A stretch of 64,000 nucleotides of DNA, taken from the IMG/VR virus record IMGVR_UViG_3300043446_004437, positions 62,001-126,000 of that record, one strand, 5' to 3'. Below the pieces are notes generated by a model. That model did no database searches and was not told the DNA's origin. It saw only the letters and a program-made list of their open reading frames with translations. Made by a program: the position numbers and the translations under genes. Positions 1 through 64,000 of the stretch are shown piece by piece. The number at the start of each line of letters is the position of its first letter. Positions within the stretch are counted from its first letter, which is position 1.

Positions 1-18
1 GTACCTCTCACCCTCTCG

Positions 19-441
19 GTGAAGTTCGACAGCCCCGCCGGCTTCACCCCGGGTGTCATCTACACCTTGTGGATGGACCCGAAGGCTGACGCTCAGGTGA
101 TCGCCGGTGCAACGGCTTTCATCGACGGGACCGCCAAGACCCGCGACGGTCAGGACTACCACCGTGCTTGCCGGCTCGCTGTGGCCAACGACATCTCGGA
201 CTTCGAGATGACCGCCATCAAGACCGACAAGTACACCTCGTTCGGTGTGGAGCGGACCTCGCAGAAGGCATCCATCTTCCTGAAGGAAGGTGCCATCGCA
301 CGCTGGGAGATCGGTGAATTGACGATCAGCCCGGAGACCGGCGACTTCGACGACCTCGACTTGTTCGTCGACACCAAGGGGATGGCTCTCTTGAGCGCAC
401 CCGCAGCCCCATCCATCGTGACCGAAGAAGACCCCTTCTAG
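19..441 (+). CDS. hypothetical protein with acidic C-terminal EEDPF tail
   Basis: 140-aa ORF, GTG start, C-ending codon bias, followed by a hairpin and T-run. Confidence 0.75.
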   Translation: MKFDSPAGFTPGVIYTLWMDPKADAQVIAGATAFIDGTAKTRDGQDYHRACRLAVANDISDFEMTAIKTDKYTSFGVERTSQKASIFLKEGAIARWEIGELTISPETGDFDDLDLFVDTKGMALLSAPAAPSIVTEEDPF

Positions 442-467
442 CGGGTTCGGTCACCCAACCGTTGTTC

Positions 468-525
468 AGCCAGGTCGGTGCATGTCCCCTACATGCATCG
501 ACTTGGTTGGACTTCTTTTTTTTTC
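468..525 (+). terminator. Rho-independent terminator
   Basis: agccaggtcggtgcatgt/acatgcatcgacttggtt stem followed by a T-run. Confidence 0.7.
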
Positions 526-567
526 TTACTTAGCCCCTAGTCTAATAATAATAGTATTATTGTTTAG

Positions 568-579
568 GGAATAAGTCGG
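568..579 (+). promoter_or_regulatory. GGAATAAGTCGG motif copy 1
   Basis: Identical 12-mer also at 1874 and 2942; variant at 9823; always intergenic or at a gene end, upstream of + strand genes. Confidence 0.55.
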
Positions 580-597
580 TATTTAAGGAGGCTTAAG

Positions 598-870
598 ATG
601 AGCATTGACACCAACATCCGTGCGTTTGATCTTTCGGACGCCGGCCAAGAAACAATCTGGGGCAGAAACCAGTGTCATCACTGCAAAAAGATCAATCACA
701 TCAAGTTGAACAAGGAACAGTTTGTTGCTTGGACAACTGGTGGTCTTTTGATTCAGGACGCTTTCCCCCAGTTGACCCCAGAAGAACGAGACCTCATTCT
801 CATGGGCTTTCACCCAGAATGCTGGAATGAAGTCTTCAAGAAACCCGAAAACAAAAAGGAACAAGCATGA
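598..870 (+). CDS. hypothetical phage protein (CxxC; LIQDAFPQL..EERD.I..G.HPECW)
   Basis: AAGGAGG RBS, 90-aa ORF. Confidence 0.85.
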   Translation: MSIDTNIRAFDLSDAGQETIWGRNQCHHCKKINHIKLNKEQFVAWTTGGLLIQDAFPQLTPEERDLILMGFHPECWNEVFKKPENKKEQA

Positions 871-1073
871 TGTACTACGCCTCAATTCTCGTGTACACTC
901 TTATCGTGTGTGCACTTTTCATTCGTTGGGTCTTAAAGAATAAGAAGCCAACGAACAACCCGTGTGCCGACAGACACCTTGCAATGTACTTCATGGATGA
1001 AAAATCACATGGCTTGTACTGCGGCAGATGCAACAAGATCATCGACGAAGAGTTCTACGGAACAGAGGAGTAA
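867..1073 (+). CDS. small membrane protein with Cys/His motif
   Basis: ATGA overlap, N-terminal hydrophobic helix, CxxC. Confidence 0.7.
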   Translation: MMYYASILVYTLIVCALFIRWVLKNKKPTNNPCADRHLAMYFMDEKSHGLYCGRCNKIIDEEFYGTEE

Positions 1074-1076
1074 AAC

Positions 1077-1325
1077 ATGTTGCGACACTGGATGATCACT
1101 TGGGGTTGTCACCCCCCGGAAGGTTTCGCACCTCGTTGCGAAGAGTTCACCCACGAAACACTGGGTACCACTTACCAGCACGTCAACTGCGTAGACTGCC
1201 TTCACCAGATCATTATCGATCTGACCAAGAAGCTCGACGCACAAACCCAAGCCACCTTGGACTGGAAATCCGAATTCGAAGAAATCAACTGGAAATCCAA
1301 ATTCGAAGAACTGAACAAGGAGTAA
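1077..1325 (+). CDS. hypothetical protein
   Basis: GAGGAG RBS, tightly packed with neighbours. Confidence 0.75.
   Translation: MLRHWMITWGCHPPEGFAPRCEEFTHETLGTTYQHVNCVDCLHQIIIDLTKKLDAQTQATLDWKSEFEEINWKSKFEELNKE
1263..1316 (+). repeat. 27-bp in-frame tandem duplication (WKSEFEEIN/WKSKFEELN)
   Basis: tggaaatccgaattcgaagaaatcaac / tggaaatccaaattcgaagaactgaac. Confidence 0.85.
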
Positions 1326-1328
1326 AAC

Positions 1329-1622
1329 ATGTCGTTCACAACCCGTATCCTTTTGGATACCTTCAAGCAAATTGGTGAAGCTACCTTTCGTGATGGCTTT
1401 ATCAACTTTGAAATTGGAGATGTAGTCCAAAACGGAGAAACTCATCTCAAAATGGCTCTGCGTGTTACGGTTCAGTACCAAATGACCGACAACACCAGTA
1501 CCTATGTCCAAATTTTCAAAGGCTCTAACAAGCACAAAAGAGCAGCCGAATGGCTGTTTCAGATGACTGAAGGTGAACTCGGTCCCAATAATATGGAGAC
1601 CTTCATCGAAAAGATCATCTAA
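1329..1622 (+). CDS. hypothetical protein
   Basis: AAGGAG RBS, 97 aa. Confidence 0.8.
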   Translation: MSFTTRILLDTFKQIGEATFRDGFINFEIGDVVQNGETHLKMALRVTVQYQMTDNTSTYVQIFKGSNKHKRAAEWLFQMTEGELGPNNMETFIEKII

Positions 1623-1873
1623 AAGATCTTGTGTAAGGTTTCGAATAGCCAGCCAATAGGTTGGAATTCCTATGTCGAATACCTTTTCACGAGAAATCCT
1701 AGTTATAACTAGGCGTGTAAATAATCATAGGACACGATCCAGTAAACAGGAAAAGCCTATGTACTGGTAGCCTGACACCAATGGATGTCGAATCAGGCTG
1801 GGTAGTCAACACCCAAAAACCCCTCGGTCTGCCCCACCGGGACAAAGTTGATAACGGGGCATTATAAACATTC

Positions 1874-1885
1874 GGAATAAGTCGG
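1874..1885 (+). promoter_or_regulatory. GGAATAAGTCGG motif copy 2
   Basis: Exact copy, 15 nt upstream of ATG 1901. Confidence 0.55.
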
Positions 1886-1900
1886 GAAAGGGAAAACACC

Positions 1901-2169
1901 ATGACAAACATTCAGAATATGGACAGTAGCGAACTGGTTTTGGAAGCCTTGAAGGGCTTGACCAGAATCACCGAAAAGCTCGGTAACATCATCGAAACAC
2001 ACCAAAGGCTTCTTCACATGATGAACGACCGAATCAATCAGCTCGAAAGGGGCGAATAATGAAGAAAATGATCATCAGTAATCTCATCAGCAATTTGATC
2101 TGGGTAGTGACAGTCACCATTGGTGTGGTTGGCGCTGCTCTTTTCATCGACTCAAAGGAGAACAAATAA
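1901..2169 (+). CDS. two small ORFs (1901-2059, 52 aa; 2059-2169, 36 aa hydrophobic)
   Basis: TAATG-coupled ORFs read by hand, below the ORF-track cutoff. Confidence 0.6.
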
Positions 2170-2471
2170 TGAGCATCATCACCGTACGCCAAGTCGACAT
2201 TGACACAGCACACGAGCAGGCATATGGTTTCAACGCGTGGTACACCGATGGACGCAGCCTTCCAAAGGGCATGTATTCATCGTTTGTGGCACACTACCAC
2301 GTTGCAACCGAAACCTGCTACATCGAGTTCAGCATCCAATCACCCACCGGTGATTCTTCCGACCATCACAACTTCGCATTCCCGTGTGCCAATTTCACGC
2401 AAGCAATGAACATCGTGGACATGCACTCGGCAATGATGCAAGCGTGGATCGTGGAGAACACACCCGTATGA
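2169..2471 (+). CDS. hypothetical protein
   Basis: AAGGAG RBS, TAATG coupling. Confidence 0.8.
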   Translation: MSIITVRQVDIDTAHEQAYGFNAWYTDGRSLPKGMYSSFVAHYHVATETCYIEFSIQSPTGDSSDHHNFAFPCANFTQAMNIVDMHSAMMQAWIVENTPV

Positions 2472-2638
2472 AAATCAAAATCATCGATGACGTACCGCGC
2501 AAAGGTTTGTGTGCCATGTGTCACAAAACCAAACTGACAGTAACCGTCGCAATATCTTCAAAGAACAGTCCAATAGTTACAACTGAAGACTGGTGCCTTG
2601 AAGACTTCCACAAGATACAAGATAGGACTCTACGATGA
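2468..2638 (+). CDS. small zinc-finger protein (CxxC...WC)
   Basis: ATGA overlap at 2468. Confidence 0.6.
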   Translation: MKIKIIDDVPRKGLCAMCHKTKLTVTVAISSKNSPIVTTEDWCLEDFHKIQDRTLR

Positions 2639-2744
2639 ATAAGATTCTAAAGAAAGTTGCGCTAGTCACCACAGCGATAGCATTTGTTGTCGCCGGCCTT
2701 GCACTATACGTCAAGAACATGACATTGTTCAAGAAGGAGAAATA

Positions 2745-2942
2745 ATGTTTAAAATACTTTTATTCCTCGCCGGCGTAATCTCTGGCTTAATAACTAACGC
2801 AGTAATAGTCCGCAAAAAGCGCACTGTGACAAACGACACACTCGATTTCCCAATGTGGGTAAACGATGCGTGCAATGATATTGAAACTAAATTCAATAAC
2901 ATTGTTGCACGTTACAACCACCCGACTTATCGAAACCAGTAG
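2745..2942 (+). CDS. small membrane-anchored protein
   Basis: AAGGAG RBS, N-terminal TM. Confidence 0.7.
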   Translation: MFKILLFLAGVISGLITNAVIVRKKRTVTNDTLDFPMWVNDACNDIETKFNNIVARYNHPTYRNQ

Positions 2943-2953
2943 GAATAAGTCGG
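2942..2953 (+). promoter_or_regulatory. GGAATAAGTCGG motif copy 3
   Basis: Exact copy. Confidence 0.55.
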
Positions 2954-3045
2954 CACATCTAGGGAAGGGGGTGACCGTTTGTTAGATTGGCTATTTGATT
3001 TAATTCATGACATTCTAGATTCACTATTCAACTAAGGAGAAAACT

Positions 3046-3222
3046 ATGTTAGGCAAGTTTCTTGGAAAAGTAACTGGCAAGTCAGTTGACATTGTTACTG
3101 CTACGCCAGAGTTTGTGAAGACAAACACAAAGGCAACCATGGAAGCATTGAAGAATGCTAAAAATGAGTTCGTCTCTGATTTCAAGACCGAGTTCAACAA
3201 GTCCGATTCAGAAGGACTGTAA
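3046..3222 (+). CDS. hypothetical protein (58 aa)
   Basis: TAAGGAG RBS; read by hand. Confidence 0.65.
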   Translation: MLGKFLGKVTGKSVDIVTATPEFVKTNTKATMEALKNAKNEFVSDFKTEFNKSDSEGL

Positions 3223-3300
3223 TAATACAAAGATTTGGGCTAGTCCCAAAGTAAGCAATATCCACAATACAATATCCATAAAATACACAAAGGAATAAAC

Positions 3301-4341
3301 ATGTCATTACTCGAAAAGTTCGGATACAAGAAGGACGAGTTCGCAATCGCTTTGGAGAACCCAGAGTTGTTTGCTTCCAACTCAACCACCACCAAGATCG
3401 TAGTTGGTAAGCCAACTCGGATTCCTGGTTCAATCAACGGAGTTGCGGTTCCAACCACAATTCTCGTCAAGAAGGCACAGTGGAGCCGCCTCACGGTTCG
3501 TGACCACATCGTTCGCCGCGCAGACGCAGAAGCACGCGTTTCGCAGGTGTTTGGTGGTGTGTTCAACAACCTTCAGGCAGACGTCACCCTCGAAATCGAC
3601 GGCACCGAAATGTCGTTGTACGATCTCATGAAGCAGTTCTGCATCGAATCGTACGGCAAGTCGTTGACCGACGACAAGATCGACCAGATGTTGAGCACCA
3701 ACTTGTCATTAAACGGCATCCGCAATGGTGGACCGCTCATGTTCCAGCAGATGGGTGCTAGCGTTGCTGGCATTGCACACGCTGTGGACGCATTCAAGTC
3801 GGCTGGTGCATTCGATGACATTCGTTCGGTTGGATCCAGCAAGTCCTTCACCACAGCATACAAGATGCCTGATGGTAGCGGACTTGACGTGGTTTCCTTC
3901 GAGCTTGGTACCTCGGATCGTAACCTGTCCAAGACTGGTCAGGGCTTCATTGACATCGTCAGTGCAGTGACCGAGAACTTCGAGCGTGTCAAGAACCACA
4001 AGTCTGTGGCCAAGGTGCTGCAGGACAAGTTGGACGCTGGCATTGGTTCGATGAGTCAGGAAGACATCAAGAAGGCACAAGGGGAAATCAAGATTGAGCT
4101 TGACATGGCCAAGGACTACGCAAACTGCTGGTCTGGTGCTGCTCGTCAAACCAAGATTGACAACGGTCGCAAGATTGTTGAGAACAAGTACAACGCATCC
4201 AACGCACCATGTGGTCGCTGGTCTGCCGTTGTAAACGGTACGGTTGTGGACTTCGATGTCTGGTCAAACTCGACCAAGAGCGCAGTCAACACCACAGAAC
4301 AGGAACTGAGCAGCATCGCAACTGCTGTCGACCCGTTCTGA
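3301..4341 (+). CDS. hypothetical protein with C-terminal DPF tail
   Basis: 346 aa, strong C-ending codon bias, AAGGA RBS. Confidence 0.9.
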   Translation: MSLLEKFGYKKDEFAIALENPELFASNSTTTKIVVGKPTRIPGSINGVAVPTTILVKKAQWSRLTVRDHIVRRADAEARVSQVFGGVFNNLQADVTLEIDGTEMSLYDLMKQFCIESYGKSLTDDKIDQMLSTNLSLNGIRNGGPLMFQQMGASVAGIAHAVDAFKSAGAFDDIRSVGSSKSFTTAYKMPDGSGLDVVSFELGTSDRNLSKTGQGFIDIVSAVTENFERVKNHKSVAKVLQDKLDAGIGSMSQEDIKKAQGEIKIELDMAKDYANCWSGAARQTKIDNGRKIVENKYNASNAPCGRWSAVVNGTVVDFDVWSNSTKSAVNTTEQELSSIATAVDPF

Positions 4342-4352
4342 ACCAAGTTTAG

Positions 4353-4385
4353 TGGGGTTGGTCTGATGATCGCAGGCCAACCCCT
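4353..4385 (+). terminator. GC hairpin, probable terminator
   Basis: ggggttggtct...aggccaacccc. Confidence 0.55.
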
Positions 4386-4420
4386 CTAATAATAAAAATA
4401 CTCAAACGAAGGAGCAAGAC

Positions 4421-4705
4421 ATGTACACAATTGCACTTGTCGTTCTGCTTGGTTTGGTATCCGCAACTGTGACTCAGATTGTATTGGACATTGTTCCAGC
4501 AATCAAAAAGATCCCTGTTGTTGGAGACCCAATCAGACTCTACGCTATTGTGGCTATCCTTATCGTATGGCTCACTGACACATCAGTGTTAAGAACCTTC
4601 GGTATTGGTGCCACAGAACAGTGGATTGATGTAGTGGGCTCAGGTTTGGCAATTGCAGGCGCATCTGCAATCGTTGACGCTGTAGTCAATTACCTCGATA
4701 AATAA
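4421..4705 (+). CDS. three-TM membrane protein (holin-like topology)
   Basis: AAGGAG RBS, three hydrophobic segments. Confidence 0.7.
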   Translation: MYTIALVVLLGLVSATVTQIVLDIVPAIKKIPVVGDPIRLYAIVAILIVWLTDTSVLRTFGIGATEQWIDVVGSGLAIAGASAIVDAVVNYLDK

Positions 4706-4824
4706 AACTAAATTTAGTGGGTAGTAGACGAGCATATCCCCGATTATATGCTGCAAACCAACCGTTTGCTACCCACTATTTAGTTTATTATAAAAAAATT
4801 TTTATTAATTCAAAAAGGAATAAC

Positions 4825-5076
4825 ATGTCATCACCACTTGAAATGTTTGAAATACTGCAATGGATGAAAGACGCCGGCTGCAAAGGAAATACAGAAGCAA
4901 ACTTCTTTCCAGAAAGCGGCTACACCAAAGAATCACAACTTGCATACGAAATCTGTTCACGATGCAATGTTAAAACTGAATGTTTAAACTATGCTGTTGA
5001 TCGTCCCGAACTTCTTGGTATTTGGGGTGGCACATCACACAGACAACGCCGACACATCCGTATGGGAAGGAAATAA
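4825..5076 (+). CDS. whiB: WhiB-family Fe-S transcription factor #1
   Basis: W..A.C...FFP...C..C.V..EC and GIWGG. Confidence 0.93.
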   Translation: MSSPLEMFEILQWMKDAGCKGNTEANFFPESGYTKESQLAYEICSRCNVKTECLNYAVDRPELLGIWGGTSHRQRRHIRMGRK

Positions 5077-5077
5077 A

Positions 5078-5455
5078 GTGAATGAATATCCAGACAATTA
5101 TCCTCGCCACGGTTTTCACATCTGTCATGGGTGTGGCTCTATGGCTCCGCATCATACTCATAAAAACCTTCCAAATAATGGATGGACATTTAATATCAAT
5201 AACTTCGGATACTACAGTGGATTCACCGACCAAATCGACGAAGGACCAATAAACATCAGAATGTGTCATGAATGTGTAAATAAATTCCTTGAAACATTTC
5301 CACTATTAAGTATGTTTGTTCCCCGTGGATCACACCCAATGTGGGGACCCAGCGAAAAACCATGCTGCAAATATGCTTGGAAACAAGAAAATATTGGAAA
5401 TGCATCCTTTATTTATATGCCCACCGAAGACGGCGAAAAATGGGAAATTCAGTGA
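5078..5455 (+). CDS. Cys/His-rich hypothetical protein
   Basis: GTG start inferred, two CxxC motifs. Confidence 0.7.
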   Translation: MNEYPDNYPRHGFHICHGCGSMAPHHTHKNLPNNGWTFNINNFGYYSGFTDQIDEGPINIRMCHECVNKFLETFPLLSMFVPRGSHPMWGPSEKPCCKYAWKQENIGNASFIYMPTEDGEKWEIQ

Positions 5456-5468
5456 AAGGAGTCACACA

Positions 5469-5636
5469 ATGTGGCTATGTGATTACTGCGGCAAAGAATT
5501 AGAAGAACCCATAGTAGCATGCGACACCTGCTACGCAAAACCAAAAATAAAGAAAAACATACTTCTAAAGCATCAAGAACACCAAATAGCTATTATGTTG
5601 AAACACATCAAAAAACCACGCACAGGACACTCATAA
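5469..5636 (+). CDS. small zinc-ribbon protein
   Basis: CxxC...CxxC, AAGGAG RBS. Confidence 0.65.
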   Translation: MWLCDYCGKELEEPIVACDTCYAKPKIKKNILLKHQEHQIAIMLKHIKKPRTGHS

Positions 5637-5677
5637 CCATTATGACTATCTCCTATAACACCATCATACCAACTTTA

Positions 5678-5708
<31 letters not shown>

Positions 5709-5873
5709 CGAAGCGAGCCCCCCTACCCCCTAGTAGACTTCCGTAAGGAAGCTTCTAAAAAAATTCGAGTAGTCCTCAGGACGCCGAGAAAAAAAGAAGT
5801 ACAAATGTTGCAAGCGAGTACACGAGTCTGCTATACTGATATCCTAGGAAATAAACACATAAGGAGATTATGT

Positions 5874-6089
5874 ATGCCTCGGCAGCATCAATCTAAAGCA
5901 GTCCGGAAAGTTCTCGCAGAACTAACCAGACTAGGCTTTAACGTTGAACAAAAAAAATCAGGTGTCTATCGGATCACTCCACCTCCAGGTGTAGACGGTC
6001 CAATGTATACGACACATGGCACGGAATCAGCATTGCACCCAATGCGCCGTGACTTTAAAAAATATTATAACATAGATATCAACGTTTAA
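5874..6089 (+). CDS. HicA-like small protein
   Basis: helix-LGF.V..KKSG.Y.I pattern resembling the HicA dsRBD-like fold; AAGGAG RBS. Confidence 0.45.
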   Translation: MPRQHQSKAVRKVLAELTRLGFNVEQKKSGVYRITPPPGVDGPMYTTHGTESALHPMRRDFKKYYNIDINV

Positions 6090-6105
6090 AAATGTTTGCT
6101 TCCAC

Positions 6106-6169
6106 GGGAGAGCTCATCTTGTACTTCTATTAGGTGGTGGTAGAAATACTGTGGGTGGTGGGCTCTCCC
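6106..6169 (+). terminator. long hairpin after the HicA-like gene
   Basis: gggagagctcatc / ggtgggctctccc closing stem. Confidence 0.45.
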
Positions 6170-6546
6170 ACCCTCCACAATACCCCCAAAAACCTCAACC
6201 AAACCACAAAAAACCCTACAAAAACACCTACCTCACACACACAAAAACCAGACCAAACCCAACCAAAAATGTTAAAAAAACAATAAAAATAAACTTTCTC
6301 GGGGCACTGCCCATTATAACTTATATAACTTATATAAATTGATATAAATCGATATAAAACAATATAAACGTAGTGAAACACATGTGTACACATACATCAA
6401 ACCATTTGATACCCATGTGTACACAATAAAGAATTCTCCCTTTGAATTCTGATATAGAAATAAGACAGGCTAACAATGCCTAGTCCATACAGATAAGTAT
6501 TAGAATAGTATTAGAATAAAACATTGTATTATGAAAGGATACATAT

Positions 6547-6981
6547 ATGCTCTTTATGATGATGATATGGTTAGCTATAGCTTCTACAGTTGTAGAGATG
6601 ATGTTTGCCGCCAGGATTCCAGCATGGCGTAAAAACGCACACAAATACAAATGGGTAAATATGACTCTGTCATTGATGCTCTCATTCATCTTAGGCCTCA
6701 TGTTCGGTGCCGCCGGACTGATCGCCTTAGGTGCAGCCATGATCTCAACCGTCCTATCCATCCCAGGCTATGCCATCCTACACTGGAATTATGATTCCAA
6801 GGAAGCACAAAAGCATGGTGGAAATATGATGGTTCATCTTCGCGCCAAATGGCACCAAGCATTCAAAGACCTACTCAAAGTCATATACACCATAATCAGA
6901 ATAATCACATTCCCCATCTGGGCCACCCGGGCAGCAGTAAACAAAATCAACGCAATCAAAGCACGCAGAGCAATACCATGA
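6547..6981 (+). CDS. multi-pass membrane protein
   Basis: AAGGA RBS, 3-4 hydrophobic helices. Confidence 0.8.
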   Translation: MLFMMMIWLAIASTVVEMMFAARIPAWRKNAHKYKWVNMTLSLMLSFILGLMFGAAGLIALGAAMISTVLSIPGYAILHWNYDSKEAQKHGGNMMVHLRAKWHQAFKDLLKVIYTIIRIITFPIWATRAAVNKINAIKARRAIP

Positions 6982-7075
6982 TAACCTTACTATTTAGAAT
7001 CATACGACAAATAGCACTAGCAATAAACAATCGTATAAAACACTAAAAATTACAAAAAAATTTTGCGCCGAAACA

Positions 7076-7148
7076 GCCCTGATAGCTCAGAGGACAGAGC
7101 AACGGACTTCTAATCCGCAGGTCGTAGGTTCGACTCCTACTCAGGGCG
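7076..7148 (+). tRNA. trnR: tRNA-Arg(TCT)
   Basis: GCCCTGA/TCAGGGC acceptor, loop CTTCTAA, GGTTCGACTCC T-arm. Confidence 0.95.
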
Positions 7149-7211
7149 CTCAAATAAAAACAAAACAGTGACCAACCCAGCAATAAAAATAAACTTAATC
7201 GAGGTATAGAC

Positions 7212-7805
7212 ATGAACACCGTTCGCATTATACTCCCAAATGATTTCATCATTGAAGCTACCGTCGACCAAGCCACAGAAATTCTCAACAAAATTTCTTC
7301 TGGCACAACACTCACACCAGAGCAGAATCAGGAACGTTTAAAGAAACACAACGAATCTTTGCGGCCCCAAATACAGGAAGAAATGAACAACATTAAAGAG
7401 GATAAAGTTGTTCGTGTAAAGCCGGCGAAGCAAGTCAAAACCGTTGTTTTCCCAGTTCCTGTAACAGCAAGACTTACTGTTCCACAGCGTCAGCTTATCC
7501 AGGCTGCATTTTATTATGCACCAGATAAAGCAACCGCTAAAGGCAAGGCAGCATACATAGCTGCCATACTTATGGATCGTCAGATCTATACAGTTGATCA
7601 GCTTAAAAAGCTTGCCGATGCCCCAACATCAACAGTAACTTTTGCTATTCGCCGCCTTCGCGAAGCTGGATCTAAAGTAGATACGAGCTCAACTGTAATG
7701 AGCAAAAATACTTTAGTTCAATTATCACGCATTTCAAAACCTAAATTTAAAGTCGCAAGAACAGCCAAAAATGCTGGTCCAAAACCACAGAATTTAGCCG
7801 AATAA
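7212..7805 (+). CDS. putative winged-HTH DNA-binding protein
   Basis: YTVDQLKKLADAPTSTVTFAIRRLREAG HTH-like segment. Confidence 0.6.
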   Translation: MNTVRIILPNDFIIEATVDQATEILNKISSGTTLTPEQNQERLKKHNESLRPQIQEEMNNIKEDKVVRVKPAKQVKTVVFPVPVTARLTVPQRQLIQAAFYYAPDKATAKGKAAYIAAILMDRQIYTVDQLKKLADAPTSTVTFAIRRLREAGSKVDTSSTVMSKNTLVQLSRISKPKFKVARTAKNAGPKPQNLAE

Positions 7806-8012
7806 ATACAGAGCAATAGCTCTGAAATATAGGTTAAAATAAACAATCTAGCCAAACATCTGGCTTAACAGATGTCTTGACTGGGCTATGTAAATGAACC
7901 CGTTCATGCTCATTTTACATAGGGTCCCTTTCAGCTTAAATTTCCTGAGAATTTAAGTCCGCTCCGCTCCCCCAGGCGTGAGCCCCAGTCAGACAACAAC
8001 TTAAGGAATATT

Positions 8013-8474
8013 ATGACCATAACAGAAACACAATTACCTGAACACGTACAAAGAATGCTCGATGTACACGACACTCTTTGGAACGCCTTATCTATTGATG
8101 GCCAGGTAAATAAACTATCATACAAAGGCAACGAGTATGATATCTATATTCCTGGACATGGTGGCTATGCTTCCGTTATCTTAACCAATGATACAGGCAA
8201 AAACTTCCTGTGGATTACACAGAATTTAAATAAGTCAAGCTATGCTTCAATTGAAATAGCTAAAGCTCGCTCACAAGGCGACGATAAACGTGTCACATGG
8301 ATTGTCGACAACAGCAACAACGAATTTTATTATTGCGCCTTGATTAAAACATGTCAATATTTTGACGGCAAGAAAGATATACTCATAGAAAAGTATGATC
8401 ATGGAGCTACACATTTAGTGTATTCGACTGATCCTTTCTATGAAAATTATATCCCGCCAAAGTCTAAATATTAA
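8013..8474 (+). CDS. hypothetical protein
   Basis: TAAGGA RBS, 153 aa. Confidence 0.8.
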   Translation: MTITETQLPEHVQRMLDVHDTLWNALSIDGQVNKLSYKGNEYDIYIPGHGGYASVILTNDTGKNFLWITQNLNKSSYASIEIAKARSQGDDKRVTWIVDNSNNEFYYCALIKTCQYFDGKKDILIEKYDHGATHLVYSTDPFYENYIPPKSKY

Positions 8475-8653
8475 CTCAAAAATGTTGGACACCTAAATTT
8501 ATACACCTTTGGTGTTCGCGCATACATAATATATATATTTTTTGTAATGTTGATTTTCTCAAAATTAAGTGTTATACTATTTTTTCACTAAAAATAACAT
8601 ATTATATATATAACTTTATACACCTTTCACAACACAAAAAAGGACATATTATC

Positions 8654-8857
8654 ATGGCAAAACCTTCAAAAACTCCACTCATTCAAGAATTCATCGCAGC
8701 CAACAATGGCAAGATTTATTCAACAAAAGAGATGTGCACAGAGATCGGCGTCAGCCTTCCAACACTTCTCGCATTCATCAAAAACAATCCTGAGTCATTT
8801 GCCCAACAGGCATATGGAGTTTACAAGATTGAAGTAAACGCACAAGCAACATACTAA
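8654..8857 (+). CDS. small winged-HTH protein
   Basis: YSTKEMCTEIGVSLPTLLAFIK; TTGATT...TATACT promoter-like element upstream (about 8551-8579). Confidence 0.7.
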   Translation: MAKPSKTPLIQEFIAANNGKIYSTKEMCTEIGVSLPTLLAFIKNNPESFAQQAYGVYKIEVNAQATY

Positions 8858-8917
8858 AACATATATAAAAATAAAGAAAGAAACTTAAGTTTTAATCTTT
8901 ATACAGGTACTATTCAA

Positions 8918-9164
8918 CTATCGCCTAACAAGCGATAGCGCAGGTAAGTTTAGACTTACCATCCTCTAACAAAGGATATGTATTGAAGACATACTTGTTA
9001 CACCACCATATATGTGATAAACTAATACCAATGCCCGTAACCAGCGGGCAGGGGAATAATCCCTAACGTAACAGAGAAATACTGTGAAGTCGGAGATGGC
9101 TAACCTTGCCACTGTGACGGGCATTTCGTATATGTCCGCACATCTTCGGTTTCGCAACCTGCGC
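8918..9164 (+). ncRNA. candidate structured RNA or leader upstream of the lysozyme-like gene
   Basis: At least 7 hairpins, long-range gcgcaggt/acctgcgc pairing, recurrent TAAC loops. Confidence 0.55.
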
Positions 9165-9223
9165 CGTACTAATGGCTTCTTCAGTTAGAAGTCAGACAAA
9201 GACGAAAAGGAGCGAACACGGAA

Positions 9224-9799
9224 ATGCAGCAAAACCATAAAAACTCTATATTATCAAGCATACTAGTTGCAATATTCTTATCATCTGGCATTGGCGCTTT
9301 ATTGGCCCAGCCAGTAGAGGAACCTCCCAGTACCCTTTGGGTACAACAAGCACCTGACCTACTTGATATTAGAGATAAAACTGAACCCATTGCGTTCAAA
9401 CATGGAGATATATCCTGGCTTCCACAATTAGCCGAACAGGCTGGTTGGCCACGTAAAACGTGGAAGAAGCTAGGTACAATTATTCTCCGTGAATCTGGTG
9501 GATGCCCCAACCGAGTTGGTGGATCTATAGTTGATGCTAATTGCAACATCACAGGACATACTGGTGCAACCAATAAGTCCGATTCAGGATTGTTGCAAAT
9601 CAATGGCGTCAACTGGGATCCTAAAAGATCAGGTAGACAAATACTGTGTGCAGATTATAAAATTTGTACACAAGAACAGCTACTTGATCCATTAACCAAC
9701 CTTAAAGCTGGATACATACTGTATCAAAAAGCTGGTTGGGATCCTTGGGACCCATGTGCATGGGGACCACAATATGCACACAAATGTAATGATTCTTAA
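9224..9799 (+). CDS. secreted lytic transglycosylase / lysozyme-like protein
   Basis: Signal peptide, RESGG catalytic Glu motif, DSGLLQIN motif, GW.PW C-terminus. Confidence 0.85.
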   Translation: MQQNHKNSILSSILVAIFLSSGIGALLAQPVEEPPSTLWVQQAPDLLDIRDKTEPIAFKHGDISWLPQLAEQAGWPRKTWKKLGTIILRESGGCPNRVGGSIVDANCNITGHTGATNKSDSGLLQINGVNWDPKRSGRQILCADYKICTQEQLLDPLTNLKAGYILYQKAGWDPWDPCAWGPQYAHKCNDS

Positions 9800-9822
9800 A
9801 TAATTAATTATTTAATTATGTA

Positions 9823-9856
9823 GGAATAAGACGGGGGGCCTTGTGCCCCCCTTTTT
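9823..9856 (+). promoter_or_regulatory. GGAATAAGACGG motif overlapping a GGGGGGC-CTTGT-GCCCCCC-T6 terminator
   Basis: Motif variant directly upstream of the putative RNAP gene. Confidence 0.5.
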
Positions 9857-9923
9857 AATTAACACAAAACACACTTTTTTTTGCTAACCCAAAAGTATAG
9901 CAAAAACTAAACCAGAAGGGGAT

Positions 9924-12557
9924 ATGAACATGCCAACATTCAAGCCAGCTTTACGCTTGCACACAATGCACAACGGTCCGTTGCGCAGCATTAACGATTA
10001 TCAATTTGGGTTCTATGATGTAGGCTTTGCTCGCCAAGCACTACAATATCTTAACTCTGTTGAAGATGTTGAGAACCCAATCTTTAAGATGGCTACCATG
10101 CCAATTCCAACCAGCAAGGCTGAAGCAAAGATTGCAGAAGCCTACATTCGGAACCCAAACATCTGCTATTCTGTAGTAGACAAAAACAAAATTGTTCTCG
10201 TACAGATTAAAGGCAACGACGGTTGGCTTGATGTGTACAAGAAGCTTGGTTATGAAATTCTCAGCGGTGACAAAACAGCAAAGCGTTTGAAGACTTTTCA
10301 TCGCGCAGCTTTGCTCAACGCACATTTCGAAAAGCATGAAATCAATGTTAAGATTGTTAATTCAGACGAATATTCATCTTGGTCATATGAAGATCCATCT
10401 GTAGTTGAATGGATTCGCAATGAATATCCTAACGTAGATGTTACAGATCCTAAAGTCATTGAGCGTTTGCTTGACGGTGGTTTCGTAATTTCTCGCAAAT
10501 TCATTCAGCGAGCAGTAGAGAACCTTCCTGTTTACGAACCACACAAAACGCTCGACACAAAAGAATATTATTATGACTGGCGTGTCCGCAAAAACTTCAT
10601 TAAAGATATGATGGAATGTTCAATCTTCAATACTCGTATTGTATTTGAACTTGGCTTTCTTAAAGGCAATGCCATCGTATCAGACAACATGCCAGAAGGC
10701 ATAGACGTCATCACTAGTCGAGCCAACATCAAGAACGAAATCAAGTATCACAATGGTTTCAAGTTTCTTGCAGAACCAGTTGGCTCATATGAATCAGTTC
10801 TTACTGACACTCAAACTGTAATCAATTTGCCAAAATTGTTTCCGCTCAACGATCTTGAATACTGGCTTGATGAAGAGTACAAAAAGATCTTTGATCTTGC
10901 CACATCCGACAAACTTTTGACCAACTGGCGTGCAGTTTACAAGCGTCAGTTTCGCAAAATACATGAGGCGGAAGACGAAGAAGCTTATGCTCGCATGAAC
11001 TATGTCGGTTACCGTTGGCGTAAGTTGGGCATGAAAATTACTGATTCGCCATGGCTCTTTGAAACTTTGGCAATCAGTCATGCCCGACCCTTTGCCGACT
11101 CTTCCAAGCCTCGTATCCCAATTCCATGCGCAATTAGCGAGCAGGTTATTCCTGAGTCGCTTTCTCGCATGGCAGGCTATGACGTAGAAGTAGACATGGG
11201 CAAGATCCGCCGCATCGAAGAACTTGGAGTGCACGTCGTTAGCGACCTTGACTGGCTCGAGATGTATGAATCTCATGGCGGTCATGACGAGGACGACTAC
11301 TTCAAGCTGTTCTATCGCACCATGCGTGGTGGAGAATATGATGGCAAGAAAGTTGTCATCATATGTCGTTCTCCAAATGATCTTGGCGAGTATTCAATCT
11401 TTGAATACACTGAAGGTGACTGGTATCCAACTTGGACTAACTCTCAAGGTATTCCTTTAGAGTTTCCAGAAGTAAACGGACGGGATTGGCCTAAGCGTTT
11501 GAGCAAAGCCATCTATGATGGCGATATCTCATATGCTGGTCTCCCATCCAAATCTTTGCCCAAAAAGAAGTTTGAACCAGCACCGTATTCTCCAGACGAT
11601 GTTATTCGAGACATGAACATTGCAATGGCCGGCGGTCAAATCGGTGGATATGTAAATGCTTGCATGCTGCATTCATCTGTTATTCACCGCCACCGACCAG
11701 TGCAGCTGTGTACTTTGGAGACTGCTCTCGACAAATGCATCAACCCAGACTCTGTCGAAGATGTAATCGCAATTGATGCAGAAGCTCGATCCATCGTACG
11801 CCAAATCATTCAGTCTAAAACTCCGATTGACCAATTTGTTTGGTCAACTCGTGGTTCTTCTAGACTGCTCGAAGCAGATGATGAACTCATCCTTGATGAC
11901 AATGGCAAGCTTACAATGATTTCTAAACTTTGTTACGACAAGTTTGCTGAGCACTGTGCGCGTGTTCGTGAATGGTCGCAGGCTAATGCCCGCCCATCTG
12001 ACGAACGCATCGCACAACTTGGTAACAGTCAACTGCAAATGTTTTATCACGCCCTGCCCATTGTCAACCAATTCCGCTCAGGTATTTGGTCTATCAATAC
12101 ATCTGAAGCAACTGCAGAAAATGGCAACATTGTTCGTAACTCATGGGAATATCTCTATTCAAAGCAAGTTGACATCATCAACTCGTTTGAACTTGAATCA
12201 GATCGTCATGACTTTGTACTTGCATTGTATCAAGTCTGCTTGACTGTTCCAACCAAAGGTGGCAAAATCACGGATCATTATATGATGAACCGTTTTGTTT
12301 ATCCTTATTTGGAAGCAGCATTGCAGTATTATGGCATTGGCCGATCTGTCAGCTTCTTTTCCGATGAAGAAGGTGAAGTAAAGATTGTTGAATCCATTGT
12401 TACCGAATGGAAGTTTACCGATCCAGATGGTAACACTACAATCTTTAACGATCCCGTTGAGTTTCAACAAGCTCAATCCATTTATTCTAAAGTTGAATTT
12501 GTTACAAATTCTGCTTCGTTACTTCCAAACGAAACTCGTTTAACTTCAAAATACTAA
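9924..12557 (+). CDS. putative single-subunit two-barrel (YonO/cellular RdRP-like) RNA polymerase
   Basis: LLDGGFVIS, R..G.LKG.A.V...ANIK, GGHDEDD (DxDGD-like) and CRSP motifs. Confidence 0.65.
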   Translation: MNMPTFKPALRLHTMHNGPLRSINDYQFGFYDVGFARQALQYLNSVEDVENPIFKMATMPIPTSKAEAKIAEAYIRNPNICYSVVDKNKIVLVQIKGNDGWLDVYKKLGYEILSGDKTAKRLKTFHRAALLNAHFEKHEINVKIVNSDEYSSWSYEDPSVVEWIRNEYPNVDVTDPKVIERLLDGGFVISRKFIQRAVENLPVYEPHKTLDTKEYYYDWRVRKNFIKDMMECSIFNTRIVFELGFLKGNAIVSDNMPEGIDVITSRANIKNEIKYHNGFKFLAEPVGSYESVLTDTQTVINLPKLFPLNDLEYWLDEEYKKIFDLATSDKLLTNWRAVYKRQFRKIHEAEDEEAYARMNYVGYRWRKLGMKITDSPWLFETLAISHARPFADSSKPRIPIPCAISEQVIPESLSRMAGYDVEVDMGKIRRIEELGVHVVSDLDWLEMYESHGGHDEDDYFKLFYRTMRGGEYDGKKVVIICRSPNDLGEYSIFEYTEGDWYPTWTNSQGIPLEFPEVNGRDWPKRLSKAIYDGDISYAGLPSKSLPKKKFEPAPYSPDDVIRDMNIAMAGGQIGGYVNACMLHSSVIHRHRPVQLCTLETALDKCINPDSVEDVIAIDAEARSIVRQIIQSKTPIDQFVWSTRGSSRLLEADDELILDDNGKLTMISKLCYDKFAEHCARVREWSQANARPSDERIAQLGNSQLQMFYHALPIVNQFRSGIWSINTSEATAENGNIVRNSWEYLYSKQVDIINSFELESDRHDFVLALYQVCLTVPTKGGKITDHYMMNRFVYPYLEAALQYYGIGRSVSFFSDEEGEVKIVESIVTEWKFTDPDGNTTIFNDPVEFQQAQSIYSKVEFVTNSASLLPNETRLTSKY

Positions 12558-12566
12558 GGAGACAAT

Positions 12567-12797
12567 ATGAAGATCGCATCCAAACTTGGAAAGTATACAG
12601 CTAAATTCTTTCGTTTTATGAAACGCAAAGAAACAAGAGCAGCGTGGCTTACAGCCGAATGGGCTGTTAGCACACTTGCTTTTGCTACAACAATTTATGC
12701 TTTACTTTTGATTGGTGCACCATTGTCAGCACTGTTATTTTTAGCAGTGTATGGTTATGGCACCTATGCCTTATTCTCATTTATTACTGCTAAATAG
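12567..12797 (+). CDS. membrane protein
   Basis: TAAGGAG RBS, two TM helices. Confidence 0.75.
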   Translation: MKIASKLGKYTAKFFRFMKRKETRAAWLTAEWAVSTLAFATTIYALLLIGAPLSALLFLAVYGYGTYALFSFITAK

Positions 12798-12807
12798 AAG
12801 GTACCGC

Positions 12808-13428
12808 ATGTCTAATGTAGCAAGCAATACCGAAAAAATGTATTTATATTTAGAACAGTTTTGTAAAGAACCACGAGAAGAAGTACAAAATATTAAAAGT
12901 TCGTTTGAACAATATTATTCTTTGTCTGGACGTCAACCTTACAGACCAAAACTTATTTTGTTTGATAATTTTCAAAACAAAAAGTTTGGTATATCGTCAA
13001 GACAGTATGATAATCAGGACGACTTTTTTGTTTCTATATCAGAAATGCTGTTTTCTTATTCAGCTTTTCACGCTGGTTCTTGCATTATGGTATTAGATTC
13101 ATCTAGCACTAGTTATGAAGATTCATCTGGTTCACTCATTACATATTTTGCTTCAGAAGATTCTGCAGCAGTTCTTAACCAAGAATATAAATATGTTGAC
13201 GACACAACCATTCAATGGCGCACATCAGATGAAGGATATAAAGAAATAGATATCAAAACTGGAGATGCTACAAATAAAATTGTTGAAATGTTATTTGTTT
13301 ATACTCATTTAGAATCTCCACCATTTACATCATCAGAACTTCTTTCATATTATTCTATGAAGAATTATTCTTTTAGATCATTTAAAGATCTACAAACAAC
13401 ATACCTTGATTACAGCTTTAAAGATTAA
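12808..13428 (+). CDS. hypothetical protein
   Basis: ATG at 12808 after the upstream stop. Confidence 0.75.
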   Translation: MSNVASNTEKMYLYLEQFCKEPREEVQNIKSSFEQYYSLSGRQPYRPKLILFDNFQNKKFGISSRQYDNQDDFFVSISEMLFSYSAFHAGSCIMVLDSSSTSYEDSSGSLITYFASEDSAAVLNQEYKYVDDTTIQWRTSDEGYKEIDIKTGDATNKIVEMLFVYTHLESPPFTSSELLSYYSMKNYSFRSFKDLQTTYLDYSFKD

Positions 13429-13599
13429 TTATGAATACTAAAAAATATAAAAATAATGTAAATAAAAATAATAAAAAAATTTGTTATATATCTGACAAAT
13501 CAGTTCTAATATCTACTATCATTAATGAAAATGAAGATGATGAAGTAGATCAACTGATGCAAACACACAAACAATTCCATTGGATGGAGTCTTATTAAA

Positions 13600-15279
13600 A
13601 TGACTTTAACTTTGCGTCCTTATCAAAAAGAAGCACTTGAAGCAATACAAACAAACATTGATAAAGGTATTGTTAAGCAGCTCGTTGTGCTTCCAACAGG
13701 CGCAGGTAAAACTGTAATTTTTAGTAATATTCCTCAGACTATAAAAGATAGTCTACCAATGCTCGTATTGGCACATCGTGGAGAATTACTCAACCAGGCC
13801 AAAGATAAAATTCTTTGGTCTAATCCTCAACTCGATGTTCAAATAGAAAAAGCTGAAGACACAGCTGATTTATGTGATGTTGTTGTTGCATCAGTACCCA
13901 CACTGGGTAGAGCTGATTCTCAAAGAATATTAAAATATCCTAAAGATTATTTTAAAACTATTATTATTGATGAAGCACACCATGCTGCAGCAGAAACTTA
14001 TCGAAGAATAGTAGATTACTTTACTCCTAACTTTTTATTGGGAGTAACTGCTACTCCACAAAGATCTGATTCTGTAAGATTGACTGATGTATTTCAGGAA
14101 ATAACATACTATAAAACAATACAAGATTTAATACAAGAAGGATACTTGTGTAGACTTGTTGGTTATAGAATCACAACAGAAACAGATATTTCGGAAGTGG
14201 AGACATCACATGGCGACTACATGGCGTCCCAATTGGAAGATGCTATTAACAATACTGCTCGTAACACTTTGGTTGTTAAATCGTATCTTGAGTTTGCTCA
14301 AGACAAAAAAGCAGTCGTATTTGCATCCGGAATCAAACATGCAGCAGACTTGGCCGCATCCTTTGCGAAAAAGCAAATACCTGTACGAGTAATACTTGGT
14401 GATACACCAGATGATGAGAGAGCCCAGACTTTAACTGATTTTGCTTCTGGCAAAATAAAAGTCATAGTTAACGTAGGTGTTCTTACAGAAGGTTTTGACG
14501 AACCATCAATAGGCGCAATTATACTTGCTCGACCTACACGATCAACATTATTGTATACCCAAATTGTTGGTCGTGGCACGCGTCTATATAAAGGCAAAGA
14601 ACATTGTATTATTATAGACATAGCCGATACTACAAAAGGCAAGAAACCTTTAGGCTTACCAACACTCTTAGGTATGCCACCTGAATTTGATCTTAAAGGT
14701 GGAGACCTTGTTGATATAGCTGAAAAGTATAAAGAACTAGAAGACTATTGTCCTGGTGAAGCTATTCGTGTTCTATCTTTAGAAGACATAGAATTAGCTT
14801 ACAAACGCATAGATCTATTTATGCCACCACCACCTAATGAAGTAGTGCAGACATATTCTAGATTTGTTTGGGCAGAAGTAGCCGAAAATGATTTTCATTT
14901 AGGCGTCAACGAAAACGAATCTCTAAGAATACATATTGATGCACTTGGTAGATGGACTACCACTTTAAAGCAAAGATCTTCTACCGGATCTATTGACACC
15001 ATTCTTGGTCATCCTGAAGACATGCGCGAAGCGTTCGTTAGAACTGACCGATGGATAGTTAATCATAGATCCCATAACTTGAATCTTATTGATAACACCG
15101 CTGCTTGGAGATCTGATGCTCCAACAGACAAACAACAAAAAATGTTAAAAAGAATAGGTGTTCCTGTAACGTCAGACATGACTAAAGGAACAGCTAGCCA
15201 AATTATATCTAAATATTATGAAGCTAATCCTAAACCTAAATGGTTACAAAATAAAATAGCTTCAAAAAAATGGAGTTAA
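13600..15279 (+). CDS. superfamily 2 DEAD/DEAH-like (Irc3/SSL2-type) helicase
   Basis: LRPYQ, PTGAGKT, IIDEAHH, TAT, LTEGFD, QIVGRGTR. Confidence 0.95.
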   Translation: MTLTLRPYQKEALEAIQTNIDKGIVKQLVVLPTGAGKTVIFSNIPQTIKDSLPMLVLAHRGELLNQAKDKILWSNPQLDVQIEKAEDTADLCDVVVASVPTLGRADSQRILKYPKDYFKTIIIDEAHHAAAETYRRIVDYFTPNFLLGVTATPQRSDSVRLTDVFQEITYYKTIQDLIQEGYLCRLVGYRITTETDISEVETSHGDYMASQLEDAINNTARNTLVVKSYLEFAQDKKAVVFASGIKHAADLAASFAKKQIPVRVILGDTPDDERAQTLTDFASGKIKVIVNVGVLTEGFDEPSIGAIILARPTRSTLLYTQIVGRGTRLYKGKEHCIIIDIADTTKGKKPLGLPTLLGMPPEFDLKGGDLVDIAEKYKELEDYCPGEAIRVLSLEDIELAYKRIDLFMPPPPNEVVQTYSRFVWAEVAENDFHLGVNENESLRIHIDALGRWTTTLKQRSSTGSIDTILGHPEDMREAFVRTDRWIVNHRSHNLNLIDNTAAWRSDAPTDKQQKMLKRIGVPVTSDMTKGTASQIISKYYEANPKPKWLQNKIASKKWS

Positions 15280-15297
15280 TCTGATATACTTATATCA

Positions 15298-15756
15298 ATG
15301 GACAGATTTGATATTAAGCATCCGCAGGTAACTCCTGAAAAATACATACTTAACAAATCAGATAAAAGAATTAATTATTTAAAAGGTTTATACATACCTG
15401 CTGATCCTGTTGAAACAGTAAAAATTATTTATTCTGATCCTAAAAATGCAATACATGATTGTATTGGCGAACAAGATACAATAACAGTTGTTCCCTTGCA
15501 TTCGCGATACCACATGTATTTAGATTTGTTAAATTATATTGATCCTGATTCAATTAATATAATTGCAACTAAATTATATAGAATGTGTTTTTCTAATAAT
15601 ATTGGAAGAAACACATCCGAAATAATACATGGTCCAGTTTTAATTTATGGCACAACAATAGATTTATCTACATCTAAATATAAAGATTGTTCTGTACCTT
15701 ACGAAGTTGTAGAACAATGTTTTAGATTATATGAAAGTTATTGTTATGAACTATAA
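15298..15756 (+). CDS. hypothetical protein
   Basis: 152-aa ORF in operon context. Confidence 0.7.
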   Translation: MDRFDIKHPQVTPEKYILNKSDKRINYLKGLYIPADPVETVKIIYSDPKNAIHDCIGEQDTITVVPLHSRYHMYLDLLNYIDPDSINIIATKLYRMCFSNNIGRNTSEIIHGPVLIYGTTIDLSTSKYKDCSVPYEVVEQCFRLYESYCYEL

Positions 15757-16012
15757 GTTACAACAAAACCCTGGGGATTGTAAAAACCCAGTAAGTAAAC
15801 AAGGAAAAAATATGTTAAGCGTAGTAATAGGCAATGACATTAAAGATATAGAAAAACTTAATACTGTTATTAATACTTTAGAACAAACAAAAGTTTCTGA
15901 CCAGAATCAATCTGTTGAAGAAGCTATTGATTGGCTGAAAGATATTCATACAATTCTAACTGATAGAACATTTGGTCAAGAATTATATGATCCATCTGAA
16001 ATAACAGACTAA
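15731..16012 (+). CDS. hypothetical protein (start uncertain)
   Basis: ORF ending just before tRNA-Leu. Confidence 0.6.
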   Translation: MKVIVMNYKLQQNPGDCKNPVSKQGKNMLSVVIGNDIKDIEKLNTVINTLEQTKVSDQNQSVEEAIDWLKDIHTILTDRTFGQELYDPSEITD

Positions 16013-16018
16013 CTGTCT

Positions 16019-16105
16019 GCCCAGGTGGCGGAATTGGTAGACGCAAGGGGCTTAAACCCCCTCGCTATGTGAAATAGCGTACGGGTTCGATTCCCGTCTT
16101 GGGCA
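16019..16105 (+). tRNA. trnL: tRNA-Leu(TAA)
   Basis: GCCCAGG/CTTGGGC acceptor, AGGGG-CTTAAAC-CCCCT arm, long variable arm. Confidence 0.95.
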
Positions 16106-16122
16106 CAATACAAAGGATTTTT

Positions 16123-17568
16123 ATGCGGAATAAAAATTTTGTATACAAGTTTCTGTTATCAGCAACTCTGTTGTCAGCATTACTTGTTAACACAAAAAAT
16201 ACTACAGTTCTAGCTGGAGATGTTGCACCTGCAACTACTACAGTAAAGTTCTACAGAAAGACAACTAATGTTGTTCTTCCAGCTTTAGGAACTGTTGGAC
16301 CAAAAATTGGTATTGATACAGCATACAACAATAACTATCGAGGCCAAGACACTTACATTGTTTTGTTAGATACTGGCATAGAATCATCTCATCCATTTTT
16401 TGGTGGAAGAGTTGCACTTGAAGCATGCTTTACCGCAAGATGCCCTAATGGACAGACTTCTATGGTTGGACCAGGAGCTGCTGCACCTGTTCACTGGCAT
16501 GGTACTCATACTGCAGGAATTGCAGCTGGTGCTAATTCTTCTATTCGTGGAATTGCACCCAGTGCAAAAATTATTGCAGTCAACGTATTTGCATTAGACG
16601 GTTCCGCATCAGATGCCGATTTAATTAGAGCATTACAATGGGTTGATTCAATATCTAACGATTATAATATTGTTGCAGTCAACATGTCTTTAGGCACACC
16701 TGGAACATTTAGATCATCATGCAATTCTTATATTCCTGATCTTACTGCAATTATCTCAACGCTAAAGTCCAAAAATATTGCAACCGTTGTATCTGCTGGC
16801 AACGAAGGCCAAGTTGGCATGAGTTCACCAGCATGTATTACAGATACTGTCAGTGTTGCAGCAACATACTTTTTGGCCGATGGTAGTGACAGAGTTACAA
16901 GCTTTAGTAACGTAAATGAATTGACAGATTTATCTGCTCCAGGATACAACATTGTATCTTCTAAACTCATGGGCTCATATGGTTCCTCTTCAGGAACTTC
17001 AATGTCTGCCCCAATGGTTGCTGGAGCTTTTGCAGTCTATCGTTCTAAGTTTGGCTCACAGCCAGTTGATAAAGTTGTTTCTGATTTTCAATCTACCGGC
17101 ATAAATGCTAAAGATGATTATAGTGGAATTGTTACAAAAAGAATAGATTTTAAATCTATGTTTGCTGGCGGTGGTACAACACCAACACCAACTACCACAA
17201 TTCCAGTCACAACAACAACTGTACCTGGTTCAACAACAACCACTACCGTTCCTTCTGATGAAGATGACGAATCAGAAGATTATTTGAATATTCCTTATAT
17301 TATATCATTAAAGAAATATTCAACAAGATTGTCATATATCCAACTTGATTTTACTTATCGATACACTAACATACCTGTATCTAAATTTATTTTAAGATGC
17401 AGATATACAGATGGTAAAATAGTTGATAAGACAATACCCAACAGAAATAGAACAACTAATTTTTATTTAGTTTCTATTTCTTCTGTTAATATTCGCTCAT
17501 GTAGAATGGCCGCTGTTTCCACTTCTGAAACAATAGGTACATTTTCAAAATATATATTGGTAAAATAA
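16123..17568 (+). CDS. secreted S8 (subtilisin-like) serine peptidase with Thr-rich linker
   Basis: LLDTG, HGTHTAG and GTSMSAP catalytic triad; signal peptide. Confidence 0.95.
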   Translation: MRNKNFVYKFLLSATLLSALLVNTKNTTVLAGDVAPATTTVKFYRKTTNVVLPALGTVGPKIGIDTAYNNNYRGQDTYIVLLDTGIESSHPFFGGRVALEACFTARCPNGQTSMVGPGAAAPVHWHGTHTAGIAAGANSSIRGIAPSAKIIAVNVFALDGSASDADLIRALQWVDSISNDYNIVAVNMSLGTPGTFRSSCNSYIPDLTAIISTLKSKNIATVVSAGNEGQVGMSSPACITDTVSVAATYFLADGSDRVTSFSNVNELTDLSAPGYNIVSSKLMGSYGSSSGTSMSAPMVAGAFAVYRSKFGSQPVDKVVSDFQSTGINAKDDYSGIVTKRIDFKSMFAGGGTTPTPTTTIPVTTTTVPGSTTTTTVPSDEDDESEDYLNIPYIISLKKYSTRLSYIQLDFTYRYTNIPVSKFILRCRYTDGKIVDKTIPNRNRTTNFYLVSISSVNIRSCRMAAVSTSETIGTFSKYILVK

Positions 17569-17650
17569 TATGACTATATTATCCGCAATTGGAATGTTAA
17601 TAGGTATATTAATTTTTATTATTATATTTTTTACTTAACAATGGAGCTTT

Positions 17651-17965
17651 ATGCATTGGTTTGATTCTGCATTATGCAAGGGGTTAACACATATCTTTTT
17701 TGCAAAAGATTCTGAAAGACCACAAGCTACAATAAAGCGCGAGGCAATAGCTCAAAGCGTTTGTAACCAATGTGAAGTTTTTGAACAATGCAGAACATAT
17801 GCTAGAACTCACGGTGAAATAGGATATTGGGCCGGCGAAAATGAATATGATAGATATCTTTTGGGCTTTATGCCCAAAGGTGGTTTTGGTCCAATTACCA
17901 GATCCGTTAGTGCTTACGCAAAAAGAAAACAACAATTACTTAAAAAGGAAATAACAACATCATGA
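17651..17965 (+). CDS. whiB: WhiB-family protein #2
   Basis: W...ALC...FF...C..C.V..QC and GYWAG. Confidence 0.9.
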   Translation: MHWFDSALCKGLTHIFFAKDSERPQATIKREAIAQSVCNQCEVFEQCRTYARTHGEIGYWAGENEYDRYLLGFMPKGGFGPITRSVSAYAKRKQQLLKKEITTS

Positions 17966-18204
17966 ATAACAAAAAGAAAATTGATTCTAAAATCAACAAC
18001 ATTAAAGATCATCTTGCAGAAATTATTTACAGCAGAAGAATTAAGCTTGGTTATTCACAACAAGCTTTAGCTGATCTTTGCGATGTTGATCGCAAGACAA
18101 TTAATCGTATTGAGAATGGACATTTCTCTCCAAACCTTGATACACTGGTACGTATCTTTGCTGCATTAGATATTAAAGCAAAGACTGTATTCGAAACTAA
18201 CTAA
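17962..18204 (+). CDS. XRE-family HTH regulator
   Basis: SQQALADLCDVDRKTINRIENG..SPNLDTL. Confidence 0.92.
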   Translation: MNNKKKIDSKINNIKDHLAEIIYSRRIKLGYSQQALADLCDVDRKTINRIENGHFSPNLDTLVRIFAALDIKAKTVFETN

Positions 18205-18339
18205 GGAATAAAAATGAAAAAGATTATCTTTTGTCCTGAGTGGCAAAGTTATGTAGCGGCTGCGACTTCGTAATGACTTGGTTTGATTGGATAAGATTAG
18301 TATTAGCTATTCCAGTAGGTTTAGCTTTTGTTGGATTAG

Positions 18340-18831
18340 TTGCAATCTTATTGGATGACATTAAACGCAACAAATAAAATGACAACTAAATTTTATTCTC
18401 GCTTTGTAGTAGATCCATATCTTGATTATCAATCTATTGATTACTCAGATGTATCTAAAAGTGATTATTCATTTTTAGCTGTTGCTACAAAGTTAGCCGC
18501 AACATCTGACAATAGATTTCGCGTTGGAGCATTAGTAGTAAAATCTGGTAGAGTGTTTGGTGGTAGTGCAAACATAACTAAGAAATCACCAAGTACTCCA
18601 CCAAATAGATTTTCTACTCATGCAGAAATTGCAGCTTTGAGAATAGCTTCACAAACACAAGACGCTACTTTATATGTTTCCAGACTTAGTTCTACTGATA
18701 CACCAGCACTTGCTAAACCATGTGCTTGGTGTATACAAGAGATACTTGAATCCGGAATATACAGAGTAGTGTATACTGTTAGTGATAAAATATCTAAATA
18801 TTTTTATACATCTAATTTAGTTTGGAATTGA
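18340..18831 (+). CDS. zinc-dependent cytidine/dCMP deaminase-family protein
   Basis: HAE...PCxxC. Confidence 0.9.
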   Translation: MQSYWMTLNATNKMTTKFYSRFVVDPYLDYQSIDYSDVSKSDYSFLAVATKLAATSDNRFRVGALVVKSGRVFGGSANITKKSPSTPPNRFSTHAEIAALRIASQTQDATLYVSRLSSTDTPALAKPCAWCIQEILESGIYRVVYTVSDKISKYFYTSNLVWN

Positions 18832-18837
18832 TTCCAA

Positions 18838-18910
18838 TGGCGAGTAGCTCAGTTGGCAGAGCAAGGGACTGTTAATCCCTGGGTCGCAGGTTCGAGCCCT
18901 GCCTCGCCAG
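18838..18910 (+). tRNA. trnN: tRNA-Asn(GTT)
   Basis: TGGCGAG/CTCGCCA acceptor, loop CTGTTAA. Confidence 0.95.
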
Positions 18911-19079
18911 CTATGAAAAATTTTATTTATACTTCAATATTGTTTCCAGGTTCTTTTGAACCTGATCTACGCCCTATGATTATTCTTGTAGTTATTATGA
19001 TATCTTCCATATATTATGTTATTAAAAAAAATTGGAATGATATTAAAGACGATTTTAATTCCGATTGGGAATGATTTAA

Positions 19080-19152
19080 GCGCCTTTAGCTCAGCCGGTA
19101 GAGCACCGGACTTTTAATCCGTTGGTCCTGGGTTCGACCCCCAGAGGGCGCA
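19080..19152 (+). tRNA. trnK: tRNA-Lys(TTT)
   Basis: GCGCCTT/AGGGCGC acceptor, loop CTTTTAA. Confidence 0.95.
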
Positions 19153-19219
19153 CTGGATATAAGAAATAAAAACATACAGTGATATGTATTTCTAGTCCAA
19201 TTTTTAACAAAGGAAAAAA

Positions 19220-19939
19220 ATGAAAAACAAATTTAAATTGTGGTTATTATTGCCTGCATTATTTGCCTCATCTTTTTATTTTTCAGATAGAGCATTAGCC
19301 CAGGATAATGAACCTATCTTAATTCAGATCAGTGATACTGAAATTGGCACTGAAGCATTTGAGCAATTAATTCAATACGGTAATGGCGGTCATGCTGCCA
19401 TGGGCACATTGCTTGGCGAAGGTCAAGGAATGGAAACTAATCCAGGTATTGGATTTAGTATTGGTTCTGGCGGTAATGGTTATCGTCCATCAATTATTAT
19501 TGCCGTTTGGACTGATCAACCTTTTGATACTACTGCTGCTTTGGCAACTATTAAAGCACATTTAAATGTTCCAACTAATCCTGTAACAACAAATGGTGAT
19601 TGCGCCATTGCTTGTGACGGAACTTATCAAGAAACAACAACAACTATTGCTGTTTCTCAACCTGACCCTATTGTTCAATCTGCCCCAGATCCAGAACCAC
19701 AGCCCACTTCTCAACCTGAATCAGTTTCTGTAGTTGTCGAAACTACAACAACTACAACTATTCCAGTAGAAGAAATGTATAGTTATCAATATACACTTGA
19801 GCCAACATTGTTATTTACTGCTCCTGTTCAACAAGCAATTGTTAAACCTGTTCAGAAAATAGCAACTAAAAAAGTTATCAACAATAGGAGCAAACGTGCC
19901 ACCATTAAAACAGCAAAAAAAAGCAGCAGTAAAAGATAG
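19220..19939 (+). CDS. secreted Thr/Pro-rich protein with basic tail
   Basis: Signal peptide, AAGGA RBS. Confidence 0.8.
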   Translation: MKNKFKLWLLLPALFASSFYFSDRALAQDNEPILIQISDTEIGTEAFEQLIQYGNGGHAAMGTLLGEGQGMETNPGIGFSIGSGGNGYRPSIIIAVWTDQPFDTTAALATIKAHLNVPTNPVTTNGDCAIACDGTYQETTTTIAVSQPDPIVQSAPDPEPQPTSQPESVSVVVETTTTTTIPVEEMYSYQYTLEPTLLFTAPVQQAIVKPVQKIATKKVINNRSKRATIKTAKKSSSKR

Positions 19940-20704
19940 CCGCTCTTCTGAAGAAATTGCTGTTCATTCTGCAATTACTTCTCACTATAATACTTTGATA
20001 CCAGGATTCAAAGCTGAACACATTCGTATTAAAAATCCTTTGACTGGCAAAGATCCATTGTTTAATGTTAATGATCCACAGTTTTTTGAATTGTTTTATG
20101 AACTTTCTGAACTTGGTCTTAAGGACAAAATGATGAACGAAGTACAGCAGTTTGCTGAAACAATTGATCCAGCTTGGAATTCTGTTCACGCTGCTCTCCA
20201 AGGTTATTTTAAAGCTAAGGAAGTCAGCGATGATTCACCTCAAGACGCTGGTTAAGCGTAATTTAGAACTCGCTAAAGTTCGTCAGTCTGAAACTTTAAA
20301 TTCTGATGTATCTACCTTCCGATATTGGGAAGGCTATATTAATGCATTAGAATCTATAATTCATGTACTGCCACACGAAGAAGAAACATATGAACATCAA
20401 TAGTATTAAACCAGGTAGTTCAACTATTTTAATATTAAACTATCTCGGTATGCGGCAAAGAAGTAAAGAAAAATATACTACTGCTACTCAGATAGCAGAA
20501 TTTTTTTCACATAAGTTTCAGACTAGAACTAAAAAAACTTCTGATGTAGTAACCTGTTTAAACAGATTGGTCAAAGCAGGATTCGTAGATATTCAAGTAG
20601 TAGATGATGTTCTGTCTTATTCTGTTACTACTCTTGGATTAGAAGTTCCATTTAAAGTTGCTTTTAGAATGAGACAGAACAACAAACTTGTTATTGAAGA
20701 TTAA
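19896..20704 (+). CDS. three coupled ORFs (19896-20255; 20230-20403; 20390-20704, winged-HTH-like)
   Basis: Overlapping starts and stops; the last has ATQIAEFF...VVTCLNRLVKAGFV. Confidence 0.65.
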
Positions 20705-20908
20705 CTATAGAATTCAGGTTTTGGTTTAGTTTCTAAACCAACATTTGATGAATCTACTATCTTCATGAGCGTTTTGTGAACTGCTGTTGCTATTCCAAAC
20801 GCTAGTGTAAGTGATATTGTTAATGTAATCATGCGTTAGATAGTATCATATTTATCACTAAATTGAATACAGTTTTGTTCAATATCTCTAAATTAGATAG
20901 GTCTTATC

Positions 20909-21995
20909 ATGGATGAAGAAACAATGCCTTGTGGTTATTACAAATGCGATGTTCATATGGTTCGTCCAGGAAAGTCTCAATGTTCTTATGTAGAAAGTCC
21001 ATTGTGCGGCATACTTAAAATGTCAAGCAAACAAAACAGATATAATCGTTTAAAGTCTTTATTTCAGAGTACTAAAGAAGATCTTAACCATTTAAAAGAT
21101 CAGCTTGAAGAAGCGGATTTTTGTATTGATTATTTGCAGGGCAAAGTTCTTGATCGTGATGCTAAGATTGAGCGTTTAGAAGGTTTAGTTTTACATTTAT
21201 TGTATTGCCCGAAACAAGCATGTTCTTTTTGTACACAGATAGAAAAAGAGTTTCGCAATGAGCGATAAATTACCAATTGAATGTCATAAAGGTTGGCACA
21301 AAATAATTGAAGAGTGTCATCAAGAACTTTTACAGATTGATCCTGATTACAAACCTATTCAGATAAAAGAAAAGTTTGGAACACTTCGTTATTATTTTGA
21401 CGCATCAATAAAAGATCTTGACGTAGTCCATCAAATGTATGAAATCGTTTTATCATATGAAGAAGCTTCTGCTGTTACTTGTGAAGAATGTGGTAACTAT
21501 GGAACTTTAACTAAAATTCATGGTTGGTATAAAACTTTATGCGTAGATCATCAGGGAACTCATAATGACTAATCATACTATTGATGATATTATAAGAGTT
21601 CTTAAAACAGAATCAGATAAAGCGGCAGAGCATAAAAAATCTGCAGAAGCTGACGGTACCAGCGATTACGATTACTGGGAAGGTTATCTTACAGCTATAG
21701 ATTTAGCAATTGATCTACTGCATTATGATTTGATTCTCTGAACAAAAGGAACTTTATGCCGTATCTTAAAAATTCAGATCGTATAGAACTTGAAGATCGT
21801 CGTCCTCAAACATCTGGTGAATTAAACTATACTATCACTAATTTACTTATTGATTATATTGACTCAAAAGGAACAAGTTACGATGTTATTAATTCTATTA
21901 TTGGTGTATTAGAATGCGCCAAATTAGAATTTTATCGTAGACTTGCTGCACCATATGAAGATACAAAAATAGCGGAAAACGGTGACGTTTATTAA
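20909..21995 (+). CDS. small hypothetical ORFs (20909-21268, 21258-21572, about 21565-21741, 21756-21995)
   Basis: Dense packing; QIKEKFGTLRYY and PYED.K..ENGDVY recall widespread phage families. Confidence 0.7.
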
Positions 21996-21998
21996 TAA

Positions 21999-22071
21999 GG
22001 GCCGTTAGCTCAGCGGTTAGAGCAGGGCACTCATAATGCCTTGGCCGTAGGTTCGATCCCTACACGGCCCA
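21999..22071 (+). tRNA. tRNA-Ile2 or Met (CAT)
   Basis: GGGCCGT/ACGGCCC acceptor, loop CTCATAA; identity ambiguous. Confidence 0.9.
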
Positions 22072-22073
22072 CT

Positions 22074-22987
22074 ATGACAAAAAAAACTAAGAAACAAAAA
22101 GAAAAACCTATTGTTGATAGTGTCTATGCATTAGAAACACTTGTTACAAGTTTTGTTCCATCAGCCGATTTTGATTATGACAATGAAGGTCAGATTATTA
22201 TCTATACAAATCTTTATACAGATGATGATGGGAACTTGCTCCAAAAGGTATCTTTATGAACAAAAAGATTGGCGCAATCACTGATCATCCATCTATAATT
22301 TGTTTAGAATGTTATAATGATGGACGCCTTCAACATTACGAAAAGCATAATGTAGTTTGGGCTTATTCTGATGGATATCCGGACGGATATACTTGTGATG
22401 ATTGCGGAGATGTCTACAACAAACAAGGAAAGATTGTAACACAATAGTAAACAAGCGTATTGAACATTTTATTCGTTAAAGGAAACAGTGTGGTAGATAA
22501 TACTCAATCTAAGCCGTTTGTATTTATGCAGTTTGCTCCAGAAGGAGAATGCTCATACTGTGATCGCGAACGAGCGCAAGGAAACAAATGGTTTCCACCA
22601 CATACTGCTAGACCAAATTGCCAAAGTGGTCAATACAACCACTGCACTTGCGACACCTGCTATTAAGGATTAATTATGACTCTTACATGTCCATGCAAAT
22701 ATAGTTTTTTAAACTGGCATTTTCCAGTTTGCGATCCACATGAAGACGACGAAGATTAGGAATACAATATGATTACATTACCTAAAAATCCTTTGAACAG
22801 TTACGGCACACAACCAGCTGTAACCAATTTAAAAATTGGTGACGTTTTGTATATTGGCGATCAGTACACACTTGAAGAAATGACAGTAACAGGTTTTAAA
22901 TCAGACGGAAATAATTTTATTATTTACACTGATAAAGAAACTTTATCTGCCACTAACATAACTAGAGTTAATAAAAAAGGTTTTTAA
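22074..22987 (+). CDS. four small hypothetical ORFs (22074-22259, 22256-22447, 22526-22666, 22769-22987), two Cys-rich
   Basis: ORF track plus manual start choice. Confidence 0.6.
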
Positions 22988-23077
22988 AAATGTCGTTGGC
23001 TAAATTTAGAAAAGTTTCTAAAGGACCCAAAAAACCGGAACCTAAACCAGAACCTGAACAGCCAAAGGAGAAGTAAT

Positions 23078-23533
23078 ATGGGCATGGATGTTTATGGTAA
23101 AAAACCTAAAAACGAAAAAGGCGAATACTTTCGCAACAATGTTTGGTATTGGCATCCACTTTGGGATTACTGTTTAACTCAACACCCAGACCCTGCTGCC
23201 AAAGTAGAGCATGGTCATTCCAATAGTGGTGATGGTTTAAACTCTCAAGATGCCACTAAACTTGGCAAGCTTCTTAAACAGGATTTACTTTCCGGCAAAG
23301 TTGATTCCTATGAGCAATCATACAAAAAAGAACTAGACGCACTACCAATGCAAGAATGCACAATTTGTAATTCTACTGGCATACGCAACGATCAACATGT
23401 TCAAGGCACTTGTAACGCTTGCAAAGGCAAAGGTAAAGTAGAACATTTTGGCAAACACTATCCTTTTGTTAAACAAAATGTTGAAGAGTTTTCTGAATTT
23501 TTAATTAACTCTGGTGGTTTTGAAATTTGCTAA
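23078..23533 (+). CDS. conserved phage protein with DnaJ-like CxxCxGxG zinc finger
   Basis: CTICNSTG...CNACKGKG; AAGGAG RBS. Confidence 0.8.
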   Translation: MGMDVYGKKPKNEKGEYFRNNVWYWHPLWDYCLTQHPDPAAKVEHGHSNSGDGLNSQDATKLGKLLKQDLLSGKVDSYEQSYKKELDALPMQECTICNSTGIRNDQHVQGTCNACKGKGKVEHFGKHYPFVKQNVEEFSEFLINSGGFEIC

Positions 23534-23539
23534 ACCATC

Positions 23540-23611
23540 GCCCAGTTAGCACAGTGGTAGTGCATCCGCCTTGTAAGCGGAAGGTCCTCAGTTCAATCCT
23601 GAGACTGGGCT
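23540..23611 (+). tRNA. trnT: tRNA-Thr(TGT)
   Basis: GCCCAGT/ACTGGGC acceptor, loop CTTGTAA. Confidence 0.95.
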
Positions 23612-23613
23612 CT

Positions 23614-23805
23614 AAGACAGCAACGTGATACACTTAACCTAGTGTGTGGAACGCAAGAATGATGTAATAAACACGTGGGACCCATATTCTCCTGGCATCA
23701 TTGCTGTCTTTTAATTTCATGATAGTAGCGCATTAAACTGTTGGTAATGGTAGAATATAAATGCGTACTACGGCTTCCCGTTGTAGAACTCTATCACTAC
23801 TATCA
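23614..23805 (+). ncRNA. two tandem structured elements (23614-23710, 23720-23805)
   Basis: Perfect closing stems aagacagcaa/ttgctgtctt and tgatagtag/ctactatca, each with internal hairpins. Confidence 0.45.
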
Positions 23806-23863
23806 CCTTTTAAAGAAAGAATAATTAAATGTTAACTAACCGAATAGGCAACATATAAGACAC

Positions 23864-23939
23864 AGGGCGGTATACCCTCACTCTTATAAAGTGTTGAAAG
23901 GTTAGTTGGTCCACGTGGGTTCAATCCCCACCCGCCCTA
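23864..23939 (+). tRNA. atypical D-armless tRNA-Ile(TAT)-like gene
   Basis: AGGGCGG/CCGCCCT acceptor, GTGGG-TTCAATC-CCCAC T-arm, CACT-CTTATAA-AGTG anticodon arm, no D-arm. Confidence 0.7.
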
Positions 23940-23954
23940 CTAAAGAGGCACTCA

Positions 23955-24281
23955 ATGTTCATTCAACGCAAGCCTTGGATGCAGGAAGCATCATGTGTTG
24001 AGCAAAGTTTAGATATATTTTTCCCCAACAGATATACAGAAAACACCGTTTCTAAACCATTTTCTGTATGTGAACAGTGTTCTGTTAGATGCGAATGTTT
24101 ATACGAAGCTATGACAACTGAATCTGTTGGCATATGGGCGAAAACAACAGACTATCAAAGATCAGTTATCATGTCTAGATTTTTTAATGATAACCCAAAA
24201 AATATTAACATTGACACAATATTCCAGATCGTTGAAAACAATAATTATTCTATACCAATTTCATTAAAATACGATCAATAA
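23955..24281 (+). CDS. whiB: WhiB-family protein #3
   Basis: WMQEASC...FFP...C..C.V..EC and GIWA. Confidence 0.9.
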   Translation: MFIQRKPWMQEASCVEQSLDIFFPNRYTENTVSKPFSVCEQCSVRCECLYEAMTTESVGIWAKTTDYQRSVIMSRFFNDNPKNINIDTIFQIVENNNYSIPISLKYDQ

Positions 24282-24327
24282 TAAAAATTCTAAAAAAGGC
24301 CCTATCATAACATAGAGTAGGTTGATT

Positions 24328-25083
24328 ATGACAAACGAAGCTTTTAATAACGACGACGATCTGTTTTCTTATGATCCAGACCAAACCAAACACATTCAAT
24401 CAAACGATTTTTATTCTAGCGCCTCAGACAACACCACATCTGGAGTATTTGATGATATATCTAAACGGATTGATGACACAAAAGATGACGATATTTTAGG
24501 ATCGTTTAGTTTAAAGATTAGATTTGCAGAATCTTTACTCGATACTTATAATAAATTTGTTCGTCCATCAAATGTCTTTTTCCACAAAGCTGTACATCAA
24601 ACATTAGACCAATTAACTAACGGTCGTTTTTCTATGTTTTATATGTATAATTTTTTGGAACAAAATATTATACGTAGACTTAATGTAAGTTATTTGTTTG
24701 AGAACGCTTTTCTCCAAAAAACAGAAGATGGCAGTTTAGAGATTTCTTCTGAATTCAAACAGTTTTTAGATCAAATAAAAATGGATTCAGACAACAATTT
24801 TGTTAATTGTTACATAAAAACTAATTTGCATATAAACAATCATGTTTTAAACAATGAACGTTCTATGTACGCTCAAATTGCAGAAAAATTAGATCTGCCA
24901 ATGCACCCAGTTATTGCAGATCCAAATCCACCCTTACAAGACTTGATACATACTCTTGCCACCAGCGTTAGTGACTACCATGACACAATGTACAAATCTA
25001 TGTTTGAATCATTGTCTGACGCACAATATACAGAAAAACTTTCTGAACTTTATTCCAATCCTGTTAGGATTACAAAAATATGA
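24328..25083 (+). CDS. acidic hypothetical protein
   Basis: About 250-aa ORF. Confidence 0.75.
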   Translation: MTNEAFNNDDDLFSYDPDQTKHIQSNDFYSSASDNTTSGVFDDISKRIDDTKDDDILGSFSLKIRFAESLLDTYNKFVRPSNVFFHKAVHQTLDQLTNGRFSMFYMYNFLEQNIIRRLNVSYLFENAFLQKTEDGSLEISSEFKQFLDQIKMDSDNNFVNCYIKTNLHINNHVLNNERSMYAQIAEKLDLPMHPVIADPNPPLQDLIHTLATSVSDYHDTMYKSMFESLSDAQYTEKLSELYSNPVRITKI

Positions 25084-25538
25084 TAGGTAAAAAATTTAAA
25101 AAAGTTACTGTGTCAGTTTTTTCTGCAGCTGCTGTTGCTGCGATAAACTACACTATATTCCATAGCAGTTTTGTGTTTATTATACTTGCAGTTTTAATAT
25201 CTCATGAACTTGGTCACTATATAACTGCAAGAATAAACAACGCTGATGCAGACTTGCCATACTTTGTGCCAATACCAATAGTATCTATTGGTGTTACCCG
25301 AATACGCAACATGAAACATTTGCCTTCACACATTGCAAAAAAAATTGTTGCATACGGTCCTATAACAGGATTCATAGCAGCTTTCTATCTTTTATTATTA
25401 TCTTTTATTTATACCTCACTACCAACTCTACCTTTACTTCTTGTTTGCGCATCTGAAATTATATTTAATTATTTTGGTTTTGATGGTACAAAATATCGTC
25501 AAATAAAAGAACAGGATACAGCTTTATGTACATTATAA
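25080..25538 (+). CDS. M50-like intramembrane zinc metalloprotease
   Basis: HELGH within a TM segment, AYGP motif, terminal FDG. Confidence 0.7.
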   Translation: MIGKKFKKVTVSVFSAAAVAAINYTIFHSSFVFIILAVLISHELGHYITARINNADADLPYFVPIPIVSIGVTRIRNMKHLPSHIAKKIVAYGPITGFIAAFYLLLLSFIYTSLPTLPLLLVCASEIIFNYFGFDGTKYRQIKEQDTALCTL

Positions 25539-26302
25539 TTGCACCTTTTGTATTTTTAGGTTTAGCTGCAAAGCTAATCAACAACAAAATAAATAAACAA
25601 AAACAAAATAATGAACTTTCGTTATTCAATAATATAATTTCCACATACACAAACAAAGTAGAGAAAGAGACAGATACTAGTGACACCGACAGAAAAAGAA
25701 TACGAAGATTCAATAAAACTAACATCTGAATCAATTAAATCATACTTAGATGATTGTTGTTTAGATGTTCAATTTAGCCCAAACGGAACATTATCTGCAA
25801 CCGAAACATATCTTATAAAATTAATTTCTAAAATTGCTATAGGTTCAGCTACCGTTTGGTGGTCACTTATTGAATTGAAACAATTCATAAAAAATCGTAA
25901 ATCCATTTAGGAGAAACAATGAGCTCAGAAGATTACAAAAAATTAGATAAAATAAAAAAGTTTAACTTTTCTTTTGACATGGCATCTAAAACTAAGTCTG
26001 AGCTTCAACAACAACGCGATACAGTAAAGGAAAGAATAGATAAGATCGTCAATCATTTTACAATCGATGACGTTCCTATTCTTTCCTACATACTGCATGT
26101 AACATCTTCTCGCGTAGAATTAAAAAAGCTTGCTAAAGCTATTGATAGGTTAGCTGATCTTGTAGAAATAAATACTTCTTTAAATAATAAACTTAAAGTT
26201 ATTGAAGCTGCGGAAACAGATCCAAATTGGTTTGCTCTTGCATTTGGTGATTTTGATCAAGAAATAGATTCAGATTTAGAAAAATTTTTTACCCAAGAAT
26301 AG
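25526..26302 (+). CDS. three small ORFs (25526-25729, 25680-25910, 25919-26302)
   Basis: ORF track, operon packing. Confidence 0.6.
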
Positions 26303-26320
26303 TTGAAGAAAGAGATTATC

Positions 26321-27973
26321 ATGGATAAAGTTTCATATTCTTTTGTTAAAGATCAAGACAATATTATCTTTAGATCAAAAGTAAAGTCATTTAATTTAGA
26401 CCATGTTACAGATAAAGATATTGCTTCGTTTTACACCGCATTTTCTGACTATTCTTATTTTGATACTGGTCTTTTGCCTTTAGATGGCACCGGTCTTTTA
26501 GGTGTACGCAAAGCCGGCAACCACACTCAAGTCATATATCAGTACAAACCAGGCATGTATTATGTTAACTGGGGTGCTTACGAGAAAGACTCAAATTACA
26601 CAAAATACTATTTTGCTCAACCATACAGAATTGTTATCATAGATTTTCTTGATAACAATCTTTTAGGTGCAAGAACATTTTATGCTGTCGAGCCAGCAAT
26701 ACATTCAAATGTTCAGCTGTATCATGTTAATCTACCAAACATCAATTGCCAAGGGTACCGCGGAAATGCTGTTGGTTGGATATGTTTATATCACAATGAA
26801 GATTGGTCTAAGTTACCTTTTAACGAAAGACTCAATAGAGCATTAGAGCGTTGTTCTGGCGTAGAAGTTTACAATGACGCCAACATGAGCGAAACAGATG
26901 GTCCTCGTTTTTATGAACAATCTGAAATGCCTGATTACACTTATAGCCCAACTTTATGGGAGAACAAATCAGCAGAAGAGGGTTGGGAATGGACATTAGA
27001 TCCATCTCATTGGATACCTGTTAAAGTAAGATCAATTGATTCCCAAACCGATCATTATGCAAACGGCATTCCTCTTACCCTTCTTACGGCAATAACTGGC
27101 AATTACAAAGCGTACTACACTGACACTTATTTGCCAAAACCAATTAACGCTATTACCAGACCTGATTTACAATTACCTAATTCTCAAGTTGTAAACTGGT
27201 TTGTGCAGTCTTACAATACTTCTTCAACAACATTTTCTGGTCTTGATCCTTATTCTCAAAGCCAAGCTCATAGAGAACATGCTGCAACTATACAGCAAAC
27301 TTTATTTGATAACGATGATGAAGAAGAAGACGAAGATTCAGAAAATGAATCAGATGAATTATACTGCCCAGTTGTTCATGAATTTGTTTCTTCTGATTCT
27401 TGTGGCGATAAAAGTTCAACCTATCAAGATGAAGAAGGAAACTGTTACGAAGTTTGTCAATCTTGCGTTTATCACAACGATTTGATTTATGCAAAAAATA
27501 CTATGAAGCTACATAGCTCTTCGGAAAATTTGCATTATCAAGAATGTGAAGAAGAATATTATTATCTTCCAGCTATTAATTCTCCGTACAAAATTTGTCC
27601 AAATTGTGACACTTTACACATATCATTGCTTAAAGATGCTGCAATATTTCCTATTTGGAAATACACCAACCAACCAGGCGATCATGCTTGCTCAACTTGT
27701 ATAGCATCTCATCCAGACAAATATACACAATGTTCAGAATGTTCAACTGATGTTCCTCACAATACTTCTAAATTCTTTAATGATACTTTACATTATGATG
27801 AAGATTATGAAAAAGTTACTTGCGAATCTTGTTTGAAATTAGCTGATAACACTATTCAAACAGAGTTTACTCAAAAAAATTTAGTTCCTCCTTCTGAATT
27901 AATTATAACGGCTATACAAGATTTAGTGAATAAAATTAATTCTACTCCAAACACTGCTGAAGAACCATTTTAA
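26321..27973 (+). CDS. prokaryotic E2 family D-like protein with acidic linker and Cys-rich C-terminus
   Basis: QPY.IV...LYHVNLPN.....G.ICL pattern as in PRTRC protein B / Prok-E2_D. Confidence 0.6.
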   Translation: MDKVSYSFVKDQDNIIFRSKVKSFNLDHVTDKDIASFYTAFSDYSYFDTGLLPLDGTGLLGVRKAGNHTQVIYQYKPGMYYVNWGAYEKDSNYTKYYFAQPYRIVIIDFLDNNLLGARTFYAVEPAIHSNVQLYHVNLPNINCQGYRGNAVGWICLYHNEDWSKLPFNERLNRALERCSGVEVYNDANMSETDGPRFYEQSEMPDYTYSPTLWENKSAEEGWEWTLDPSHWIPVKVRSIDSQTDHYANGIPLTLLTAITGNYKAYYTDTYLPKPINAITRPDLQLPNSQVVNWFVQSYNTSSTTFSGLDPYSQSQAHREHAATIQQTLFDNDDEEEDEDSENESDELYCPVVHEFVSSDSCGDKSSTYQDEEGNCYEVCQSCVYHNDLIYAKNTMKLHSSSENLHYQECEEEYYYLPAINSPYKICPNCDTLHISLLKDAAIFPIWKYTNQPGDHACSTCIASHPDKYTQCSECSTDVPHNTSKFFNDTLHYDEDYEKVTCESCLKLADNTIQTEFTQKNLVPPSELIITAIQDLVNKINSTPNTAEEPF

Positions 27974-28013
27974 TTAAAAATAACGGAATATTATTTTATT
28001 TAGGAGACCACCT

Positions 28014-29744
28014 ATGCAAGAAGAAGAAGTGCAGCCTCAAGTAACCCTTGATCAGCTTCAATATTTTTGGATGCCGTCAGGCGTTCCATGTTTTATTGCT
28101 GACAGGGATACAATTTGTGATATTGTTGAAGACATTGGCTTTAACATATATTATCTTTTGGCCAACAAAAAGACAGTGAAAACAATTCAGCAGCCTGCAA
28201 ATAACAACAAAGTTGGTTACACCACCACAACCCAGCCTGTGCAGGTTGCTACTTACAATTCTTCATTATTTAAGGTTGTGAATAATTTTGTTGGTAGGGT
28301 AATTAAACCATCTGATGATGAATTGCCAGCAGAGTTTTATGTTGCAGAAGAGTGTTGTGAATACAACATGCCTGAATTGCCTTACGTTCTTGTTGAAAAG
28401 ATGGATCAATTCTTTAGACTTGTTTATTCTCAGCACGGCACGGAGTCAATTGTTCTTCTTACTTACGATACAGAAAAACAGGGATCTGATGGTTGGGGTG
28501 TTTTAGTTCCTGATCAGGTAAATACTCCTGCTCACTGCAAATACGATGCGGACAGCATCGCTGCAATCAAACCAGAAAATGTTATGATTGTTGGTTCTGT
28601 TCATAGTCATCCAGAAATGTCTGCGTATGCTTCTGGTACCGACCACGCAGATCAAGCAGATTTTGATGGTCTTCACATCACCTATGGTTGGCAGAAGAGC
28701 GTCAACAATGGCGCCACTCAGTACCACATAGAACTTCAGATGTCTGGATCTTCTTATACCTTGAAACCTGAAGATGTTTTTGAGAATTTTTATATTCAAA
28801 AAGAACCTGATTCTGAAGTTGTAGAATGGTCTACTAAAGTAAAAAAAGCACACCCCCCTATAGCGGGGGGAGTCAGCACGTCGGCACCAGCGCAGGTTCC
28901 AGCGCCGTACAACCAGTCTCATCGGGCTCAACAACCGTATCAAAACTCGACGCAACATACGGCGGCTGGGGAGCCTACGATTGGTAAAAGACTTTTAACC
29001 AAACACTGGAACGACATGGTTGCCGATCTTGGTGACAATGCCATTGTTATTGTTGAAGCAGACCCCCAAATAGCTTATGCTTCAATATGTCCTGCTTGCG
29101 ATTACGATCTTGATACTCAAGATTTTAGAGCAGGATATTGTGCTTGTTGCGATGTTCCAGTTGTGTTAAACAGTCATAGTATTTTTCAAATAGCTTCGAT
29201 ATACAACAGATATTGTCTTGAGAGATCTTTAGATCCAACTCAAATGGTTCCATATTTGTATGGTGAAAACGAAAAGTTTGAACACTTTTTGATGAAACTA
29301 AATATTGAACAAGAAATACACGATATACACAAATATAATTATGGCATAGATGACGATGAAGATGTTCCATTAAGTTTAATAGAATCTTCTGATAATTATG
29401 ATTATTATCACAGTCTAAACGATAATGATTATGATGGAACAAAAACCATATGTTGCAATACACCTATGGAAAATTACATTAATAACTGTAATTGTCTTGT
29501 TCCAATTCTTTATGAAGATTTAAGTGCATTTGAATCGGCAGTTGAAACTATTGAGCTTTATGACACTAATTCTTCTTGTATATATTGCGCTCATTATTAT
29601 ACTCCTGCATGTCCTGCATATCGTTATTTATTAACTCAATATGTTACAAATAAATACGGTTTTGATCTTGAAACCCAAAGAAACGGCATAATACCGTGCA
29701 CTCATTATGAGTCAATGTATGCAGATACATTAGAAAAGGAATAA
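28014..29744 (+). CDS. JAB/MPN+ metallo-isopeptidase with Cys-rich C-terminal extension
   Basis: TESIVLL Glu and HSHPEMSAYASGTD (HxH-x7-S-x2-D). Confidence 0.9.
   Translation: MQEEEVQPQVTLDQLQYFWMPSGVPCFIADRDTICDIVEDIGFNIYYLLANKKTVKTIQQPANNNKVGYTTTTQPVQVATYNSSLFKVVNNFVGRVIKPSDDELPAEFYVAEECCEYNMPELPYVLVEKMDQFFRLVYSQHGTESIVLLTYDTEKQGSDGWGVLVPDQVNTPAHCKYDADSIAAIKPENVMIVGSVHSHPEMSAYASGTDHADQADFDGLHITYGWQKSVNNGATQYHIELQMSGSSYTLKPEDVFENFYIQKEPDSEVVEWSTKVKKAHPPIAGGVSTSAPAQVPAPYNQSHRAQQPYQNSTQHTAAGEPTIGKRLLTKHWNDMVADLGDNAIVIVEADPQIAYASICPACDYDLDTQDFRAGYCACCDVPVVLNSHSIFQIASIYNRYCLERSLDPTQMVPYLYGENEKFEHFLMKLNIEQEIHDIHKYNYGIDDDEDVPLSLIESSDNYDYYHSLNDNDYDGTKTICCNTPMENYINNCNCLVPILYEDLSAFESAVETIELYDTNSSCIYCAHYYTPACPAYRYLLTQYVTNKYGFDLETQRNGIIPCTHYESMYADTLEKE
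28841..28870 (+). promoter_or_regulatory. putative -1 programmed ribosomal frameshift signal
   Basis: A AAA AAA heptamer in frame, 5-nt spacer, CCCCCC-TATAGC-GGGGGG hairpin. Confidence 0.75.
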
Positions 29745-29746
29745 TT

Positions 29747-30505
29747 ATGAACCCTAAACGTTTTGTTGTTATAGGAGCTGGTGGCGTAGGCACATGGCTT
29801 ATTTCAGGTTTAGTAAGATTGCTTGAATGGAAAGCTCCAGGTTCAGGTTTGATAATTGTTGACGGCGACAATTATGAACAAAAGAACAAAGAGCGTCAAG
29901 AGTTTACAAAAATTGGCAATAAAGCTGTTGTTAAAGCTCATGAACTTACACCTAGTTTTCCAAAAACAACTATTATTCCTGTACCCAAATGGGTTGTAGG
30001 AGACGACTTTAAAGGAGTTACGACAGATGAAGATTCTCCAAAAATTAAAGCATCAGCTTTATTATCTGAAGGAGATGTGGTCTTTGCGGTTGTCGATAAT
30101 TTTGCTGCGCGCAAGATTATTTTTGATGCGGCGTCGCGGTTAGACAACATTGATGTATTTACTGGTGGCAACGACGATGCTTTATTTGGTTCAATATATC
30201 ATTATCAAAAAAGAGATGGCGTTGCTATAACAGAACATCCAGCAGTGTTTCACCCCGAATATGATAACGCACCAGACAAAAATCCTGGTGAATTATCATG
30301 TCAAGAAAGATCTGAAATAGAAGGTGGAACACAGTTACTTGCCACTAATATGGCAGTTGCTGCATTTATTCTTGGTAGAGTACAAAAGACAATTGTGCTA
30401 GACCAAAGCCCCGAAGAAACAGAGATATATTTTGATTTAGGTATCGGTAAATCCGAACCATATAACAGAATGGTATCTTATGTTTCAGAACCTGTTCAAG
30501 TATAA
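29747..30505 (+). CDS. ThiF/E1-like activating enzyme
   Basis: IGAGGVG, VDGD..E.KN..RQ, NKA, VDNFAAR, candidate catalytic Cys in ELSCQER. Confidence 0.92.
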   Translation: MNPKRFVVIGAGGVGTWLISGLVRLLEWKAPGSGLIIVDGDNYEQKNKERQEFTKIGNKAVVKAHELTPSFPKTTIIPVPKWVVGDDFKGVTTDEDSPKIKASALLSEGDVVFAVVDNFAARKIIFDAASRLDNIDVFTGGNDDALFGSIYHYQKRDGVAITEHPAVFHPEYDNAPDKNPGELSCQERSEIEGGTQLLATNMAVAAFILGRVQKTIVLDQSPEETEIYFDLGIGKSEPYNRMVSYVSEPVQV

Positions 30506-30523
30506 ATAAAATAAGGAGCAATC

Positions 30524-30775
30524 ATGGAAAACAATATGTCAAACGCTTCCGCATCTCAGCCAACTGGTATGGCAAATTTGAGGTTTGGTGTTTACAACCA
30601 GCCTACAAATGTTGCTGGAAAATCTGTTCAGCAAGCGCGCGAACAGTTTTCTAAAATTTGGGGTATCCCAAATGACGCAGTTGCTTACAAGGGCAAGGAC
30701 AAGCTCGACGAGAATTACGTTATTCAGCCAGGTGACAACGTAGAATTCCACCGTCGTGCCGGCGAGAAGGGCTGA
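30524..30775 (+). CDS. ubiquitin-like (beta-grasp) protein ending RRAGEKG
   Basis: 83 aa, C-terminal Gly, VIQPGDNVEF strand, directly after E1, strong RBS and C-ending codons. Confidence 0.8.
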   Translation: MENNMSNASASQPTGMANLRFGVYNQPTNVAGKSVQQAREQFSKIWGIPNDAVAYKGKDKLDENYVIQPGDNVEFHRRAGEKG

Positions 30776-30794
30776 TTAATTCAGTCATAAGATC

Positions 30795-30840
30795 GTGGGA
30801 AGGCTCTAATTTCCGCTAATAGAGCCTTCCCACATTTTTT
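30795..30840 (+). terminator. Rho-independent terminator
   Basis: 14-bp stem gtgggaaggctcta/tagagccttcccac followed by a T-run. Confidence 0.85.
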
Positions 30841-30874
30841 TTAAAAGGCGTAAGTCTATCTATCAGGGGAAAAA

Positions 30875-32479
30875 ATGTTATTTGATGAAATAAAACTTGG
30901 TTATCCATCTTTATGGCTTAAAACCACAGAATATTCAAGAGCCGCAGAAAGTTTAGTTTCTTATGATTTTAGAGACTTTTATACAATAAATTTTGAGTCT
31001 GGCTTTTCTCAGTATGTTGGTGGTGCATGGAAAACAATTCTTATAGAATCTATAAATCCAGAAAATGGAGAAACAATCCATCAATCTACATTTGATCCTT
31101 CTGTATCGTTAAATTATTTACTTAATCTTAAATCAGATAAGCCAGTTACTTATTTGCTACCAATTTTAGGCAAACCTGATTCTGTTCTTCTTCCATACAT
31201 TTCTTTTGTTGCTGCTTTAAATGATAATTACAGAAAGAACTTTTGGCTTGATAATATTGAAGCAACATCGCTTCAAGTAGTATTTATATCTTCTGCCGAT
31301 GCTCCAGAAGAATATTTGCATATGTTTAAAACTGTTCAGTTTTCTTATCCTAATTCAGAAGAACTTTTTACAGTAGTTAATCATATCGATACTTCTTCTG
31401 CTGGAAGATTTGTTGATCAAAATGAAATCAAAGATATTGTTCGTTCTGGCTTAGGTCTTACAGAAGATCGTTTTGTTGATCTTTGTTTACGTTCTATTGT
31501 CAACAACAATAAGATTGATAGCAAATATGTTTATGATCAAAAGATGGCTCATATTAAAGAAGCTGGTATTTTGGAGATTATTAAACCTAAAATATCTTTT
31601 GATAATATTGGTGGCTTAGATAATATTAAAGATATTATTCAAAGAACAAAACTATTGTGGGCTAACCGGGAACAAGCAAAATCTTTTGGCGTTGTTCCGA
31701 TTAGAAGAGTTCTTATGGTGGGCGTTCCCGGCACCGGCAAGTCTGCTATTTGTCAAGCAACTGCGAAAGAACTTGGCCTTGACTTGGCCCGTACTGGCAT
31801 TAGCCAAGTTATGAACTCTTTTGTCGGCAAATCAGAAGCAAACATGAGAGCTGTTTTTGATCAGATTAAAATGATGACTCCGCTTTGTGTTTGGATCGAC
31901 GAGTTTGGTCGCGATCTTTCAGGTGGCTCTAGCAGTTCTCATGTTGACGCAGGCACTACTGATCGTGTTCACGGTGAATTTTTGACAGGATTGCAGGAAC
32001 TTCCAGAAGATACTTTCCTTATGTGTGCCGCAAACCAGCTAGATAATCTTCGTCCAGAAATGCTTCGTGCAGATCGTTTCGACAAGATAGTCTTTGTTGG
32101 TTTGCCTTCACATCAAGAAAGAAAAGATATCTTTAAAATTATTCTTAAAGATATTGAAACTGATCACATCTTTGATTACGATGCACTTGCGGAAAAAGCA
32201 CAGTACTTTACTGGCGCAGAAATTACCGCACTAATCAAAGAAGTTAAATTCTTTGTTGTTTCTTCACAACTTCGACCAATCAATACTCAAGATATTATAT
32301 CTTATATTCCTACTGTAAGAAATATTCTCTGGAACAAAAACAGAGATATGATTAAAAACATGTATCAGTATGCTCTTGAACAATGGGATTGGGCTTCTAC
32401 TGAACAGCTACAAGATGCTAAAATGATTATACACGGTACGAGAAGCAACTCTGATAAAGACTTAGCTTGGAAAATATAA
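30875..32479 (+). CDS. classical-clade AAA+ ATPase (Ycf46-like, degenerate N-terminal module)
   Basis: GVPGTGKS, WIDE, AANQLDNLRPEMLRADRFD second region of homology. Confidence 0.92.
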   Translation: MLFDEIKLGYPSLWLKTTEYSRAAESLVSYDFRDFYTINFESGFSQYVGGAWKTILIESINPENGETIHQSTFDPSVSLNYLLNLKSDKPVTYLLPILGKPDSVLLPYISFVAALNDNYRKNFWLDNIEATSLQVVFISSADAPEEYLHMFKTVQFSYPNSEELFTVVNHIDTSSAGRFVDQNEIKDIVRSGLGLTEDRFVDLCLRSIVNNNKIDSKYVYDQKMAHIKEAGILEIIKPKISFDNIGGLDNIKDIIQRTKLLWANREQAKSFGVVPIRRVLMVGVPGTGKSAICQATAKELGLDLARTGISQVMNSFVGKSEANMRAVFDQIKMMTPLCVWIDEFGRDLSGGSSSSHVDAGTTDRVHGEFLTGLQELPEDTFLMCAANQLDNLRPEMLRADRFDKIVFVGLPSHQERKDIFKIILKDIETDHIFDYDALAEKAQYFTGAEITALIKEVKFFVVSSQLRPINTQDIISYIPTVRNILWNKNRDMIKNMYQYALEQWDWASTEQLQDAKMIIHGTRSNSDKDLAWKI

Positions 32480-32487
32480 GGATAAAT

Positions 32488-35266
32488 ATGTCAGATCAAA
32501 TTGATTTTTCTAACATTGAAGAAGTATTAGAAAGCATACAAGTAGATAAAGATGTTCCCAACAACCATTCTTTATCTGCAAATAAACAGTATGATCAGGA
32601 CCTTTATAAAAAATGGTTTCGTTCTAAAACACAAAGCGGATTTCTTTCTATCAAACCATGGTATCAAGGTTTGAAATTTAAGATTGATATTGGTAAAACA
32701 TCTCCAGATGGAAAGCTTTTAGGAAGCACTATGGTGTTTGTCGACGCCATAGATTTTGCAGCATATTTAGATTCTGTTGTTAACGGTACAGCAAAACTTA
32801 ATTTTCCCGCCAATGAAAAAAATGGTAGCGTTACAGATGAATCTTTTGTTTCCTATGGCGGTGGCATCATAGAATCAAAACCAATATCAAGAATATTTAA
32901 ATCTCACTATTGGCAGAACTCTGACAAATCTTATGATTCTAATGCATTCGTTTGGAAATGCGGACATTTTGCTGCACGTAAAACAGAAAGCGGAGCTTTT
33001 ATTCCAAACATGTCTTCACCTGTATCTGTAGACTCAATTAAAGTTACAAGACAGGATCTTGTAAGCATTTCTTATATGCTAAAATTGTCACTAACATCTC
33101 ACGTGACAAACAATCCTGATTGGTATAACATATAATTATGACTGATAACTACACTGAAGCTAACATTGAAATAATGACTAAGATTCTTTCTTCTTTAGTT
33201 GAAGAAGTATATCAAAAAATATTAACTGATATCGAGTCTCAGTTTAAAGATATACTTGCAAAATTAGAAAAATATGAAGATCAAGTTGCGACAATAGTGT
33301 ATGCTTATGGAGAGCAAGCTATAGTTATGGAAGCGTTAACTTCCCAACTTGAGTATGCTACTCCAGAAGCTCAAAAAGCTTTTACTGATAGTTTATCAGA
33401 GCAACGAAAGAAAATGATACAGGTTCTCAATGAAAGCTCTAAAGGATTTATGGCCGACAACGATCCAGGAATTGCAAGAGCCCTTGGCAACCTGGTTGAA
33501 AAAAAGTTATCTGACACAAATTAATAACAATGAATGCGTGTTATTTGTAGATAAACATAATTATTTACTTTTACAAAATATTGTTTATCTTTCACAGATA
33601 TATCCTCTTGTTAAATCATTATGTCCTGAATTTAAATCTTTACATTTATTAGAAACAAATCTTTTAACTTATTTAAGACAATCAAAAATAGAATTGTATT
33701 CTGTAGAGGTAGTATAATGCTTATAACTAATTTTAATGATATTTCTTCTTTTAACCATTTTTGGAATGATGGCATTGATAGACTGCACAACTGCAGGCCA
33801 CTTACAGAAGAACTGTATGTTTTATTATCTTTTAATCGGTTAGATATAGTCAAAGCTCATGTAGAGTCCGGAGCATCAGTATCTAACTATGTTGAACAAA
33901 TTCAACAAAATCTTCCTGAACAATATCAAACTATCGTTTCGGAATACCATACAAAATTTAAATCCGAACACACTGCGTACGTTTATCCTTACAGTTCAAC
34001 AAAATTCTTTAACAGTATGTTTAAAGAAATTTTACCCTCCGCTGCAAAAAAACTTTACTCATTAATTTTTAATGATTCTTCTTTTATACAAATGTATGAT
34101 TCAACTGCAACATCTTTCAAAGGATGTATCTTATTTAAGATTGTTCCTACTTTAAAGAACTTAAAAGAAATAAATAATATAGTTTTTAACACAGTTTCAT
34201 CTGATTCTGTCGCAGTTCTTCAAGATGTATTATCTCATATACAGCTAATAGTAGAAGACAATGAAGCTTACAAAAATTATATCTTAGAACTTGAATCTGC
34301 TGTAATTAATCTAAACAGTAAAATAGATCTTCTTCAAAAAGAAGGCATGAACGGTTATCTTCTTAGCTGGCATTAATGTGAAAAGGAAATATATATATGT
34401 ATAAAATAAAAACTTCATTAAGCGGCTCATCATATGCTGCTATCCCTGTTGATTCAGTCAACAGTATGAATTTATTTGTAAATCAATACAGTAAAATTCC
34501 TTTAAATAAAGTTGTTTACGATTACTTTAATACAGGTCAAGTATATGTAAACTTCCCATCTAGCTCAGGTAAGATTCTTGGTTTTTCTGATACTATGTGC
34601 ACCATACTCGTCAGGTATGTTGTCAAGCCTTCTTTCTTTAACCAGTTTGATGATAATCATACTTTTGAAGTTCCTAGTTGGGCTACTAGGTTCGTTGATG
34701 ATCAGTTAAATGGCTGGATGCTTGATATTGGTTTAGTCTTTGAAATTGACAGTTCACCTGCTGCAAATCCAATCTGTAAACATTATACTGGTTACACTTC
34801 TGAAAACAATTATGTAACTTCTAAAAATTATTTGTTTGCCAACAAACCTAATTCTATTAGATCTAATTGTTCAAATTCAAAAGTTTATGTGAATAAACTT
34901 ACTCCACATTCATGCATATACAGTGATACAAAAACTCCTTTTGTTAGCTGTCCTTTTTATGAATATGATTATGAAGTAGTTGAAAGTTTTCAAATACACA
35001 AAAACACGCATTCTCCACAAGAATTTGAACTAAGATATATTCCTTGTTCAGATAGCTTTGCAATATATCATTTTTATGATATTACAAATAAACAAATTAA
35101 TTATTCTATCTTTGAAAAAGATACACCAGAATTAAAAGATACTGTTATGTTGGCTGTAAATGAAATCATTTCATCTTACTCTAACTATGAAGTTAAACAA
35201 ATTCAAAATCAAGGCGTTTCTGTCAGTGCGCCAGAAAAGAAAAGCTACATACTTTCTTTAGTCTGA
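32488..35266 (+). CDS. five hypothetical ORFs (32488-33135, 33138-33524, about 33538-33717, 33717-34376, 34397-35266)
   Basis: Contiguous ORFs without recognisable motifs. Confidence 0.7.
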
Positions 35267-35273
35267 GGTCACC

Positions 35274-36734
35274 ATGCAATACAACATTTTATCCTGTAAT
35301 GAACAGGACACAACGCTTTACAATACAAGTTACAATATGAATAATTATTATTCTTATATTCATAATATAACTAAGTATTTGTCACAAAACGGCACAGATA
35401 TTACCGCTCCAATACTTACAACTGTGTCAATGCGTCGAACTGTTAGCGTTTCTACAGATAGAGTTTATGATTCCATTAACGCCAACGCAGCAGGAAAATA
35501 CAACCCATCATTTTATCCAATGGCTGTACGCTATATATCTGCTAAAGGAACTTACGTAGTTGAACGACCACCTTTTCAACTAGAAGTTGACTATAGAATG
35601 GGCTCTGCTCATTCTGGTCATCCCAAAATGCCGCCTGTAAAAATTTGGGTTCCATGGACTGTTATGGTTTTTTCAGCTTCTTCTTTTGCAGAAGGTAATT
35701 TTTCTGAAGCTCAGCTTTATTTTTCTGATACCTCTTTGCAATCGCTAGACCAGCATCTAGTCCCCTGCTTTTATCCCAATTCTTATAACGATGCCAGAAT
35801 ATGTTTTTCTAATTCTTTAAGTGATTTTTCAGATGTTTTAGATATGAAGGAATTTGAAAACTTCAATATATCTTACATCTATAATTATATCTTTAATAAT
35901 TATATGATGGGTGGATGGAACTCTGACTTACACTCAAATCTACTAGGATCTCTTTCGACTCACAACTTCTCTGTTATTAATTCTTATCCAGAATTAAAAC
36001 TCTTTTTGCAACCTTCTAGCGATCAATCATTTTACGAAAAACTATCTACAGTTTTTCCTAAAGAACTTTTTTCAAAATTAAAAAGATTTTATAAACAAGA
36101 GTTCAATTATTTTAAAAGCAGAATTAGTCCTGAAAAATTGTTTGTAAGAAATTTTGGTATATTTTCTGCTTTTACACTAGAACAAAAGTTAAATTTTATT
36201 TCTTCGATAAAAGATCTTACATATTCTCAAGTTAAAGATCGTTATACGCTTTCTGCAATTGTTCAAAGAATTGACAAAAATGATTCTATTGTTGATTCTT
36301 CATCTAAAAATGCTTTACTTACTTCAATAAATTCAGATTATTTTAATTATGATTATAGTGAAGTAGATTATCATGTTTACTTTTATAATTATAATCCTCA
36401 GGATTTACAAAATCATCATCGTTTATCTTCTCTCTTTTCCAACAACTTGTGTGCGTCTTTAATTGGCGACATGATTACTTGTTTTAATGACGAAGAACCG
36501 ATTGCTTTTGCTGTTAATGCTCAAACTGGTTCTTATGACATAATTACTAATTATTCTGCGTACGATTATATAAAAGAAATCATAGACACTGTCGTTGCTA
36601 AAGCTCAAGAATTTCTACAGGAAAATTCTTCAGACAAAAACAAACAAAAAGTTTGTACGTATATTTCTAATGAAATAAACCATAATTTTACTCCTGATAA
36701 AGTTGAACATGCTTTAAAGTATTCTTTTTCCTAA
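35274..36734 (+). CDS. second E2 family D-like protein
   Basis: VVERPP...VPWTVM...PCFYPNSYNDARICF. Confidence 0.5.
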   Translation: MQYNILSCNEQDTTLYNTSYNMNNYYSYIHNITKYLSQNGTDITAPILTTVSMRRTVSVSTDRVYDSINANAAGKYNPSFYPMAVRYISAKGTYVVERPPFQLEVDYRMGSAHSGHPKMPPVKIWVPWTVMVFSASSFAEGNFSEAQLYFSDTSLQSLDQHLVPCFYPNSYNDARICFSNSLSDFSDVLDMKEFENFNISYIYNYIFNNYMMGGWNSDLHSNLLGSLSTHNFSVINSYPELKLFLQPSSDQSFYEKLSTVFPKELFSKLKRFYKQEFNYFKSRISPEKLFVRNFGIFSAFTLEQKLNFISSIKDLTYSQVKDRYTLSAIVQRIDKNDSIVDSSSKNALLTSINSDYFNYDYSEVDYHVYFYNYNPQDLQNHHRLSSLFSNNLCASLIGDMITCFNDEEPIAFAVNAQTGSYDIITNYSAYDYIKEIIDTVVAKAQEFLQENSSDKNKQKVCTYISNEINHNFTPDKVEHALKYSFS

Positions 36735-36758
36735 TTTTTAAATTAAAAAGGATTTGAT

Positions 36759-37943
36759 GTGGATCTTATAAATAATTTTATTATAGCCGATAATGAACGC
36801 GATCATTATTATTGGCATACAGGCTTTAAACCTTTTGTTCGCTACAGTAGCGTTGTATTAGACGAAACTCATACGATAACTGATAAAGATACAGTCGCTC
36901 AGTTATCATCTAGCTTTTTTAATTCTTTAGTTAGTTATAAAACTCAGTCTTTTGATTCTGGTTTAATTCCGCCAGGCTTAAAAATGCTTGGTTCTAATTA
37001 TCTAGTATTTGAAAGGCCTCCGACAGTTAAAAACATTTTTTATGTTCCTGCACATAAAAGCAGTGTTCCAGATAACACCGATAACTTGCAGCAGGTTTAT
37101 GCTTTACCAATTCCTTGGCAATTATATTTTGTATATTTTAATCCTGATATGTACACTTATTCTGTATATATGTTTTTCATGAATACAAGTATCAATAGTC
37201 CTAATCAAAATCTTTATCTTCCACCACTTCCAAATTTTTATACTCATTCTTTATTGTGTCCTCCAGTTATGAGTACAATGGAAGATGTTGACCGATACTC
37301 TAAAAATGTTTCTGGCATCATGCACTGCGCTTACGATTGGGTTTGGAATTCTGGCACAAACCATGATTTAACAGAAGCATGCATGCACGTTTCTTTTCAG
37401 TGCCCTAAAGAAAATTCTGTTATGAAGTATTTAGACGATAATGTATACAATGTATATTTTAACAAAAATCGTTTTTTAACATCTAATAGATATCAAGCTA
37501 GCACATCATACATGAGTCATTTATTTTCTTCTTGGGAAAAATGTACTTTATCTGAAGTTTGTAATTTTGTTTGGCCAAATACATCTGCGCCTTTTAGAAA
37601 TTTTAATTATGAGTCTAACGACATTACAGGCACCAGTGTTTATCAGGATAATTTAGTAAGCTATTTAGATAATGGCGATTATGACATGGATGATATTCAA
37701 GATATTATTGAGAATGATTCTTATGATCATAATGATTACATTAATTACTTGTATGCAGAAAAATTGATATCAGAAGACGAAATGTTTAATGATTTAAACA
37801 GAGCTTGGAGTCATGTTTATACTTATGAAGAAGTTATCCCAAAATTAATTGCTGACGTTTCTACAACTTTTTCTAGAACTACTAACAGTTTTTCACGCAC
37901 TTTAGTTTCTATTGATCAGGCTCGTCGTAATATTTCTGCTTGA
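36759..37943 (+). CDS. third E2 family D-like protein
   Basis: VFERPP...IPWQLY...LYLPPLPNFYTHSLLC. Confidence 0.5.
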   Translation: MDLINNFIIADNERDHYYWHTGFKPFVRYSSVVLDETHTITDKDTVAQLSSSFFNSLVSYKTQSFDSGLIPPGLKMLGSNYLVFERPPTVKNIFYVPAHKSSVPDNTDNLQQVYALPIPWQLYFVYFNPDMYTYSVYMFFMNTSINSPNQNLYLPPLPNFYTHSLLCPPVMSTMEDVDRYSKNVSGIMHCAYDWVWNSGTNHDLTEACMHVSFQCPKENSVMKYLDDNVYNVYFNKNRFLTSNRYQASTSYMSHLFSSWEKCTLSEVCNFVWPNTSAPFRNFNYESNDITGTSVYQDNLVSYLDNGDYDMDDIQDIIENDSYDHNDYINYLYAEKLISEDEMFNDLNRAWSHVYTYEEVIPKLIADVSTTFSRTTNSFSRTLVSIDQARRNISA

Positions 37944-38003
37944 TTTTTTGAGTTACCTATGATACTATATGATCATATATAAACTTAAATAAAGGTAGAT
38001 AAT

Positions 38004-38300
38004 ATGCCTAAAAATTCAATAACAGAACCTATTTTTAATAGGTCTGAAGTTGCTCAAATACTAAATGTATCCACACTCACTATTTCCAATAGAGAAAAAA
38101 ATAACAAATATCCTTCACCTAAAAGAGATTTAAATAATTATAGAATCTATAGTTTAAATGATGTTTTCAATCTTCAGTTAATTACATACAACCATATTGA
38201 TCCAAAACCAATTATATCGATAATGTATGATAAAGGTTTTGAAGATGTAAAACAGCTAGGCAAGATGATTGATGCTGCTTTATCAAGAAGGACTCAATAA
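38004..38300 (+). CDS. MerR-type HTH protein
   Basis: SEVAQILNVSTLTISNREK...RD.NNYRIY...DV. Confidence 0.88.
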   Translation: MPKNSITEPIFNRSEVAQILNVSTLTISNREKNNKYPSPKRDLNNYRIYSLNDVFNLQLITYNHIDPKPIISIMYDKGFEDVKQLGKMIDAALSRRTQ

Positions 38301-38301
38301 C

Positions 38302-38550
38302 GTGCAGGAACAATACGATAACCCAACAGCAGACAGCTTAGTTGAGCAAGTTTCTGAACAAGTTTCTACTGACAAAATTTTAGATTTAAAAAATGGTATC
38401 TATAATTTGTTTGTATCTTTGTTCAATGATTACACAATTGACTTTGGTCCAATTAAAGCTGTAGAATTATCAACACAATTTCTTGATGAAATATCAGAAA
38501 ACTTTAAGCAGATCCTTAATCAAAACACAGAAAGCAAGGAAAAACCATGA
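38302..38550 (+). CDS. hypothetical protein
   Basis: GTG start inferred. Confidence 0.6.
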   Translation: MQEQYDNPTADSLVEQVSEQVSTDKILDLKNGIYNLFVSLFNDYTIDFGPIKAVELSTQFLDEISENFKQILNQNTESKEKP

Positions 38551-38978
38551 TAGACCCACGCAATTTACTCAATCTTACTGGCGGAGTTGTAACCGACGTA
38601 GAGTTGATAAATGATAAAATAGCAAAGTTTCGTTTAGCTGTTGATTACGCAGGATCAGAAAAAGGTTCTGATAATACATCTGGTTATTTTGATGTTGTGT
38701 ATTATCTTAAGGATTCTAACGGTTTTATCGGAAAGAATGCTACATTTATTCATGGTCAGATTAAAAATGACAAGATTAAAAAGGGCGCAAAACTTCAGAT
38801 CGTTGGTCGCTTGGTTCAGGAAAGATGGAAGCAAGATGATCAAAATAAAAATCGCGTTGTTGTAGTTGCTGAGCACATTTCTTATGCAGCAACTGCTGGA
38901 GCCCAAGGAACTAAAACATCTTCCGCTGGAACATCATCTGACACAGAGACGCAGAGTTCTGTTCCAGATAGTTTCTAA
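38547..38978 (+). CDS. ssb: single-stranded DNA-binding protein
   Basis: OB-fold pattern FRLAV...KGAKLQIVGRL.QERW; DSF tail. Confidence 0.92.
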   Translation: MIDPRNLLNLTGGVVTDVELINDKIAKFRLAVDYAGSEKGSDNTSGYFDVVYYLKDSNGFIGKNATFIHGQIKNDKIKKGAKLQIVGRLVQERWKQDDQNKNRVVVVAEHISYAATAGAQGTKTSSAGTSSDTETQSSVPDSF

Positions 38979-39727
38979 TGGAAGAATTTAGCGAAGAGTT
39001 ATTAAACTCTTTAATAGAAGAAGCTTTGAATGAAAAGGGGGAGAGCTTATTAAGACCGGCTTCTAGTATGTATCTTTCATATAATGAAACAGATTTATTG
39101 TCTCTTGTTTATAACTATATGTCTAAACACTTACCAGAATCTGAGCTTAATAATGTTTTTCAAGAGTTTCGTTCAGAGCTTCTTTCTAGGAAAGTTCCTA
39201 TTACTCCAAAAGAACTACACACGGTTACAAAAAACTGTAGAAAATGCGGCATATCTGCAACCGCAGAACTTCCTAAGTGGAATGTAATAGATCCTGATGT
39301 AGTTATTGTTGTTGAATCTCCTTCAATAGAACCAGAAGCCATAAATCTTATGATAGATTCTATAAAAGAATCTAAGTTTAAATCATCAGATTTATGTTTG
39401 ACTTATGTTAATAGATGTCCTAAATACGGTAAATATGATAACAAAGAAATAATTAATTGTTCACCATATTTGCATACAGAAATACAAAGTTTAAATCCTA
39501 AACTTATTGTAACTATGGGAGCTTTAGCAGCTTCTGTTTTATTTGGAACAGATATTAAACTAAAAGATTACCGAGGCAATGTTACTTGGCTTGGCTATTG
39601 GCCTATATTGCCAACATATTCTCCAGGATATGTTTTAAAATCTGGTGCTAATTCTATTGAGCAGTTTAAATCTGATATTGTTCAAGCTTATCAGTTTGTA
39701 CATAAACCTAAAAAGGAAGTTGTGTAA
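38978..39727 (+). CDS. udg: uracil-DNA glycosylase family 4
   Basis: CRKC, VESP, TYVNRCP, CSPYL..EI, TYSP motifs. Confidence 0.88.
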   Translation: MEEFSEELLNSLIEEALNEKGESLLRPASSMYLSYNETDLLSLVYNYMSKHLPESELNNVFQEFRSELLSRKVPITPKELHTVTKNCRKCGISATAELPKWNVIDPDVVIVVESPSIEPEAINLMIDSIKESKFKSSDLCLTYVNRCPKYGKYDNKEIINCSPYLHTEIQSLNPKLIVTMGALAASVLFGTDIKLKDYRGNVTWLGYWPILPTYSPGYVLKSGANSIEQFKSDIVQAYQFVHKPKKEVV

Positions 39728-40574
39728 TGAAAGATACAATATATACTTATTCTTTTGTTTCTGATCTTAATCAATCTCAGCTTTCTCAATTTGAAGAACT
39801 TGTTACAAAAGATGTCAAAAATGGCTCTGCTCCAGAAGAGTTGGAAATATTAAAATCTAATATTGATTTGTGGCTGTATTTTCTTTCTTCGATTAGAAGA
39901 AACGTAGAATATCATTTATCTTCTCGAACTGCTGCACGCAAAGCAAAAATATCAGAAATGATACAAAATAAAGATTCTAAAGAGCTTCTTGATTCTTTTA
40001 GAAAATCAGAAGATGAGTGGAGAGTAAACGCTATAAAATTTCTTTCTACAATAGAAAAGAAAACTTTATATGTTAAGATGATTGTTAAAGAACAAAAACA
40101 AGCAGAAAAAATACAGTATCTTTAATGCAGCCCGTATTACATTGTCCTGAAATAATACATTCAATTGAAGCAACTTTAGATGAAGAAGATTCATTTGAAC
40201 TCGTAAAAAATTTTTCTCAGGTTTTTCCTTTTTATTATCATTACAGTGTCTCTCAACATGGCTTTAAACAGGTTCTTGATTTAGCTACTACTTTTTCTGC
40301 TCTTCATTCTAGAGTAAAAATAAAAATAAGTGGTTTTGAACAAACAATAAATTCATCTATTCCTTTAGATGTTTTACGTTACAAGATGCTTCCAGATGGC
40401 TCTTATTGCTCTCTAGGAAGCTCTAGGATCGCTAATCAACCTAGTTACATAGTAGAGGGCGCTTTATGGTCAAATGGCTTTTATTATTTGACTAGAGAGC
40501 AAGATTCAATTAACATACTTGATTTACATTTTTATGTTGACCAGTATACAAAAACGATGCACAGGTACATATGA
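39727..40574 (+). CDS. two hypothetical ORFs (39727-40125, 40125-40574)
   Basis: TAATG coupling. Confidence 0.7.
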
Positions 40575-40861
40575 CAATTAAATCTTATTTTTTCCGCGAT
40601 AGTTCTTTTATAACTAATGTTTCCTATAGTGAAGATACAGAAGTTTTATATATTAAATTTAATTCTGGTACCACATGGGTTTATTATGATGTATCTCAAG
40701 AAGTTTATAATAGACTTGTAAAGTCTACTTCTGTTGGTGAATATTTTAATAAAAACATTCGAAATAAATATTCATCTCAAAGAATTAATTATAAAATTGA
40801 GGATAGCCAAAATGTCCAGGAACAAGAAAAAGAAGAAAAAGAACAGAAATCTTTATCATAA
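40571..40861 (+). CDS. KTSC-domain protein
   Basis: SSFI..V.Y......LYI.F.SG..W.YYDV....Y..L..S.SVG.YFN..IR. Confidence 0.9.
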   Translation: MTIKSYFFRDSSFITNVSYSEDTEVLYIKFNSGTTWVYYDVSQEVYNRLVKSTSVGEYFNKNIRNKYSSQRINYKIEDSQNVQEQEKEEKEQKSLS

Positions 40862-40975
40862 TTATTATAATTCTTCTGTTTCTGTAACTTTTGATCAGAT
40901 TCAACATTTGGCAGTACAGGTGTTTGGTTCTCGTTTTTACCAGCATAATGAACCAAATGATGATATAATAAATAC

Positions 40976-41587
40976 ATGACGACCATCGTTGCTTTACAAG
41001 GTGATAATTTTGCTGTCGTATATGTAGATTCTCGTATATCAACATCTGATTCTTCTGGTTTTATATCGCAGGTTTCTACCTTAAAAGAAGGTTCTGGTAA
41101 AGTAGCATTAAACGGAAAGTATTTGTTGGGTGCTGCCGGAGATGTGAGGGCAATTAACATTTTGCATCACGTTTTTCAGCCTCCTACTCCCCCTCCAAAT
41201 ATGAAAGGTAAAAAACTAGATCAGTTTTTTACTGCTAAGTTTATACCTGCTTTGCGTGAATGTTTTGAGCAGCAGGGATACGCAATGCCAGACATAGAAG
41301 AAAAAGAACATATCGCAGAACAATCTTCAACAATACTTGTTGTTATACATGGCACAATATATGTTGTTGATGGAGATTATTCTTGGATATCTGATTCTTC
41401 CGGAATGTATGCTTTAGGTACCGGAGCACCTTATGCTTTAGGCGCTATGCAAGCATTGAATCTAAACAAAAAACTTACCATACCTCAGGCTAAAAAAATG
41501 GCCTTAAAAGCTTTAACCACCGCTGCCAAATTCGACCCACACACCGGATCTCCTTTTCATTATCATTTACAGGAACAGGCTAAATAG
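40976..41587 (+). CDS. proteasome beta / HslV-like Ntn threonine protease
   Basis: M-TTIVA N-terminus, DSR, conserved Lys, GAAGD, ALGTGA..ALGA, D..TG. Confidence 0.85.
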   Translation: MTTIVALQGDNFAVVYVDSRISTSDSSGFISQVSTLKEGSGKVALNGKYLLGAAGDVRAINILHHVFQPPTPPPNMKGKKLDQFFTAKFIPALRECFEQQGYAMPDIEEKEHIAEQSSTILVVIHGTIYVVDGDYSWISDSSGMYALGTGAPYALGAMQALNLNKKLTIPQAKKMALKALTTAAKFDPHTGSPFHYHLQEQAK

Positions 41588-41666
41588 TTACTTTTTGACT
41601 TTTTACTGCTTACCTATATATAATGTCCAAAGTTTGTTATTTGGCAGATACAGTAAGGAGCAGTGA

Positions 41667-64000: not shown

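What the first reader, a model, noticed from the sequence alone, without database searches (positions are those of the whole stretch)
8918..9164. Ornate 250-nt RNA candidate with repeated TAAC loops upstream of a lysozyme-like gene
Seen: hairpins ctatcgc-CTAACAA-gcgatag, ggtaagt-ttag-acttacc, atcct-CTAACAA-aggat, tgcccg-TAACCAG-cgggca, agggga-ataa-tcccct, acag-agaaata-ctgt and tggc-TAACCTT-gcca. Long-range pairs gcgcaggt/acctgcgc and atgcccgt/acgggcat compete with the local hairpins. Inference: either a riboswitch-like leader controlling the cell-wall enzyme (alternative folds) or a protein-sponge RNA presenting UAAC loops, in the way CsrB presents GGA.
Basis: partly seen in the sequence, partly recalled or inferred. 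Interest (0 to 1): 0.6.

Follow-up and report, generated by a model that had tools for sequence, protein, structure and literature searches.

The report
Structured leader RNA of phage cell-wall enzyme
A roughly 195-base, tightly folded and strongly conserved RNA sits in front of a cell-wall-cutting enzyme gene in a group of uncultured freshwater giant phages; it matches no catalogued RNA family and probably switches translation of that enzyme on and off.

Summary
The conserved unit is shifted, though: it is the 5' leader of the lytic-transglycosylase gene, window ~9030-9223, behind a conserved extended -10 promoter (8995-9023). I found 54 distinct homologues in viral and metagenome contigs. 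Each lies directly upstream of a secreted muralytic gene (SLT-only, or Rpf-like+SLT), although flanking gene order differs. The leader DNA is 91-93% identical where the protein is 63-66%. Seven helices are supported: 91% of cells paired versus 30-48% in slid controls, with heavy compensatory change in H7, H6, clade-B H3 and the H1 closing pair. No Rfam family matches, including c-di-AMP and purine riboswitches. The 3' strand of the near-invariant 12-bp helix H4, plus the following linker, can instead pair with the Shine-Dalgarno/start region. The two folds are nearly isoenergetic, so a bistable translational leader is the best model; its trigger is unknown. The upstream hairpins (8918-8977) are clade-specific. 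GCGCAGGT/ACCTGCGC is conserved in clade A and two clade C members, and probably acts only in longer transcripts. UAAC loops are missing from one whole clade, so the sponge idea fails. This is a new RNA family of a known kind.

The parts
8906..8914 (+). GGTACTATT box (-10-like TACTAT). Probable upstream promoter P1; its transcripts would start near 8920, at the foot of the first hairpin.
   Evidence: G(G/T)TACTAT is kept 110-230 nt upstream of H1 in clades A, A', B and in L461/L459 of clade C. It is not enriched genome-wide. Promoter function is inferred.
8918..8977 (+). Three clade-specific hairpins: 8918-8938, 8943-8960 and 8961-8977. Two carry CUAACAA loops. They are present only in long (P1) transcripts.
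   Evidence: The stems are kept, with compensatory or G.U changes, in the window subclade. The loop sequences are not kept. Other clades have different hairpins here.
8938..8945 (+). GCGCAGGT, the 5' partner of the long-range helix with ACCTGCGC (9157-9164). It overlaps the ends of hairpins 1 and 2.
   Evidence: The duplex with the linker is -17.5 kcal/mol against -9.0 +/- 2.4 for shuffles (p < 0.004). Other clade A subclades keep complementarity in other registers. GCGCAGGA is also kept in L461/L459. It is absent from clades A' and B.
8995..9023 (+). Probable sigma-70-type promoter P2: -35 TTGTTA (8995-9000), 17-nt spacer, TG (9015-9016), -10 TAAACT (9018-9023). Predicted start about 9030-9031.
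   Evidence: An extended -10 (TGnTAnAAT/TATACT) is conserved in all clades just 5' of H1, at a variable distance: 4-8 nt in A/A'/C and about 25 nt in B. One metatranscriptome contig is adapter sequence joined directly to 9034. Not shown experimentally.
9032..9050 (+). H1: UGCCCGU/GCGGGCA hairpin with a variable loop.
   Evidence: Six pairs are invariant. The closing pair is U.G in 34, A-U in 8 and U-A in 2 members.
9051..9064 (+). H2: GGGGA/UCCCU hairpin, loop AUAA.
   Evidence: Kept in clades A, A' and C. Not formed in clade B.
9071..9085 (+). H3: ACAG/CUGU hairpin.
   Evidence: 4 bp in clades A/A'. Clade B has a 7-bp hairpin here, AGAUACU/AGUAUCU, with three compensatory pairs in L241 (AAAUGUU/AACAUUU) and one in L224.
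9086..9153 (+). Three-way junction. H4 is GAAGUCGGAGAU (9086-9097) with AUCUUCGGUUUC (9142-9153) and contains three G.U pairs. H5 is GGC/GCC (9098-9110). H6 is CGGGCAU/AUGUCCG (9118-9138) with loop UUCGUAU.
   Evidence: H4 is invariant in the first 7 loci, which were found through the protein alone. It is nearly invariant in 7 members found without using H4. H5 is present in all 47 members. In H6 one pair is G-C, G.U or A-U in 9 members each. The loop UCGU is kept in all but three aligned members. The G.U pairs point to the + strand.
9154..9172 (+). Linker GCAACCUGCGCCGUACUAA (the invariant CUAAUG lies at 9169-9174). It is the proposed anti-SD/anti-start element and the 3' partner of the long-range helix.
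   Evidence: Together with the H4 3' strand it pairs with ACGAAA...AGGAG...AUG at -12 to -17 kcal/mol in clades A, B and C, in different registers. CUAAUG is invariant in all 54 members.
9173..9194 (+). H7: 8-bp hairpin UGGCUUCU/AGAAGUCA.
   Evidence: Six of its 8 pairs show changes on both sides, and 97% of cells are paired.
9195..9226 (+). A-rich single strand containing the invariant ACGAAA (9202-9207), the Shine-Dalgarno sequence AAGGAG (9207-9212) and the start codon (9224-9226).
9224..9799 (+). Regulated gene: a 191-aa lytic transglycosylase. It has an N-terminal Ser/Gly/Ala-rich hydrophobic segment and the motifs RES, GLLQIN and AGY.
   Evidence: Pfam SLT_3 at E 2e-4, below the curated cut-off. 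Translation. Clade C orthologous position: Rpf-like PF06737 + SLT PF01464, both above their cut-offs.
9833..9860 (+). Intrinsic terminator GGGGGGCCTTGTGCCCCCC followed by TTTTT. It closes a one-gene transcription unit.

Best explanation
Window ~9030-9223 is the structured 5' untranslated leader of the mRNA for a phage lytic transglycosylase. It acts in cis on translation initiation through two mutually exclusive folds.

- Fold 1: GAAGUCGGAGAU pairs with AUCUUCGGUUUC (H4) and closes a three-way junction with H5 and H6. The A-rich ribosome-binding region after hairpin H7 is then free.
- Fold 2: the 3' strand of H4 and the following linker (CAUCUUCGGUUUCGCAACCUGCGCCGUA) pair with ACGAAA-AGGAG-GCGAA-CGGAA-AUG. 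This masks the Shine-Dalgarno sequence and the start codon.

In the window's clade the balance is probably set partly by which promoter made the transcript. Long transcripts from the upstream TACTAT box carry GCGCAGGU (8938-8945). This clamps the linker and favours the open fold. Short transcripts from the extended -10 promoter at 9018-9023 lack it and favour the masked fold. A trans factor acting on the near-invariant helices (protein, small molecule or temperature) may add to this; none is identified.

Shown: conservation, the helices, cis linkage to muralytic genes, the existence of the alternative complementarity, and absence from Rfam.
Inferred: both promoters, the direction of regulation and the trigger.
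For: Conservation and linkage:
- The upstream DNA is 91-93% identical in L034/L003, where the protein is 63-66% identical.
- There are 47 + 7 distinct homologues. Wherever downstream sequence is held, each lies immediately 5' of a secreted muralytic gene, although the 877-aa neighbour sits downstream, upstream or far away depending on the clade.
- In clade C the gene is a different architecture, Rpf-like + SLT.
- The element is single-copy in the 216-kb genome.

Structure:
- 90.7-90.9% of cells are paired versus 30-48% in slid controls.
- The covariation score is 0.235-0.256 versus 0.03-0.07 in slid controls.
- 0 of 500 shuffles reach the observed values.

Strand: conserved G.U pairs in H4, H1 and H6 would be A.C mismatches on the other strand.

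Alternative fold:
- The duplex between the H4 3' strand plus linker and the RBS region is -12 to -17 kcal/mol in clades A, B and C, with z = -1.5 to -3.2 where shuffles were run (A, B). The RBS side varies while complementarity is kept in new registers: AACC versus CAGACUGA in clade B, GAACACGGAAAUG versus GAAUACCAAAUG versus GAUACCAUG in A/C.
- Forbidding the 12-bp H4 costs only -1.5 to +4.9 kcal/mol, mostly 0-4.
- The real tail gives a lower cost than shuffled tails in 8 of 8 sequences; the fraction of shuffles at or below the observed value is 0-0.10.
- In 10 of 12 clade A members the long transcript has a higher predicted H4 probability and a freer SD than the short one.

Other support:
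- Metatranscriptome contigs cover the leader. One is sequencing adapter joined directly at 9034, close to the predicted start.
- Precedent: T4 lysozyme gene e is translated from one transcript class and masked by RNA structure in the other (PMC3014915).
Against: - No experiment or raw-read 5' mapping supports either promoter or either fold. The RNA-library evidence is contigs only, and DNA carry-over is not excluded.
- In clade A' the alternative duplex is weak: -8 kcal/mol, z about -0.7.
- The pairing registers differ between clades, so there is no strict column-by-column covariation for fold 2.
- H4 never shows a compensatory double change, so its pairing rests on invariance and thermodynamics.
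- Most homologues were retrieved with a pattern that fixed 21 bases of H4. Only 14 sequences are unbiased for it.
- A 12-bp helix would form co-transcriptionally before the RBS is made. Without a trigger the leader could simply stay open.
- The long-range clamp is absent from clades A' and B.
Confidence: 0.45

Rival explanations
1. A true riboswitch. The H4/H5/H6 three-way junction, possibly with H1-H3, binds a small molecule such as a cell-wall or nucleotide signal. Binding stabilises H4 and frees the RBS: a translational ON switch built like the Vibrio add adenine riboswitch.
For: - The architecture fits: P1-like helix, two hairpins with 7-nt loops, and the P1 3' strand doubling as an anti-RBS element.
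- The conserved hairpin loop UCGUA and the invariant single strands CUAAUG and ACGAAA could form a pocket or tertiary contacts.
- The gene context parallels c-di-AMP riboswitches upstream of rpf and cell-wall hydrolase genes (plus my own knowledge of that family).
Against: - Junction strand J5/6 is ACUGUGA in clades A/A' but unrelated in clade B (AAUCGUUA, AACGAAAAA and others).
- The H5 loop varies, while the helices are invariant. This is the reverse of the usual aptamer pattern.
- There is no match to any of 4227 Rfam models at E <= 10, nor to RF00379 or RF00167 searched alone.
- A 12-bp P1 needs no ligand to form.
Confidence: 0.17
2. A protein-binding translational operator. A phage or host protein recognises the invariant helices (GGGCA occurs in both H1 and H6; H4 has three fixed G.U pairs) and so times synthesis of a potentially lethal wall enzyme, as T4 RegA, gp32 and similar proteins act on their targets.
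For: - Sequence invariance of the paired strands H1 and H4 in all clades, including members found without using H4.
- Repeated GGGCA.
- Conserved G.U pairs are common protein or ion recognition sites (my own knowledge).
- A small helix-turn-helix-like ORF (8654-8857) is syntenic upstream in clade A and parts of C, and more weakly in some A'/B loci.
Against: - No candidate RNA-binding protein has been identified.
- The upstream ORF looks DNA-binding, and only at E 0.086.
- Invariance is equally explained by each strand having two pairing partners.
Confidence: 0.2
3. A constitutive leader: 5' hairpins that protect the mRNA from decay, plus an A/C-rich unstructured enhancer that loads ribosomes. 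No switching.
For: - In clades A, A' and C, H1 lies within a few bases of the predicted 5' end, like the ompA-type stabiliser.
- The region after H7 is A-rich and mostly unpaired in fold 1.
Against: - Stabilisers need structure, not 70+ invariant positions.
- In clade B about 20 unpaired bases precede H1.
- Conserved complementarity between the H4 3' strand and the RBS is unexplained.
- Related phages manage with short 70-100-nt leaders.
Confidence: 0.12
4. A trans-acting small RNA or protein sponge presenting UAAC loops.
For: - UAAC occurs 6 times against 1.4 expected in 8918-9164, mostly in loops.
- Short metatranscriptome contigs cover only the leader.
Against: - UAAC is at chance level in clade B. 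The CUAACAA loops are not kept even in the nearest relatives.
- There is no terminator before the gene.
- The element is always in cis to one gene class and single-copy.
Confidence: 0.04

Closest known systems
Phage T4 gene e (lysozyme) leader, and the similar soc, 49 and I-TevI leaders: transcript-specific masking of the ribosome-binding site
   Same: A phage wall-degrading enzyme is involved. There are two promoters in tandem. An upstream segment present only in the longer transcript changes whether the RBS is paired. Translation is thus tied to promoter use (PMC3014915).
   Different: In T4 a single hairpin masks the RBS in the long transcript. Here the predicted polarity is the reverse: the long transcript is open. 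The leader is a ~195-nt multi-helix RNA conserved far beyond what masking needs. The clamp is present only in clade A and two clade C members.
c-di-AMP riboswitch (ydaO-yuaA, RF00379)
   Same: It lies upstream of secreted peptidoglycan hydrolases, including Rpf-domain proteins (the family's gene context is from my own knowledge). It is a large multi-helix leader.
   Different: There is no match to the covariance model in the genome or the region. The sequence and architecture are unrelated.
Purine riboswitch (RF00167), especially the translational add adenine switch
   Same: A three-way junction in which the 3' strand of the closing helix doubles as an anti-RBS element, followed by a hairpin and the SD. 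From memory, the H6 stem and loop (CGGGCA..CGUA..UGUCCG) resemble P3 of the B. subtilis xpt aptamer.
   Different: The model does not hit the locus. There is no J1/2 strand, and H5 has only 3-4 bp. The junction is not conserved between clades.
Orphan cis-regulatory motifs upstream of cell-wall enzyme genes found by comparative genomics (for example lysM- and NLPC_P60-type motifs)
   Same: The same kind of object: a conserved structured leader with unknown trigger in front of a muralytic gene.
   Different: None of the Rfam models matches. This one is confined to a lineage of 170-270-kb freshwater phages.

Membership tests
Any Rfam 15 family | Score against the family covariance model at or above its gathering score | tested here: not met
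   In the window only 7 tRNAs reach a gathering score. In 8780-9300 the best matches are 13-18.5 bits, E 3-5.5, for unrelated families.
c-di-AMP riboswitch (RF00379) | Match to the ydaO-yuaA covariance model | tested here: not met
   No match at E <= 10 in the whole 216-kb genome.
c-di-AMP riboswitch (RF00379) | Location upstream of cell-wall metabolism or Rpf genes | tested here: met
   SLT-type gene in the window. Rpf-like + SLT in clade C. This feature is contextual only and does not establish membership.
Purine riboswitch (RF00167) | Match to the covariance model; conserved J1/2, J2/3 and J3/1 pocket | tested here: not met
   The only hit in the genome is elsewhere (18.5 bits, E 0.6). H4 runs directly into H5 with no J1/2, and J5/6 varies between clades.
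Transcript-specific RBS masking (T4 gene e type) | Two promoters giving transcripts that differ in a segment able to change RBS pairing | tested here: inconclusive
   Two conserved promoter-like elements and a significant long-range complement exist in clade A, and different SD accessibility is predicted. No transcript mapping is available.
CsrB/RsmZ-like protein sponge | Many copies of a short motif in loops, conserved among homologues | tested here: not met
   UAAC is enriched in clade A only and occurs 0-2 times in clade B. Loop sequences change while stems stay.
CsrB/RsmZ-like protein sponge | Independent transcription unit with its own terminator | tested here: not met
   There is no terminator between 8918 and the start codon. 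The terminator follows the gene at 9833-9851.
Metabolite riboswitch (generic) | Ligand-dependent structural change | not testable with these tools
   Needs in-line probing, ITC or reporter assays.

The most novel reading that the evidence does not exclude
The leader is a new class of ligand- or protein-responsive RNA switch by which large freshwater phages sense host state and time release of a peptidoglycan-cutting enzyme. Their hosts are possibly actinobacterial, judging by the Rpf-like domain. Such a switch would be a functional counterpart of the c-di-AMP riboswitch on rpf genes, with an unrelated fold.
Probability: 0.2. Interest if true: 0.8.

Novelty: new variant of a known kind. Interest (0 to 1): 0.55.

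Why it matters
Structured cis-regulatory RNAs are rarely described in phages, and almost nothing is known about gene control in uncultured freshwater jumbo phages. This leader has several notable properties:
- It is conserved more strongly than the protein it precedes.
- It follows muralytic genes of two different architectures through genome rearrangements.
- It has a built-in alternative fold over the ribosome-binding site.

It is therefore a concrete, testable case of RNA-level control of a wall-degrading enzyme, whose mistimed production would be costly to the phage. If a ligand or protein trigger exists, it would add a new switch class. It would also give a handle on how these phages read the state of their host. 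The covariance model built here (R1) can be used to annotate the family.

Tried and rejected
1. Rfam at gathering scores and at E <= 10, plus RF00167 and RF00379 alone, gave nothing at the locus.
2. blastn of the region, and tblastn of the SLT protein, against 50,697 phage records found no match. The helicase finds only distant (<40%) relatives in phages of Acidobacteria and Actinobacteria, so the host stays unknown.
3. The exact 14-mer scan and the loose CTAATG...ACGAAARKGARC scan of viral contigs returned almost only chance hits.
4. The genome-contig scan gave 67 hits, but only L425 is a real member. L425 is a 13-kb contig binned in a Cyclobacteriaceae MAG. Among the 37 loci searched with R1 only L425 matched; the one hit I read (L394) lies inside an ORF, and the rest (the Lentzea series and others, not searched with R1) look like chance or coding matches.
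5. The other SLT-encoding phage loci (L005-L018, L021-L033) have short, different leaders and do not match R1.
6. Long-range AUGCCCGU/ACGGGCAU was rejected as a conserved pair, because clade A' has GGACAU, which keeps H6 instead.
7. A loop-H6 UCGU:ACGA pseudoknot has 4-6 bp potential in most members, but there is no covariation. L214/L174/L425 and L466 change one side without compensation. It is left open and not claimed.
8. A leaderless upstream ORF starting at the AUG of H1: the AUG sits at the predicted start in many members. However, the peptide length is not conserved (3-23 codons), and in L181/L170 the -10 is only 4 nt away. Not adopted.
9. A minus-strand 63-aa ORF (8966-9157) and other coding readings were rejected, because 1- and 2-nt indels among homologues break every frame.
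10. The literature search for a described RNA upstream of phage lytic transglycosylases found nothing relevant.

The large protein searches were not needed. Read laying was given 1,301 letters.

Full report
**Setting.** The window is bases 62001-126000 of a 216-kb IMG/VR virus record rated complete. It carries seven scattered tRNA genes and phage-type genes such as a helicase. No cultured relative exists in the phage collection. The finding lies in the 366-nt gap between a 67-aa ORF (8654-8857) and a 191-aa ORF (9224-9799). A strong intrinsic terminator follows that gene at 9833-9851.

**The downstream gene.** The 191-aa protein has a Ser/Gly/Ala-rich N-terminal hydrophobic segment. It also has the RES, GLLQIN and AGY motifs of family-1 lytic transglycosylases. 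Pfam gives SLT_3 at E 2e-4, below the curated cut-off.

**Observation.** The one exception is a hairpin written with one c too many.
- The + strand of 8900-9190 folds at -92.6 kcal/mol against -66.6 +/- 5.1 for shuffles (z -5.1). The minus strand also folds well (z -4.4), as expected for any helix-rich DNA.
- TAAC occurs six times against 1.4 expected (p 0.0025).

**Homologues.**
- The SLT protein found 34 loci in viral contigs. In eight of them the upstream DNA matches the window. In L034 and L003 it is 91-93% identical over 364 nt, although the proteins are only 63-66% identical.
- The alignment of seven such loci showed that the best-conserved stretch is not 8918-9164. It runs from about 9010 to the start codon.
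- One metagenome scan, with a two-part pattern taken from the invariant helix, followed by nhmmer gave 47 distinct full-length members.
- A second viral scan used only H1 and CUAAUG, and so was blind to H4. It added seven distinct, more divergent members.
- The family falls into four clades: A (with the window), A', B and C.
- It is single-copy in the window's genome.
- It is absent from the other SLT-encoding phages, which have short 70-100-nt leaders.
- Among 185,579 species genomes, only a 13-kb phage-like contig binned in a Cyclobacteriaceae MAG carries it.

**Linkage.** Wherever the contig extends far enough, the element ends 5-15 nt before the start codon of a secreted muralytic gene.
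- The 877-aa neighbour lies downstream in clade A, upstream in A', and kilobases away in B. The RNA-gene pair has therefore been kept through rearrangements.
- In clade C the gene is not the 191-aa type. It is a 284-292-aa protein with an Rpf-like transglycosylase domain (PF06737, E 1e-9 to 3e-13) and an SLT domain (PF01464, E 1e-10 to 1e-11).
- The leader therefore tracks a function, peptidoglycan cleavage, rather than one protein sequence.

**Structure.** Seven helices fit all or most members:

| Helix | Window coordinates | Support |
|---|---|---|
| H1 | 9032-9050 | Six invariant pairs; the closing pair is U.G, A-U or U-A |
| H2 | 9051-9064 | Kept in clades A, A' and C |
| H3 | 9071-9085 | 4 bp in A/A'; in clade B replaced at the same site by a 7-bp hairpin with three compensatory pairs |
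| H4 | 9086-9097 with 9142-9153 | 12 bp including three G.U pairs |
| H5 | 9098-9110 | Present in all 47 members |
| H6 | 9118-9138 | One pair is G-C, G.U or A-U in nine members each; loop UCGUA conserved |
| H7 | 9173-9194 | Six of eight pairs change on both sides |

- On the model-based alignments, 90.7-90.9% of cells are standard pairs, against 30-48% when partners are slid by 1-3 columns.
- The covariation score is 0.235-0.256 against 0.03-0.07 in the slid controls.
- No shuffle of 500 reaches the observed values.
- RNAalifold independently recovers H1, H4 and H7.
- The conserved G.U pairs, the orientation of the flanking gene and the inclusion of its Shine-Dalgarno sequence put the RNA on the + strand.
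- One- and two-base indels among members exclude a coding reading.

**H4 is unusual.** Its sequence is invariant in the seven loci found through the protein alone. It is almost invariant in the seven members found without it: only the top pair is lost, one U.G becomes U-A, and two members each break another pair. It never shows a double compensatory change. H1 behaves the same way.

By contrast, the junction strand between H5 and H6 and the H5 loop differ completely between clades. Invariant helices with variable junctions are not what a small-molecule pocket usually looks like. They fit strands that each have more than one partner, or sequence-specific protein recognition.

**Alternative fold.** The 3' strand of H4 plus the following linker is complementary to the stretch from ACGAAA through the Shine-Dalgarno sequence to the start codon.
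- In the window this is 18 pairs in five blocks, -17.4 kcal/mol.
- Clades A, B and C all have such a duplex, at -12 to -17 kcal/mol. For A and B it sits 1.5-3.2 sd below shuffles.
- The invariant side stays fixed. The RBS side changes yet remains complementary in new registers: GUGAGCAACC versus GUGAGCAGACUGAUG in B; GCGAACACGGAAAUG, GCGAAUACCAAAUG and GCGAUACCAUGCGCA in A and C.
- Clade A' is weak (-8 kcal/mol).
- Forcing the H4 5' strand to be unpaired costs only -1.5 to +4.9 kcal/mol (mostly 0-4) across members, although a 12-bp helix is lost. In that state the SD is 57-86% paired.
- Shuffling the tail raises the cost in all eight representatives tested.
- The plain MFE of the short transcript is already the masked fold.

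This is the basis for the bistable-leader model. It is thermodynamic and comparative, not experimental.

**Promoters and the upstream part.**
- An extended -10 element (TGnTAAACT in the window; TGnTATAAT or TATACT in relatives) lies just 5' of H1 in every clade. A TTGTTA/TTACAA -35 sits 15-17 nt upstream of it in clade A.
- Its distance to H1 varies: 4-8 nt in A, A' and C, and about 25 nt in B. This argues for a promoter (P2) rather than part of the fold.
- The three hairpins 8918-8977 are kept only in the window's subclade. There the stems show compensatory or wobble changes, but the CUAACAA loops do not persist. Other clades have other hairpins at that place.

**The long-range pair GCGCAGGU/ACCUGCGC.**
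- It is highly non-random in the window (-17.5 versus -9.0 +/- 2.4 kcal/mol).
- Complementarity is kept in other registers in the L002, L228 and L194 subclades.
- The module 'TACTAT box, hairpin, GCGCAGGA' recurs about 230 nt upstream in L461/L459 of clade C.
- It is not detectable in clades A' or B.
- Its target is the linker, which is part of the anti-RBS strand. Partition-function folding predicts that long transcripts have more H4 and a freer SD than short ones in 10 of 12 clade A members; for example, SD unpaired is 0.86 against 0.19 in L228.
- The logic is that of T4 lysozyme gene e, where transcript class decides whether the RBS is masked (PMC3014915), but with the polarity reversed.

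**Transcription.** Six metatranscriptome runs hold 13-18% of the sampled words of 8600-9900, roughly what the conserved leader alone (about 15% of the stretch) would give. Four were laid.
- Contigs from relatives cover the leader in all four runs.
- One 217-nt contig (run X18) consists of 19 nt that I recognise as Illumina adapter, joined directly to 9034-9223. That is a fragment end 3-4 nt from the predicted P2 start.
- Another contig (X17) spans 8841-9223 and beyond, consistent with longer transcripts or with DNA carry-over.
- These are assembled contigs, so they show presence in RNA libraries. They do not show strand, ends or level.

**Known families.** No Rfam model matches. The c-di-AMP model finds nothing in the genome. 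The purine model hits only an unrelated place weakly, despite a remembered likeness of H6 to the xpt P3 hairpin. The element is therefore not a member of any catalogued family. In kind, it is a structured cis-regulatory mRNA leader.

**Verdict.** The riboswitch-like leader reading is partly supported: cis-acting, with alternative folds over the RBS, and no evidence yet for a ligand. The sponge reading is not supported.

My confidence that this is a functional cis-acting leader RNA of the muralytic gene is about 0.85. My confidence in the specific H4/anti-RBS switch is 0.45.

Noticed in passing
window 8654-8857 (+): A 67-aa ORF just upstream, with a weak excisionase/helix-turn-helix-like match (TIGR01764, E 0.086). 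It is syntenic with the leader in clade A (60-84% identity), in parts of clade C (30-56%) and more weakly in some A'/B loci (29-35%). It could be a regulator of the two promoters.
   Followed up: partly
window 8862-8872, and the same place in clade B loci (for example L019, L004): A conserved TATAAAAAT box lies right after the upstream ORF, 20-34 nt before the TACTAT box. It resembles T4-type late promoters (TATAAATA) and may be a third promoter-like element in this spacer.
   Followed up: no
L461:10516-11391, L465:9480-10349, L475:9295-10146: In clade C the leader precedes a secreted two-domain enzyme, Rpf-like PF06737 + SLT PF01464. To my knowledge Rpf domains are typical of Actinobacteria and their phages, which hints at the host group. 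The closest helicases are in phages of Acidobacteria and Actinobacteria.
   Followed up: partly
L425 (JBDNFI010000070.1, 13 kb): The only bacterial-genome hit is a phage-like contig binned into a Cyclobacteriaceae MAG. It is either a binning artefact or a conflicting host hint.
   Followed up: no
window 9031-9033 and the homologous position: The AUG at the foot of H1 coincides with the predicted P2 start in many members. The only two variants at its first base give GUG and UUG. A leaderless mini-ORF is conceivable, but its length is not conserved.
   Followed up: partly
window 7076-7149, 16019-16106, 18838-18911, 19080-19153, 21999-22072, 23540-23612, 43772-43847: Seven tRNA genes (Arg, Leu, Asn, Lys, Met, Thr, Gly) are scattered singly between protein genes rather than clustered.
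   Followed up: no
window 30376-30528 (+): A weak match to the leader model R1 (13.6 bits, E 0.068) in the gap before the AAA ATPase gene. Probably chance.
   Followed up: no
window 16099-17568, 28014-29744, 30875-32479: The window encodes a subtilase (PF00082, E 2e-35), a weak JAB-domain protein (below the curated cut-off) and an AAA+ ATPase (above the cut-off). Most large ORFs, including two of about 1,300 aa, have no family match.
   Followed up: no
Read-laying run X15 record 4 and run X16 record 10 (on window 9078-9174): Metatranscriptome contigs of 1.3 and 5.9 kb match only the H4-H6 core and have different flanks. One flank forms yet another compensating H7 (AUGAU...AUCAU). This indicates further family members not in the collections searched.
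   Followed up: no

What the first reader, a model, noticed from the sequence alone, without database searches (positions are those of the whole stretch)
9924..12557. Divergent single-subunit two-barrel RNA polymerase with a DxDD catalytic loop
Seen: DGGFVIS, then R..G.LKG.A.V...I...ANIK, matching the DG.G.IS and R..KG...S..K pattern of RdRP/YonO-like enzymes. Later comes GGHDEDD, followed rather than preceded by R-S-P. Established: two-barrel polymerases use DxDGD, with the RxP motif normally upstream of it. Inference: an unusual or permuted catalytic barrel in an 877-aa phage RNAP, an atypical feature for actinobacterial phages as far as I know.
Basis: partly seen in the sequence, partly recalled or inferred. 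Interest (0 to 1): 0.75.

Follow-up and report, generated by a model that had tools for sequence, protein, structure and literature searches.

The report
Rewired two-barrel phage RNA polymerase
This gene of a 216-kb freshwater phage encodes an undescribed kind of RNA polymerase: it has the fold of the RNA-silencing polymerases of eukaryotes, but its metal-binding loop is one residue short (DxDD, not DxDGD) and comes before, not after, a second catalytic motif, so sequence searches and motif filters miss the whole family.

Summary
ORF 9924-12557 (+) encodes 877 aa with DGGFVIS, GFLKGN...NIK, GGHDEDD and, 24 residues later, R-S-P-N. No sequence library recognises it (Pfam, PHROGs, PDB; hhalign against YonO, P23-45 gp64 and the 0305phi8-36 gp99 family). 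The AlphaFold2 model (pLDDT 91) matches only two-barrel RNA polymerases: maize RDR2 (Z 12), QDE-1, P74-26 gp62 / gp64-type RNAP, P23-45 gp96 and phi14:2 gp66.

All 243 collected family members carry D-x-D-D. R482 and P484 are invariant, as are K247 and (nearly) K270, D184 and R238, which match the active-site residues of QDE-1.

A paralogue 10 kb upstream (1119 aa, hhalign E 1.8e-32) has the canonical DQDGD at the same position. It too is followed, not preceded, by R-S-P-N. So DxDD is the catalytic loop minus its glycine, and the inverted motif order is a trait of the superfamily.

Six roughly 200-kb genomes each carry two paralogues. Three WhiB genes point to an actinobacterial host.

Most likely it is a phage DNA-dependent RNA polymerase with a rewired catalytic barrel. 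I inferred the rewiring; I could not inspect model coordinates. I rate it a new variant of a known kind.

The parts
9924..12557 (+). Gene for the 877-aa single-subunit two-barrel polymerase (P0001), the DxDD subfamily ('lineage A').
   Evidence: ORF and translation. AF2 model with pLDDT 91 and pTM 0.90. Fold matches to RDR2, QDE-1, the gp64-type RNAP (8f72) / P74-26 gp62, P23-45 gp96 and phi14:2 gp66.
10272..10286 (+). K117-T-A-K120-R121 on helix 118-126, just before the first barrel. Inferred counterpart of the QDE-1 'DPBB1 auxiliary helix', which binds the product strand.
   Evidence: K120 is invariant, R121 97% and K117 92% conserved. The paralogue family has K400, K403 and R404 in the same place. 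The role is taken from QDE-1 (PMC9508822) and is an inference.
10317..10778 (+). First double-psi barrel (beta-like, DPBB-A), residues 132-285.
   Evidence: VIA alignments of stand-alone DPBB proteins (FwdD 5t61_D and 8rja_D, p97/Cdc48 N-domains, Pa4485) all fall on model residues 132-285.
10473..10493 (+). D184-G185-G-F-V-I-S. D184 is the inferred fourth catalytic carboxylate (QDE-1 D709, metal B through water).
   Evidence: D184 is 97% conserved and G185 invariant. The same D-G is invariant in the gp99/YonO alignment (D229 G230) and in the paralogue family (D449 G450).
10629..10733 (+). N236-x-R238 ... K247-G248 ... K270: the basic residues of the beta-like barrel that hold the RNA 3' end and the NTP phosphates.
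   Evidence: K247 is invariant, K270 99% and R238 89% conserved. The pattern and spacing resemble QDE-1 Q736, R738, K743 and K767 (PMC9508822) and gp99-family R293, K298, G299 and K349.
11115..11543 (+). Second barrel (beta-prime-like, DPBB-B), residues about 398-540. Strands: S1 403-410, S2 427-431, S3 436-439, helix 441-451, S4 459-468, S5 476-482, S6 490-495.
   Evidence: Secondary structure comes from the two models. The domain model's best VIA matches are the DPBB regions of RNAP largest subunits, but at low Z (2.5-3.6). Small complete DPBBs align to residues 402-467.
11277..11297 (+). G452-G-H-D455-E-D457-D458: the Mg-binding Asp loop, lacking the canonical glycine.
   Evidence: It is invariant in 243 of 243 sequences. 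It aligns to H-D-T-W-D710-Q-D712-G-D714 of the paralogue. MAFFT places a one-residue gap in DxDD-type members relative to DxDGD-type members. A helix precedes it and a strand follows, as in canonical enzymes.
11367..11378 (+). R482-S-P484-N: inferred Pro-gate (RxP) loop, lying after the Asp loop in the sequence.
   Evidence: R482 and P484 are invariant here, and R761 and P763 are invariant in the paralogue family. QDE-1 has R962-S-P964 in this role (PMC9508822). Covariation links H451-S491 and G453-E489.
11640..11732 (+). Helix 573-586 (G574, N578) and E599...D603: candidate bridge helix and trigger-loop-region acidic residue.
   Evidence: G574 is 99%, N578 87%, E599 88% and D603 99% conserved. 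The assignment is by position and by analogy with the gp99-family 'IDFAKTG' motif (I681, D682). It is an inference only.
13600..15279 (+). SF2 helicase/ATPase (ResIII + Helicase_C), a conserved downstream neighbour of the polymerase gene.
   Evidence: Pfam. It lies within 2 kb downstream of the polymerase gene in at least 27 of 45 related viral contigs, at 67-92% identity in the hits listed.
4861..5055 (+). WhiB-family gene 1 of 3. The others are at 17657-17857 and 23976-24164.
   Evidence: PF02467 matches above the curated cut-off: E 1.3e-19, 1.2e-11 and 8.1e-12. Among the 14 control genomes only Corynebacterium matched.

Best explanation
The gene encodes a catalytically competent single-subunit two-barrel nucleotide polymerase of the QDE-1/RDR/YonO structural class. 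Most likely it is a DNA-dependent RNA polymerase that transcribes part of this jumbo actinophage's genome independently of the host enzyme.

The active site is assembled as in other two-barrel enzymes. The first barrel supplies D184, R238, K247 and K270. The second supplies the carboxylate triad D455/D457/D458 and the Pro-gate R482-x-P484.

Two things differ. (1) The Mg loop is DxDD, the canonical DxDGD without its glycine. (2) The Asp loop comes 24 residues BEFORE the RxP loop, not about 45 residues after it.

My reading is that the strand after the Asp loop (S4, equivalent to beta6) and the strand that ends in RxP (S5, equivalent to beta3) form a simple hairpin. In a canonical double-psi barrel beta3 and beta6 are antiparallel neighbours, so this hairpin would recreate the normal geometry with a different chain path (order beta1 beta2 beta5 alpha2 beta6 beta3 beta4).

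Shown: the fold, the invariant residues, the homology of the Asp loop to a DxDGD loop, and the inverted order throughout the superfamily. Inferred: the 3D equivalence of S4/S5 to beta6/beta3, the DNA template, and the role in the infection cycle.
For: Fold. Foldseek against PDB finds QDE-1 at E 4e-8, RDR2 at 6e-8 and a phage gp64 RNAP (8f72) at 1e-4, with nothing else below 0.5. VIA gives RDR2 Z 12, QDE-1 9.1-9.8, 8f72 9.2, gp62 8.6, gp96 7.0 and gp66 6.6. AFDB clusters are almost all eukaryotic RdRPs. In BFVD the nearest are a family member (TM 0.92), a paralogue type, phage 'RdRPs' and P23-45 gp64. Language-model neighbours include PF05183 clusters.

Residues. The invariant set is given. It is the same constellation that is invariant in the gp99/YonO alignment: D-G, R, K-G, K, Q, RxP, DxDGD. 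These residues have experimentally assigned roles in QDE-1 (PMC9508822).

Asp loop identity. hhalign of the family against the 1119-aa paralogue gives probability 99.9%, E 1.8e-32 over 564 columns, with D455 and D457 on D710 and D712. In the paralogue-family search set, 61 of 65 sequences (the paralogue plus 64 hits) have DxDGD. Complete small DPBBs and the tobacco PEP chain 8w9z_C (residues 386-508) align to residues 402-467 at rmsd 2.1-2.8, which puts S4 at the barrel's last strand.

Inverted order. RxPN is invariant downstream in both subfamilies, while the upstream R397 is not conserved.

Geometry. The DPBB strand order beta3-beta1'-beta2-beta2'-beta1-beta3' (PMC11258233) makes beta3 and beta6 neighbours. 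Covariation (240 sequences, Meff 165) ranks S5-S6, S2-S6, S4-S5 and S2-S3 as the top four of 15 strand pairs, as this wiring predicts. It also links H451-S491 and G453-E489.

Biology. The genome is a 216-kb myovirus-like phage with no Pfam-recognisable RNAP. The terminase's nearest relatives include the 0305phi8-36 group, whose gp99 is a canonical RdRP-like RNAP. Every characterised phage member of this structural class is a DNA-dependent RNAP (PMC5467207, PMC10770324).
Against: No sequence-level similarity to any known polymerase family was found: Pfam at E<=1, PDB profile searches, and hhalign against gp64, YonO, gp99 and the gp99 family. Membership therefore rests on a predicted structure plus motif logic.

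The second barrel on its own gets only weak matches: Z <= 3.6, and Foldseek finds nothing significant. I could not inspect coordinates, so distances between D455/457/458, R482, K247 and K270 were not measured.

The strand-pair covariation is weak for S1-S3 and S1-S4 (0.54-0.55), no better than some pairs predicted not to be adjacent.

The best structural matches are RNA-dependent enzymes, so template preference is open. No RNA data, promoter motif or activity data exist.
Confidence: 0.72

Rival explanations
1. The barrel has the ordinary chain order. On this view the upstream K-P-R397-I-P399-I-P is the true RxP (56 residues before the Asp loop, within the usual 20-100), and R482-S-P-N is a lineage-specific extra motif in an appended beta element. 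There would then be no rewiring, only a glycine-less Asp loop.
For: The local pattern beta-hairpin, helix, GG-Asp loop, strand (residues 427-468) is canonical. P399 and P401 are 74% and 88% conserved.
Against: R397 is under 70% conserved and aligns to a non-basic residue in the paralogue family, where only a Pro/Trp is kept. VIA places S1, which follows this motif, at the FIRST strand of gp62, beta-prime and designed DPBBs, not after beta3. No beta strands lie upstream (residues 296-391 are helical) to supply a first half-barrel. R482 and P484 are invariant in both subfamilies, and their flank covaries with the flank of the Asp loop.
Confidence: 0.18
2. It is an RNA-templated or primer-synthesising enzyme rather than the phage's transcriptase. 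It could make dsRNA or small RNAs, or act as a replicative primase for the phage DnaE/DnaB replisome.
For: The closest structures are eukaryotic RNA-dependent RNA polymerases. QDE-1 itself uses both DNA and RNA templates (PMC9508822). In the ORFs I scanned I saw DnaE and DnaB-like proteins but did not look for a primase.
Against: Every phage enzyme of this structural class that has been characterised (YonO, P23-45 gp64 and gp96, phi14:2 gp66) transcribes DNA (PMC5467207, PMC10770324, 10.1101/2020.03.07.982082). There are two or three paralogues per genome, as in phages with virion and non-virion RNAPs. The genome has no other recognisable RNAP.
Confidence: 0.12
3. It is an inactive relic of a polymerase, kept for a structural or regulatory role. 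On this view the shortened DxDD loop cannot bind the catalytic metals.
For: Neither my two literature searches nor the published viral two-barrel RNAP survey, which filtered on DxDxD, turned up a DxDD enzyme. The paralogue with DxDGD could be the active one.
Against: All three Asp, the GG before them, RxP, both Lys, the barrel-A Asp and the Arg are invariant or nearly so across 243 sequences down to about 18% identity. Three complete genomes carry only DxDD-type copies (G007, G008, G009).
Confidence: 0.05

Closest known systems
Eukaryotic cellular RdRPs: Neurospora QDE-1 and plant RDR2 (Pfam PF05183)
   Same: These are the best structural matches over about 580-600 residues. Both are a single chain with a beta-like barrel first and a beta-prime-like barrel second. 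The active-site inventory is the same: D of 'DG', Q/N-x-R, K-G, K, R-S-P, and an Asp triad preceded by GG.
   Different: No detectable sequence similarity. The Asp loop is DxDD, not DxDGD. The Asp loop precedes RxP instead of following it by about 43 residues. It is a phage protein of 877 aa, and I found no head domain that I could align.
YonO of Bacillus prophage SPbeta and gp99 of jumbo phage 0305phi8-36 (phage RdRP-like DNA-dependent RNAPs)
   Same: All are phage-encoded single-subunit two-barrel enzymes. The 0305phi8-36 group is among the nearest terminase relatives of this phage. They share the motifs D-G, R...K-G and K.
   Different: YonO and gp99 have the canonical order and signature: RSPH...DNDGD and FRSPL...GGADTDGD. 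The gp99-family proteins match PF05183; this family does not. hhalign between the two family profiles finds nothing.
Thermus phage P23-45 gp64 / P74-26 gp62 (non-virion RNAP) and gp96 (tape-measure-fused virion RNAP)
   Same: Fold matches at Z 8.6-9.2 and 7.0. Both phages carry paralogous two-barrel RNAPs in one genome. Both enzyme sets are too divergent to find by sequence.
   Different: gp64 has R288-R-P290 followed by DYDGD at 326-330, the canonical order. It is shorter (616 aa). There is no sequence similarity.
crAss-like phage phi14:2 gp66 virion RNAP
   Same: A two-barrel single-chain phage RNAP found by motif plus structure; fold match at Z 6.6.
   Different: gp66 is a 2,180-aa virion protein with a DFDxD signature (10.1101/2020.03.07.982082). 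P0001 is 877 aa and has DxDD.
Split multisubunit RNAPs of phiKZ/AR9-type jumbo phages
   Same: Jumbo-phage context. The DPBB-B domain model weakly matches the phiKZ and AR9 nvRNAP beta-prime-like chains.
   Different: No Pfam Rpb1 or Rpb2 domains occur anywhere in the genome. Both barrels are in one chain. The nearest folds are RdRP-type, not beta/beta-prime-type.

Membership tests
Two-barrel (double-psi beta-barrel) polymerase superfamily | Two DPBB domains forming one catalytic cleft | tested here: met
   The whole-model matches are exclusively two-barrel RNAPs. Barrel A (residues 132-285) is matched independently by stand-alone DPBBs. Barrel B (about 398-540) matches the DPBB regions of RNAP largest subunits, at low Z.
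Two-barrel (double-psi beta-barrel) polymerase superfamily | Literal DxDxD signature in the beta-prime-like barrel | tested here: not met
   P0001 and all 243 family members have D-x-D-D. The paralogous subfamily has DxDGD at the aligned position.
Two-barrel (double-psi beta-barrel) polymerase superfamily | Three invariant carboxylates in the loop between the second helix and the last strand of the beta-prime-like barrel | tested here: met
   D455, D457 and D458 are invariant. The helix 441-451, loop, strand 459-468 context is seen in both models. S4 aligns to the last strand of complete DPBBs. Metal binding itself was not tested.
Two-barrel (double-psi beta-barrel) polymerase superfamily | [RK]xP Pro-gate loop 20-100 residues upstream of the Asp triad (the filter used in PMC10770324, Supplementary Data 4) | tested here: not met
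   The invariant R482-x-P484 lies 24 residues DOWNSTREAM of D458, and 47 residues downstream in the paralogue. The upstream R397-x-P399 is not conserved.
Two-barrel (double-psi beta-barrel) polymerase superfamily | Two conserved basic residues in the beta-like barrel | tested here: met
   K247 is invariant and K270 99% conserved, with R238 at 89%.
Two-barrel (double-psi beta-barrel) polymerase superfamily | Template-dependent, Mg-dependent nucleotide polymerisation | not testable with these tools
   This needs purified protein. The complex-prediction job with Mg and GTP was not folded.
Pfam PF05183 RdRP (QDE-1, RDR, YonO, gp99) | Match to the family HMM or profile | tested here: not met
   No Pfam hit at E<=1. 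hhalign of the family against a 28-sequence gp99/YonO alignment gives probability 0.4%. All 48 gp99 homologues carry PF05183.
Pfam PF05183 RdRP (QDE-1, RDR, YonO, gp99) | Overall fold and domain order (N-terminal domain, DPBB1, connector helices, DPBB2, bridge helix, C-terminal region) | tested here: met
   About 570-600 residues align to RDR2 and QDE-1. AFDB cluster hits are RdRPs at E 1e-10 to 1e-6.
Multisubunit-type jumbo-phage RNAP (phiKZ-like) | Separate beta- and beta-prime-like polypeptides recognisable by Rpb1/Rpb2 profiles | tested here: not met
   PF00623 and PF00562 are absent from the whole genome, while all 14 control genomes matched.
T7-like single-subunit RNAP | PF00940 right-hand polymerase domain | tested here: inconclusive
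   There was no match in the genome, but the control search matched nowhere either. The fold of P0001 is in any case two-barrel, not right-hand.

The most novel reading that the evidence does not exclude
The catalytic barrel of this superfamily is topologically rewired. The chain runs beta1, beta2, beta5, alpha2, Asp loop, beta6, then a hairpin straight into beta3, RxP, beta4. Only one of the two psi-loops survives, yet the canonical active-site geometry is kept. That would be the first catalytic double-psi barrel with non-canonical connectivity in any cellular or viral polymerase, combined with a glycine-less Mg loop. Further, these freshwater actinophages may run a three-polymerase system: two full-length paralogues plus a split, highly diverged copy in the virion-gene block that could be an injected RNAP.
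Probability: 0.4. Interest if true: 0.85.

Novelty: new variant of a known kind. Interest (0 to 1): 0.72.

Why it matters
Two-barrel polymerases are the oldest and most conserved transcription enzymes, and DxDGD preceded by RxP is treated as their universal signature. The published survey of viral two-barrel RNAPs filters explicitly on '[RK]xP x{20,100} DxDxD' (PMC10770324, Supplementary Data 4). That filter would discard this superfamily twice over, for its order and for its signature.

Here are at least 300 proteins from about 200-kb freshwater phages in which the order is inverted. In four-fifths of them the glycine of the Mg loop is missing as well, while every catalytic residue stays invariant.

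If the proteins are active, three things follow. The catalytic barrel tolerates rewiring of its chain and shortening of its metal loop. A natural DxDD/DxDGD paralogue pair becomes available to test what the glycine does. And probable actinobacterial phages, not previously reported to encode such enzymes, gain host-independent transcription.

It also warns that motif-based censuses of viral RNAPs undercount them.

Tried and rejected
Sequence recognition failed everywhere. Pfam and PHROGs gave nothing useful (one PHROG of unknown function at E 0.05). PDB searches by phmmer and by profile failed. tblastn against 50,697 phage records found nothing. hhalign of the family against gp64, YonO, gp99 and a 28-sequence gp99/YonO alignment also failed.

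The complex-prediction job (protein + 2 Mg + GTP), meant to locate the metal and NTP site, was not folded.

Foldseek with the second-barrel domain model alone gave no significant match. Only VIA gave weak, though consistent, RNAP hits.

I first doubted the actinobacterial host because G+C is 30-45% and the nearest terminases come from Firmicutes phages. I withdrew the doubt after finding three WhiB genes.

A 9-mer enrichment scan of upstream regions found no phage promoter motif. No RNA run was listed.

The search for related loci with the broad alignment failed because no stretch was conserved enough; a narrower alignment worked.

The ESM Atlas was uninformative for the putative split pair.

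I considered a simple circular permutation of the barrel. It does not fit the order of secondary-structure elements, because only one strand separates the Asp-loop strand from RxP.

I also considered that 'IYDGD' at 531-535 is the true catalytic loop. I rejected this because only the glycine and partly one Asp are conserved there, whereas DxDD is invariant.
Full report
WHAT IS THERE. The window is bases 62,001-126,000 of a 216,024-bp IMG/VR virus record that CheckV rates complete. The genome encodes a tail sheath, a large terminase, DnaE, a DnaB-like helicase and a class II ribonucleotide reductase, so it is a jumbo tailed phage. The gene is held by freshwater, lake and aquaculture metagenomes.

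Three WhiB-family genes lie in the window, at 4861-5055, 17657-17857 and 23976-24164. All score above Pfam's cut-off, and among the 14 control genomes only Corynebacterium matched. Freshwater whiB-encoding actinophages with several whiB copies are known (PMC10914622).

THE OBSERVATION. ORF 9924-12557 (+) encodes 877 aa.

I collected 194 homologues from 5.8 billion clustered proteins and 263 representatives from 1.8 billion. All are unnamed metagenomic or viral proteins. In a 76-sequence alignment reaching down to about 18% identity, the invariant columns are K120, G185, K247, G452, D455, D457, D458, R482 and P484. D184, K270, R121, Q297, G574 and D603 are at least 96% conserved. D-x-D-D occurs in 243 of 243 sequences. 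This is not a chance pattern.

WHAT IT IS. No sequence method recognises the protein. The AlphaFold2 model built on the family alignment is confident: pLDDT 91, pTM 0.90.

- Foldseek against the PDB returns only QDE-1, plant RDR2 and a phage gp64 RNAP (8f72) below E 1e-3.
- The Foldseek-independent VIA search of 48,161 chains ranks RDR2 (Z 12), QDE-1 (9.1) and P74-26 gp62 (8.6) first. P23-45 gp96 and phi14:2 gp66 follow at 7.0 and 6.6. A second look confirms these hits, with 570-600 residues aligned to RDR2 and QDE-1.
- AlphaFold-DB cluster hits are eukaryotic RdRPs.
- BFVD returns a family member, a paralogue type, phage 'RdRPs' and P23-45 gp64.
- Stand-alone double-psi barrels (FwdD, p97/Cdc48 N-domain, Pa4485) align to residues 132-285, which defines the first barrel.

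THE ACTIVE SITE. The experimentally defined residues of QDE-1 are these (PMC9508822):
- D709, Q736, R738, K743 and K767 in barrel 1;
- the cis-proline 'Pro-gate' R962-S-P964;
- D1007, D1009 and D1011 in barrel 2.

The same set is invariant in my alignment of 0305phi8-36 gp99 relatives plus YonO: D229-G230, R293, K298-G299, K349, Q388, R529-x-P531 and D573-x-D575-G-D577. P0001 has all of them: D184-G185, N236-x-R238, K247-G248, K270, Q297, R482-S-P484 and D455/D457/D458. Two features differ: the Asp loop is DxDD, and it comes before RxP.

THE PARALOGUE SETTLES WHAT THE DxDD LOOP IS. A regex and BLAST scan of the whole genome found a 1119-aa ORF at genome 58,348-61,707 (+). It ends 293 bases before the window starts and about 10 kb upstream of P0001.
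- hhalign of the P0001 family against it gives probability 99.9%, E 1.8e-32 over 564 columns. H451-G-G-H-D455-E-D457-D458-Y lies on H-D-T-W-D710-Q-D712-G-D714.
- Of the 65 sequences in its family search set (the paralogue plus 64 hits), 61 have 'HDTWD[QS]DGD'. R761-S-P763-N follows 47 residues DOWNSTREAM; in the 20-sequence alignment D710, D712, G713, D714, R761 and P763 are invariant.
- MAFFT puts a one-residue gap in DxDD-type members relative to DxDGD.

So DxDD is the canonical Mg loop without its glycine, and Asp-loop-then-RxP is a property of the whole superfamily. The upstream R397-I-P399 of P0001 is poorly conserved and is not basic in the paralogue. In 312 superfamily sequences, 251 are DxDD and 61 DxDGD. 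The DxDGD sequences form one clade (support 1.0). Its position depends on an unknown root, because no outgroup can be aligned.

HOW THE BARREL MAY BE WIRED (INFERENCE). The elements of the second barrel are S1 403-410, a short helix, S2 427-431, S3 436-439, helix 441-451, the Asp loop, S4 459-468, S5 476-482, RxPN and S6 490-495.

A domain model (residues 368-560, pLDDT 93) was searched on its own.
- Its best VIA matches are the DPBB regions of RNAP largest subunits (ASFV, vaccinia, Pol I-IV, M. tuberculosis beta-prime, phiKZ and AR9 nvRNAPs, QDE-1, gp96, gp62). Z is only 2.5-3.6.
- Complete small DPBBs and the tobacco PEP chain 8w9z_C (residues 386-508) align to residues 402-467 at rmsd 2.1-2.8.

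So S1 corresponds to the first strand and S4 to the last strand (beta6), with the Asp loop in its canonical helix-loop-strand place. No strands exist upstream of S1.

In a double-psi barrel the strand order is beta3-beta1'-beta2-beta2'-beta1-beta3' (PMC11258233). Beta3, which ends in RxP, and beta6, which begins after the Asp loop, are therefore antiparallel neighbours. The S4-S5 hairpin reproduces exactly that geometry: the Asp loop starts S4 and RxP ends S5.

The wiring that satisfies every adjacency is S1=beta1, S2=beta2, S3=beta5, S4=beta6, S5=beta3, S6=beta4. This is a segment transposition, not a circular permutation.

A mean-field covariation analysis (240 sequences, Meff 165) was run after I had formulated this wiring.
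- It ranks S5-S6, S2-S6, S4-S5 and S2-S3 as the four strongest of the 15 strand pairs, and all four are predicted neighbours.
- S1-S4 and S1-S3 are weak.
- H451-S491 and G453-E489 link the flanks of the two catalytic loops.

I had no access to model coordinates, so the wiring is plausible but unproven.

BIOLOGY. The genome has no Pfam-recognisable multisubunit RNAP. The T7-type search was uninformative, because its control matched nowhere. The terminase's nearest relatives are Moorella phage MTATph1 and the Bacillus 0305phi8-36 group. That group's gp99 is a canonical PF05183-type RNAP.

Six complete or nearly complete genomes of about 200 kb each carry two full-length paralogues. One is always P0001-type. 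The second is DxDGD-type in G000, G001 and G006, and DxDD-type in G007, G008 and G009.

Phages with paralogous two-barrel RNAPs, such as P23-45, divide the early and later transcription programmes between them (PMC10770324). The same division of labour is the most economical guess here, with the three WhiB proteins perhaps acting on the host enzyme. This is inference; no expression data exist.

VERDICT. The protein founds, or belongs to, an undescribed superfamily of phage two-barrel polymerases, defined by an inverted Asp-loop/Pro-gate order and, in most members, a glycine-less DxDD metal loop. Two literature searches for such an enzyme found nothing. I rate it a new variant of a known kind, with interest 0.72.

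Noticed in passing
L005:4348-7707 (+), which is genome 58,348-61,707 and ends 293 bases before window position 1: This is a 1119-aa paralogue of the polymerase with the canonical DQDGD (710-714) followed by R761-S-P-N. Its core is about 860-890 aa. The 230-residue N-terminal extension is absent from relatives in G001-G003 and has no Pfam match.
   Followed up: yes
L009:15893-17875 (-) and L009:13039-15855 (-), which are genome 193,893-195,875 and 191,039-193,855: These are two adjacent genes (660 aa and 938 aa) among giant ORFs of the structural block. The 660-aa protein matches the N-terminal half of the family HMM (E 1.7e-6, third-ranked after the two paralogues). The 938-aa protein opens with GGFDLDD at residues 23-29 and has R-Q-P-S about 25 residues later. 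Together they may be a split, highly diverged third polymerase, perhaps a virion enzyme. The 938-aa match is not significant on its own.
   Followed up: partly
window 4861-5055, 17657-17857, 23976-24164 (+): Three WhiB-family (PF02467) genes lie in the same plus-strand block as the polymerase. This points to an actinobacterial host and possibly to manipulation of the host sigma/RNAP.
   Followed up: partly
window 13600-15279 (+): An SF2 helicase (ResIII + Helicase_C) lies within 2 kb downstream of the polymerase gene in at least 27 of 45 related contigs. It is more conserved than the polymerase itself (67-92% identity against 43-88%). It may be a transcription-coupled ATPase.
   Followed up: partly
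window 11511-11528 (P0001 residues 530-535, 'AIYDGD'): A partly conserved [RK]-D-G-[DETS] motif follows helix 526-531. It lies 48 residues after RxP, just where a canonical DxDGD would sit. It could be a vestige of an ancestral loop or a coincidence.
   Followed up: partly
window 7076-43847: Seven tRNA genes (Arg-tct, Leu-taa, Asn, Lys, Met, Thr, Gly) are scattered through the plus-strand block.
   Followed up: no
genome 162,128-202,453 (L008-L010), outside the window: ORFs of 3817, 2193, 2046 and 1436 aa have no Pfam match at all.
   Followed up: no
window 1-6000 compared with the rest: G+C is 44-49% in the first 6 kb and 43.5% over the polymerase gene, but 30-38% in most of the window.
   Followed up: no
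L047 and L057 (IMGVR_UViG_3300042868_009074, 267,766 bp): The polymerase gene occurs twice on this contig, about 208 kb apart. This suggests the contig is a concatemer, or an over-assembly of a genome of about 208 kb.
   Followed up: no
window 16099-17568, 28014-29744, 30875-32479, 60388-63003: These ORFs encode a subtilase (S8), a JAB-domain protein, an AAA+ ATPase, and two glycosyltransferases (GT17-like and GT2) on the minus strand.
   Followed up: no

What the first reader, a model, noticed from the sequence alone, without database searches (positions are those of the whole stretch)
23864..23939. D-armless tRNA-Ile(UAU)-like RNA with a D-loop-like motif in the variable region
Seen: normal acceptor and T arms, but only TATACCC between the acceptor and the anticodon stem. 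A 20-nt variable segment contains AGTTGGT, and ACC can pair with GGT to extend the anticodon helix. UAU anticodons are rare in bacteria, which normally read AUA with lysidine-modified CAU (established). ATA is abundant in the AT-rich genes here. Inference: a rearranged tRNA architecture for TilS-independent AUA decoding, or a tRNA mimic.
Basis: partly seen in the sequence, partly recalled or inferred. Interest (0 to 1): 0.6.

Follow-up and report, generated by a model that had tools for sequence, protein, structure and literature searches.

The report
Phage tRNA with a rearranged core
This 76-base gene belongs to a large, phage-only family of isoleucine and arginine tRNAs whose D-stem strands sit on either side of the anticodon arm, an arrangement that standard tRNA finders miss and that I found described in no paper.

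Summary
Window 23864-23939 (+) has a normal 7-bp acceptor stem, a normal T arm and a 7-nt anticodon loop with UAU. It has no D arm in the usual place, and a D-loop-like stretch lies before the T arm.

It is not a one-off. I collected 219 distinct homologues from at least 258 phage loci. They occur in Streptomyces, Rhodococcus, Microbacterium, crAss-like and Vibrio phages, and in no bona fide cellular chromosome.

Covariation supports a 3-bp helix (ACC/GGU here) that brackets the anticodon hairpin. It also supports a Levitt-like R15:Y48 pair.

Every member carries an Ile-type anticodon (UAU, GAU, CAU) or an Arg anticodon (ACG, UCU, CCU, UCG, CCG). All 114 Arg members have the A20 equivalent, the ArgRS determinant. 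Ile members have U20 (a few C20) and A73.

The genes sit in phage tRNA arrays, and their anticodons avoid those of neighbouring canonical tRNAs.

Best reading: a working tRNA-Ile(UAU) for AUA, the commonest Ile codon in this 36.6% GC jumbo phage. Expression and charging were not tested.

The parts
23864..23870 (+). Acceptor stem, 5' strand (positions 1-7)
   Evidence: Pairs with 23932-23938. All seven pairs covary across homologues; 97% of cells are paired.
23871..23873 (+). Connector UAU: U8 and A9 equivalents, plus a U that faces U at 23903 (the 22/13-like layer)
   Evidence: U8 and A9 are invariant by construction, because every collecting pattern fixed them. The third base is at least 90% U, and A in a few sequences. 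The 10/40 pair is not Watson-Crick.
23874..23876 (+). ACC: 5' strand of the 3-bp helix that brackets the anticodon arm. It takes the place of D-stem positions 23-25.
   Evidence: Pairs with 23900-23902. 100% paired in 148 sequences, with pair types CG/AU/GC/UA and CG/UA/AU/GC. These are among the top mutual-information pairs.
23877..23878 (+). CU: 5' side of the asymmetric internal loop
   Evidence: Present in all 219 collected members. It was left free in the pattern, though the and patterns fixed it. A rare variant has AA (L109).
23879..23893 (+). Anticodon arm: 4-bp stem, 7-nt loop CUUAUAA, anticodon UAU at 23885-23887, U33, A37, A38
   Evidence: All four stem pairs covary and are 100% paired. 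The loop matches the bacterial tRNA-Ile pattern.
23894..23899 (+). UUGAAA: 3' side of the internal loop (two variable bases, then GAAA)
   Evidence: GAAA is invariant in the collected set because the search patterns fixed it. Divergent variants exist. Its role as a groove-filling substitute for the variable loop is inferred.
23900..23902 (+). GGU: 3' strand of the bracketing helix. It takes the place of D-stem positions 10-12.
   Evidence: Covaries with 23874-23876.
23903..23914 (+). D-loop-like connector UAGUUGGUCCAC: A14, R15, G18 G19, U20, an A21-like A, and a Y48-like C next to the T stem
   Evidence: R15 covaries with the base 5' of the T stem: AU 111, GC 23, GG 12. Position 20 is U (rarely C) in Ile members and A in all 114 Arg members.
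23915..23931 (+). T arm: 5-bp stem and UUCAAUC loop
   Evidence: 98% paired, and four of five pairs covary. Rfam's tRNA model aligns it normally.
23932..23939 (+). Acceptor stem 3' strand and discriminator A73. CCA is not encoded; the next bases are CUA.
   Evidence: A73 is present in all 105 Ile-type members. The base after the discriminator is C in nearly all members, and full CCA is encoded in about 17% of Ile-type and about 66% of Arg-type genes.

Best explanation
The locus is a gene for a working elongator tRNA-Ile(UAU) of a phage-specific structural class with a permuted core.

In an ordinary tRNA the order is: acceptor, D-stem 5' strand, D loop, D-stem 3' strand, anticodon arm, variable loop, T arm. 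Here the order is: acceptor, U8-A9, a strand equivalent to the D-stem 3' strand, anticodon arm, a GAAA-containing linker, a strand equivalent to the D-stem 5' strand, D-loop sequence, T arm.

The result is a three-way junction. The short D-like helix is continuous with the anticodon stem, as in the normal coaxial stack. The D-loop residues (A14, R15, G18, G19, position 20, A21) are still placed to build the elbow with the T loop and to pair with U8 and Y48.

Inferred steps: the RNA is transcribed with the phage's other tRNAs, trimmed, given CCA, charged by the host IleRS through A35, U36, A37, A38, U20 and A73, and used to read AUA. AUA is the phage's commonest Ile codon.

Sister members with Arg anticodons carry the ArgRS determinant A20 and would be charged by ArgRS.

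The order could have arisen by an internal duplication followed by two deletions. This is inference.

Why the architecture is kept is not shown. My favoured guess is that it evades a host factor that recognises the normal tRNA core, such as a tRNA-targeting nuclease.
For: 1. Structure. Covariation in every helix, including the new 3-bp helix (100% paired, four pair types), and in the Levitt-like pair. An unbiased mutual-information ranking returns exactly these pairs. RNAalifold gives the same fold.

2. Identity. In 219 distinct members the anticodons are only UAU 60, GAU 37, CAU 8, ACG 46, UCU 43, CCU 18, UCG 5 and CCG 2. Scans that left the anticodon free found nothing else in IMG/VR, and only one chance match in metagenomes.

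3. Identity elements. Anticodon position 35 and position 20 are perfectly linked: C35 with A20 114 times, A35 with U20 101 times and with C20 3 times. A73 is present in all Ile-type members. These match the published bacterial Arg and Ile identity sets (PMC9976931).

4. Context. None of 273 instances is called by ARAGORN, yet 89 of 238 lie within 20 nt of a canonical tRNA.

5. Non-redundancy. Where a canonical tRNA for the same amino acid lies in the same locus, it shares the anticodon in only 5 of 72 cases. Shuffling gives 25.2 +/- 3.5, with a minimum of 12 in 5000 shuffles.

6. A whole-genome example. In Streptomyces phage Mildred21 the only cloverleaf tRNA-Arg is CCU. The family supplies ACG and UCG, and a divergent relative supplies UCU.

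7. This phage. ATA is 47% of Ile codons. The seven canonical tRNAs read AGA, UUA, AAA, ACA, GGA, AAY and AUG or AUA, and none is a canonical Ile(GAU/UAU).

8. Distinctness. The family model scores the element at 84.6 bits, though the element is itself a seed sequence, and scores the window's canonical tRNAs at 19.8 bits or less.
Against: No promoter or terminator signal stands out above shuffles.

Some E. coli Ile determinants are absent or cannot be mapped: C4-G69 is G-C here, and U12-A23 and C29-G41 are not conserved.

The anticodon stem has only four Watson-Crick pairs.

A few genomes carry a canonical tRNA with the same anticodon, for example Mildred21 Ile GAU, so the element is not always needed for codon coverage.

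The window also has a CAU tRNA at 21999-22072 that may itself be an AUA reader.

Several invariant columns are invariant because the search patterns fixed them. The sequences are related by descent, so cell counts overstate the number of independent events.

The three-dimensional model is reasoning from positions, not a computed or solved structure.
Confidence: 0.75

Rival explanations
1. A tRNA mimic or decoy that is not used in translation. It would soak up or misdirect a host factor aimed at tRNA-Ile or tRNA-Arg, such as an anticodon nuclease, a synthetase or a modification enzyme.
For: The core is abnormal and the anticodon stem is short. A few phages also carry a cloverleaf tRNA with the same anticodon. 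Restriction to two identities could reflect two specific host targets. Colicin_D-fold tRNases exist (PMC9990079); that colicin D cuts tRNA-Arg, and that other members of the fold cut tRNA-Ile, is my recollection only.
Against: A decoy has no reason to avoid the anticodons of the phage's own canonical tRNAs (5 of 72 collisions against 25 expected). It has no reason to keep the discriminator, position 20, a full acceptor stem and often an encoded CCA. Phage Mildred21 would lack CGN and AGA readers in an otherwise near-complete set.
Confidence: 0.12
2. A precursor that is cut and rejoined after transcription into an ordinary cloverleaf tRNA, using phage RNA ligase and kinase.
For: Streptomyces phages that carry the family also encode RNA ligase, polynucleotide kinase and a tRNA nucleotidyltransferase. 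Permuted tRNA genes that mature through RNA circles are known in a red alga (my knowledge).
Against: Restoring the canonical order would need two cuts and two ligations inside the molecule. No bulge-helix-bulge-like or other processing motif is conserved. The helix between the two strands covaries as it stands in the primary transcript. No RNA ligase appeared among the fifteen commonest neighbour families, eight of which I identified with Pfam.
Confidence: 0.03
3. A decayed tRNA pseudogene or a chance tRNA-like sequence.
For: The single-sequence fold is not better than shuffles. Gene finders skip it.
Against: There are 219 distinct homologues with compensatory changes in every helix. The family is spread across phages of at least three host phyla.
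Confidence: 0.01
4. A structured RNA with a non-translational role that merely uses tRNA parts, for example a recombination or integration target, a replication primer, or a marker for homing-endonuclease mobility.
For: HNH endonuclease genes lie within 3 kb in 80 of 258 loci, and some abut the element.
Against: Acceptor stems differ completely between members while keeping their pairing, which points to an RNA-level constraint rather than a DNA target. Anticodon and identity-element logic would be unnecessary. HNH genes are common throughout phage tRNA regions, for example four in the Mildred21 tRNA region.
Confidence: 0.04

Closest known systems
Canonical bacterial and phage cloverleaf tRNA (Rfam RF00005), specifically tRNA-Ile and tRNA-Arg
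   Same: 7-bp acceptor stem, 5-bp T stem with a UUCRANY loop, 7-nt anticodon loop with U33 and A37, similar length (76-78 nt). All universal tertiary residues have equivalents: U8, A14, R15:Y48, G18 G19, A21, G53-C61. The identity elements are present: A73 and U20 for Ile; A20, C35 and U/G36 for Arg.
   Different: The strand order of the core is permuted. The two D-stem strands flank the anticodon arm, and the D-loop sequence lies where the variable loop should be. This gives a three-way rather than a four-way junction. There is no variable loop, and the anticodon stem has 4 bp. ARAGORN misses it and Rfam scores it at the threshold.
D-armless mitochondrial tRNA-Ser(AGY/UCN) of animals and other truncated mitochondrial tRNAs (reviewed in PMC7609411 and PMC4013460)
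   Same: No hairpin D arm, a three-way junction, and still thought to work in translation.
   Different: In those tRNAs the D arm is replaced by a loop on the 5' side, and the conserved D-loop/T-loop contacts are lost or weakened. They work with co-evolved mitochondrial factors. Here the connector is on the 3' side and keeps the full D-loop consensus. The T arm is canonical, and the RNAs must work with ordinary bacterial machinery of several phyla.
Permuted tRNA genes of the red alga Cyanidioschyzon merolae, and split or permuted archaeal tRNA genes (PMC4033280 appeared; the details are my knowledge)
   Same: tRNA segments appear in the genome in a non-standard order.
   Different: Those genes are whole-molecule circular permutations that are processed back into a normal cloverleaf. 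Here the acceptor ends are in normal order, the permutation is internal, and covariation indicates that the RNA folds as encoded.
allo-tRNAs with 8/4 or 9/3 acceptor/T branches (PMC5389517)
   Same: Non-canonical tRNA architectures found by mining metagenomes, some of them in phages.
   Different: Those change helix lengths in the acceptor/T branch and keep a D arm. This family keeps 7/5 and rearranges the D/anticodon branch.
Canonical bacterial tRNAs with 4-bp anticodon stems (PMC13092985)
   Same: The top pair of the anticodon stem is unpaired. In this family the 27/43-like position is mostly U opposite U.
   Different: Those are ordinary cloverleaf tRNAs. The paper does not mention phages or a missing D arm. 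Whether the short stem widens wobble reading here is untested.

Membership tests
tRNA (canonical cloverleaf, Rfam RF00005) | 7-bp acceptor stem with an unpaired discriminator | tested here: met
   23864-23870 pairs with 23932-23938. All seven pairs covary across 148 sequences.
tRNA (canonical cloverleaf, Rfam RF00005) | 5-bp T stem, 7-nt T loop with the U54 U55 C56 R57 A58 consensus, G53-C61 | tested here: met
tRNA (canonical cloverleaf, Rfam RF00005) | Anticodon hairpin with a 7-nt loop, U33 and purine 37 | tested here: met
   Loop CUUAUAA. The stem has 4 Watson-Crick pairs rather than 5.
tRNA (canonical cloverleaf, Rfam RF00005) | D arm: a hairpin between the acceptor and anticodon arms, with stem 10-13/22-25 enclosing the D loop | tested here: not met
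   The Rfam alignment deletes 15 model positions here. The stem strands instead enclose the anticodon arm.
tRNA (canonical cloverleaf, Rfam RF00005) | Conserved tertiary residues U8, A14, R15:Y48, G18 G19, A21 | tested here: met
   All are present, but in permuted order. The R15:Y48 equivalent covaries: AU 111, GC 23, GG 12.
tRNA (canonical cloverleaf, Rfam RF00005) | Score at or above Rfam's gathering threshold | tested here: inconclusive
   Not reported in the default scan. It reaches 30.9 bits against 29 in the sensitive scan. Canonical tRNAs in the window score 45-70 bits.
tRNA (functional definition) | Processed to a stable RNA with CCA, aminoacylated, and used on the ribosome | not testable with these tools
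Only indirect support is available.
Bacterial tRNA-Ile identity set (PMC9976931) | A73, A35, U36, A37, A38, U20 | tested here: met
   All are present in the window copy. A73 occurs in 105 of 105 Ile-type members, and position 20 is U in all but a few, which have C.
Bacterial tRNA-Ile identity set (PMC9976931) | C4-G69, U12-A23, C29-G41 (E. coli determinants) | tested here: not met
   Pair 4/69 is G-C here and varies freely across the family. The D-stem and anticodon-stem equivalents also vary.
Bacterial tRNA-Arg identity set (sister members, not the window copy) | A20, C35, U/G36, A/G73 | tested here: met
   A20 equivalent in 114 of 114. Position 36 is only U or G. The discriminator is mostly G or A, with some U.
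D-armless mitochondrial tRNA-Ser type | D-replacement loop on the 5' side, with weakened D/T-loop contacts, in an organelle with adapted partners | tested here: not met
   The 5' connector is 3 nt. The long connector is on the 3' side and keeps the D-loop consensus. The setting is phage.
Permuted tRNA genes (circular permutation processed to a cloverleaf) | The 3' half is encoded upstream of the 5' half, with the acceptor ends joined in the precursor | tested here: not met
   The acceptor 5' and 3' strands are at the two ends of the element in normal order.
Known tRNA-like RNAs (tmRNA tRNA-like domain, Y-RNA-like YrlA, viral 3' tRNA-like structures) | Match to the respective Rfam models; no decoding anticodon arm | tested here: not met
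   No such Rfam match up to E = 10. A complete anticodon arm is present.

The most novel reading that the evidence does not exclude
Phages have evolved, and spread across hosts of several phyla, a second way of wiring a tRNA. The result is a three-way-junction molecule whose D-stem strands are swapped around the anticodon arm, and which still forms the L shape and is charged and decoded by ordinary bacterial machinery. The architecture is kept, and is limited to the two class Ia identities Ile and Arg, because it escapes a host factor that recognises the normal core of these tRNAs, for example a tRNA-cleaving defence or competition nuclease. On this reading it is a structural counter-defence and not only a codon supplement.
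Probability: 0.25. Interest if true: 0.92.

Novelty: new variant of a known kind. Interest (0 to 1): 0.85.

Why it matters
If these RNAs are charged and decoded, the tRNA L shape can be built with a different strand connectivity and still satisfy RNase P, the CCA enzyme, two synthetases, EF-Tu and the ribosome of many bacteria. That bears on how the tRNA fold arose, on what each partner really reads in the core, and on the design of orthogonal tRNAs.

There is also a practical consequence. Phage tRNA repertoires are being under-counted and mis-annotated. In about 80 sequenced Streptomyces phages the Ile-type element is unannotated. In others it is labelled tRNA-Leu, tRNA-Phe or tRNA-OTHER.

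Cultured hosts are available (Streptomyces, Rhodococcus, Microbacterium, Bacteroides), so the question is directly testable. The restriction to Ile and Arg is an unexplained regularity that could point to a specific host-phage conflict over these two tRNAs.

Tried and rejected
- **Expression evidence.** No read-level evidence exists.
- **Promoter and terminator scan** around the element: no more sites than in shuffles.
- **Other isotypes.** Five IMG/VR scans with the anticodon freed and other anticodon classes required returned nothing. A metagenome scan returned one locus, L289, which has no acceptor or T pairing and no tRNAs nearby. I judge it a chance match.
- **Cellular genomes.** The scan of 185,579 species gave 28 pattern matches. 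Thirteen matched the full-element pattern, and most of those sit in dense phage-like tRNA arrays on MAG contigs. Two are the same records as IMG/VR phage contigs. Two further partial or divergent copies, on short MAG contigs, surfaced only with nhmmer. The matches in finished or scaffold-level chromosomes did not contain a full element. E. coli genomes gave no match.
- **A dedicated protein partner.** Clustering of 3,838 neighbouring ORFs found no synthetase or modification enzyme. The commonest neighbour is an HNH endonuclease.
- **Extra pairs 10/40 and 15/31.** These were tested and are not Watson-Crick, mostly U opposite U.
- **The hairpin inside the D-loop-like segment** predicted by the single-sequence fold is not conserved in homologues.
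- **The Rfam minus-strand match** to a plastid ycf2 leader (E = 0.46) is noise.
- **Literature.** Eight full-text searches found no description of this architecture. The library lacks most subscription journals, so this is absence of evidence only.
- **The CAU tRNA at 21999-22072.** Whether it is Met or lysidine-type Ile was not resolved.

Full report
**Setting**

The window is bases 62001-126000 of a 216,024-bp IMG/VR virus record that CheckV rates as complete. The genome is 36.6% GC. ARAGORN finds seven tRNA genes in the whole genome. All are in the window and on the + strand, and none is at the flagged site. The ORF just downstream of the site (23955-24281) is a WhiB-type regulator, which suggests an actinobacterial host.

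**The observation**

There is a 7-bp acceptor stem with discriminator A, a canonical T arm, and a 4-bp stem closing a CUUAUAA loop. Only seven bases lie between the acceptor and that stem. A 20-nt 3' segment contains a D-loop-like AGUUGGU.

Rfam's tRNA model does not report the site in its default scan. In the sensitive scan it reaches 30.9 bits against a threshold of 29, by deleting the D arm and inserting 17 nt in the variable region.

On its own the sequence does not fold better than shuffles. Whether it is real therefore had to be settled with relatives.

**Relatives**

BLAST against GenBank phages found the whole 77-nt element at 79-86% identity in about 82 Streptomyces phages, in Rhodococcus phage Peregrin, and in a crAss-like Bacteroides phage. 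It is almost always unannotated.

In the crAss-like phage it fills an otherwise empty gap of about 90 nt inside a tRNA array. In Streptomyces phage EGole it is labelled tRNA-Leu.

Pooling all scans gave 219 distinct elements in at least 258 loci.

The scan of one genome for each of 185,579 prokaryotic species gave only 28 pattern matches. Thirteen of these matched the full-element pattern. Most sit in dense, phage-like tRNA arrays on MAG contigs, and two are the same records as IMG/VR phage contigs. Two further partial or divergent copies on short MAG contigs surfaced only with nhmmer. No match in a finished chromosome contained a full element. E. coli genomes gave no match. As far as these data go, the family is phage-specific.

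**Structure**

On 148 distinct sequences (alignment A3) I counted pairs for a structure with four helices:
- the acceptor stem;
- a 3-bp helix formed by the three bases after the UAU connector and the three bases after GAAA;
- the 4-bp anticodon stem;
- the T stem.

Pairing is 90% overall, against 58% in shuffles and 38-48% when partners are slid. That overall figure includes two trial pairs that proved not to be Watson-Crick. The covariation score is 0.835 against 0.206, with 0 of 500 shuffles reaching it.

The new 3-bp helix and the anticodon stem are 100% paired. Two of the three new pairs show four pair types each. The third pair was fixed by my search patterns, but divergent members found with nhmmer change it to G-C or A-U.

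A mutual-information ranking that assumes no structure returns exactly these pairs at the top. RNAalifold predicts the same consensus fold.

A family covariance model scores the window copy at 84.6 bits. The window copy is a seed member, so this score is partly by construction. The same model scores the window's cloverleaf tRNAs at 19.8 bits or less. The class is therefore clearly separate from ordinary tRNAs.

**The D-loop-like segment is a real D-loop equivalent**

After the 3' strand of the new helix the consensus reads U, A, R, two variable bases, G, G, one base, one to three bases, C, A, then one base next to the T stem. This matches A14, R15, G18, G19, position 20 and A21, followed by Y48.

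The R15-like base covaries with the base next to the T stem: A-U 111, G-C 23, G-G 12. That is how the Levitt pair behaves.

Every universally conserved tertiary residue of tRNA therefore has a counterpart, but the order along the chain is permuted. The strand that leads into the anticodon stem takes the place of D-stem positions 23-25. The strand that leaves the anticodon arm takes the place of positions 10-12 and runs straight into the D loop.

In a normal tRNA the D stem stacks on the anticodon stem. Here the same stack is simply a continuous, imperfect hairpin, and the molecule has a three-way junction. That the GAAA bulge fills the groove normally occupied by the variable loop is my inference.

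**Identity**

My first pattern fixed anticodon positions 35 and 36, so I ran scans that freed them.
- With A35 and a base other than U at 36: no hits.
- With 35 not C and 36 not U: no hits at either spacing.
- With G or U at 35 and U at 36: no hits.
- With C35: more than 120 loci.

All C35 members carry Arg anticodons. No Gly, Trp, Cys or Ser(GCU) anticodon appears. A metagenome scan added only one chance match.

The tally of distinct members is UAU 60, GAU 37, CAU 8, ACG 46, UCU 43, CCU 18, UCG 5 and CCG 2. The CAU members could be Met or lysidine-type Ile.

All 114 Arg members read GGA in the D-loop-like motif, which is the A20 equivalent. Ile-type members read GGU, or rarely GGC. The link between position 35 and position 20 carries 1.0 bit of mutual information.

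A20 with C35 and U/G36 is the published bacterial arginine identity set. A73, A35, U36, A37, A38 and U20 belong to the isoleucine set (PMC9976931). All Ile-type members have A73.

This is the strongest indirect sign that host ArgRS and IleRS read these RNAs, and that the D-loop-like segment sits where a D loop should.

**Context and repertoire logic**

ARAGORN calls none of 273 instances. Yet 89 of 238 lie within 20 nt of a canonical tRNA, and the median distance is 87.5 nt.

Where the same locus holds a cloverleaf tRNA for the same amino acid, its anticodon nearly always differs. There are 5 collisions in 72 non-redundant cases, against 25.2 +/- 3.5 after shuffling anticodons among loci and a minimum of 12 in 5000 shuffles.

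Typical pairings are a permuted GAU with a cloverleaf UAU (24 loci) and a permuted ACG with a cloverleaf UCU (13 loci).

Streptomyces phage Mildred21 has cloverleaf tRNAs for all amino acids, but CCU is its only Arg anticodon. The family supplies ACG (unannotated) and UCG (annotated as tRNA-Phe). A divergent relative, annotated tRNA-OTHER, supplies UCU.

In the window's own phage ATA is the commonest Ile codon, at 47% of Ile codons and 32.6 per 1000. AGA, UUA, AAA and ACA dominate their families. The seven cloverleaf tRNAs read exactly such codons, and there is no cloverleaf Ile(GAU/UAU). The element fits as the AUA reader.

**What is not shown**

Several E. coli Ile determinants (C4-G69, U12-A23, C29-G41) are not conserved.

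A few genomes duplicate an anticodon between the two architectures.

The collection was gathered with patterns that fix several columns. The sequences share ancestry, so cell counts are not independent events. The pair-type counts, the slid controls and the divergent nhmmer hits reduce this concern but do not remove it.

**Why Ile and Arg, and why this architecture**

This is open. A single change at position 35 plus one at position 20 converts one identity into the other, so a single origin followed by switching is plausible.

Lys, Thr, Asn, Val and Gly anticodons are equally close in sequence but absent. That suggests only some synthetases tolerate this core. Both tolerated enzymes are subclass Ia.

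A counter-defence role, escaping a nuclease that reads the normal core, is attractive. Colicin_D-fold tRNases are known (PMC9990079). That colicin D cuts tRNA-Arg, and that some other members cut tRNA-Ile, is my recollection and not a result obtained here.

The short anticodon stem may also alter wobble reading, as reported for cloverleaf tRNAs (PMC13092985). This is untested for the family.

No dedicated protein partner was found. The commonest neighbour is an HNH endonuclease, as elsewhere in phage tRNA regions.

**Novelty**

Eight full-text literature searches, and a reading of the main review of non-canonical tRNAs, found no description of this arrangement. The library lacks most subscription journals, so prior description cannot be excluded.

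I rate it a new structural variant of a known kind of molecule. It has high interest because it is widespread, testable in cultured phages, and changes what counts as a minimal tRNA core.

Noticed in passing
window 23955-24281 (+): The ORF immediately downstream of the element is a WhiB-family regulator (Pfam E = 6e-11). Together with the low GC content (36.6%), this suggests a jumbo phage of a low-GC actinobacterium.
   Followed up: partly
window 21999-22072 (+): The tRNA called Met(CAU) may be a lysidine-type tRNA-Ile rather than Met. If so, the phage would carry two AUA readers. I could not classify it with the tools at hand.
   Followed up: no
window 7076-43847 (+): All seven cloverleaf tRNAs of the 216-kb genome lie scattered in this window on one strand. 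Their GC content is about 48-62% in a 36.6% GC genome. They read mainly A-ending codons (AGA, UUA, AAA, ACA, GGA) that dominate the phage's codon usage.
   Followed up: partly
L288 (Streptomyces phage Mildred21, MF155946.1) record 91367-91442, 86379-86453, 94860-94931, 73705-73776; L003 (EGole) 1499-1575: GenBank annotations of family members are wrong or missing. An Arg(UCG) member is labelled tRNA-Phe(gaa). An Ile(GAU) member is labelled tRNA-Leu(UUA). One member is tRNA-OTHER, and two are unannotated.
   Followed up: yes
258 phage loci, within 3 kb of the element: HNH endonuclease genes are the commonest neighbours (80 of 258 loci). In 37 of 102 cases the ORF abuts or overlaps the element. 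This may bear on how these genes spread between phages.
   Followed up: partly
all family members, first base after the discriminator (window 23940): The base after the discriminator is C in nearly every member, even where CCA is not encoded. Full CCA is encoded in about 17% of Ile-type and about 66% of Arg-type genes. This may reflect a 3'-processing constraint.
   Followed up: no
L109:9514-9583, L013:8852-8922, L156:3300-3369, L258:1412-1564, L206:3568-3639, L253:9164-9217: Divergent sub-variants of the same topology exist. One has an internal loop AA/UUUUA instead of CU/..GAAA. Some have a 2-bp bracketing helix with a 5-bp anticodon stem, and some have the third bracketing pair changed to G-C or A-U. 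All still carry Arg or Ile anticodons.
   Followed up: partly
L129:1883-1960 and L145 (same sequence): An Arg(ACG) member whose sequence departs from the family just after the T loop and lacks a matching acceptor 3' strand. It may be disrupted or carry an insertion.
   Followed up: no
L288 (Mildred21) record 73167-73688, 80769-82421, 99529-102077: The Ile-type element lies 16 nt downstream of a phage tRNA nucleotidyltransferase gene. The same tRNA region also encodes a Ro-like protein, an RNA ligase, a polynucleotide kinase and a tmRNA.
   Followed up: no
window 22073-23077 and 23613-23863: About 1 kb without an ORF of 80 aa or more, and a 250-nt spacer between tRNA-Thr and the element. I did not examine either for further small RNAs.
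   Followed up: no

What the first reader, a model, noticed from the sequence alone, without database searches (positions are those of the whole stretch)
26321..32479. Phage-encoded ubiquitin-like conjugation cassette: E2-like, JAB, E1, Ubl, AAA+
Seen: five consecutive genes, namely a Prok-E2_D-like protein with a candidate Cys (GWICL), a JAB isopeptidase, a ThiF/E1 with ELSC, an 83-aa beta-grasp protein ending GEKG, and a classical AAA+ ATPase. Established: E1-E2-Ubl-JAB operons exist in bacteria (PRTRC-type cassettes; Bil anti-phage systems that conjugate Ubl to virion proteins). The Ubl already ends in Gly, so the JAB need not mature it and may act as a deconjugase. Inference: the phage runs its own protein-tagging pathway, for example to remodel host proteins, counter host Ubl or Pup systems, or feed an unfoldase.
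Basis: partly seen in the sequence, partly recalled or inferred. Interest (0 to 1): 0.82.

Follow-up and report, generated by a model that had tools for sequence, protein, structure and literature searches.

The report
Jumbo phage ubiquitin-like tagging cassette
An uncultured phage of about 216 kb, and every known relative of it, carries genes for a small ubiquitin-like protein and for enzymes that could activate, attach and remove it; the set is a distant cousin of the unstudied bacterial "PRTRC / E2 family D" cassettes, so these viruses probably tag proteins much as eukaryotic cells do, but what they tag is unknown.

Summary
Five real, conserved + strand genes lie at 26321-32479.

- **E2-like protein:** invariant Cys155 in GWxCxY. 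Pfam does not recognise it, but profile-profile comparison links it to Prok-E2_D (96.5 %, Cys aligned).
- **JAB protease:** intact JAMM motif.
- **E1:** a 252-aa ThiF-type enzyme with all adenylation motifs and an invariant E-x-S-C cysteine.
- **Ubl:** an 83-aa protein with a predicted ubiquitin fold. Every homologue ends exactly at ...AGEKG.
- **AAA+:** Cdc48-D2-like, with an intact pore loop.

The block is collinear in all 53 related viral contigs (150-268 kb). It is absent from isolate bacterial genomes and from cultured phages. Cultured Bacillus jumbo phages carry a distant E2_D-JAB-ThiF trio in the same order.

Corrections to the finding:
- The conserved module has eight genes; p127, p222 and p128 also belong.
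- A conserved terminator hairpin separates the Ubl gene from the AAA+ gene. AAA+ homologues occur in other phages that have no annotated E1, E2 or Ubl nearby (two checked). The "feeds an unfoldase" idea therefore rests on synteny alone.
- A UBC fold could not be shown against solved structures.
- PRTRC, Bil and CBASS membership tests fail.

Best reading: a divergent, lineage-core, phage-encoded Ubl conjugation system of the 6d/PRTRC kind, with unknown targets.

The parts
25919..26302 (+). p127, a small conserved protein directly upstream of the E2-like gene; function unknown
   Evidence: Present at the same place in every related locus with sequence there, 29-89 % identity. No Pfam or PHROG hit.
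26321..27973 (+). E2-like protein (550 aa from ATG 26321). Conserved N-domain residues 1-~330, with the Prok-E2_D-like core at ~26-210. Candidate catalytic Cys155 in GWICLY (nt 26774-26791), preceded by HVNLPNINC (26723-26749). Acidic linker 27308-27358. Cys-rich region with five CxxC (27455-27832). C-terminal EEPF tail (27959-27970).
   Evidence: conservation; C155 invariant. (AF2 pLDDT 86.8). (hhalign to Prok-E2_D 94.9 then 96.5 %). (Atlas: Prok-E2_D / PRTRC_B 0.93-0.94). (BFVD hit E 3e-10). (tail and motif coordinates).
28014..29744 (+). JAB/JAMM metalloprotease (576 aa). N-terminal alpha+beta region, JAMM core with E144 (28437-28454) and HSHPEMSAYASGTD (28602-28643), a low-complexity linker and a Cys-rich C-terminal region.
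   Evidence: Prok-JAB, PRTRC_A. (motif invariant, also in Bacillus phage and Cytobacillus plasmid homologues).
29747..30505 (+). ThiF-type E1 (252 aa). GAGGVG 29774-29791, DGD..E.KN.ERQ 29861-29899, VVDNFAARK 30089-30115, ELSC with Cys185 30290-30301.
   Evidence: With the Ubl, the most conserved gene of the block (70-90 % identity, 50-55 % in the four most distant loci).
30524..30775 (+). Ubiquitin-like protein (83 aa). Disordered variable N-terminus, beta-grasp core 17-76, invariant tail HRRAGEKG ending at Gly83 (30749-30772). A strong AAGGAG Shine-Dalgarno sequence lies upstream.
30796..30841 (+). Intrinsic-terminator-like hairpin (14-bp G+C-rich stem, 11-nt loop, then A + T8) directly after the Ubl stop codon.
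   Evidence: dG -27.1 kcal/mol, z -6.3, 0 of 200 shuffles as good. (a strong hairpin at the same place in most of 38 distinct relatives, with different stem sequences; 23 with a T5+ run).
30875..32479 (+). AAA+ ATPase (534 aa). Poorly conserved N-domain 1-~230, then one classical AAA module: Walker A 31721-31744, pore loop SFVG 31817-31828, Walker B 31889-31906, sensor-1 32027-32038, Arg fingers 32063-32083.
   Evidence: (phrog_8638 E 2.5e-70). Link to the Ubl genes is by synteny only.
32467..33135 (+). p222, a highly conserved protein that overlaps the AAA+ stop by 13 nt. Weak lead to a Whirly/PUR-like ssDNA-binding fold.
   Evidence: 55-89 % identity in most loci, 29-52 % in the four most distant. 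(Atlas leads only: Whirly 0.84 by features; PurA TM 0.49 for the model of the nearest cluster, not of p222 itself). (no PDB or Pfam hit).
33138..33524 (+). p128, a small conserved protein 2 nt after p222; function unknown.

Best explanation
The four genes E2-like / JAB / E1 / Ubl form one transcription unit that encodes a phage-run ubiquitin-like protein conjugation system. It belongs to the Prok-E2_D ('6d', PRTRC-like) kind and is fixed as a core module in a lineage of uncultured phages of roughly 150-270 kb.

Proposed steps (all inferred; none shown biochemically):
1. The 252-aa ThiF-type E1 adenylates the free C-terminal Gly83 of the 83-aa Ubl, which needs no processing.
2. The E1 takes the Ubl onto Cys185, in the invariant E-x-S-C loop.
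3. The Ubl passes to Cys155 of the E2-like protein (GWxCxY, downstream of an H-x-N-x-P-N stretch that recalls the HPN motif of E2s).
4. From there it goes to lysines of target proteins.
5. The conserved second domain of the E2 protein (residues ~185-330), its variable Zn-ribbon region and its acidic ...EEPF tail are the likely means of finding targets or partners.
6. The JAMM protease reverses or edits the conjugates.

The neighbouring AAA+/p222/p128 unit and p127 always travel with these genes and may act on the same substrates, but that is not established.

The position among early or replication-type genes (WhiB-like, helicase, UDG) argues for a role in infection physiology rather than as an accessory cargo gene. 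So does the fact that E1 and Ubl are the best conserved genes of the region.
For: - Catalytic equipment is complete and invariant in all four proteins.
- The Ubl has a ubiquitin-type predicted fold. In every homologue it ends at Gly after an invariant tail.
- The E2-like core is homologous to Prok-E2_D with the Cys in register (controls 112, 113). This is supported by language-model features and by a structural match to a 241-aa viral protein.
- The reference protein passes Pfam PF14460.
- The same gene order E2_D-JAB-ThiF occurs in Bacillus jumbo phages and a Cytobacillus plasmid.
- The block is present and collinear in all 53 viral loci. E1 is 70-90 % and Ubl 64-94 % identical in most of them (50-55 % and 42-74 % in the four most distant), against 21-67 % for the flanking genes outside the two nearest relatives.
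- Genes are tightly spaced (40, 2 and 18 nt) and a conserved terminator hairpin follows the Ubl gene.
- E1/E2/JAB/Ubl operons of this architecture were predicted to conjugate Ubls (Iyer et al. 2006, PMC1779556, row 6d). Related bacterial systems (CBASS Cap2/Cap3, Bil, Bub) are reported to conjugate proteins (PMC11601596 and PMC11601603).
Against: - No biochemical data exist for any Prok-E2_D/PRTRC system; its function 'has not been studied' (PMC13366799).
- The confident AF2 model of the E2-like domain found no UBC or any other solved fold. HMMER never links the family to Prok-E2_D.
- The Ubl ends in K-G, not G-G, and has no Pfam match.
- Its fold matches are at E about 1e-3 on a model with pLDDT 77.
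- No target, E3 or acceptor is identifiable.
- Synteny within one collinear lineage cannot separate functional linkage from shared descent.
Confidence: 0.65

Rival explanations
1. Extended version. All five genes (or all eight) form one pathway in which the Cdc48-like AAA+ recognises Ubl-tagged proteins through its own N-domain and unfolds or extracts them. This would be a phage analogue of ubiquitin-p97 or Pup-Mpa.
For: - The AAA+ gene follows the Ubl gene in every related locus that reaches that far.
- It is closest to the Cdc48/p97/VAT D2 domain.
- It has an aromatic-hydrophobic-Gly pore loop and all ATPase motifs.
- It carries a lineage-specific N-domain.
Against: - A conserved terminator hairpin separates it from the Ubl gene.
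- In the most divergent relatives, three extra genes lie between Ubl and AAA+.
- Homologues at 28-32 % identity (phrog_8638) occur in Mycobacterium, Agrobacterium, Rhizobium and Pseudomonas phages. In the two neighbourhoods inspected, nothing annotated as E1, E2 or Ubl lies within 4 kb, and the gene after the ATPase is unrelated to p222.
- No protease partner is identified.
- The whole region is collinear, so adjacency carries little weight.
Confidence: 0.3
2. Sulfur-carrier system. The Ubl is thiocarboxylated by the ThiF-type enzyme and donates sulfur to a cofactor, a tRNA or a DNA base modification, as ThiS/ThiF, MoaD/MoeB, CysO/Mec or QbsE do. No proteins are conjugated.
For: - The E1 is a minimal ThiF-size enzyme whose nearest solved relatives include ThiF, MoeB, Uba4 and TcdA.
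- Atlas features place the Ubl near ThiS-family clusters.
- JAB proteins accompany sulfur carriers in CysO/Mec-type systems (Iyer 2006).
Against: - An E2-like protein with an invariant Cys is always present, and sulfur-carrier systems lack one.
- The 252-aa E1 has no rhodanese domain or CxxC zinc motifs.
- No ThiG, MoaE, CysM-type acceptor or cysteine desulfurase appeared among the neighbours scanned.
- The Ubl ends in K-G, not the G-G of ThiS/MoaD/Urm1/SAMPs (comparison from general knowledge).
- The Ubl needs no JAB trimming.
Confidence: 0.1
3. Accessory cargo. The cassette is a Bil/CBASS-like anti-phage (superinfection-exclusion) system, or a PRTRC-like plasmid or element maintenance module, carried by the phage rather than used for its own infection cycle.
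For: - Characterised bacterial E1/E2/JAB systems are reported to act in anti-phage defence.
- PRTRC cassettes sit on plasmids, ICEs and some temperate phages and have been guessed to act in partitioning.
- The weak best NCBIfam hits are PRTRC_A and PRTRC_ThiF.
Against: - No PADLOC defence model matches beyond marginal E1 hits.
- No ParB or other PRTRC proteins are found, and the scores are far below the PRTRC cut-offs.
- The cassette is universal, collinear and among the best conserved genes of the lineage, unlike variable cargo islands.
- The family is essentially absent from bacterial genomes: 3 short MAG contigs of discordant taxonomy among 185,579 species.
- No CD-NTase or other effector gene was seen nearby.
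Confidence: 0.1
4. Virion-assembly role. The Ubl and JAB act in morphogenesis, as the ubiquitin-like gpI/TAPI and JAB-containing gpK do in lambda-like tails, or they cross-link structural proteins.
For: Iyer et al. 2006 describe Ubl + JAB pairs in phage tail-assembly operons. Bil systems are said to conjugate their Ubl to virion proteins (as stated in the finding; not re-checked in the papers read here).
Against: - The lambda-type pairs lack E1 and E2.
- The cassette lies among WhiB-like, helicase, protease, UDG and tRNA genes, not recognisable structural genes.
- No structural PHROG is nearby.
Confidence: 0.07

Closest known systems
Prok-E2_D / JAB / ThiF / Ubl operons ('6d' of Iyer, Burroughs & Aravind 2006; Pfam PF14460), as found in Bacillus jumbo phages vB_BceM_WH1 (gp214-216), vB_BauM_KLEB27-3 (gp196-194) and Edson, and in Cytobacillus plasmid NZ_CP065512
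   Same: - Same three enzyme families in the same order, E2_D-JAB-ThiF.
- The E2 cores align with the Cys in register.
- JAMM and E1 motifs, including E-x-S-C, are shared and invariant.
- The JAB has an extra N-terminal region, as described for 6d.
- Found on large phages or phage-like replicons.
- A possible shared Ubl tail, AG[ET]KG, is a weak lead.
   Different: - Only 14-17 % identity in the E2 core; invisible to HMMER and Pfam.
- The E2 protein here is 2-3 times longer, with a conserved second domain, Zn ribbons and an acidic-PF tail.
- The JAB carries a long Cys-rich C-terminus.
- The Ubl gene follows the E1 gene and ends exactly at Gly, whereas the candidate in the Cytobacillus plasmid is upstream and would need cleavage.
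- AAA+, p222, p127 and p128 accompany it. The Bacillus cassettes instead have a 509-559-aa protein upstream.
PRTRC cassette (ParB-related, ThiF-related; NCBIfam TIGR03735-03742) of plasmids, ICEs and some temperate phages
   Same: The best NCBIfam hits of the JAB and the E1 are PRTRC_A and PRTRC_ThiF. Atlas features put the E2 core next to 'PRTRC system protein B' clusters. The function of PRTRC is also unknown.
   Different: Scores are far below the cut-offs (20 vs 102 bits; 27 vs 145 bits). No ParB and no PRTRC C/E/F proteins were found in the ORFs scanned. The cassette here is a fixed core module of phages that show no sign of living as prophages, not mobile-element cargo.
Bil (BilABCD) and type II CBASS (Cap2/Cap3) bacterial anti-phage conjugation systems; Bub operons
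   Same: They use E1 + E2 + JAB (or another peptidase) + Ubl (or a Ubl-like C-terminus) logic in prokaryotes, and protein conjugation has been shown experimentally for them.
   Different: - They are host defence systems, whereas this one is in the virus.
- No PADLOC model matches, apart from marginal E1-E2 hits to the ThiF part at E 7e-4.
- The E2 family differs (Prok-E2_D rather than the Bil/Cap2 types).
- There is no CD-NTase.
- Bub uses oxyester intermediates and lacks the catalytic cysteines; the cysteines here are invariant.
Eukaryotic ubiquitin-Cdc48/p97, archaeal SAMP/UbaA/JAMM and actinobacterial Pup-Mpa tagging-plus-unfoldase systems
   Same: A small tag with a free C-terminal Gly, an E1-type activator, a JAMM deconjugase and a Cdc48-D2-like AAA+ with a translocating pore loop are encoded side by side.
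   Different: The unfoldase has a single AAA module and an unrelated N-domain. No protease partner is identified. Coupling between tag and unfoldase is not shown, and a terminator lies between the genes.
ThiS/ThiF, MoaD/MoeB and CysO/Mec sulfur-carrier pairs
   Same: A minimal ThiF-size E1 and a ThiS-like small beta-grasp protein ending in Gly.
   Different: An E2-like Cys protein is present. The terminus is K-G, not G-G. No rhodanese domain and no acceptor enzymes were found nearby.

Membership tests
Generic E1-E2-Ubl-JAB conjugation cassette (Iyer 2006 type 6d) | E1 with nucleotide-binding GxGxxG, Arg/Asp adenylation motifs and a conserved catalytic Cys | tested here: met
   Pfam ThiF 43.5 bits, above the 28.1 cut-off. 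G10/G12/G13/G15, D41, N47, R50, Q51, D117, N118, R122 and C185 are invariant in 28 sequences, including Bacillus phage and plasmid relatives.
Generic E1-E2-Ubl-JAB conjugation cassette (Iyer 2006 type 6d) | E2-like protein with an invariant Cys, homologous to a recognised prokaryotic E2 family | tested here: met
   C155 is invariant in 56 divergent sequences. hhalign to Prok-E2_D proteins gives 96.5 %, E 7.8e-10, Cys aligned. The reference passes PF14460 at 46.3 bits. Controls score below 1 %.
Generic E1-E2-Ubl-JAB conjugation cassette (Iyer 2006 type 6d) | E2 domain adopts the UBC fold | tested here: inconclusive
   The AF2 model (pLDDT 86.8) has the order helix, beta-meander, Cys loop, helix. 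Foldseek against the PDB gives no match with E < 0.1. No Prok-E2_D structure is in the PDB by sequence.
Generic E1-E2-Ubl-JAB conjugation cassette (Iyer 2006 type 6d) | Small beta-grasp protein with an exposed C-terminal Gly | tested here: met
   AF2 gives bb-a-bb-b order and a flexible tail. Almost all of the 50 listed Foldseek matches are Ub, NEDD8, SUMO or other Ubl domains, prob 1.0. All 30 aligned homologues end ...GEKG.
Generic E1-E2-Ubl-JAB conjugation cassette (Iyer 2006 type 6d) | JAB protein with an intact JAMM motif E...HxHx7Sx2D | tested here: met
   E144, H197, H199, S207 and D210 are invariant. Pfam Prok-JAB scores 24.1 bits, just under the 25 cut-off.
Generic E1-E2-Ubl-JAB conjugation cassette (Iyer 2006 type 6d) | Thioester relay and isopeptide conjugates are actually formed | not testable with these tools
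   Needs biochemistry or mass spectrometry.
Pfam Prok-E2_D (PF14460) | Match to the family HMM at the gathering score | tested here: not met
   No hit at E <= 1 for the window protein, 49 close homologues or 54 distant ones. The relationship is seen only profile-to-profile.
PRTRC system (NCBIfam TIGR03735-03742) | ThiF and protein A reach the curated cut-offs | tested here: not met
   PRTRC_ThiF 27.2 bits vs 144.75; PRTRC_A 20.4 bits vs 101.8.
PRTRC system (NCBIfam TIGR03735-03742) | ParB-related protein and PRTRC proteins B, C, E, F in the cassette | tested here: not met
   No such NCBIfam hit for the six proteins E2 to p222. No ParB Pfam hit in the nine ORFs 24322-33135. The small ORF 25680-25910 and p128 were not scanned.
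Bil / type II CBASS defence systems | Match to PADLOC models of BilABCD or Cap2/Cap3; a CD-NTase present | tested here: not met
   PADLOC gives only marginal 'E1-E2' hits to residues 3-84 of the ThiF protein (E 7e-4 to 0.04), and nothing for E2, JAB or Ubl.
Classical-clade AAA+ unfoldase (Cdc48/PAN/FtsH type) | Walker A/B, pore-loop-1 aromatic-hydrophobic-Gly, sensor-1, second region of homology with Arg fingers, AAA lid | tested here: met
   Pfam AAA 83 bits; AAA_lid_3 26.1 bits, just under its 27.2 cut-off. Cdc48 D2 E 1e-53. GVPGTGKS, VWIDEF, SFVG, AANQ and LRADRFD are present and largely conserved.
Sulfur-carrier Ubl systems (ThiS/MoaD/CysO) | Gly-Gly terminus, rhodanese or desulfurase partner, acceptor synthase nearby, no E2 | tested here: not met
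   The terminus is Lys-Gly. The E1 is a single ThiF domain. No such partners appeared among the neighbours scanned. An E2-like protein is always present.

The most novel reading that the evidence does not exclude
A lineage of bacterial viruses depends on its own ubiquitin-like conjugation pathway. The E2-like enzyme is steered by Zn ribbons and by an SSB-tip-like acidic ...EEPF tail, which it shares with two other phage proteins. It tags host or phage proteins (perhaps at the replisome), a JAMM enzyme edits the tags, and the adjacent Cdc48-like AAA+ (with p222) extracts or unfolds the tagged proteins. This would be a complete viral counterpart of the eukaryotic ubiquitin-p97 axis working inside bacteria.
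Probability: 0.15. Interest if true: 0.9.

Novelty: new variant of a known kind. Interest (0 to 1): 0.62.

Why it matters
Ubiquitin-like conjugation in prokaryotes has so far been demonstrated only in host anti-phage systems (CBASS, Bil, Bub). The Prok-E2_D/PRTRC branch has never been studied biochemically.

Here that branch appears as a strictly conserved core module of a whole lineage of large phages, and its E1 and Ubl are the best conserved genes of the region. That points to a viral use of protein tagging during infection, the mirror image of Bil.

It also offers a compact set of proteins for testing how the most divergent E2 family works: a 252-aa E1, an 83-aa Ubl that needs no processing, and one E2. 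If the neighbouring Cdc48-like ATPase proves to be coupled, the system would be a minimal tag-and-unfold machine.

Tried and rejected
- **HMM scans of the E2-like protein.** Pfam, PHROG, NCBIfam and PADLOC scans of the protein, 49 close homologues and 54 distant ones found nothing relevant.
- **Profile searches of the PDB.** Searches with the E2 family and with Prok-E2_D gave only chance hits.
- **Foldseek of the 340-residue E2 model against the PDB.** No hit. This does not refute a UBC fold, because the model holds extra domains and no Prok-E2_D structure exists.
- **Bridging to Prok-E2_D by HMMER.** An exhaustive profile search gave 206 hits, but only the best 150 are listed and all are family members. 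A word-indexed search with a 56-sequence core profile gave 20 hits, all family fragments. Neither gave a bridge, so I obtained Prok-E2_D sequences through the ThiF neighbour instead.
- **Single-sequence hhalign against Bacillus phage gp214.** Not significant (E 0.25). It became significant only with alignments on both sides.
- **DNA and protein searches of cultured phages for the cassette or the E2.** None found.
- **p222.** Nothing in the PDB or Pfam. It is not related to the genes that follow the AAA+ homologues in phages JP1 and Catdawg.
- **The two Cys-rich C-terminal regions (E2 and JAB).** They are not similar to each other beyond CxxC.
- **The 346-aa protein with the PF tail.** No PDB or phage hit.
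- **Host assignment.** 'Flavobacterium sp.' and other MAG labels are discordant and sit on short or phage-like contigs, so I rejected them as evidence of the host.

Full report
**1. What is in the sequence**

Between 25.9 and 33.5 kb the + strand carries a tight row of ORFs.

| Gene | Coordinates | Length |
|---|---|---|
| p127 | 25919-26302 | 127 aa |
| E2-like | 26321-27973 | 550 aa |
| JAB | 28014-29744 | 576 aa |
| E1 | 29747-30505 | 252 aa |
| Ubl | 30524-30775 | 83 aa |
| AAA+ | 30875-32479 | 534 aa |
| p222 | 32467-33135 | 222 aa |
| p128 | 33138-33524 | 128 aa |

For the E2-like gene the mechanical ORF starts at TTG 26303, but homologues begin at the ATG 26321. The spacers are 40, 2, 18 and 99 nt, then an overlap of 13 nt and a gap of 2 nt. 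None of these genes has an in-frame stop.

**2. Origin**

- The window is positions 62001-126000 of a 216,024-bp IMG/VR viral contig.
- It has 7 tRNA genes and a phrog_16 helicase. It also has a subtilase, a UDG-family protein, glycosyl- and methyltransferases, and many ORFs with no match.
- No cultured phage matches the region at DNA level, or the E2 at protein level.
- Relatives of the E2-like protein form a large family: 168 clusters at 90 % identity and 206 representatives at 50 % identity. They come from metagenomic contigs of up to 268 kb.
- In 185,579 species genomes the family occurs only on three short MAG contigs of discordant taxonomy.
- This is therefore a lineage of uncultured large phages, with no sign of prophage life. 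The host is unknown.

**3. The four enzymatic or tag proteins**

*E1.*
- Pfam ThiF is above threshold.
- In an alignment with 24 relatives plus the ThiF proteins of a Bacillus jumbo phage and two plasmids, three features are invariant: the GxGGxG loop, the D/N/R/Q and D-N...R adenylation residues, and Cys185 within E-x-S-C.
- A profile search of the PDB finds ThiF-type proteins, TcdA, UBA5, Uba4, MccB and the eukaryotic E1s.

*JAB.*
- Prok-JAB E 3.5e-5 and PRTRC_A E 3e-4.
- The motif E144...H197-x-H199-x7-S207-x2-D210 is invariant.
- An N-terminal region of about 140 residues precedes the core. This matches the extra N-terminal domain described for JABs of the '6d' operons (PMC1779556).
- A Cys-rich region of about 250 residues follows.

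*Ubl.*
- Sequence models find nothing. Even so, the family is among the most conserved in the region: 66-87 % identity in the alignment and 42-94 % across all related loci.
- Every aligned member stops after the invariant EFHRR[AS]GEKG.
- AF2 gives a beta-grasp order with a floppy tail.
- Almost all of the 50 Foldseek PDB matches listed are ubiquitin, NEDD8, SUMO, ISG15, the parkin Ubl or similar, at prob 1.00 and TM 0.53-0.66 by the query.
- Language-model features point to ThiS-family clusters.

*E2-like.*
- HMMER-based tools find nothing.
- The N-terminal ~330 residues are 45-89 % identical across the sampled close relatives. They contain the stretch LYHxNLPNxNCxGY...VGWxCLY.
- In members down to 28 % identity, Cys155 stays invariant while Cys143 does not.
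- Atlas features place residues 30-205 next to Prok-E2_D / 'PRTRC system protein B' clusters at 0.93-0.94. I treated this only as a lead.
- To test it I reached bona fide Prok-E2_D proteins through the E1. tblastn of the E1 found ThiF genes in Bacillus jumbo phages and a Cytobacillus plasmid.
- In that plasmid the gene two upstream of the ThiF gene, with the JAB gene between them, is annotated 'prokaryotic E2 ligase family D' and passes PF14460 at 46.3 bits.
- Profile-profile comparison of 56 divergent core sequences with three, then six, of these proteins gave 94.9 % and then 96.5 % probability. The second run had E 7.8e-10 over 147 columns. The DTGLLP/ETPLLP, AQPYRI/IPVPP, LYHxNLPN/LHAPFPN and GWICLY/GICWG motifs are in register.
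- Unrelated alignments score below 1 %.
- Independently, Foldseek of the AF2 model (pLDDT 86.8) against viral models hits a 241-aa protein at E 3e-10. That is the length of gp214 of Bacillus phage vB_BceM_WH1, but the library gave no name, so I could not verify its identity.
- Against solved structures the model finds nothing. The secondary-structure order (helix, beta-meander, Cys-bearing loop, helix) is compatible with a UBC domain, but the fold is not demonstrated.

**4. The AAA+**

It has a single classical AAA module, closest to the D2 domain of Cdc48/p97/VAT (E 1e-53). Walker A/B, an F-V-G pore loop, sensor-1 and the Arg fingers are present and largely conserved. It also has a poorly conserved N-domain of 230 residues.

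It belongs to phrog_8638, of unknown function. Relatives at 28-32 % identity occur in Mycobacterium (Catdawg-like), Agrobacterium, Rhizobium and Pseudomonas phages. In the two neighbourhoods inspected there is no annotated E1, E2, Ubl or p222-like gene.

**5. Extent and organisation of the module**

- In 53 IMG/VR loci plus two others, the row p127-E2-JAB-E1-Ubl-AAA-p222-p128 is present and collinear wherever the contig reaches.
- In most loci identities to the window are 70-90 % for E1, 64-94 % for Ubl, 55-89 % for p222 and 52-81 % for AAA+. In the four most distant loci they fall to 50-55, 42-74, 29-52 and 39-41 %.
- E2 (full length) is 36-63 % identical and JAB 37-60 %. The flanking genes are lower or undetectable.
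- In the most divergent relatives the JAB C-terminal part is a separate ORF and three extra genes sit between Ubl and AAA+.
- Directly after the Ubl stop codon lies a 14-bp G+C-rich hairpin followed by T8 (dG -27 kcal/mol, z -6.3).
- Most of the 38 distinct relatives have a strong hairpin at the same place with different stem sequences. Twenty-three of them have a T-run.
- With the strong AAGGAG before the Ubl start, this suggests two units. E2-JAB-E1-Ubl is one transcription unit ending in a terminator or 3' stabiliser. AAA-p222-p128 is a second, possibly read-through, unit.
- The region as a whole is collinear in the lineage. Conserved adjacency is therefore weak evidence of functional coupling.

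**6. Mechanism**

The best-supported reading is a thioester relay: E1 Cys185 to E2 Cys155 to target lysines, using a Ubl that is made ready to use, with the JAMM enzyme as deconjugase. Every step is inferred from conserved catalytic residues, fold predictions and analogy with characterised E1/E2 systems. Nothing is shown biochemically, and no Prok-E2_D or PRTRC system has been studied.

Targets are unknown. Candidate targeting devices are the conserved second domain of the E2 protein, its variable Zn-ribbon region (five CxxC), the Cys-rich tail of the JAB, and an acidic C-terminal tail.

**7. A side observation that may bear on targeting**

- E2-like proteins of the close family end in an acidic run plus Pro-Phe (EEPF, DEPF, SPF), whether or not they carry Zn ribbons. 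Of 256 family proteins, 91 end in PF.
- Two other proteins of this phage end the same way: a 177-aa protein ending at window 441 (...TEEDPF) and the 346-aa ORF 3301-4341 (...TAVDPF). Their orthologues keep the tail while the preceding residues vary.
- From general knowledge, this resembles the acidic ...D-I-P-F tip by which bacterial SSB docks its partners, and the acidic Phe-ending tail of T7 gp2.5.
- A common receptor for the three tails is a testable idea, not a result.
- p222 has weak Atlas leads to Whirly/PUR-type ssDNA-binding folds. Nothing confirms them.

**8. Comparison with known systems**

The closest are the Prok-E2_D/JAB/ThiF/Ubl operons ('6d'), including unannotated copies in cultured Bacillus jumbo phages, and the PRTRC cassettes.
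- Membership of PRTRC fails: scores are far below the cut-offs, and there is no ParB or C/E/F protein.
- Membership of Pfam Prok-E2_D fails at the HMM level but holds as remote homology.
- Bil and CBASS models do not match.
- The sulfur-carrier reading is disfavoured by the ever-present E2-like Cys protein, the K-G terminus and the lack of partner enzymes.

**9. Verdict**

This is a new, strongly diverged variant of a known but uncharacterised kind of system. It is notable for being a fixed core module of a phage lineage and for its accessory parts. The unfoldase link and every proposed biological role remain open.

Noticed in passing
window 30796-30841; the same position in L001-L061: A strong hairpin + T-run directly after the Ubl stop codon. 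It is conserved in most relatives with different stem sequences, and looks like an intrinsic terminator or mRNA 3' stabiliser splitting the 'cassette' into two units. The built-in terminator scan missed it because the loop is 11 nt.
   Followed up: yes
window 27959-27970 (E2 tail), 4327-4338 (346-aa ORF 3301-4341), 427-438 (ORF ending at 441; full length 177 aa in L062:1108-1641): Three different proteins of this phage end in [AE][EV][DEV]-P-F after a variable linker, and orthologues keep the tail. It resembles the acidic tip of bacterial SSB (from memory). It may be a shared docking motif.
   Followed up: partly
window 32467-33135 (p222), 25919-26302 (p127), 33138-33524 (p128): Three further genes are as strictly syntenic as the five reported. 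p222 is 55-89 % identical in most of the lineage and overlaps the AAA+ stop. There are weak Atlas leads to Whirly/PUR-like ssDNA-binding folds, and no Pfam or PDB hit.
   Followed up: partly
window 23955-24281 and 25080-25538: A WhiB-like Cys protein lies a few genes upstream of the cassette (its counterparts in relatives carry Pfam Whib), together with a small membrane protein with a Peptidase_M50 match (E 1.4e-7). Both are conserved in many relatives. WhiB is typical of actinobacterial phages, which hints at the host, but the G+C content is only ~35 %.
   Followed up: partly
window 1-6000: G+C is 0.44-0.49 here against ~0.33 for the rest of the window. The stretch holds the two other PF-tailed proteins, and none has a database match.
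   Followed up: partly
window 7076-7149, 16019-16106, 18838-18911, 19080-19153, 21999-22072, 23540-23612, 43772-43847: Seven tRNA genes (Arg-tct, Leu-taa, Asn-gtt, Lys-ttt, Met-cat, Thr-tgt, Gly-tcc) are scattered among the + strand genes.
   Followed up: no
window 49364-53287 and 55404-59174 (- strand); 9924-12557 (+ strand): Very large ORFs (1307, 1256 and 877 aa) with essentially no Pfam or PHROG match. Nearby are a subtilase (16099-17568), a helicase (13600-15279), a UDG-family protein (38978-39727), and glycosyl- and methyltransferases (60388-63722).
   Followed up: no
L005 (LC597490.1 gp213-216), L069 (OM634661.1 gp197-194), L070 (PV796108.1), L007 (NZ_CP065512.1): Cultured Bacillus jumbo phages and a 240-kb Cytobacillus 'plasmid' carry [509-559-aa protein]-E2_D-JAB-ThiF in the same order. 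In the phage records the E2_D gene is annotated only as hypothetical.
   Followed up: partly
L007:1556-1894: A 113-aa protein upstream of the Cytobacillus cassette (weak Prok_Ub hit) contains ...ITFSPKAGTKG at residues 47-57. This resembles the window Ubl's C-terminal ...VEFHRRAGEKG (hhalign E 0.01 only). If real, that Ubl would need cleavage after KG, unlike the one here.
   Followed up: partly
L054, L056, L057, L060: In the most divergent relatives the JAB gene is shorter (409-423 aa); in L057 it is followed by a separate 190-aa ORF. In L057 three extra ORFs (347, 112 and 175 aa) lie between the Ubl and AAA+ genes; the other three loci also have a 0.9-2.3-kb gap there. Their functions were not examined.
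   Followed up: no

What the first reader, a model, noticed from the sequence alone, without database searches (positions are those of the whole stretch)
28841..28987. Programmed -1 frameshift inside the JAB gene giving long and short isoforms
Seen: GTA AAA AAA G (A AAA AAA at 28841-28847) lies right after the JAB domain, followed by a 5-nt spacer and a C6-TATAGC-G6 hairpin. The -1 frame stays open for 46 codons (STPPYSGGSQHVGTSAGSSAVQPVSSGSTTVSKLDATYGGWGAYDW, stop 28985-28987). This stretch is visibly more GC-rich than the flanking gene, as expected for dual coding. Established: heptamer plus 3' hairpin is the dnaX/IS3-type signal. Inference: a 576-aa JAB with a Cys-rich domain and a 324-aa JAB with an aromatic YGGWGAYDW tail.
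Basis: partly seen in the sequence, partly recalled or inferred. Interest (0 to 1): 0.75.

Follow-up and report, generated by a model that had tools for sequence, protein, structure and literature searches.

The report
Conserved -1 frameshift in phage JAMM gene
A large group of uncultured ~200-kb phages carries a deubiquitinase-like (JAMM/JAB) gene with a strictly conserved ribosome-slipping signal, so one gene most likely makes a 576-aa enzyme with a zinc-binding tail domain and a 324-aa enzyme with a short Gly/Ser/Tyr-rich tail.

Summary
ORF 28014-29744 encodes a JAMM/JAB protease. It has an in-phase A_AAA_AAA at 28841-28847, a 5-nt spacer, a C6/G6 hairpin at 28853-28870, and a 46-codon -1 ORF ending at TAA 28985-28987.

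I fetched 132 related loci (38-99% protein identity). 129 carry the same in-phase A7, always with A at the wobble of the preceding codon, even where Val became Ser. All 37 lineage representatives have a hairpin, mostly 4-6 nt downstream. All have a -1 ORF of 26-48 codons ending in a Y-x-x-W-(Y/G)-x motif. The overlap is GC-rich in 107 of 107 unique loci.

Substitutions in the overlap peak at 0-frame codon position 2, which is the -1 wobble, so both frames are under purifying selection. In 24 of 37 lineages the -1 ORF has no start codon, so it can only be entered by frameshift.

The overlap lies in a disordered linker between the JAMM domain and a Cys-rich C-terminal domain. A sister ~420-aa family carries a similar Gly/Ser/Tyr-rich segment in frame 0 and has no slip signal in the six loci checked.

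This is a new, well-conserved case of canonical -1 programmed frameshifting. No product has been detected directly.

The parts
28014..29744 (+). JAMM/JAB gene, frame-0 product of 576 aa (long isoform)
   Evidence: ORF list. Pfam Prok-JAB match at residues 141-226. 474 homologs, nearly all 550-620 aa. JAMM motif E144 and H197-x-H199-x7-S207-x2-D210 is invariant. Foldseek matches Rpn11-homolog 6fnn, PfJAMM1 5ld9 and the bacterial Ubl-deubiquitinase 8tyx.
28014..28847 (+). Part shared by both isoforms: N-terminal extension plus JAMM domain (residues 1-278)
   Evidence: AF2 model pLDDT mostly 75-88 over residues 1-278. This is the most conserved part of the protein, with mean 66% identity among 37 lineage representatives.
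28841..28847 (+). Slippery heptamer A_AAA_AAA in the X_XXY_YYZ phase (GT[A AAA AAA]G)
   Evidence: Identical in 129 of 132 loci. The preceding codon is GTA (Val) or, in one clade, TCA (Ser). Elsewhere in these genes GTA is 22.7% of Val codons, TCA 18.9% of Ser and AAA 67.6% of Lys.
28848..28852 (+). Spacer (GCACA, 5 nt) between heptamer and stem
   Evidence: The spacer is 4-6 nt in 32 of 37 lineage representatives.
28853..28870 (+). Stimulatory hairpin: C6, loop TATAGC, G6
   Evidence: A hairpin of 5-13 bp (mean 7.7) with dG -8.7 to -20.5 is present in 37 of 37 lineages. Inner pairs and loops differ between clades. CCC is only 10% of Pro codons and GGG only 5% of Gly codons elsewhere in these genes.
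28847..28987 (+). -1 frame extension: 46 codons plus TAA, the Gly/Ser/Tyr-rich tail of the 324-aa short isoform
   Evidence: Open for 26-48 codons in all loci. A Trp lies in the last 8 residues in 37 of 37 lineages. Substitutions peak at the -1 wobble position. There is no start codon in 24 of 37 lineages.
28848..28991 (+). Frame-0 linker (about residues 279-326, Thr/Gln/Ala/Pro-rich), overlapped by the -1 ORF
   Evidence: AF2 pLDDT is about 30 over residues 280-326. These columns are highly variable in alignment A1. GC is 0.57 here against 0.36 in the rest of the gene, in 107 of 107 unique loci.
28992..29741 (+). Cys-rich C-terminal domain, found only in the long isoform (zinc-ribbon-like CPxC...CxxC plus further invariant Cys)
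   Evidence: Invariant C359, C362, C376, C379, C480, C481, C492, C494, C522, C525, C533 and C562. Folded segments 327-432 and 474-561 in the model. No Pfam family and no informative Atlas match.
29747..30505 (+). E1-like (ThiF family) gene, immediately downstream
   Evidence: Pfam ThiF, E 2.8e-11. Syntenic in 37 of 37 lineages.
30524..30775 (+). 83-aa putative ubiquitin-like protein ending in ...RRAGEKG
   Evidence: The C-terminus EFHRRAGEKG is conserved in 32 of 34 lineages. Syntenic in 34 of 37. The Ubl fold itself was not tested.
30875..32479 (+). Cdc48/VCP-like AAA+ ATPase
   Evidence: Pfam AAA plus lid. phmmer against PDB gives Cdc48 at 1e-53. Syntenic in 31 of 37 lineages.

Best explanation
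The gene at 28014-29744 uses canonical programmed -1 ribosomal frameshifting. Most ribosomes read straight through and make a 576-aa protein: a JAMM/JAB metalloprotease domain, a disordered linker and a Cys-rich (zinc-ribbon-containing) C-terminal domain. A fraction of ribosomes pause with tRNA-Lys in the P and A sites on AAA AAA, held up by the GC-only hairpin 5 nt downstream. They slip one base back on A_AAA_AAA and continue in the -1 frame for 46 codons. This gives a 324-aa protein with the same JAMM domain followed by a Gly/Ser/Tyr-rich, probably disordered tail. That tail ends in a conserved Y-x-x-W-(Y/G)-x C-terminal motif. Shown here by comparison: the signal and both reading frames are under selection across a deep, monophyletic phage clade. 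Inferred: the slip is ribosomal, the two products are made in a fixed ratio, and they divide the work of the neighbouring Ubl / E1 / Cdc48-like AAA module. One possibility is that one form is tethered through its Cys-rich domain while the other is free or docked through its C-terminal aromatic motif.
For: (1) Signal anatomy in the window: in-phase heptamer, 5-nt spacer, 6-bp GC hairpin and a 46-codon -1 ORF.
(2) The heptamer is identical in 129 of 132 loci with 38-99% protein identity. The preceding codon always ends in A (GTA, or TCA where Val became Ser), although GTA and TCA are only 23% and 19% of their codon families elsewhere in these genes. Val codons a few positions upstream vary freely among the same sequences.
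(3) A hairpin is present in 37 of 37 lineage representatives, with a 4-6 nt spacer in 32. It uses rare CCC and GGG codons. The inner stem pairs (CG, GC, UA, AU) and the loops differ between clades while pairing is kept. Only 0.14% of other 36-nt windows in the same genes fold as well.
(4) The -1 ORF is 26-48 codons long (sd 5) in all loci, while elsewhere in these genes the -1 frame stays open for a median of only 4-5 codons. The +1 control ranges from 0 to 75 codons (sd 20).
(5) The -1 peptide has a conserved character (S 19%, G 14%, Y 12%, T 10%). A Trp lies in its last 8 residues in 37 of 37 lineages, against 0 of 37 in frame 0 and 4 of 37 in frame +1. A Tyr lies three residues before that Trp in 65 of 95 unique tails.
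(6) Phase of substitutions in 20 disjoint close pairs. Upstream, codon positions 1/2/3 have 101/35/727 changes. In the overlap they have 42/105/80 (chi-square 26.6, p = 1.7e-6). The peak is at the -1 wobble position and the minimum is at the site that is non-synonymous in both frames. 72 changes are silent only in -1, and 66 only in frame 0.
(7) The -1 ORF has no ATG, GTG or TTG in 24 of 37 lineages, and a stop closes it 3 codons upstream of the slip site in 24 of 37. It therefore cannot be an independently initiated gene.
(8) The overlap coincides with a disordered frame-0 linker (pLDDT about 30).
(9) A sister ~420-aa family has a Gly/Ser/Tyr/Thr-rich segment in frame 0 at the same place. The six loci checked have no heptamer or hairpin. 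The clade carrying the signal is monophyletic (SH-aLRT 100).
(10) A_AAA_AAA plus a stem-loop is a proven -1 frameshift signal in an IS cluster (PMC4066793).
Against: No direct evidence of the product exists: no proteomics, ribosome profiling or reporter data, and the host and translation system are unknown. Pairwise identity of the -1 peptides (31-38%) is only marginally above that of the frame-0 linker (30-35%) and the +1 control (27-31%). The case for selection therefore rests on composition, the end motif and substitution phase rather than on alignable sequence. The GC-richness of the segment also lengthens the +1 frame (mean 31 codons), so open-frame length alone is weaker evidence than it looks. 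No conserved upstream Shine-Dalgarno-like stimulator was found (16 of 37). An A7 run could also support some RNA-polymerase slippage. AF2 gives no structure for the tail, so its function is unknown.
Confidence: 0.85

Rival explanations
1. Transcriptional slippage: RNA polymerase stutters on the A7 run and adds one A to a fraction of mRNAs. Standard translation of those mRNAs then gives the same 324-aa product.
For: The run is a homopolymer, and AAAAAAA is under-represented in E. coli genes in all frames, possibly for this reason (PMC4066793). All the evidence for selection on the -1 frame is equally compatible with this route.
Against: From established knowledge, efficient bacterial slippage generally needs runs of 9 or more A or T; here the run is exactly 7 in 129 loci and never longer. 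A conserved hairpin 4-6 nt downstream of the run is the hallmark of ribosomal stimulation and has no known role in polymerase stuttering. The strict codon phase of the run matters for ribosomes, not for polymerase.
Confidence: 0.07
2. DNA-level phase variation: the A7, C-run and G-run homopolymers are mutational hot spots that switch individual phage genomes between long-only and short-only versions of the gene.
For: One assembly (L186, protein P0123, 324 aa) is about 95% identical to L082 but has C5 instead of C7. That puts the tail in frame 0, with the C-terminal domain ORF intact downstream. P0121 looks like another indel at the C-run.
Against: Only about 2 such variants were seen among some 130 loci and roughly 570 protein clusters, and homopolymer sequencing or assembly errors explain them equally well. 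The A-run length never varies. The C and G runs differ between lineages but always keep frame 0 open. The model does not explain the conserved pairing of the two runs or the fixed spacing from the heptamer.
Confidence: 0.03
3. The -1 frame is not translated. The A-run and hairpin are conserved for another reason: a protein-level VKK...PP..GG motif, an RNA stability or processing element, or a translational pause site for co-translational folding. The -1 ORF is then a by-product of a GC-rich linker.
For: VKK closes the last strand of the JAMM domain, and KK is also nearly invariant in the sister family that lacks the signal. GC-rich sequence keeps all frames open for longer (the +1 mean is 31 codons). 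The region is not an intrinsic terminator (no T-run) and matches no Rfam family, so these results neither help nor exclude other RNA roles.
Against: A protein motif does not fix wobble bases, and the A is kept where Val became Ser. Frame-0 residues over the stem vary between clades (PPIAGG, PLPTKAGV, PPLQSQAGV, APALGA) while the pairing is kept. The excess of substitutions at frame-0 position 2, the Trp-containing end motif placed just before the stop in 37 of 37 lineages, and the narrow length range of the -1 ORF are not expected for an untranslated frame.
Confidence: 0.04

Closest known systems
E. coli dnaX (tau/gamma) -1 frameshift
   Same: A lysine-codon heptamer (A_AAA_AAG there, A_AAA_AAA here), a stem-loop about 6 nt downstream, and a shortened second product that shares the N-terminal catalytic part and lacks C-terminal interaction domains.
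   Different: In dnaX the -1 frame stops after one codon; here it adds 26-48 residues with a conserved end motif. dnaX also has an upstream Shine-Dalgarno-like stimulator, which is not conserved here. The gene families are unrelated. There is no Rfam match.
IS3 / IS911-type transposase frameshift signals (A_AAA_AAG or A_AAA_AAA plus a downstream structure)
   Same: The same heptamer class and a stem-loop stimulator. An A_AAA_AAA cluster with a stem-loop is listed as a proven case (PMC4066793).
   Different: In IS elements the frameshift fuses two ORFs to make the longer, active product. Here the frameshift product is the shorter one and frame 0 gives the longer one.
Phage tail assembly chaperone G/GT-type frameshift (lambda and most long-tailed phages)
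   Same: A conserved -1 frameshift in a phage gene gives two proteins with a common N-terminus, presumably in a fixed ratio.
   Different: The gene family and function differ, the usual heptamer differs (G_GGA_AAG in lambda, from memory), and there the shifted product is the longer one. The module here is not a recognisable tail module: PHROGs gave no matches for the large neighbouring ORFs tested, though the module genes themselves were not scanned.
JAMM/MPN+ isopeptidases (Rpn11, AMSH, archaeal JAMM1, bacterial Ubl-deubiquitinases of Bil/Bub-type operons)
   Same: The catalytic motif and fold, and the genomic association with an E1-like enzyme and a small protein ending in Gly. The pairing with a Cdc48-like AAA ATPase recalls the Rpn11/AAA and Cdc48 partnerships.
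   Different: This is a phage-encoded protein with a roughly 115-aa N-terminal extension and a unique Cys-rich C-terminal domain. No E2 was recognised. There are no PADLOC defence-system matches beyond weak E1 hits. None of the named relatives is known to me to be recoded.
Lambda/T1 tail assembly proteins K (JAB + NlpC/P60) and I (Ubl)
   Same: A phage-encoded JAB next to a ubiquitin-like protein with a C-terminal Gly (PMC1779556).
   Different: There is no NlpC/P60 domain here and no tail-tip context. An E1 and an AAA ATPase are present. No similarity to any record of the phage collection was detected.

Membership tests
Canonical -1 programmed ribosomal frameshift signal (heptamer plus 3' structure) | X_XXY_YYZ slippery heptamer in the correct phase of the upstream frame | tested here: met
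   GT[A AAA AAA]G at 28841-28847. In phase in 129 of 132 related loci.
Canonical -1 programmed ribosomal frameshift signal (heptamer plus 3' structure) | Stable RNA structure starting about 5-9 nt after the heptamer | tested here: met
   C6/G6 hairpin after a 5-nt spacer. In 37 of 37 lineages: spacer 4-6 nt in 32, mean 7.7 bp, mean dG -14 kcal/mol.
Canonical -1 programmed ribosomal frameshift signal (heptamer plus 3' structure) | Conservation of the signal at synonymous sites across diverged homologs | tested here: met
   GTA or TCA, then AAA AAA, is invariant although those codons are 23%, 19% and 68% of their families elsewhere in the same genes. Neighbouring codons vary at their wobble positions.
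Canonical -1 programmed ribosomal frameshift signal (heptamer plus 3' structure) | -1 ORF that is open, conserved and under purifying selection | tested here: met
   26-48 codons in all loci. Trp-containing end motif in 37 of 37 lineages. Substitution counts 42/105/80 at frame-0 positions 1/2/3, p = 1.7e-6.
Canonical -1 programmed ribosomal frameshift signal (heptamer plus 3' structure) | Trans-frame protein detected, and dependent on the heptamer and the structure | not testable with these tools
   Needs a reporter assay, western blot or mass spectrometry.
dnaX / IS911-type signal with a 5' stimulator | Shine-Dalgarno-like element about 10-14 nt upstream of the heptamer | tested here: not met
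   An SD-like 4-mer lies between -24 and -7 in only 16 of 37 lineages and is not conserved in position. This element is an enhancer and is not required for -1 frameshifting in general.
Described RNA families (Rfam 15) | Match to a curated frameshift-element or other covariance model | tested here: not met
   Only chance-level hits (E of 3.4 or more) in 28600-29200.
Programmed transcriptional slippage | Long homopolymer run (typically 9 or more A/T in bacteria; from established knowledge) | tested here: not met
   The run is exactly 7 in 129 loci. One distant locus (L048) has A8, read in phase as A_AAA_AAG.
JAMM/MPN+ metalloprotease | Glu ... H-x-H-x7-S-x2-D zinc and catalytic motif | tested here: met
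   E144, H197, H199, S207 and D210 are invariant in 35 sequences. The profile aligns to Rpn11-like chains over the motif.
JAMM/MPN+ metalloprotease | MPN fold | tested here: met
   Foldseek matches 6fnn_B (E 7e-6, TM by target 0.60) and 5ld9 (TM by target 0.67-0.70), with probability 1.00.
JAMM/MPN+ metalloprotease | Isopeptidase or peptidase activity on a Ubl | not testable with these tools
   Needs a biochemical assay with the neighbouring 83-aa protein.
Bacterial Ubl-conjugation operons (Bil, Bub, CBASS Cap2/Cap3) | E1, E2, Ubl (or target C-terminus) and JAB encoded together, with matches to the systems' profiles | tested here: inconclusive
   E1 (ThiF), JAB and a small Gly-terminated protein are adjacent. 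No E2 was recognised, and PADLOC gives only weak E1-E2 hits (E 7e-4) for the E1. The element is phage-borne.

The most novel reading that the evidence does not exclude
The frameshift sets a fixed ratio of two forms of an Rpn11-like isopeptidase inside a phage-encoded ubiquitin-like toolkit (Ubl, E1, JAMM, Cdc48-like unfoldase). The long form would be anchored or targeted by its zinc-binding domain. The short form would carry a low-complexity Gly/Ser/Tyr tail whose terminal hydrophobic-aromatic-X motif docks it onto a ring-shaped partner (the AAA ATPase, or a host protease or ATPase), in the manner of HbYX-type tails. On this reading an ancestral in-frame Gly/Ser/Tyr linker became an alternative, frameshift-accessed C-terminus when the larger C-terminal domain evolved.
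Probability: 0.15. Interest if true: 0.8.

Novelty: new member of a known kind. Interest (0 to 1): 0.6.

Why it matters
The mechanism is textbook, but the case is unusually clean and appears to be undescribed. My literature searches found no report of recoding in a JAB/JAMM gene. The signal is invariant across a deep clade of uncultured ~200-kb freshwater and marine phages. These phages have no similarity to sequenced phage isolates at this gene.

Automatic annotation will call only the 576-aa product, so a conserved phage protein is missed everywhere. The case also gives a natural example of how dual coding is accommodated: the overlap is confined to a disordered linker, GC content rises by 20 points, and substitutions shift to the alternative wobble position.

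Finally, it flags a conserved phage module (Ubl, E1, JAMM, Cdc48-like AAA) whose biology is unknown. For that module, having two forms of the isopeptidase is evidently essential. This offers an entry point for studying ubiquitin-like signalling used by phages rather than against them.

Tried and rejected
- DNA and protein searches of the phage isolate collection with the gene found nothing.
- MAFFT/RNAalifold on 48-nt windows gave no structure, because the loops differ in length and the 3' arms were not aligned. I replaced this with per-sequence hairpin enumeration.
- Pairwise identity of the -1 peptides against the frame-0 linker was not discriminating, because both are low-complexity. The end motif and substitution-phase tests were decisive instead.
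- AF2 of a natural in-frame short form (P0123, with an N-terminal-domain alignment) left the tail unstructured, with pLDDT below 50. This gave no insight into docking.
- Atlas and Pfam searches of the Cys-rich C-terminal domain gave only generic zinc-ribbon hints. It is not related to the upstream 556-aa Cys-rich protein.
- I tested whether Trp-containing C-termini are a general feature of this phage's proteins. They occur in 12 of 84 ORFs against about 8 expected, which is not significant.
- A conserved upstream SD-like stimulator was not found.
- Host inference from genome bins returned only MAG contigs of mixed taxonomy, probably mis-binned phage DNA.
- PHROGs annotated only a helicase and a protease among ten large ORFs.
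- The sister 420-aa family was checked for the signal in only six loci. Its 'no frameshift' label in the tree is extrapolated to the other members.
Full report
OBSERVATION. The ORF at 28014-29744 (+, 576 aa) reads GTA AAA AAA GCA across 28839-28850. The seven A's at 28841-28847 therefore sit in the X_XXY_YYZ phase required for tandem -1 slippage. A 5-nt spacer (GCACA) follows, then C6 (28853-28858), the loop TATAGC and G6 (28865-28870), which RNAfold pairs. From AGC at 28847 the -1 frame is open for 46 codons to TAA at 28985-28987. GC content rises to 0.58-0.63 in 28850-28984, against about 0.3 on either side.

WHAT THE GENE IS. Pfam gives a weak Prok-JAB match. In an alignment of 35 homologs the JAMM motif is invariant: E144 and H197-x-H199-x7-S207-x2-D210. 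A profile search of the PDB aligns this motif to Rpn11-like and AMSH proteases. An AlphaFold model matches the Caldiarchaeum Rpn11 homolog, Pyrococcus JAMM1 and a bacterial Ubl-deubiquitinase. The model has a confident N-terminal part (residues 1-278) and a disordered segment at 280-326 (pLDDT about 30). It then has a C-terminal domain (327-432 and 474-561) with twelve invariant cysteines, including a CPxC...CxxC zinc-ribbon-like unit. The -1 ORF overlaps the disordered linker and nothing else.

THE GENE'S SURROUNDINGS. The gene sits in a module that is syntenic in all 37 lineages examined. The order is: a 127-aa protein, a 556-aa Cys-rich protein, the JAMM gene, a ThiF-type E1 and an 83-aa protein with an almost invariant C-terminus ...EFHRRAGEKG. 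A Cdc48/VCP-like AAA ATPase (1e-53 to Cdc48) and a 222-aa protein follow. None of these matches a known defence-system profile beyond weak E1 hits. The window belongs to a 216-kb IMG/VR viral contig. The gene has no relative in the collection of sequenced phage isolates.

IS THE SIGNAL CONSERVED? The large protein database holds 474 homologs, nearly all 550-620 aa, so the frame-0 fusion is the standard architecture. I fetched 132 related loci from viral and metagenomic contigs, with 38-99% protein identity.
- The in-phase A7 is present in 129 of them, representing 107 unique sequences.
- The codon that supplies the first A is GTA in every lineage with Val. It is TCA in the one clade where the residue is Ser, so the amino acid changed and the wobble A did not.
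- Elsewhere in the same genes GTA is 22.7% of Val codons, TCA 18.9% of Ser and AAA 67.6% of Lys. Val, Glu and Ser codons a few positions upstream vary freely at their wobble positions in the same sequences.
- The base after the heptamer is G in all but one lineage.

THE HAIRPIN. In 37 representatives (less than 80% identity over the 203 residues before the site) a hairpin begins 4-6 nt after the heptamer in 32 cases, and 2, 3 or 7 nt after it in the rest. It has 5-13 pairs (mean 7.7) and dG from -8.7 to -20.5 kcal/mol. The outer five pairs are C-G. They are built from CCC and GGG codons that make up only 10% and 5% of Pro and Gly codons elsewhere. The sixth and deeper pairs are CG, GC, UA or AU in different clades, and loops range from 3 to 8 nt. 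The structure is thus maintained while the sequence and the encoded frame-0 residues change. Only 0.14% of other 36-nt windows in these genes fold as well, and in 29 of 37 genes none does. The segment has no T-run, so it is not an intrinsic terminator. It matches no Rfam family.

IS THE -1 FRAME TRANSLATED? Five lines of evidence say yes.
1. Length. The -1 ORF is 26-48 codons in every locus (mean 38, sd 5), while elsewhere in the same genes the -1 frame stays open for a median of only 4-5 codons. The +1 frame over the same GC-rich stretch ranges from 0 to 75 codons (sd 20).
2. Content. The -1 peptides are rich in Ser (19%), Gly (14%), Tyr (12%) and Thr (10%). All 37 lineages have a Trp in the last eight residues, against 0 of 37 for frame 0 and 4 of 37 for +1 over the same nucleotides. 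Among 95 unique tails, Tyr lies three residues before the last Trp in 65, Ser or Gly fill the two positions between, and Tyr or Gly follows. The Trp is one or two residues from the end in 67. The consensus is Y-[SGN]-[SG]-W-[YG]-x-COOH.
3. Substitution phase. In 20 disjoint pairs of close relatives, the upstream JAMM domain has 101/35/727 changes at codon positions 1/2/3. The overlap has 42/105/80 (chi-square against uniform 26.6, p = 1.7e-6). The most variable site is frame-0 position 2, which is the wobble of the -1 frame. The least variable is the site that is non-synonymous in both frames. 72 changes are silent only in -1, 66 only in frame 0, and 50 in neither. This is the signature of two overlapping frames that are both under purifying selection.
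4. Access. In 24 of 37 lineages the -1 ORF contains no ATG, GTG or TTG at all, and in 24 of 37 a -1-frame stop lies three codons upstream of the slip site. The frame can only be entered from frame 0.
5. Ancestry. A sister family of about 420 aa (JAMM, linker, small zinc-ribbon domain) has a Gly/Ser/Tyr/Thr-rich segment in frame 0 right after the equivalent V-x-K-K. The six loci examined have no heptamer-hairpin cassette. On a tree of the JAMM domain the signal-bearing sequences form one clade (SH-aLRT 100) beside that family. The Gly/Ser/Tyr peptide therefore looks like an old feature of these proteins that is reached by frameshift in the 570-aa family.

MECHANISM. The best-supported reading is canonical -1 ribosomal frameshifting. 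The two tRNA-Lys slip from AAA AAA to A AAA AA while the ribosome is held by the GC stem, and 46 codons are then read in the -1 frame. A_AAA_AAA with a downstream stem-loop is a proven bacterial signal in an IS cluster (PMC4066793). Polymerase slippage on A7 would give the same protein and cannot be excluded computationally. However, the run is never longer than 7, its codon phase is fixed, and a conserved 3' hairpin at ribosomal spacing has no known role in stuttering.

DNA-level phase variation is suggested by one assembly, L186 (protein P0123, 324 aa). Its C-run is two bases shorter, which puts the tail in frame 0. It is rare, though, and may be a homopolymer error. A purely protein-level or RNA-stability explanation does not account for the wobble conservation, the substitution phase or the terminal motif. 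I put the ribosomal frameshift at 0.85.

WHAT THE TWO FORMS DO. This is inference only. Both forms share an apparently active JAMM domain. Only the long one has the Cys-rich domain, and only the short one has the Gly/Ser/Tyr tail with its aromatic end. The tail is predicted to be unstructured. About 44% of unique tails end in hydrophobic-aromatic-X, which from memory resembles the HbYX docking tails of proteasomal and Cdc48 ATPase systems. This is a lead, not a test. The neighbouring Ubl, E1 and Cdc48-like ATPase suggest that the enzyme processes or removes the 83-aa modifier. The phage also encodes its own tRNA-Lys(UUU) (19080-19153), the tRNA that would slip. That fits an AT-rich phage supplementing host tRNAs and may or may not bear on efficiency.

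COMPARISON AND NOVELTY. As a mechanism this is a member of the heptamer-plus-stem-loop class (dnaX, IS3/IS911, phage G/GT). It met every sequence-level criterion I could test, except the optional upstream SD-like enhancer. As a gene it is a JAMM/MPN+ protease by motif and fold. It is not a demonstrable member of the Bil, Bub or CBASS operon families. I found no report of recoding in a JAB/JAMM gene, and the phages concerned are uncultured. I therefore class it as a new member of a known kind, with interest 0.6. It is a robust, annotatable recoding event and an entry point into an unexplored phage ubiquitin-like module, but not a new principle.

LIMITS. There is no direct evidence for the product. 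The host is unknown, since genome-bin hits are MAG contigs of mixed taxonomy. The lineage representatives are phylogenetically related, so probabilities computed as if they were independent overstate significance. The within-sequence controls (neighbouring codons, other frames, other windows) do not suffer from this. The absence of the signal in the 420-aa family rests on six loci. One of them (L048) has an in-phase A_AAA_AAG with a 23-codon -1 ORF ending in an aromatic tail, which I could not evaluate further.

Noticed in passing
window 25919-33135; loci L001-L132: A seven-gene module is syntenic in all 37 lineages: a 127-aa protein, a 556-aa Cys-rich protein, JAMM, a ThiF-type E1, an 83-aa protein ending ...EFHRRAGEKG, a Cdc48/VCP-like AAA ATPase and a 222-aa protein. 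It looks like a phage-encoded ubiquitin-like toolkit with no recognised E2 and no PADLOC match.
   Followed up: partly
window 19080-19153 (also 7076, 16019, 18838, 21999, 23540, 43772): There are seven tRNA genes, including tRNA-Lys(UUU), the tRNA that decodes the slippery AAA AAA. The others are Arg-UCU, Leu-UAA, Asn-GUU, Met, Thr-UGU and Gly-UCC.
   Followed up: no
window 19-441, 3301-4341, 26303-27973: Three ORFs end in an acidic-Pro-Phe tip (...EEDPF...AVDPF...AEEPF). From memory this resembles the C-terminal tip of bacterial SSB, so it may be a shared docking motif.
   Followed up: no
L186:3363-3530 (Logan ERR14822410) versus L082: A near-identical relative has a C5 run instead of C7 in the 5' arm of the hairpin. 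The short isoform is then encoded in frame 0 (P0123, 324 aa), while the C-terminal domain ORF stays intact downstream. This is either a natural variant or a homopolymer error.
   Followed up: partly
proteins P0135-P0217; loci L133, L134, L135, L136, L150, L179: A sister family of about 420 aa has a JAMM domain, an in-frame Gly/Ser/Tyr/Thr-rich linker and a small zinc-ribbon domain. It is found on contigs up to 240 kb and has no conserved slip signal. L048/L135 has an in-phase A_AAA_AAG and a 23-codon -1 ORF ending WEYYGYI.
   Followed up: partly
L009 and L025 (both IMGVR_UViG_3300042868_009074, 267.8 kb): One viral contig carries two divergent copies of the whole JAMM locus (46% and 41% identity to the window protein), each with its own frameshift cassette. 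This could be a chimeric assembly or a phage with two modules.
   Followed up: no
alignment A1, last columns (P0011, P0014-P0018, P0065, P0100, P0118): Several full-length homologs end in W-[ED]-[NSD]-Y-[GA]-x (or WDDYE). This aromatic C-terminal tip on the long isoform resembles the end of the -1 tail. The window's own long form lacks it.
   Followed up: no
window 30875-34376: Three downstream proteins end with Trp-containing tips (...DLAWKI...PDWYNI...LLSWH). Window-wide, however, 12 of 84 ORFs have a Trp in the last 7 residues against about 8 expected, so this is probably chance.
   Followed up: yes

What the first reader, a model, noticed from the sequence alone, without database searches (positions are those of the whole stretch)
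40976..41587. Propeptide-less proteasome-beta-like protease in the same transcription block
Seen: Met-Thr-Thr N-terminus with Ntn-hydrolase motifs. Established: actinobacteria have 20S proteasomes fed by Pup/Mpa, and Thr1 is the nucleophile. Inference: with the Ubl cassette and AAA+, this could form a minimal viral ubiquitin-proteasome-like axis, or it could poison or redirect the host proteasome. It lies 8.5 kb from the AAA+ gene, so linkage is unproven.
Basis: partly seen in the sequence, partly recalled or inferred. Interest (0 to 1): 0.6.

Follow-up and report, generated by a model that had tools for sequence, protein, structure and literature searches.

The report
Phage HslV/BPH-like threonine peptidase gene
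A freshwater actinobacterial jumbo phage carries a real, apparently active, ring-forming proteasome-type (HslV/BPH-like) peptidase, but it is a mobile accessory gene already known in many phages and is not tied to the neighbouring ubiquitin-like cassette or AAA+ ATPase.

Summary
The ORF at 40976-41587 (+) is real and encodes a 203-aa protein that starts Met-Thr-Thr. It passes Pfam Proteasome (PF00227) and PHROG 1040 'peptidase HslV family'. Its model superposes best on BPH and HslV. Thr1, Asp17, Lys33, the Gly-Ser/Thr-Gly turn and Asp166 are conserved in 84 of 84 relatives, and median dN/dS is 0.095. A four-copy model predicts the lateral and two-fold contacts of a stacked ring (0.73 against 0.00 for the best control).

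The genome is a complete 216-kb IMG/VR phage with three WhiB genes, from freshwater, so the host is probably an actinobacterium. The Ubl, E1, JAB and Cdc48/PAN-like AAA cassette does lie 8.5-13 kb upstream.

- Complete 97-98-kb phages and phage DSL-LC01 carry 51-73% identical proteases but lack E1, JAB and both ATPases.
- A subclade of the 200-kb lineage keeps the cassette and the local gene order, yet has an unrelated 121-aa gene in the protease slot.
- The gene tree shows movement between phage lineages.

The protein is not an HslV orthologue, not a 20S beta subunit, and has no HslU partner. It is a new member of the phage 'group I' proteasome homologues. Its physiological substrate is unknown.

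The parts
40976..41587 (+). Gene for a 203-aa HslV/BPH-like ('group I' proteasome homologue) N-terminal threonine peptidase (P0001)
   Evidence: ORF and translation. Pfam PF00227 above its cut-off. PHROG 1040, E 6.5e-23. Fold match to BPH and HslV. Median dN/dS 0.095. Self-assembly model 0.73 against 0.00 for the best control.
40979..40981 (+). Codon of Thr2, the predicted catalytic nucleophile (Thr1 of the mature protein once the initiator Met is removed)
   Evidence: T2 and T3 are present in 84 of 84 relatives, and 83 of 84 begin MTT. Removal of Met before Thr by methionine aminopeptidase is inferred from established knowledge, as in E. coli-type HslV.
41027..41029 (+). Codon of Asp18, the equivalent of proteasome/HslV Asp17
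   Evidence: It lies 16 residues after Thr2, at the end of strand 2 of the model, and is present in 84 of 84 relatives.
41099..41101 (+). Codon of Lys42, the equivalent of Lys33. An insertion of about 8 residues in the preceding hairpin shifts the numbering.
   Evidence: HMMER aligns it with the Lys of the HslV 'K-V' step. It is present in 84 of 84 relatives.
41273..41329 (+). Family-specific conserved loop (residues 100-118), modelled with low confidence, following a Pro-rich insertion at residues 68-78
   Evidence: pLDDT is below 50 for residues 108-115, yet G101, Y102, P105, H112, A114, E115 and S118 are invariant in alignment A1. A role as a docking or gating loop is inference only.
41417..41425 (+). 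Codons of Gly148-Thr149-Gly150, the equivalent of the Gly-Ser129-Gly turn
   Evidence: G148 and G150 are present in 84 of 84 relatives. Position 149 is Ser in 71 and Thr in 13.
41534..41536 (+). Codon of Asp187, the equivalent of Asp166
   Evidence: D187, T190 and G191 are present in 84 of 84 relatives.
40571..40861 (+). KTSC-domain gene, the upstream flank of the variable slot that holds the peptidase gene in the 200-kb lineage
   Evidence: Pfam KTSC, E 9.7e-19. It is syntenic in relatives with and without the peptidase.
41667..42029 (+). Zinc-ribbon gene, the downstream flank of the same slot
   Evidence: Weak zinc-ribbon matches. It is syntenic in L108, L110 and L143, where an unrelated 121-aa ORF replaces the peptidase gene.

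Best explanation
The gene encodes a phage-borne member of the 'group I' proteasome homologues, the HslV/BPH/AAH/CPH radiation. Shown here: the protein has the proteasome-beta/HslV fold without a propeptide; it has a complete Thr1-Asp17-Lys33 catalytic set with the Gly-Ser/Thr-Gly and Asp166 elements; it is under strong purifying selection; and it has predicted lateral and two-fold contacts of the kind that build stacked rings. Inferred: host methionine aminopeptidase exposes Thr2, and the subunits assemble into a double ring that hydrolyses peptides or unfolded proteins inside its chamber during infection. The gene is an accessory, exchangeable gene of freshwater WhiB-encoding actinophages. 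It sits in different neighbourhoods in different lineages. In this 216-kb phage it lies between a KTSC gene and a zinc-ribbon gene in the replication region. In a 97-kb lineage it lies between a metallophosphoesterase gene and the portal gene. It has moved between lineages. No phage-encoded partner is shared by all carriers: not the Ubl/E1/JAB cassette, not the Cdc48/PAN-like AAA, and not the Hsp100-D2-like ATPase of this genome. It therefore most likely works on its own or with a host unfoldase. Its substrates are unknown. The most plausible role is bulk or selective turnover of host proteins to favour the infection.
For: Family and fold. Catalytic residues and the MTT start in 84 of 84 and 83 of 84 relatives, with median dN/dS 0.095. 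Self-assembly: ipSAE 0.73 against 0.00 for the best of 3 controls. That mark was reached by 20 of 30 proteins solved as pairs and 1 of 23 solved as single chains. The runs agree in at least 79% of contacts and partner pLDDT is at least 79. The interfaces lie on helices H3/H4 and on the lateral faces. Independence from the cassette. No universal ATPase partner; the literature also reports no co-occurring AAA+ for the new proteasome homologues (PMC8665760). Different neighbourhoods. The gene tree is not congruent with genomic context, and well-supported branches force at least 2 context switches. Distant cultured-phage homologues sit among early and nucleotide-metabolism genes, not head genes. 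Actinobacterial host: three WhiB genes, and the nearest named phage is Actinomycetia phage DSL-LC01.
Against: There is no biochemical or expression evidence. No RNA run holds the region. Ring stoichiometry (6 or 7) and activity without an activator are unknown, and HslV itself is nearly inactive without HslU. The self-assembly score may partly reflect the model's memory of solved HslV and proteasome complexes. Within the 200-kb lineage most genomes carry both the protease and the cassette (9 of 12 tested), so cooperation there is not excluded. In the 97-kb lineage the gene lies next to the portal gene, and no canonical prohead protease was detected, which leaves a morphogenetic role open. The tree was rooted at its midpoint, on a long DSL-LC01 branch.
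Confidence: 0.62

Rival explanations
1. One reading: the peptidase is the proteolytic end of a phage ubiquitin-proteasome-like pathway. The E1 and Ubl would tag substrates, the JAB protein would trim them, and the Cdc48/PAN-like AAA would unfold them into the peptidase.
For: All components exist on one strand within 13 kb. The AAA belongs to the Cdc48/PAN/FtsH clade. 9 of 12 large cassette-bearing genomes also carry the peptidase.
Against: The peptidase is about ten times more widespread than the AAA (452 against 45 viral contigs). Complete genomes have the peptidase without E1, JAB or AAA. A subclade keeps the cassette and the local gene order but has lost the peptidase. The AAA has no HbYX-like C-terminus and its tail is variable. 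The genes are separated by about 15 unrelated replication genes.
Confidence: 0.1
2. In the 200-kb lineage the peptidase pairs with the phage's own Hsp100-D2-like ATPase (P0122; AAA_2 plus ClpB_D2-small; G000:C1:45681-47108, outside the window) to form a two-component ATP-dependent protease that works like HslUV or ClpAP.
For: P0122 has the ClpA/ClpB D2 architecture (AAA_2 E 4e-53; ClpB equivalog region 552-852, E 1e-96). By eye it has a Gly-rich loop at the place of the ClpA peptidase-docking loop (resemblance recalled from memory, not tested). According to PMC8665760 HslV is not found in Actinobacteria, so a host HslU is unlikely to be available.
Against: P0122 homologues are present in peptidase-less G016, G017 and G025, and absent from the 97-kb lineage, DSL-LC01 and four cultured phages that carry the peptidase. 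The two genes lie about 57 kb apart on opposite strands. P0122 could equally dock on host ClpP or act as a disaggregase.
Confidence: 0.12
3. The protein is a capsid (prohead) maturation protease.
For: In 65 of 84 related loci the gene lies one small ORF upstream of the portal gene, which is followed by a 259-aa unknown gene and the major head protein gene. No S78, S77 or ClpP-type prohead protease was detected in G000, G006, G008 or G009.
Against: In this window, and in cultured phages, the gene sits among replication, nucleotide-metabolism and early genes. DSL-LC01 has both this protease and an S78 domain. The protease is 71-73% identical between lineages whose portal and capsid proteins give no BLAST match to each other, which is unlike a protease co-evolving with its scaffold and capsid substrates. 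Some members of the 200-kb lineage lack it altogether. A closed double-ring architecture is not known for prohead proteases.
Confidence: 0.07
4. The protein inserts into, caps or poisons the host 20S proteasome (PrcAB), redirecting it.
For: It shares the fold with beta subunits, and many Actinobacteria have 20S proteasomes (established knowledge).
Against: It scores 15.7 bits against a cut-off of 191.9 on the bacterial 20S beta model. It is only 16-20% identical to beta subunits and has lower TM-scores to them than to BPH and HslV. It has an intact catalytic set under purifying selection, which suggests it is an enzyme in its own right. It is predicted to self-assemble. The host is not identified, so whether it has a proteasome is unknown.
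Confidence: 0.03

Closest known systems
HslV (ClpQ), the peptidase of the bacterial HslUV protease
   Same: Both begin Met-Thr-Thr-Ile-Val with no propeptide and are of similar size. Both have the Thr1/Asp17/Lys33 set and the G-S-G turn. The fold matches at TMt 0.68-0.75. PHROG 1040 and JGI annotations use the HslV name.
   Different: It scores only 27-28 bits against HslV equivalog cut-offs of 137-158. No HslU exists in the phage: its only AAA_2 protein is ClpB/ClpA-D2-like. HslV is reported absent from Actinobacteria (PMC8665760). It carries extra elements: a hairpin insertion before Lys33, a Pro-rich loop and the conserved loop 100-118.
BPH (Betaproteobacteria proteasome homologue; PDB 5ovs, 5ovt, 5ovu)
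   Same: It is the best structural match (E 8.5e-12, TM 0.70-0.77) and the best genuine profile-to-PDB match (E 1.4e-5). It also has no propeptide and no known ATPase partner.
   Different: Identity is about 21%. BPH is a cellular protein that forms heptameric double rings, whereas the ring order here is unknown. This protein is viral and actinophage-borne.
AAH, CPH and PPH: the phage-associated 'group I' proteasome homologues of Fuchs, Alva and Lupas 2021 (PMC8665760)
   Same: They are compact HslV/BPH-like subunits without propeptides, found in Caudoviricetes phages, with no co-occurring AAA+ partner and unknown function. BFVD holds 44 phage models with this fold at E <= 0.001.
   Different: PPH has about 140 residues and lacks helix H2, whereas this protein has H1-H4, so it is not PPH. 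Membership of AAH or CPH could not be tested because no reference sequences were at hand. That paper found no Actinobacteria-specific phage encoding AAH, whereas this clade is abundant in WhiB-encoding freshwater actinophages.
Actinobacterial 20S proteasome beta subunit (PrcB) with Mpa/ARC and Pup
   Same: Same superfamily and the same catalytic mechanism.
   Different: There is no propeptide and no alpha subunit; this is the only PF00227 gene in the genome. It scores 15.7 against 191.9 bits on the PrcB model, and the window's AAA scores 56.5 against 504.75 bits on the Mpa/ARC model.

Membership tests
Proteasome/HslV superfamily (Pfam PF00227; Ntn Thr peptidases, MEROPS T1) | Profile match above the curated cut-off | tested here: met
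   29.6 bits against a cut-off of 22.4, E 6.6e-7.
Proteasome/HslV superfamily (Pfam PF00227; Ntn Thr peptidases, MEROPS T1) | N-terminal Thr nucleophile with Asp17, Lys33, Gly47, Ser129 and Asp166 equivalents | tested here: met
   T2, D18, K42, G52/G55, S/T149 and D187 are conserved in 84 of 84 relatives.
Proteasome/HslV superfamily (Pfam PF00227; Ntn Thr peptidases, MEROPS T1) | Alpha-beta-beta-alpha sandwich fold | tested here: met
   AF2 model with pLDDT 84.6. Foldseek probability is 1.00 to BPH, HslV and 20S beta.
Proteasome/HslV superfamily (Pfam PF00227; Ntn Thr peptidases, MEROPS T1) | Self-assembly into stacked rings | tested here: inconclusive
   The four-copy model scores 0.73 against 0.00 for the best control and shows lateral and H3/H4 two-fold contacts. 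This is a prediction that may draw on memory of solved complexes, and the ring order was not determined.
PHROG 1040 'peptidase HslV family' | Profile match | tested here: met
   E 6.5e-23, 82.7 bits, residues 1-200.
HslV proper (HslUV peptidase subunit) | Score above the NCBIfam equivalog cut-offs (TIGR03692, NF003964) | tested here: not met
   27.2 and 28.2 bits against cut-offs of 157.75 and 137.
HslV proper (HslUV peptidase subunit) | A cognate HslU ATPase in the same genome (or in the host) | tested here: not met
   The only AAA_2 protein of G000 is ClpB/ClpA-D2-like, with no HslU model among its matches at E <= 1e-5. Carriers in other lineages have no AAA_2 gene at all. A host HslU could not be tested, but HslV is reported absent from Actinobacteria (PMC8665760).
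Bacterial 20S proteasome beta subunit (PrcB) | Equivalog score, a propeptide, and a partner alpha subunit | tested here: not met
   15.7 against 191.9 bits. There is no propeptide, and PF00227 hits a single place in the genome.
BPH | Heptameric double ring; BPH sequence cluster | not testable with these tools
   BPH is the best structural neighbour but at only about 21% identity. Ring order cannot be derived here.
AAH / CPH (Fuchs et al. 2021) | Clustering with the AAH or CPH reference sequences | not testable with these tools
Only the description in PMC8665760 could be compared.
PPH (Fuchs et al. 2021) | About 140 residues, lacking helix H2 | tested here: not met
   The protein has 203 residues, with H2 modelled at residues 78-99.
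   The two are decoupled in both directions.
   The C-terminus ends Trp-Lys-Ile here and is variable among 45 relatives.

The most novel reading that the evidence does not exclude
Within the 200-kb actinophage lineage the peptidase may be a facultative module that plugs into a phage-encoded unfoldase, either the Cdc48/PAN-like AAA next to the Ubl/E1/JAB genes or the Hsp100-D2-like ATPase P0122. That would give a virus-encoded, tag-directed or ATP-driven degradation machine in hosts that lack HslUV. The evidence rules out an obligate link but not such a lineage-specific partnership.
Probability: 0.1. Interest if true: 0.75.

Novelty: new member of a known kind. Interest (0 to 1): 0.3.

Why it matters
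Proteasome-like peptidases in phages are catalogued (PHROG 1040; PPH, AAH and CPH in PMC8665760), but none has a known function or partner. This clade is unusually tractable. It is very abundant (452 IMG/VR contigs, and freshwater metagenomes from many studies). It is strongly conserved. Natural presence/absence variants exist at one syntenic slot, and it occurs in hosts reported to lack HslUV. It also fills a gap noted in the literature, which found no Actinobacteria-specific phage with an AAH-like homologue. For the scan, the main value is negative: the attractive 'viral ubiquitin-proteasome axis' reading of this window should not rest on this gene.

Tried and rejected
1. An obligate link to the Ubl/E1/JAB/AAA cassette was rejected by whole-record searches.
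2. A single-protein pattern search for AAA relatives found nothing. It worked only after an alignment was built from six fetched homologues.
3. HslU-like partner: the genome's AAA_2 protein proved to be ClpB/ClpA-D2-like and does not co-vary with the peptidase.
4. Cellular origin or host clue from prokaryote genomes: only two hits turned up, on short contigs of a Cyclobacteriaceae MAG and a gammaproteobacterial MAG. I take these to be binned phage contigs.
5. Expression: no RNA run holds the region. One doubtful 'RNA?' run gave only two 151-base contigs near the gene, which is not usable as evidence.
6. Promoter and terminator scans were not above shuffled expectation.
7. Canonical prohead proteases (S78, S77, ClpP) were not found in G000, G006, G008 or G009. 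The S77 search rang in no control genome, so that result carries no weight.
8. The search of 1.84 billion representative proteins (search of protein representatives) and the ESM Atlas search were not run, because the family was already clear.
9. The peptidase-AAA and peptidase-P0122 pairs were not folded.

Full report
OBSERVATION. Window 40976-41587 (+) is an open frame of 203 codons whose product (P0001) starts Met-Thr-Thr-Ile-Val. It passes Pfam PF00227 Proteasome (29.6 bits against a cut-off of 22.4) and matches PHROG 1040 'peptidase HslV family' at E 6.5e-23 over residues 1-200. Sequence matches to solved structures are weak and limited to HslV, BPH and 20S beta chains. One better-scoring hit to a designed alpha-repeat protein is a repeat artefact.

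STRUCTURE AND ACTIVE SITE. An AlphaFold2 model built on 22 homologues has pLDDT 84.6 and pTM 0.82. It shows the strand and helix order of a proteasome-type subunit, with helices H1-H4.
- Foldseek against the PDB ranks Thiobacillus BPH first (E 8.5e-12, TM 0.70-0.77). HslV from several bacteria follows (TMt 0.68-0.75). 20S beta subunits rank lower.
- Counting from Thr2, Asp18 lies exactly where HslV Asp17 lies.
- Lys42 corresponds to Lys33, after an insertion of about 8 residues in the preceding hairpin.
- The Gly-Ser/Thr-Gly turn (148-150) and Asp187 correspond to Ser129 and Asp166.
- Across 84 relatives taken from viral contigs, these positions are conserved in 84 of 84, and 83 of 84 begin MTT. 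Median pairwise dN/dS is 0.095 over 133 pairs with usable dS.
- Family-specific features are a Pro-rich insertion (about residues 68-78) and a loop (100-118) that is invariant at seven positions but modelled with low confidence.
- Four copies folded together score 0.73 (ipSAE) against 0.00 for the best of three controls. That mark was reached by 20 of 30 proteins solved as pairs and 1 of 23 solved as single chains. The runs agree in at least 79% of contacts, and partner pLDDT is at least 79. The contacts are a two-fold H3/H4 interface plus lateral interfaces, which is the pattern that builds stacked rings.
- This supports self-assembly but does not prove it, and it may reflect the model's memory of solved relatives.

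THE GENOME AND ITS HOST. The window is bases 62001-126000 of a single 216,024-bp IMG/VR virus record that CheckV rates 100% complete. It carries three WhiB genes. The nearest named phage protein (51% identity) is in Actinomycetia phage DSL-LC01, a lake metagenome-assembled phage predicted to infect Actinomycetia. Near-identical DNA occurs in freshwater, lake and aquaculture metagenomes from many studies. An actinobacterial host is therefore likely, but it is not identified.

THE CASSETTE IS REAL. Upstream on the same strand lie these genes:
- a 576-aa protein with a Prok-JAB domain (28014-29744);
- a 252-aa ThiF-type E1 (29747-30505);
- an 83-aa ORF that looks Ubl-like by position and by a C-terminal Gly, though it has no Pfam match (30524-30775);
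- a 534-aa single-domain AAA of the Cdc48/PAN/FtsH clade (30875-32479).
The JAB and E1 proteins weakly resemble the PRTRC system proteins, far below their cut-offs.

THE LINK DOES NOT HOLD. Close relatives of the peptidase occur on 452 IMG/VR contigs. Relatives of the AAA occur on 45.
- Whole-record searches show the AAA, E1 and JAB proteins together with the peptidase in the ~200-kb lineage (G001, G003, G004, G006, G007, G012, G013; G005 has the AAA and E1 but is cut at a contig end before the JAB gene).
- They are absent from G008 (100% complete), G009 (terminal repeats, 100%), G010 (99%), G011, G014 and G015, and from the circular 129-kb DSL-LC01. Those records carry peptidases 71-73% (DSL-LC01: 51%) identical to this one.
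- Pfam ThiF finds nothing in them, and Pfam AAA finds only sub-threshold or unrelated hits.
- Four cultured phages with more distant homologues (Microbacterium Pumpernickel, Arthrobacter Pitbull, Moorella MTATph1, Psychrobacter D'Alembert) have no ThiF and no AAA_2 gene. Their peptidase genes sit among small early or nucleotide-metabolism genes.
- In the other direction, 3 of 12 large cassette-bearing records lack the peptidase: G016 and G017 (92% complete) and G025.
- In those three the gene order from the JAB gene to the zinc-ribbon gene is conserved. Between the KTSC and zinc-ribbon genes, however, stands an unrelated 121-aa ORF.
- The AAA's C-terminus (Trp-Lys-Ile here) is not an HbYX motif and varies widely among relatives.
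Physical interaction was not tested.

OTHER POSSIBLE PARTNERS. The genome has only one PF00227 gene, so there is no alpha subunit. Outside the window (G000:C1:45681-47108, minus strand) it encodes a 475-aa AAA_2 plus ClpB_D2-small protein (P0122) that matches the D2 module of ClpB and ClpA. This is a more HslU/ClpA-like candidate than the cassette AAA. It is, however, a core gene of the 200-kb lineage, including the peptidase-less members, and it is absent from the 97-kb lineage, DSL-LC01 and the cultured phages. No phage-encoded unfoldase is therefore shared by all carriers. This agrees with the published finding that no AAA+ co-occurs with the newly described proteasome homologues (PMC8665760).

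A MOBILE ACCESSORY GENE. Only about 11 of 83 related loci share the window's neighbourhood.
- In 65 of 84 loci the gene lies between a metallophosphoesterase gene and, one small ORF further on, an SPP1-type portal gene. A 259-aa unknown gene and the major head protein gene follow.
- Of twelve proteins from that neighbourhood, only a VanY peptidase has a BLAST match in G000.
- In a maximum-likelihood tree of 61 distinct sequences, the portal-context sequences nest within the diversity of the KTSC-context sequences. Well-supported branches force at least two context switches. The root is at the midpoint, on the long DSL-LC01 branch, so the direction of transfer is not established.
- The prokaryote genome collection gave only two hits, on short MAG contigs. 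BFVD holds 44 phage models with this fold at E <= 0.001, the best being an 'HslV' of an uncultured Caudovirales phage (TM 0.87/0.91, 39% identity).

WHAT IT IS AND IS NOT. It is a member of the proteasome/HslV superfamily and of PHROG 1040.
- It is not an HslV orthologue: it scores 27-28 bits against cut-offs of 137-158, and there is no HslU.
- It is not a bacterial 20S beta subunit: it scores 15.7 against 191.9 bits, with no propeptide and no alpha subunit.
- It fits the 'group I' proteasome homologues of Fuchs, Alva and Lupas (PMC8665760): compact, propeptide-less, HslV/BPH-like, and partly phage-borne.
- It is not PPH, which has about 140 residues and lacks H2.
- Membership of AAH or CPH could not be tested here.
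- That paper reported no Actinobacteria-specific phage with AAH. This clade shows that actinophages do carry an abundant group I homologue.

MECHANISM. Shown: the fold, the catalytic set, purifying selection, predicted self-association, and independence from the cassette. Inferred: Met removal exposes Thr2, and a double ring hydrolyses peptides or unfolded proteins. The enzyme acts alone or with a host unfoldase, perhaps through the conserved 100-118 loop, and serves host-protein turnover during infection. The rivals are cassette-coupled degradation, pairing with P0122, prohead maturation, and interference with the host 20S. Each is given its own probability and refuting result in the Rival explanations section.

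VERDICT. This is a real and probably active phage peptidase. It is a new member of a known kind. The proposed ubiquitin-proteasome-like axis is not supported by co-occurrence. Interest is modest.

Noticed in passing
G000:C1:45681-47108 (minus strand; outside the window, about 15 kb before its start); protein P0122: A 475-aa protein with AAA_2 plus ClpB_D2-small domains matches only the D2 module of ClpB/ClpA and has a novel N-terminal region of about 140 residues. It lies next to a RecA-like gene. It is a core gene of the ~200-kb lineage and is absent from the 97-kb lineage. It could dock on host ClpP, act as a disaggregase, or partner the peptidase.
   Followed up: partly
window 28014-33524: A conserved block runs JAB-domain protein (576 aa, Cys-rich C-terminal half), ThiF-type E1 (252 aa), 83-aa Ubl-like ORF ending in Gly, Cdc48/PAN-like AAA (534 aa), then 222-aa and 128-aa unknown genes. 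All six are syntenic in every relative examined. The JAB and E1 proteins weakly resemble PRTRC system proteins A and ThiF. No E2 was seen.
   Followed up: partly
L108:20129-20494 (also L110 and L143): In a subclade of the 200-kb lineage, an unrelated 121-aa ORF with no Pfam match occupies the slot between the KTSC and zinc-ribbon genes that holds the peptidase gene here. This is a natural presence/absence pair.
   Followed up: partly
L033:8840-14604 (record G009, 98 kb, terminal repeats): In the 97-kb lineage the peptidase gene directly follows, or overlaps by one base, a metallophosphoesterase gene (phrog_20266). It precedes an 89-aa ORF, the portal gene, a 259-aa unknown gene and the major head protein gene. 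No canonical prohead protease was detected in these genomes.
   Followed up: partly
window about 4861-5055, 17657-17857 and 23976-24164: Three separate WhiB-family genes lie in one phage genome (68.7, 43.1 and 43.8 bits). This fits published reports of multi-whiB freshwater actinophages.
   Followed up: no
window 16099-17568: A 489-aa subtilase (Peptidase_S8, E 2.4e-35) is a second, unrelated protease gene in the same co-directional block.
   Followed up: no
C-termini of peptidase homologues (alignment A1; loci L016-L092, L001): 68 of 84 relatives carry a short basic C-terminal tail (for example ...TRKPV). Some database homologues have a longer Lys/Arg-rich tail with a Gly-Arg-Pro core that recalls an AT-hook. 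The window's copy lacks any tail.
   Followed up: partly
window 43092-43124: The strongest terminator-like hairpin of the region (14-bp stem with 8 G-C pairs) lies about 1.5 kb downstream of the peptidase gene on the + strand, near the point where gene orientation switches at 44241.
   Followed up: no
record G018 (IMGVR_UViG_3300042868_009074, 267,766 bp; loci L112, L115): This record holds two copies each of the AAA and of the peptidase gene, about 216-219 kb apart. That suggests a concatemer or over-extended assembly rather than a larger genome.
   Followed up: no
G000:C1:127806-128334 (minus strand; just outside the window): A VanY-type D-Ala-D-Ala carboxypeptidase is about 69-78% identical to that of the otherwise unrelated 97-kb lineage. 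It is a second gene shared between these actinophage lineages.
   Followed up: no
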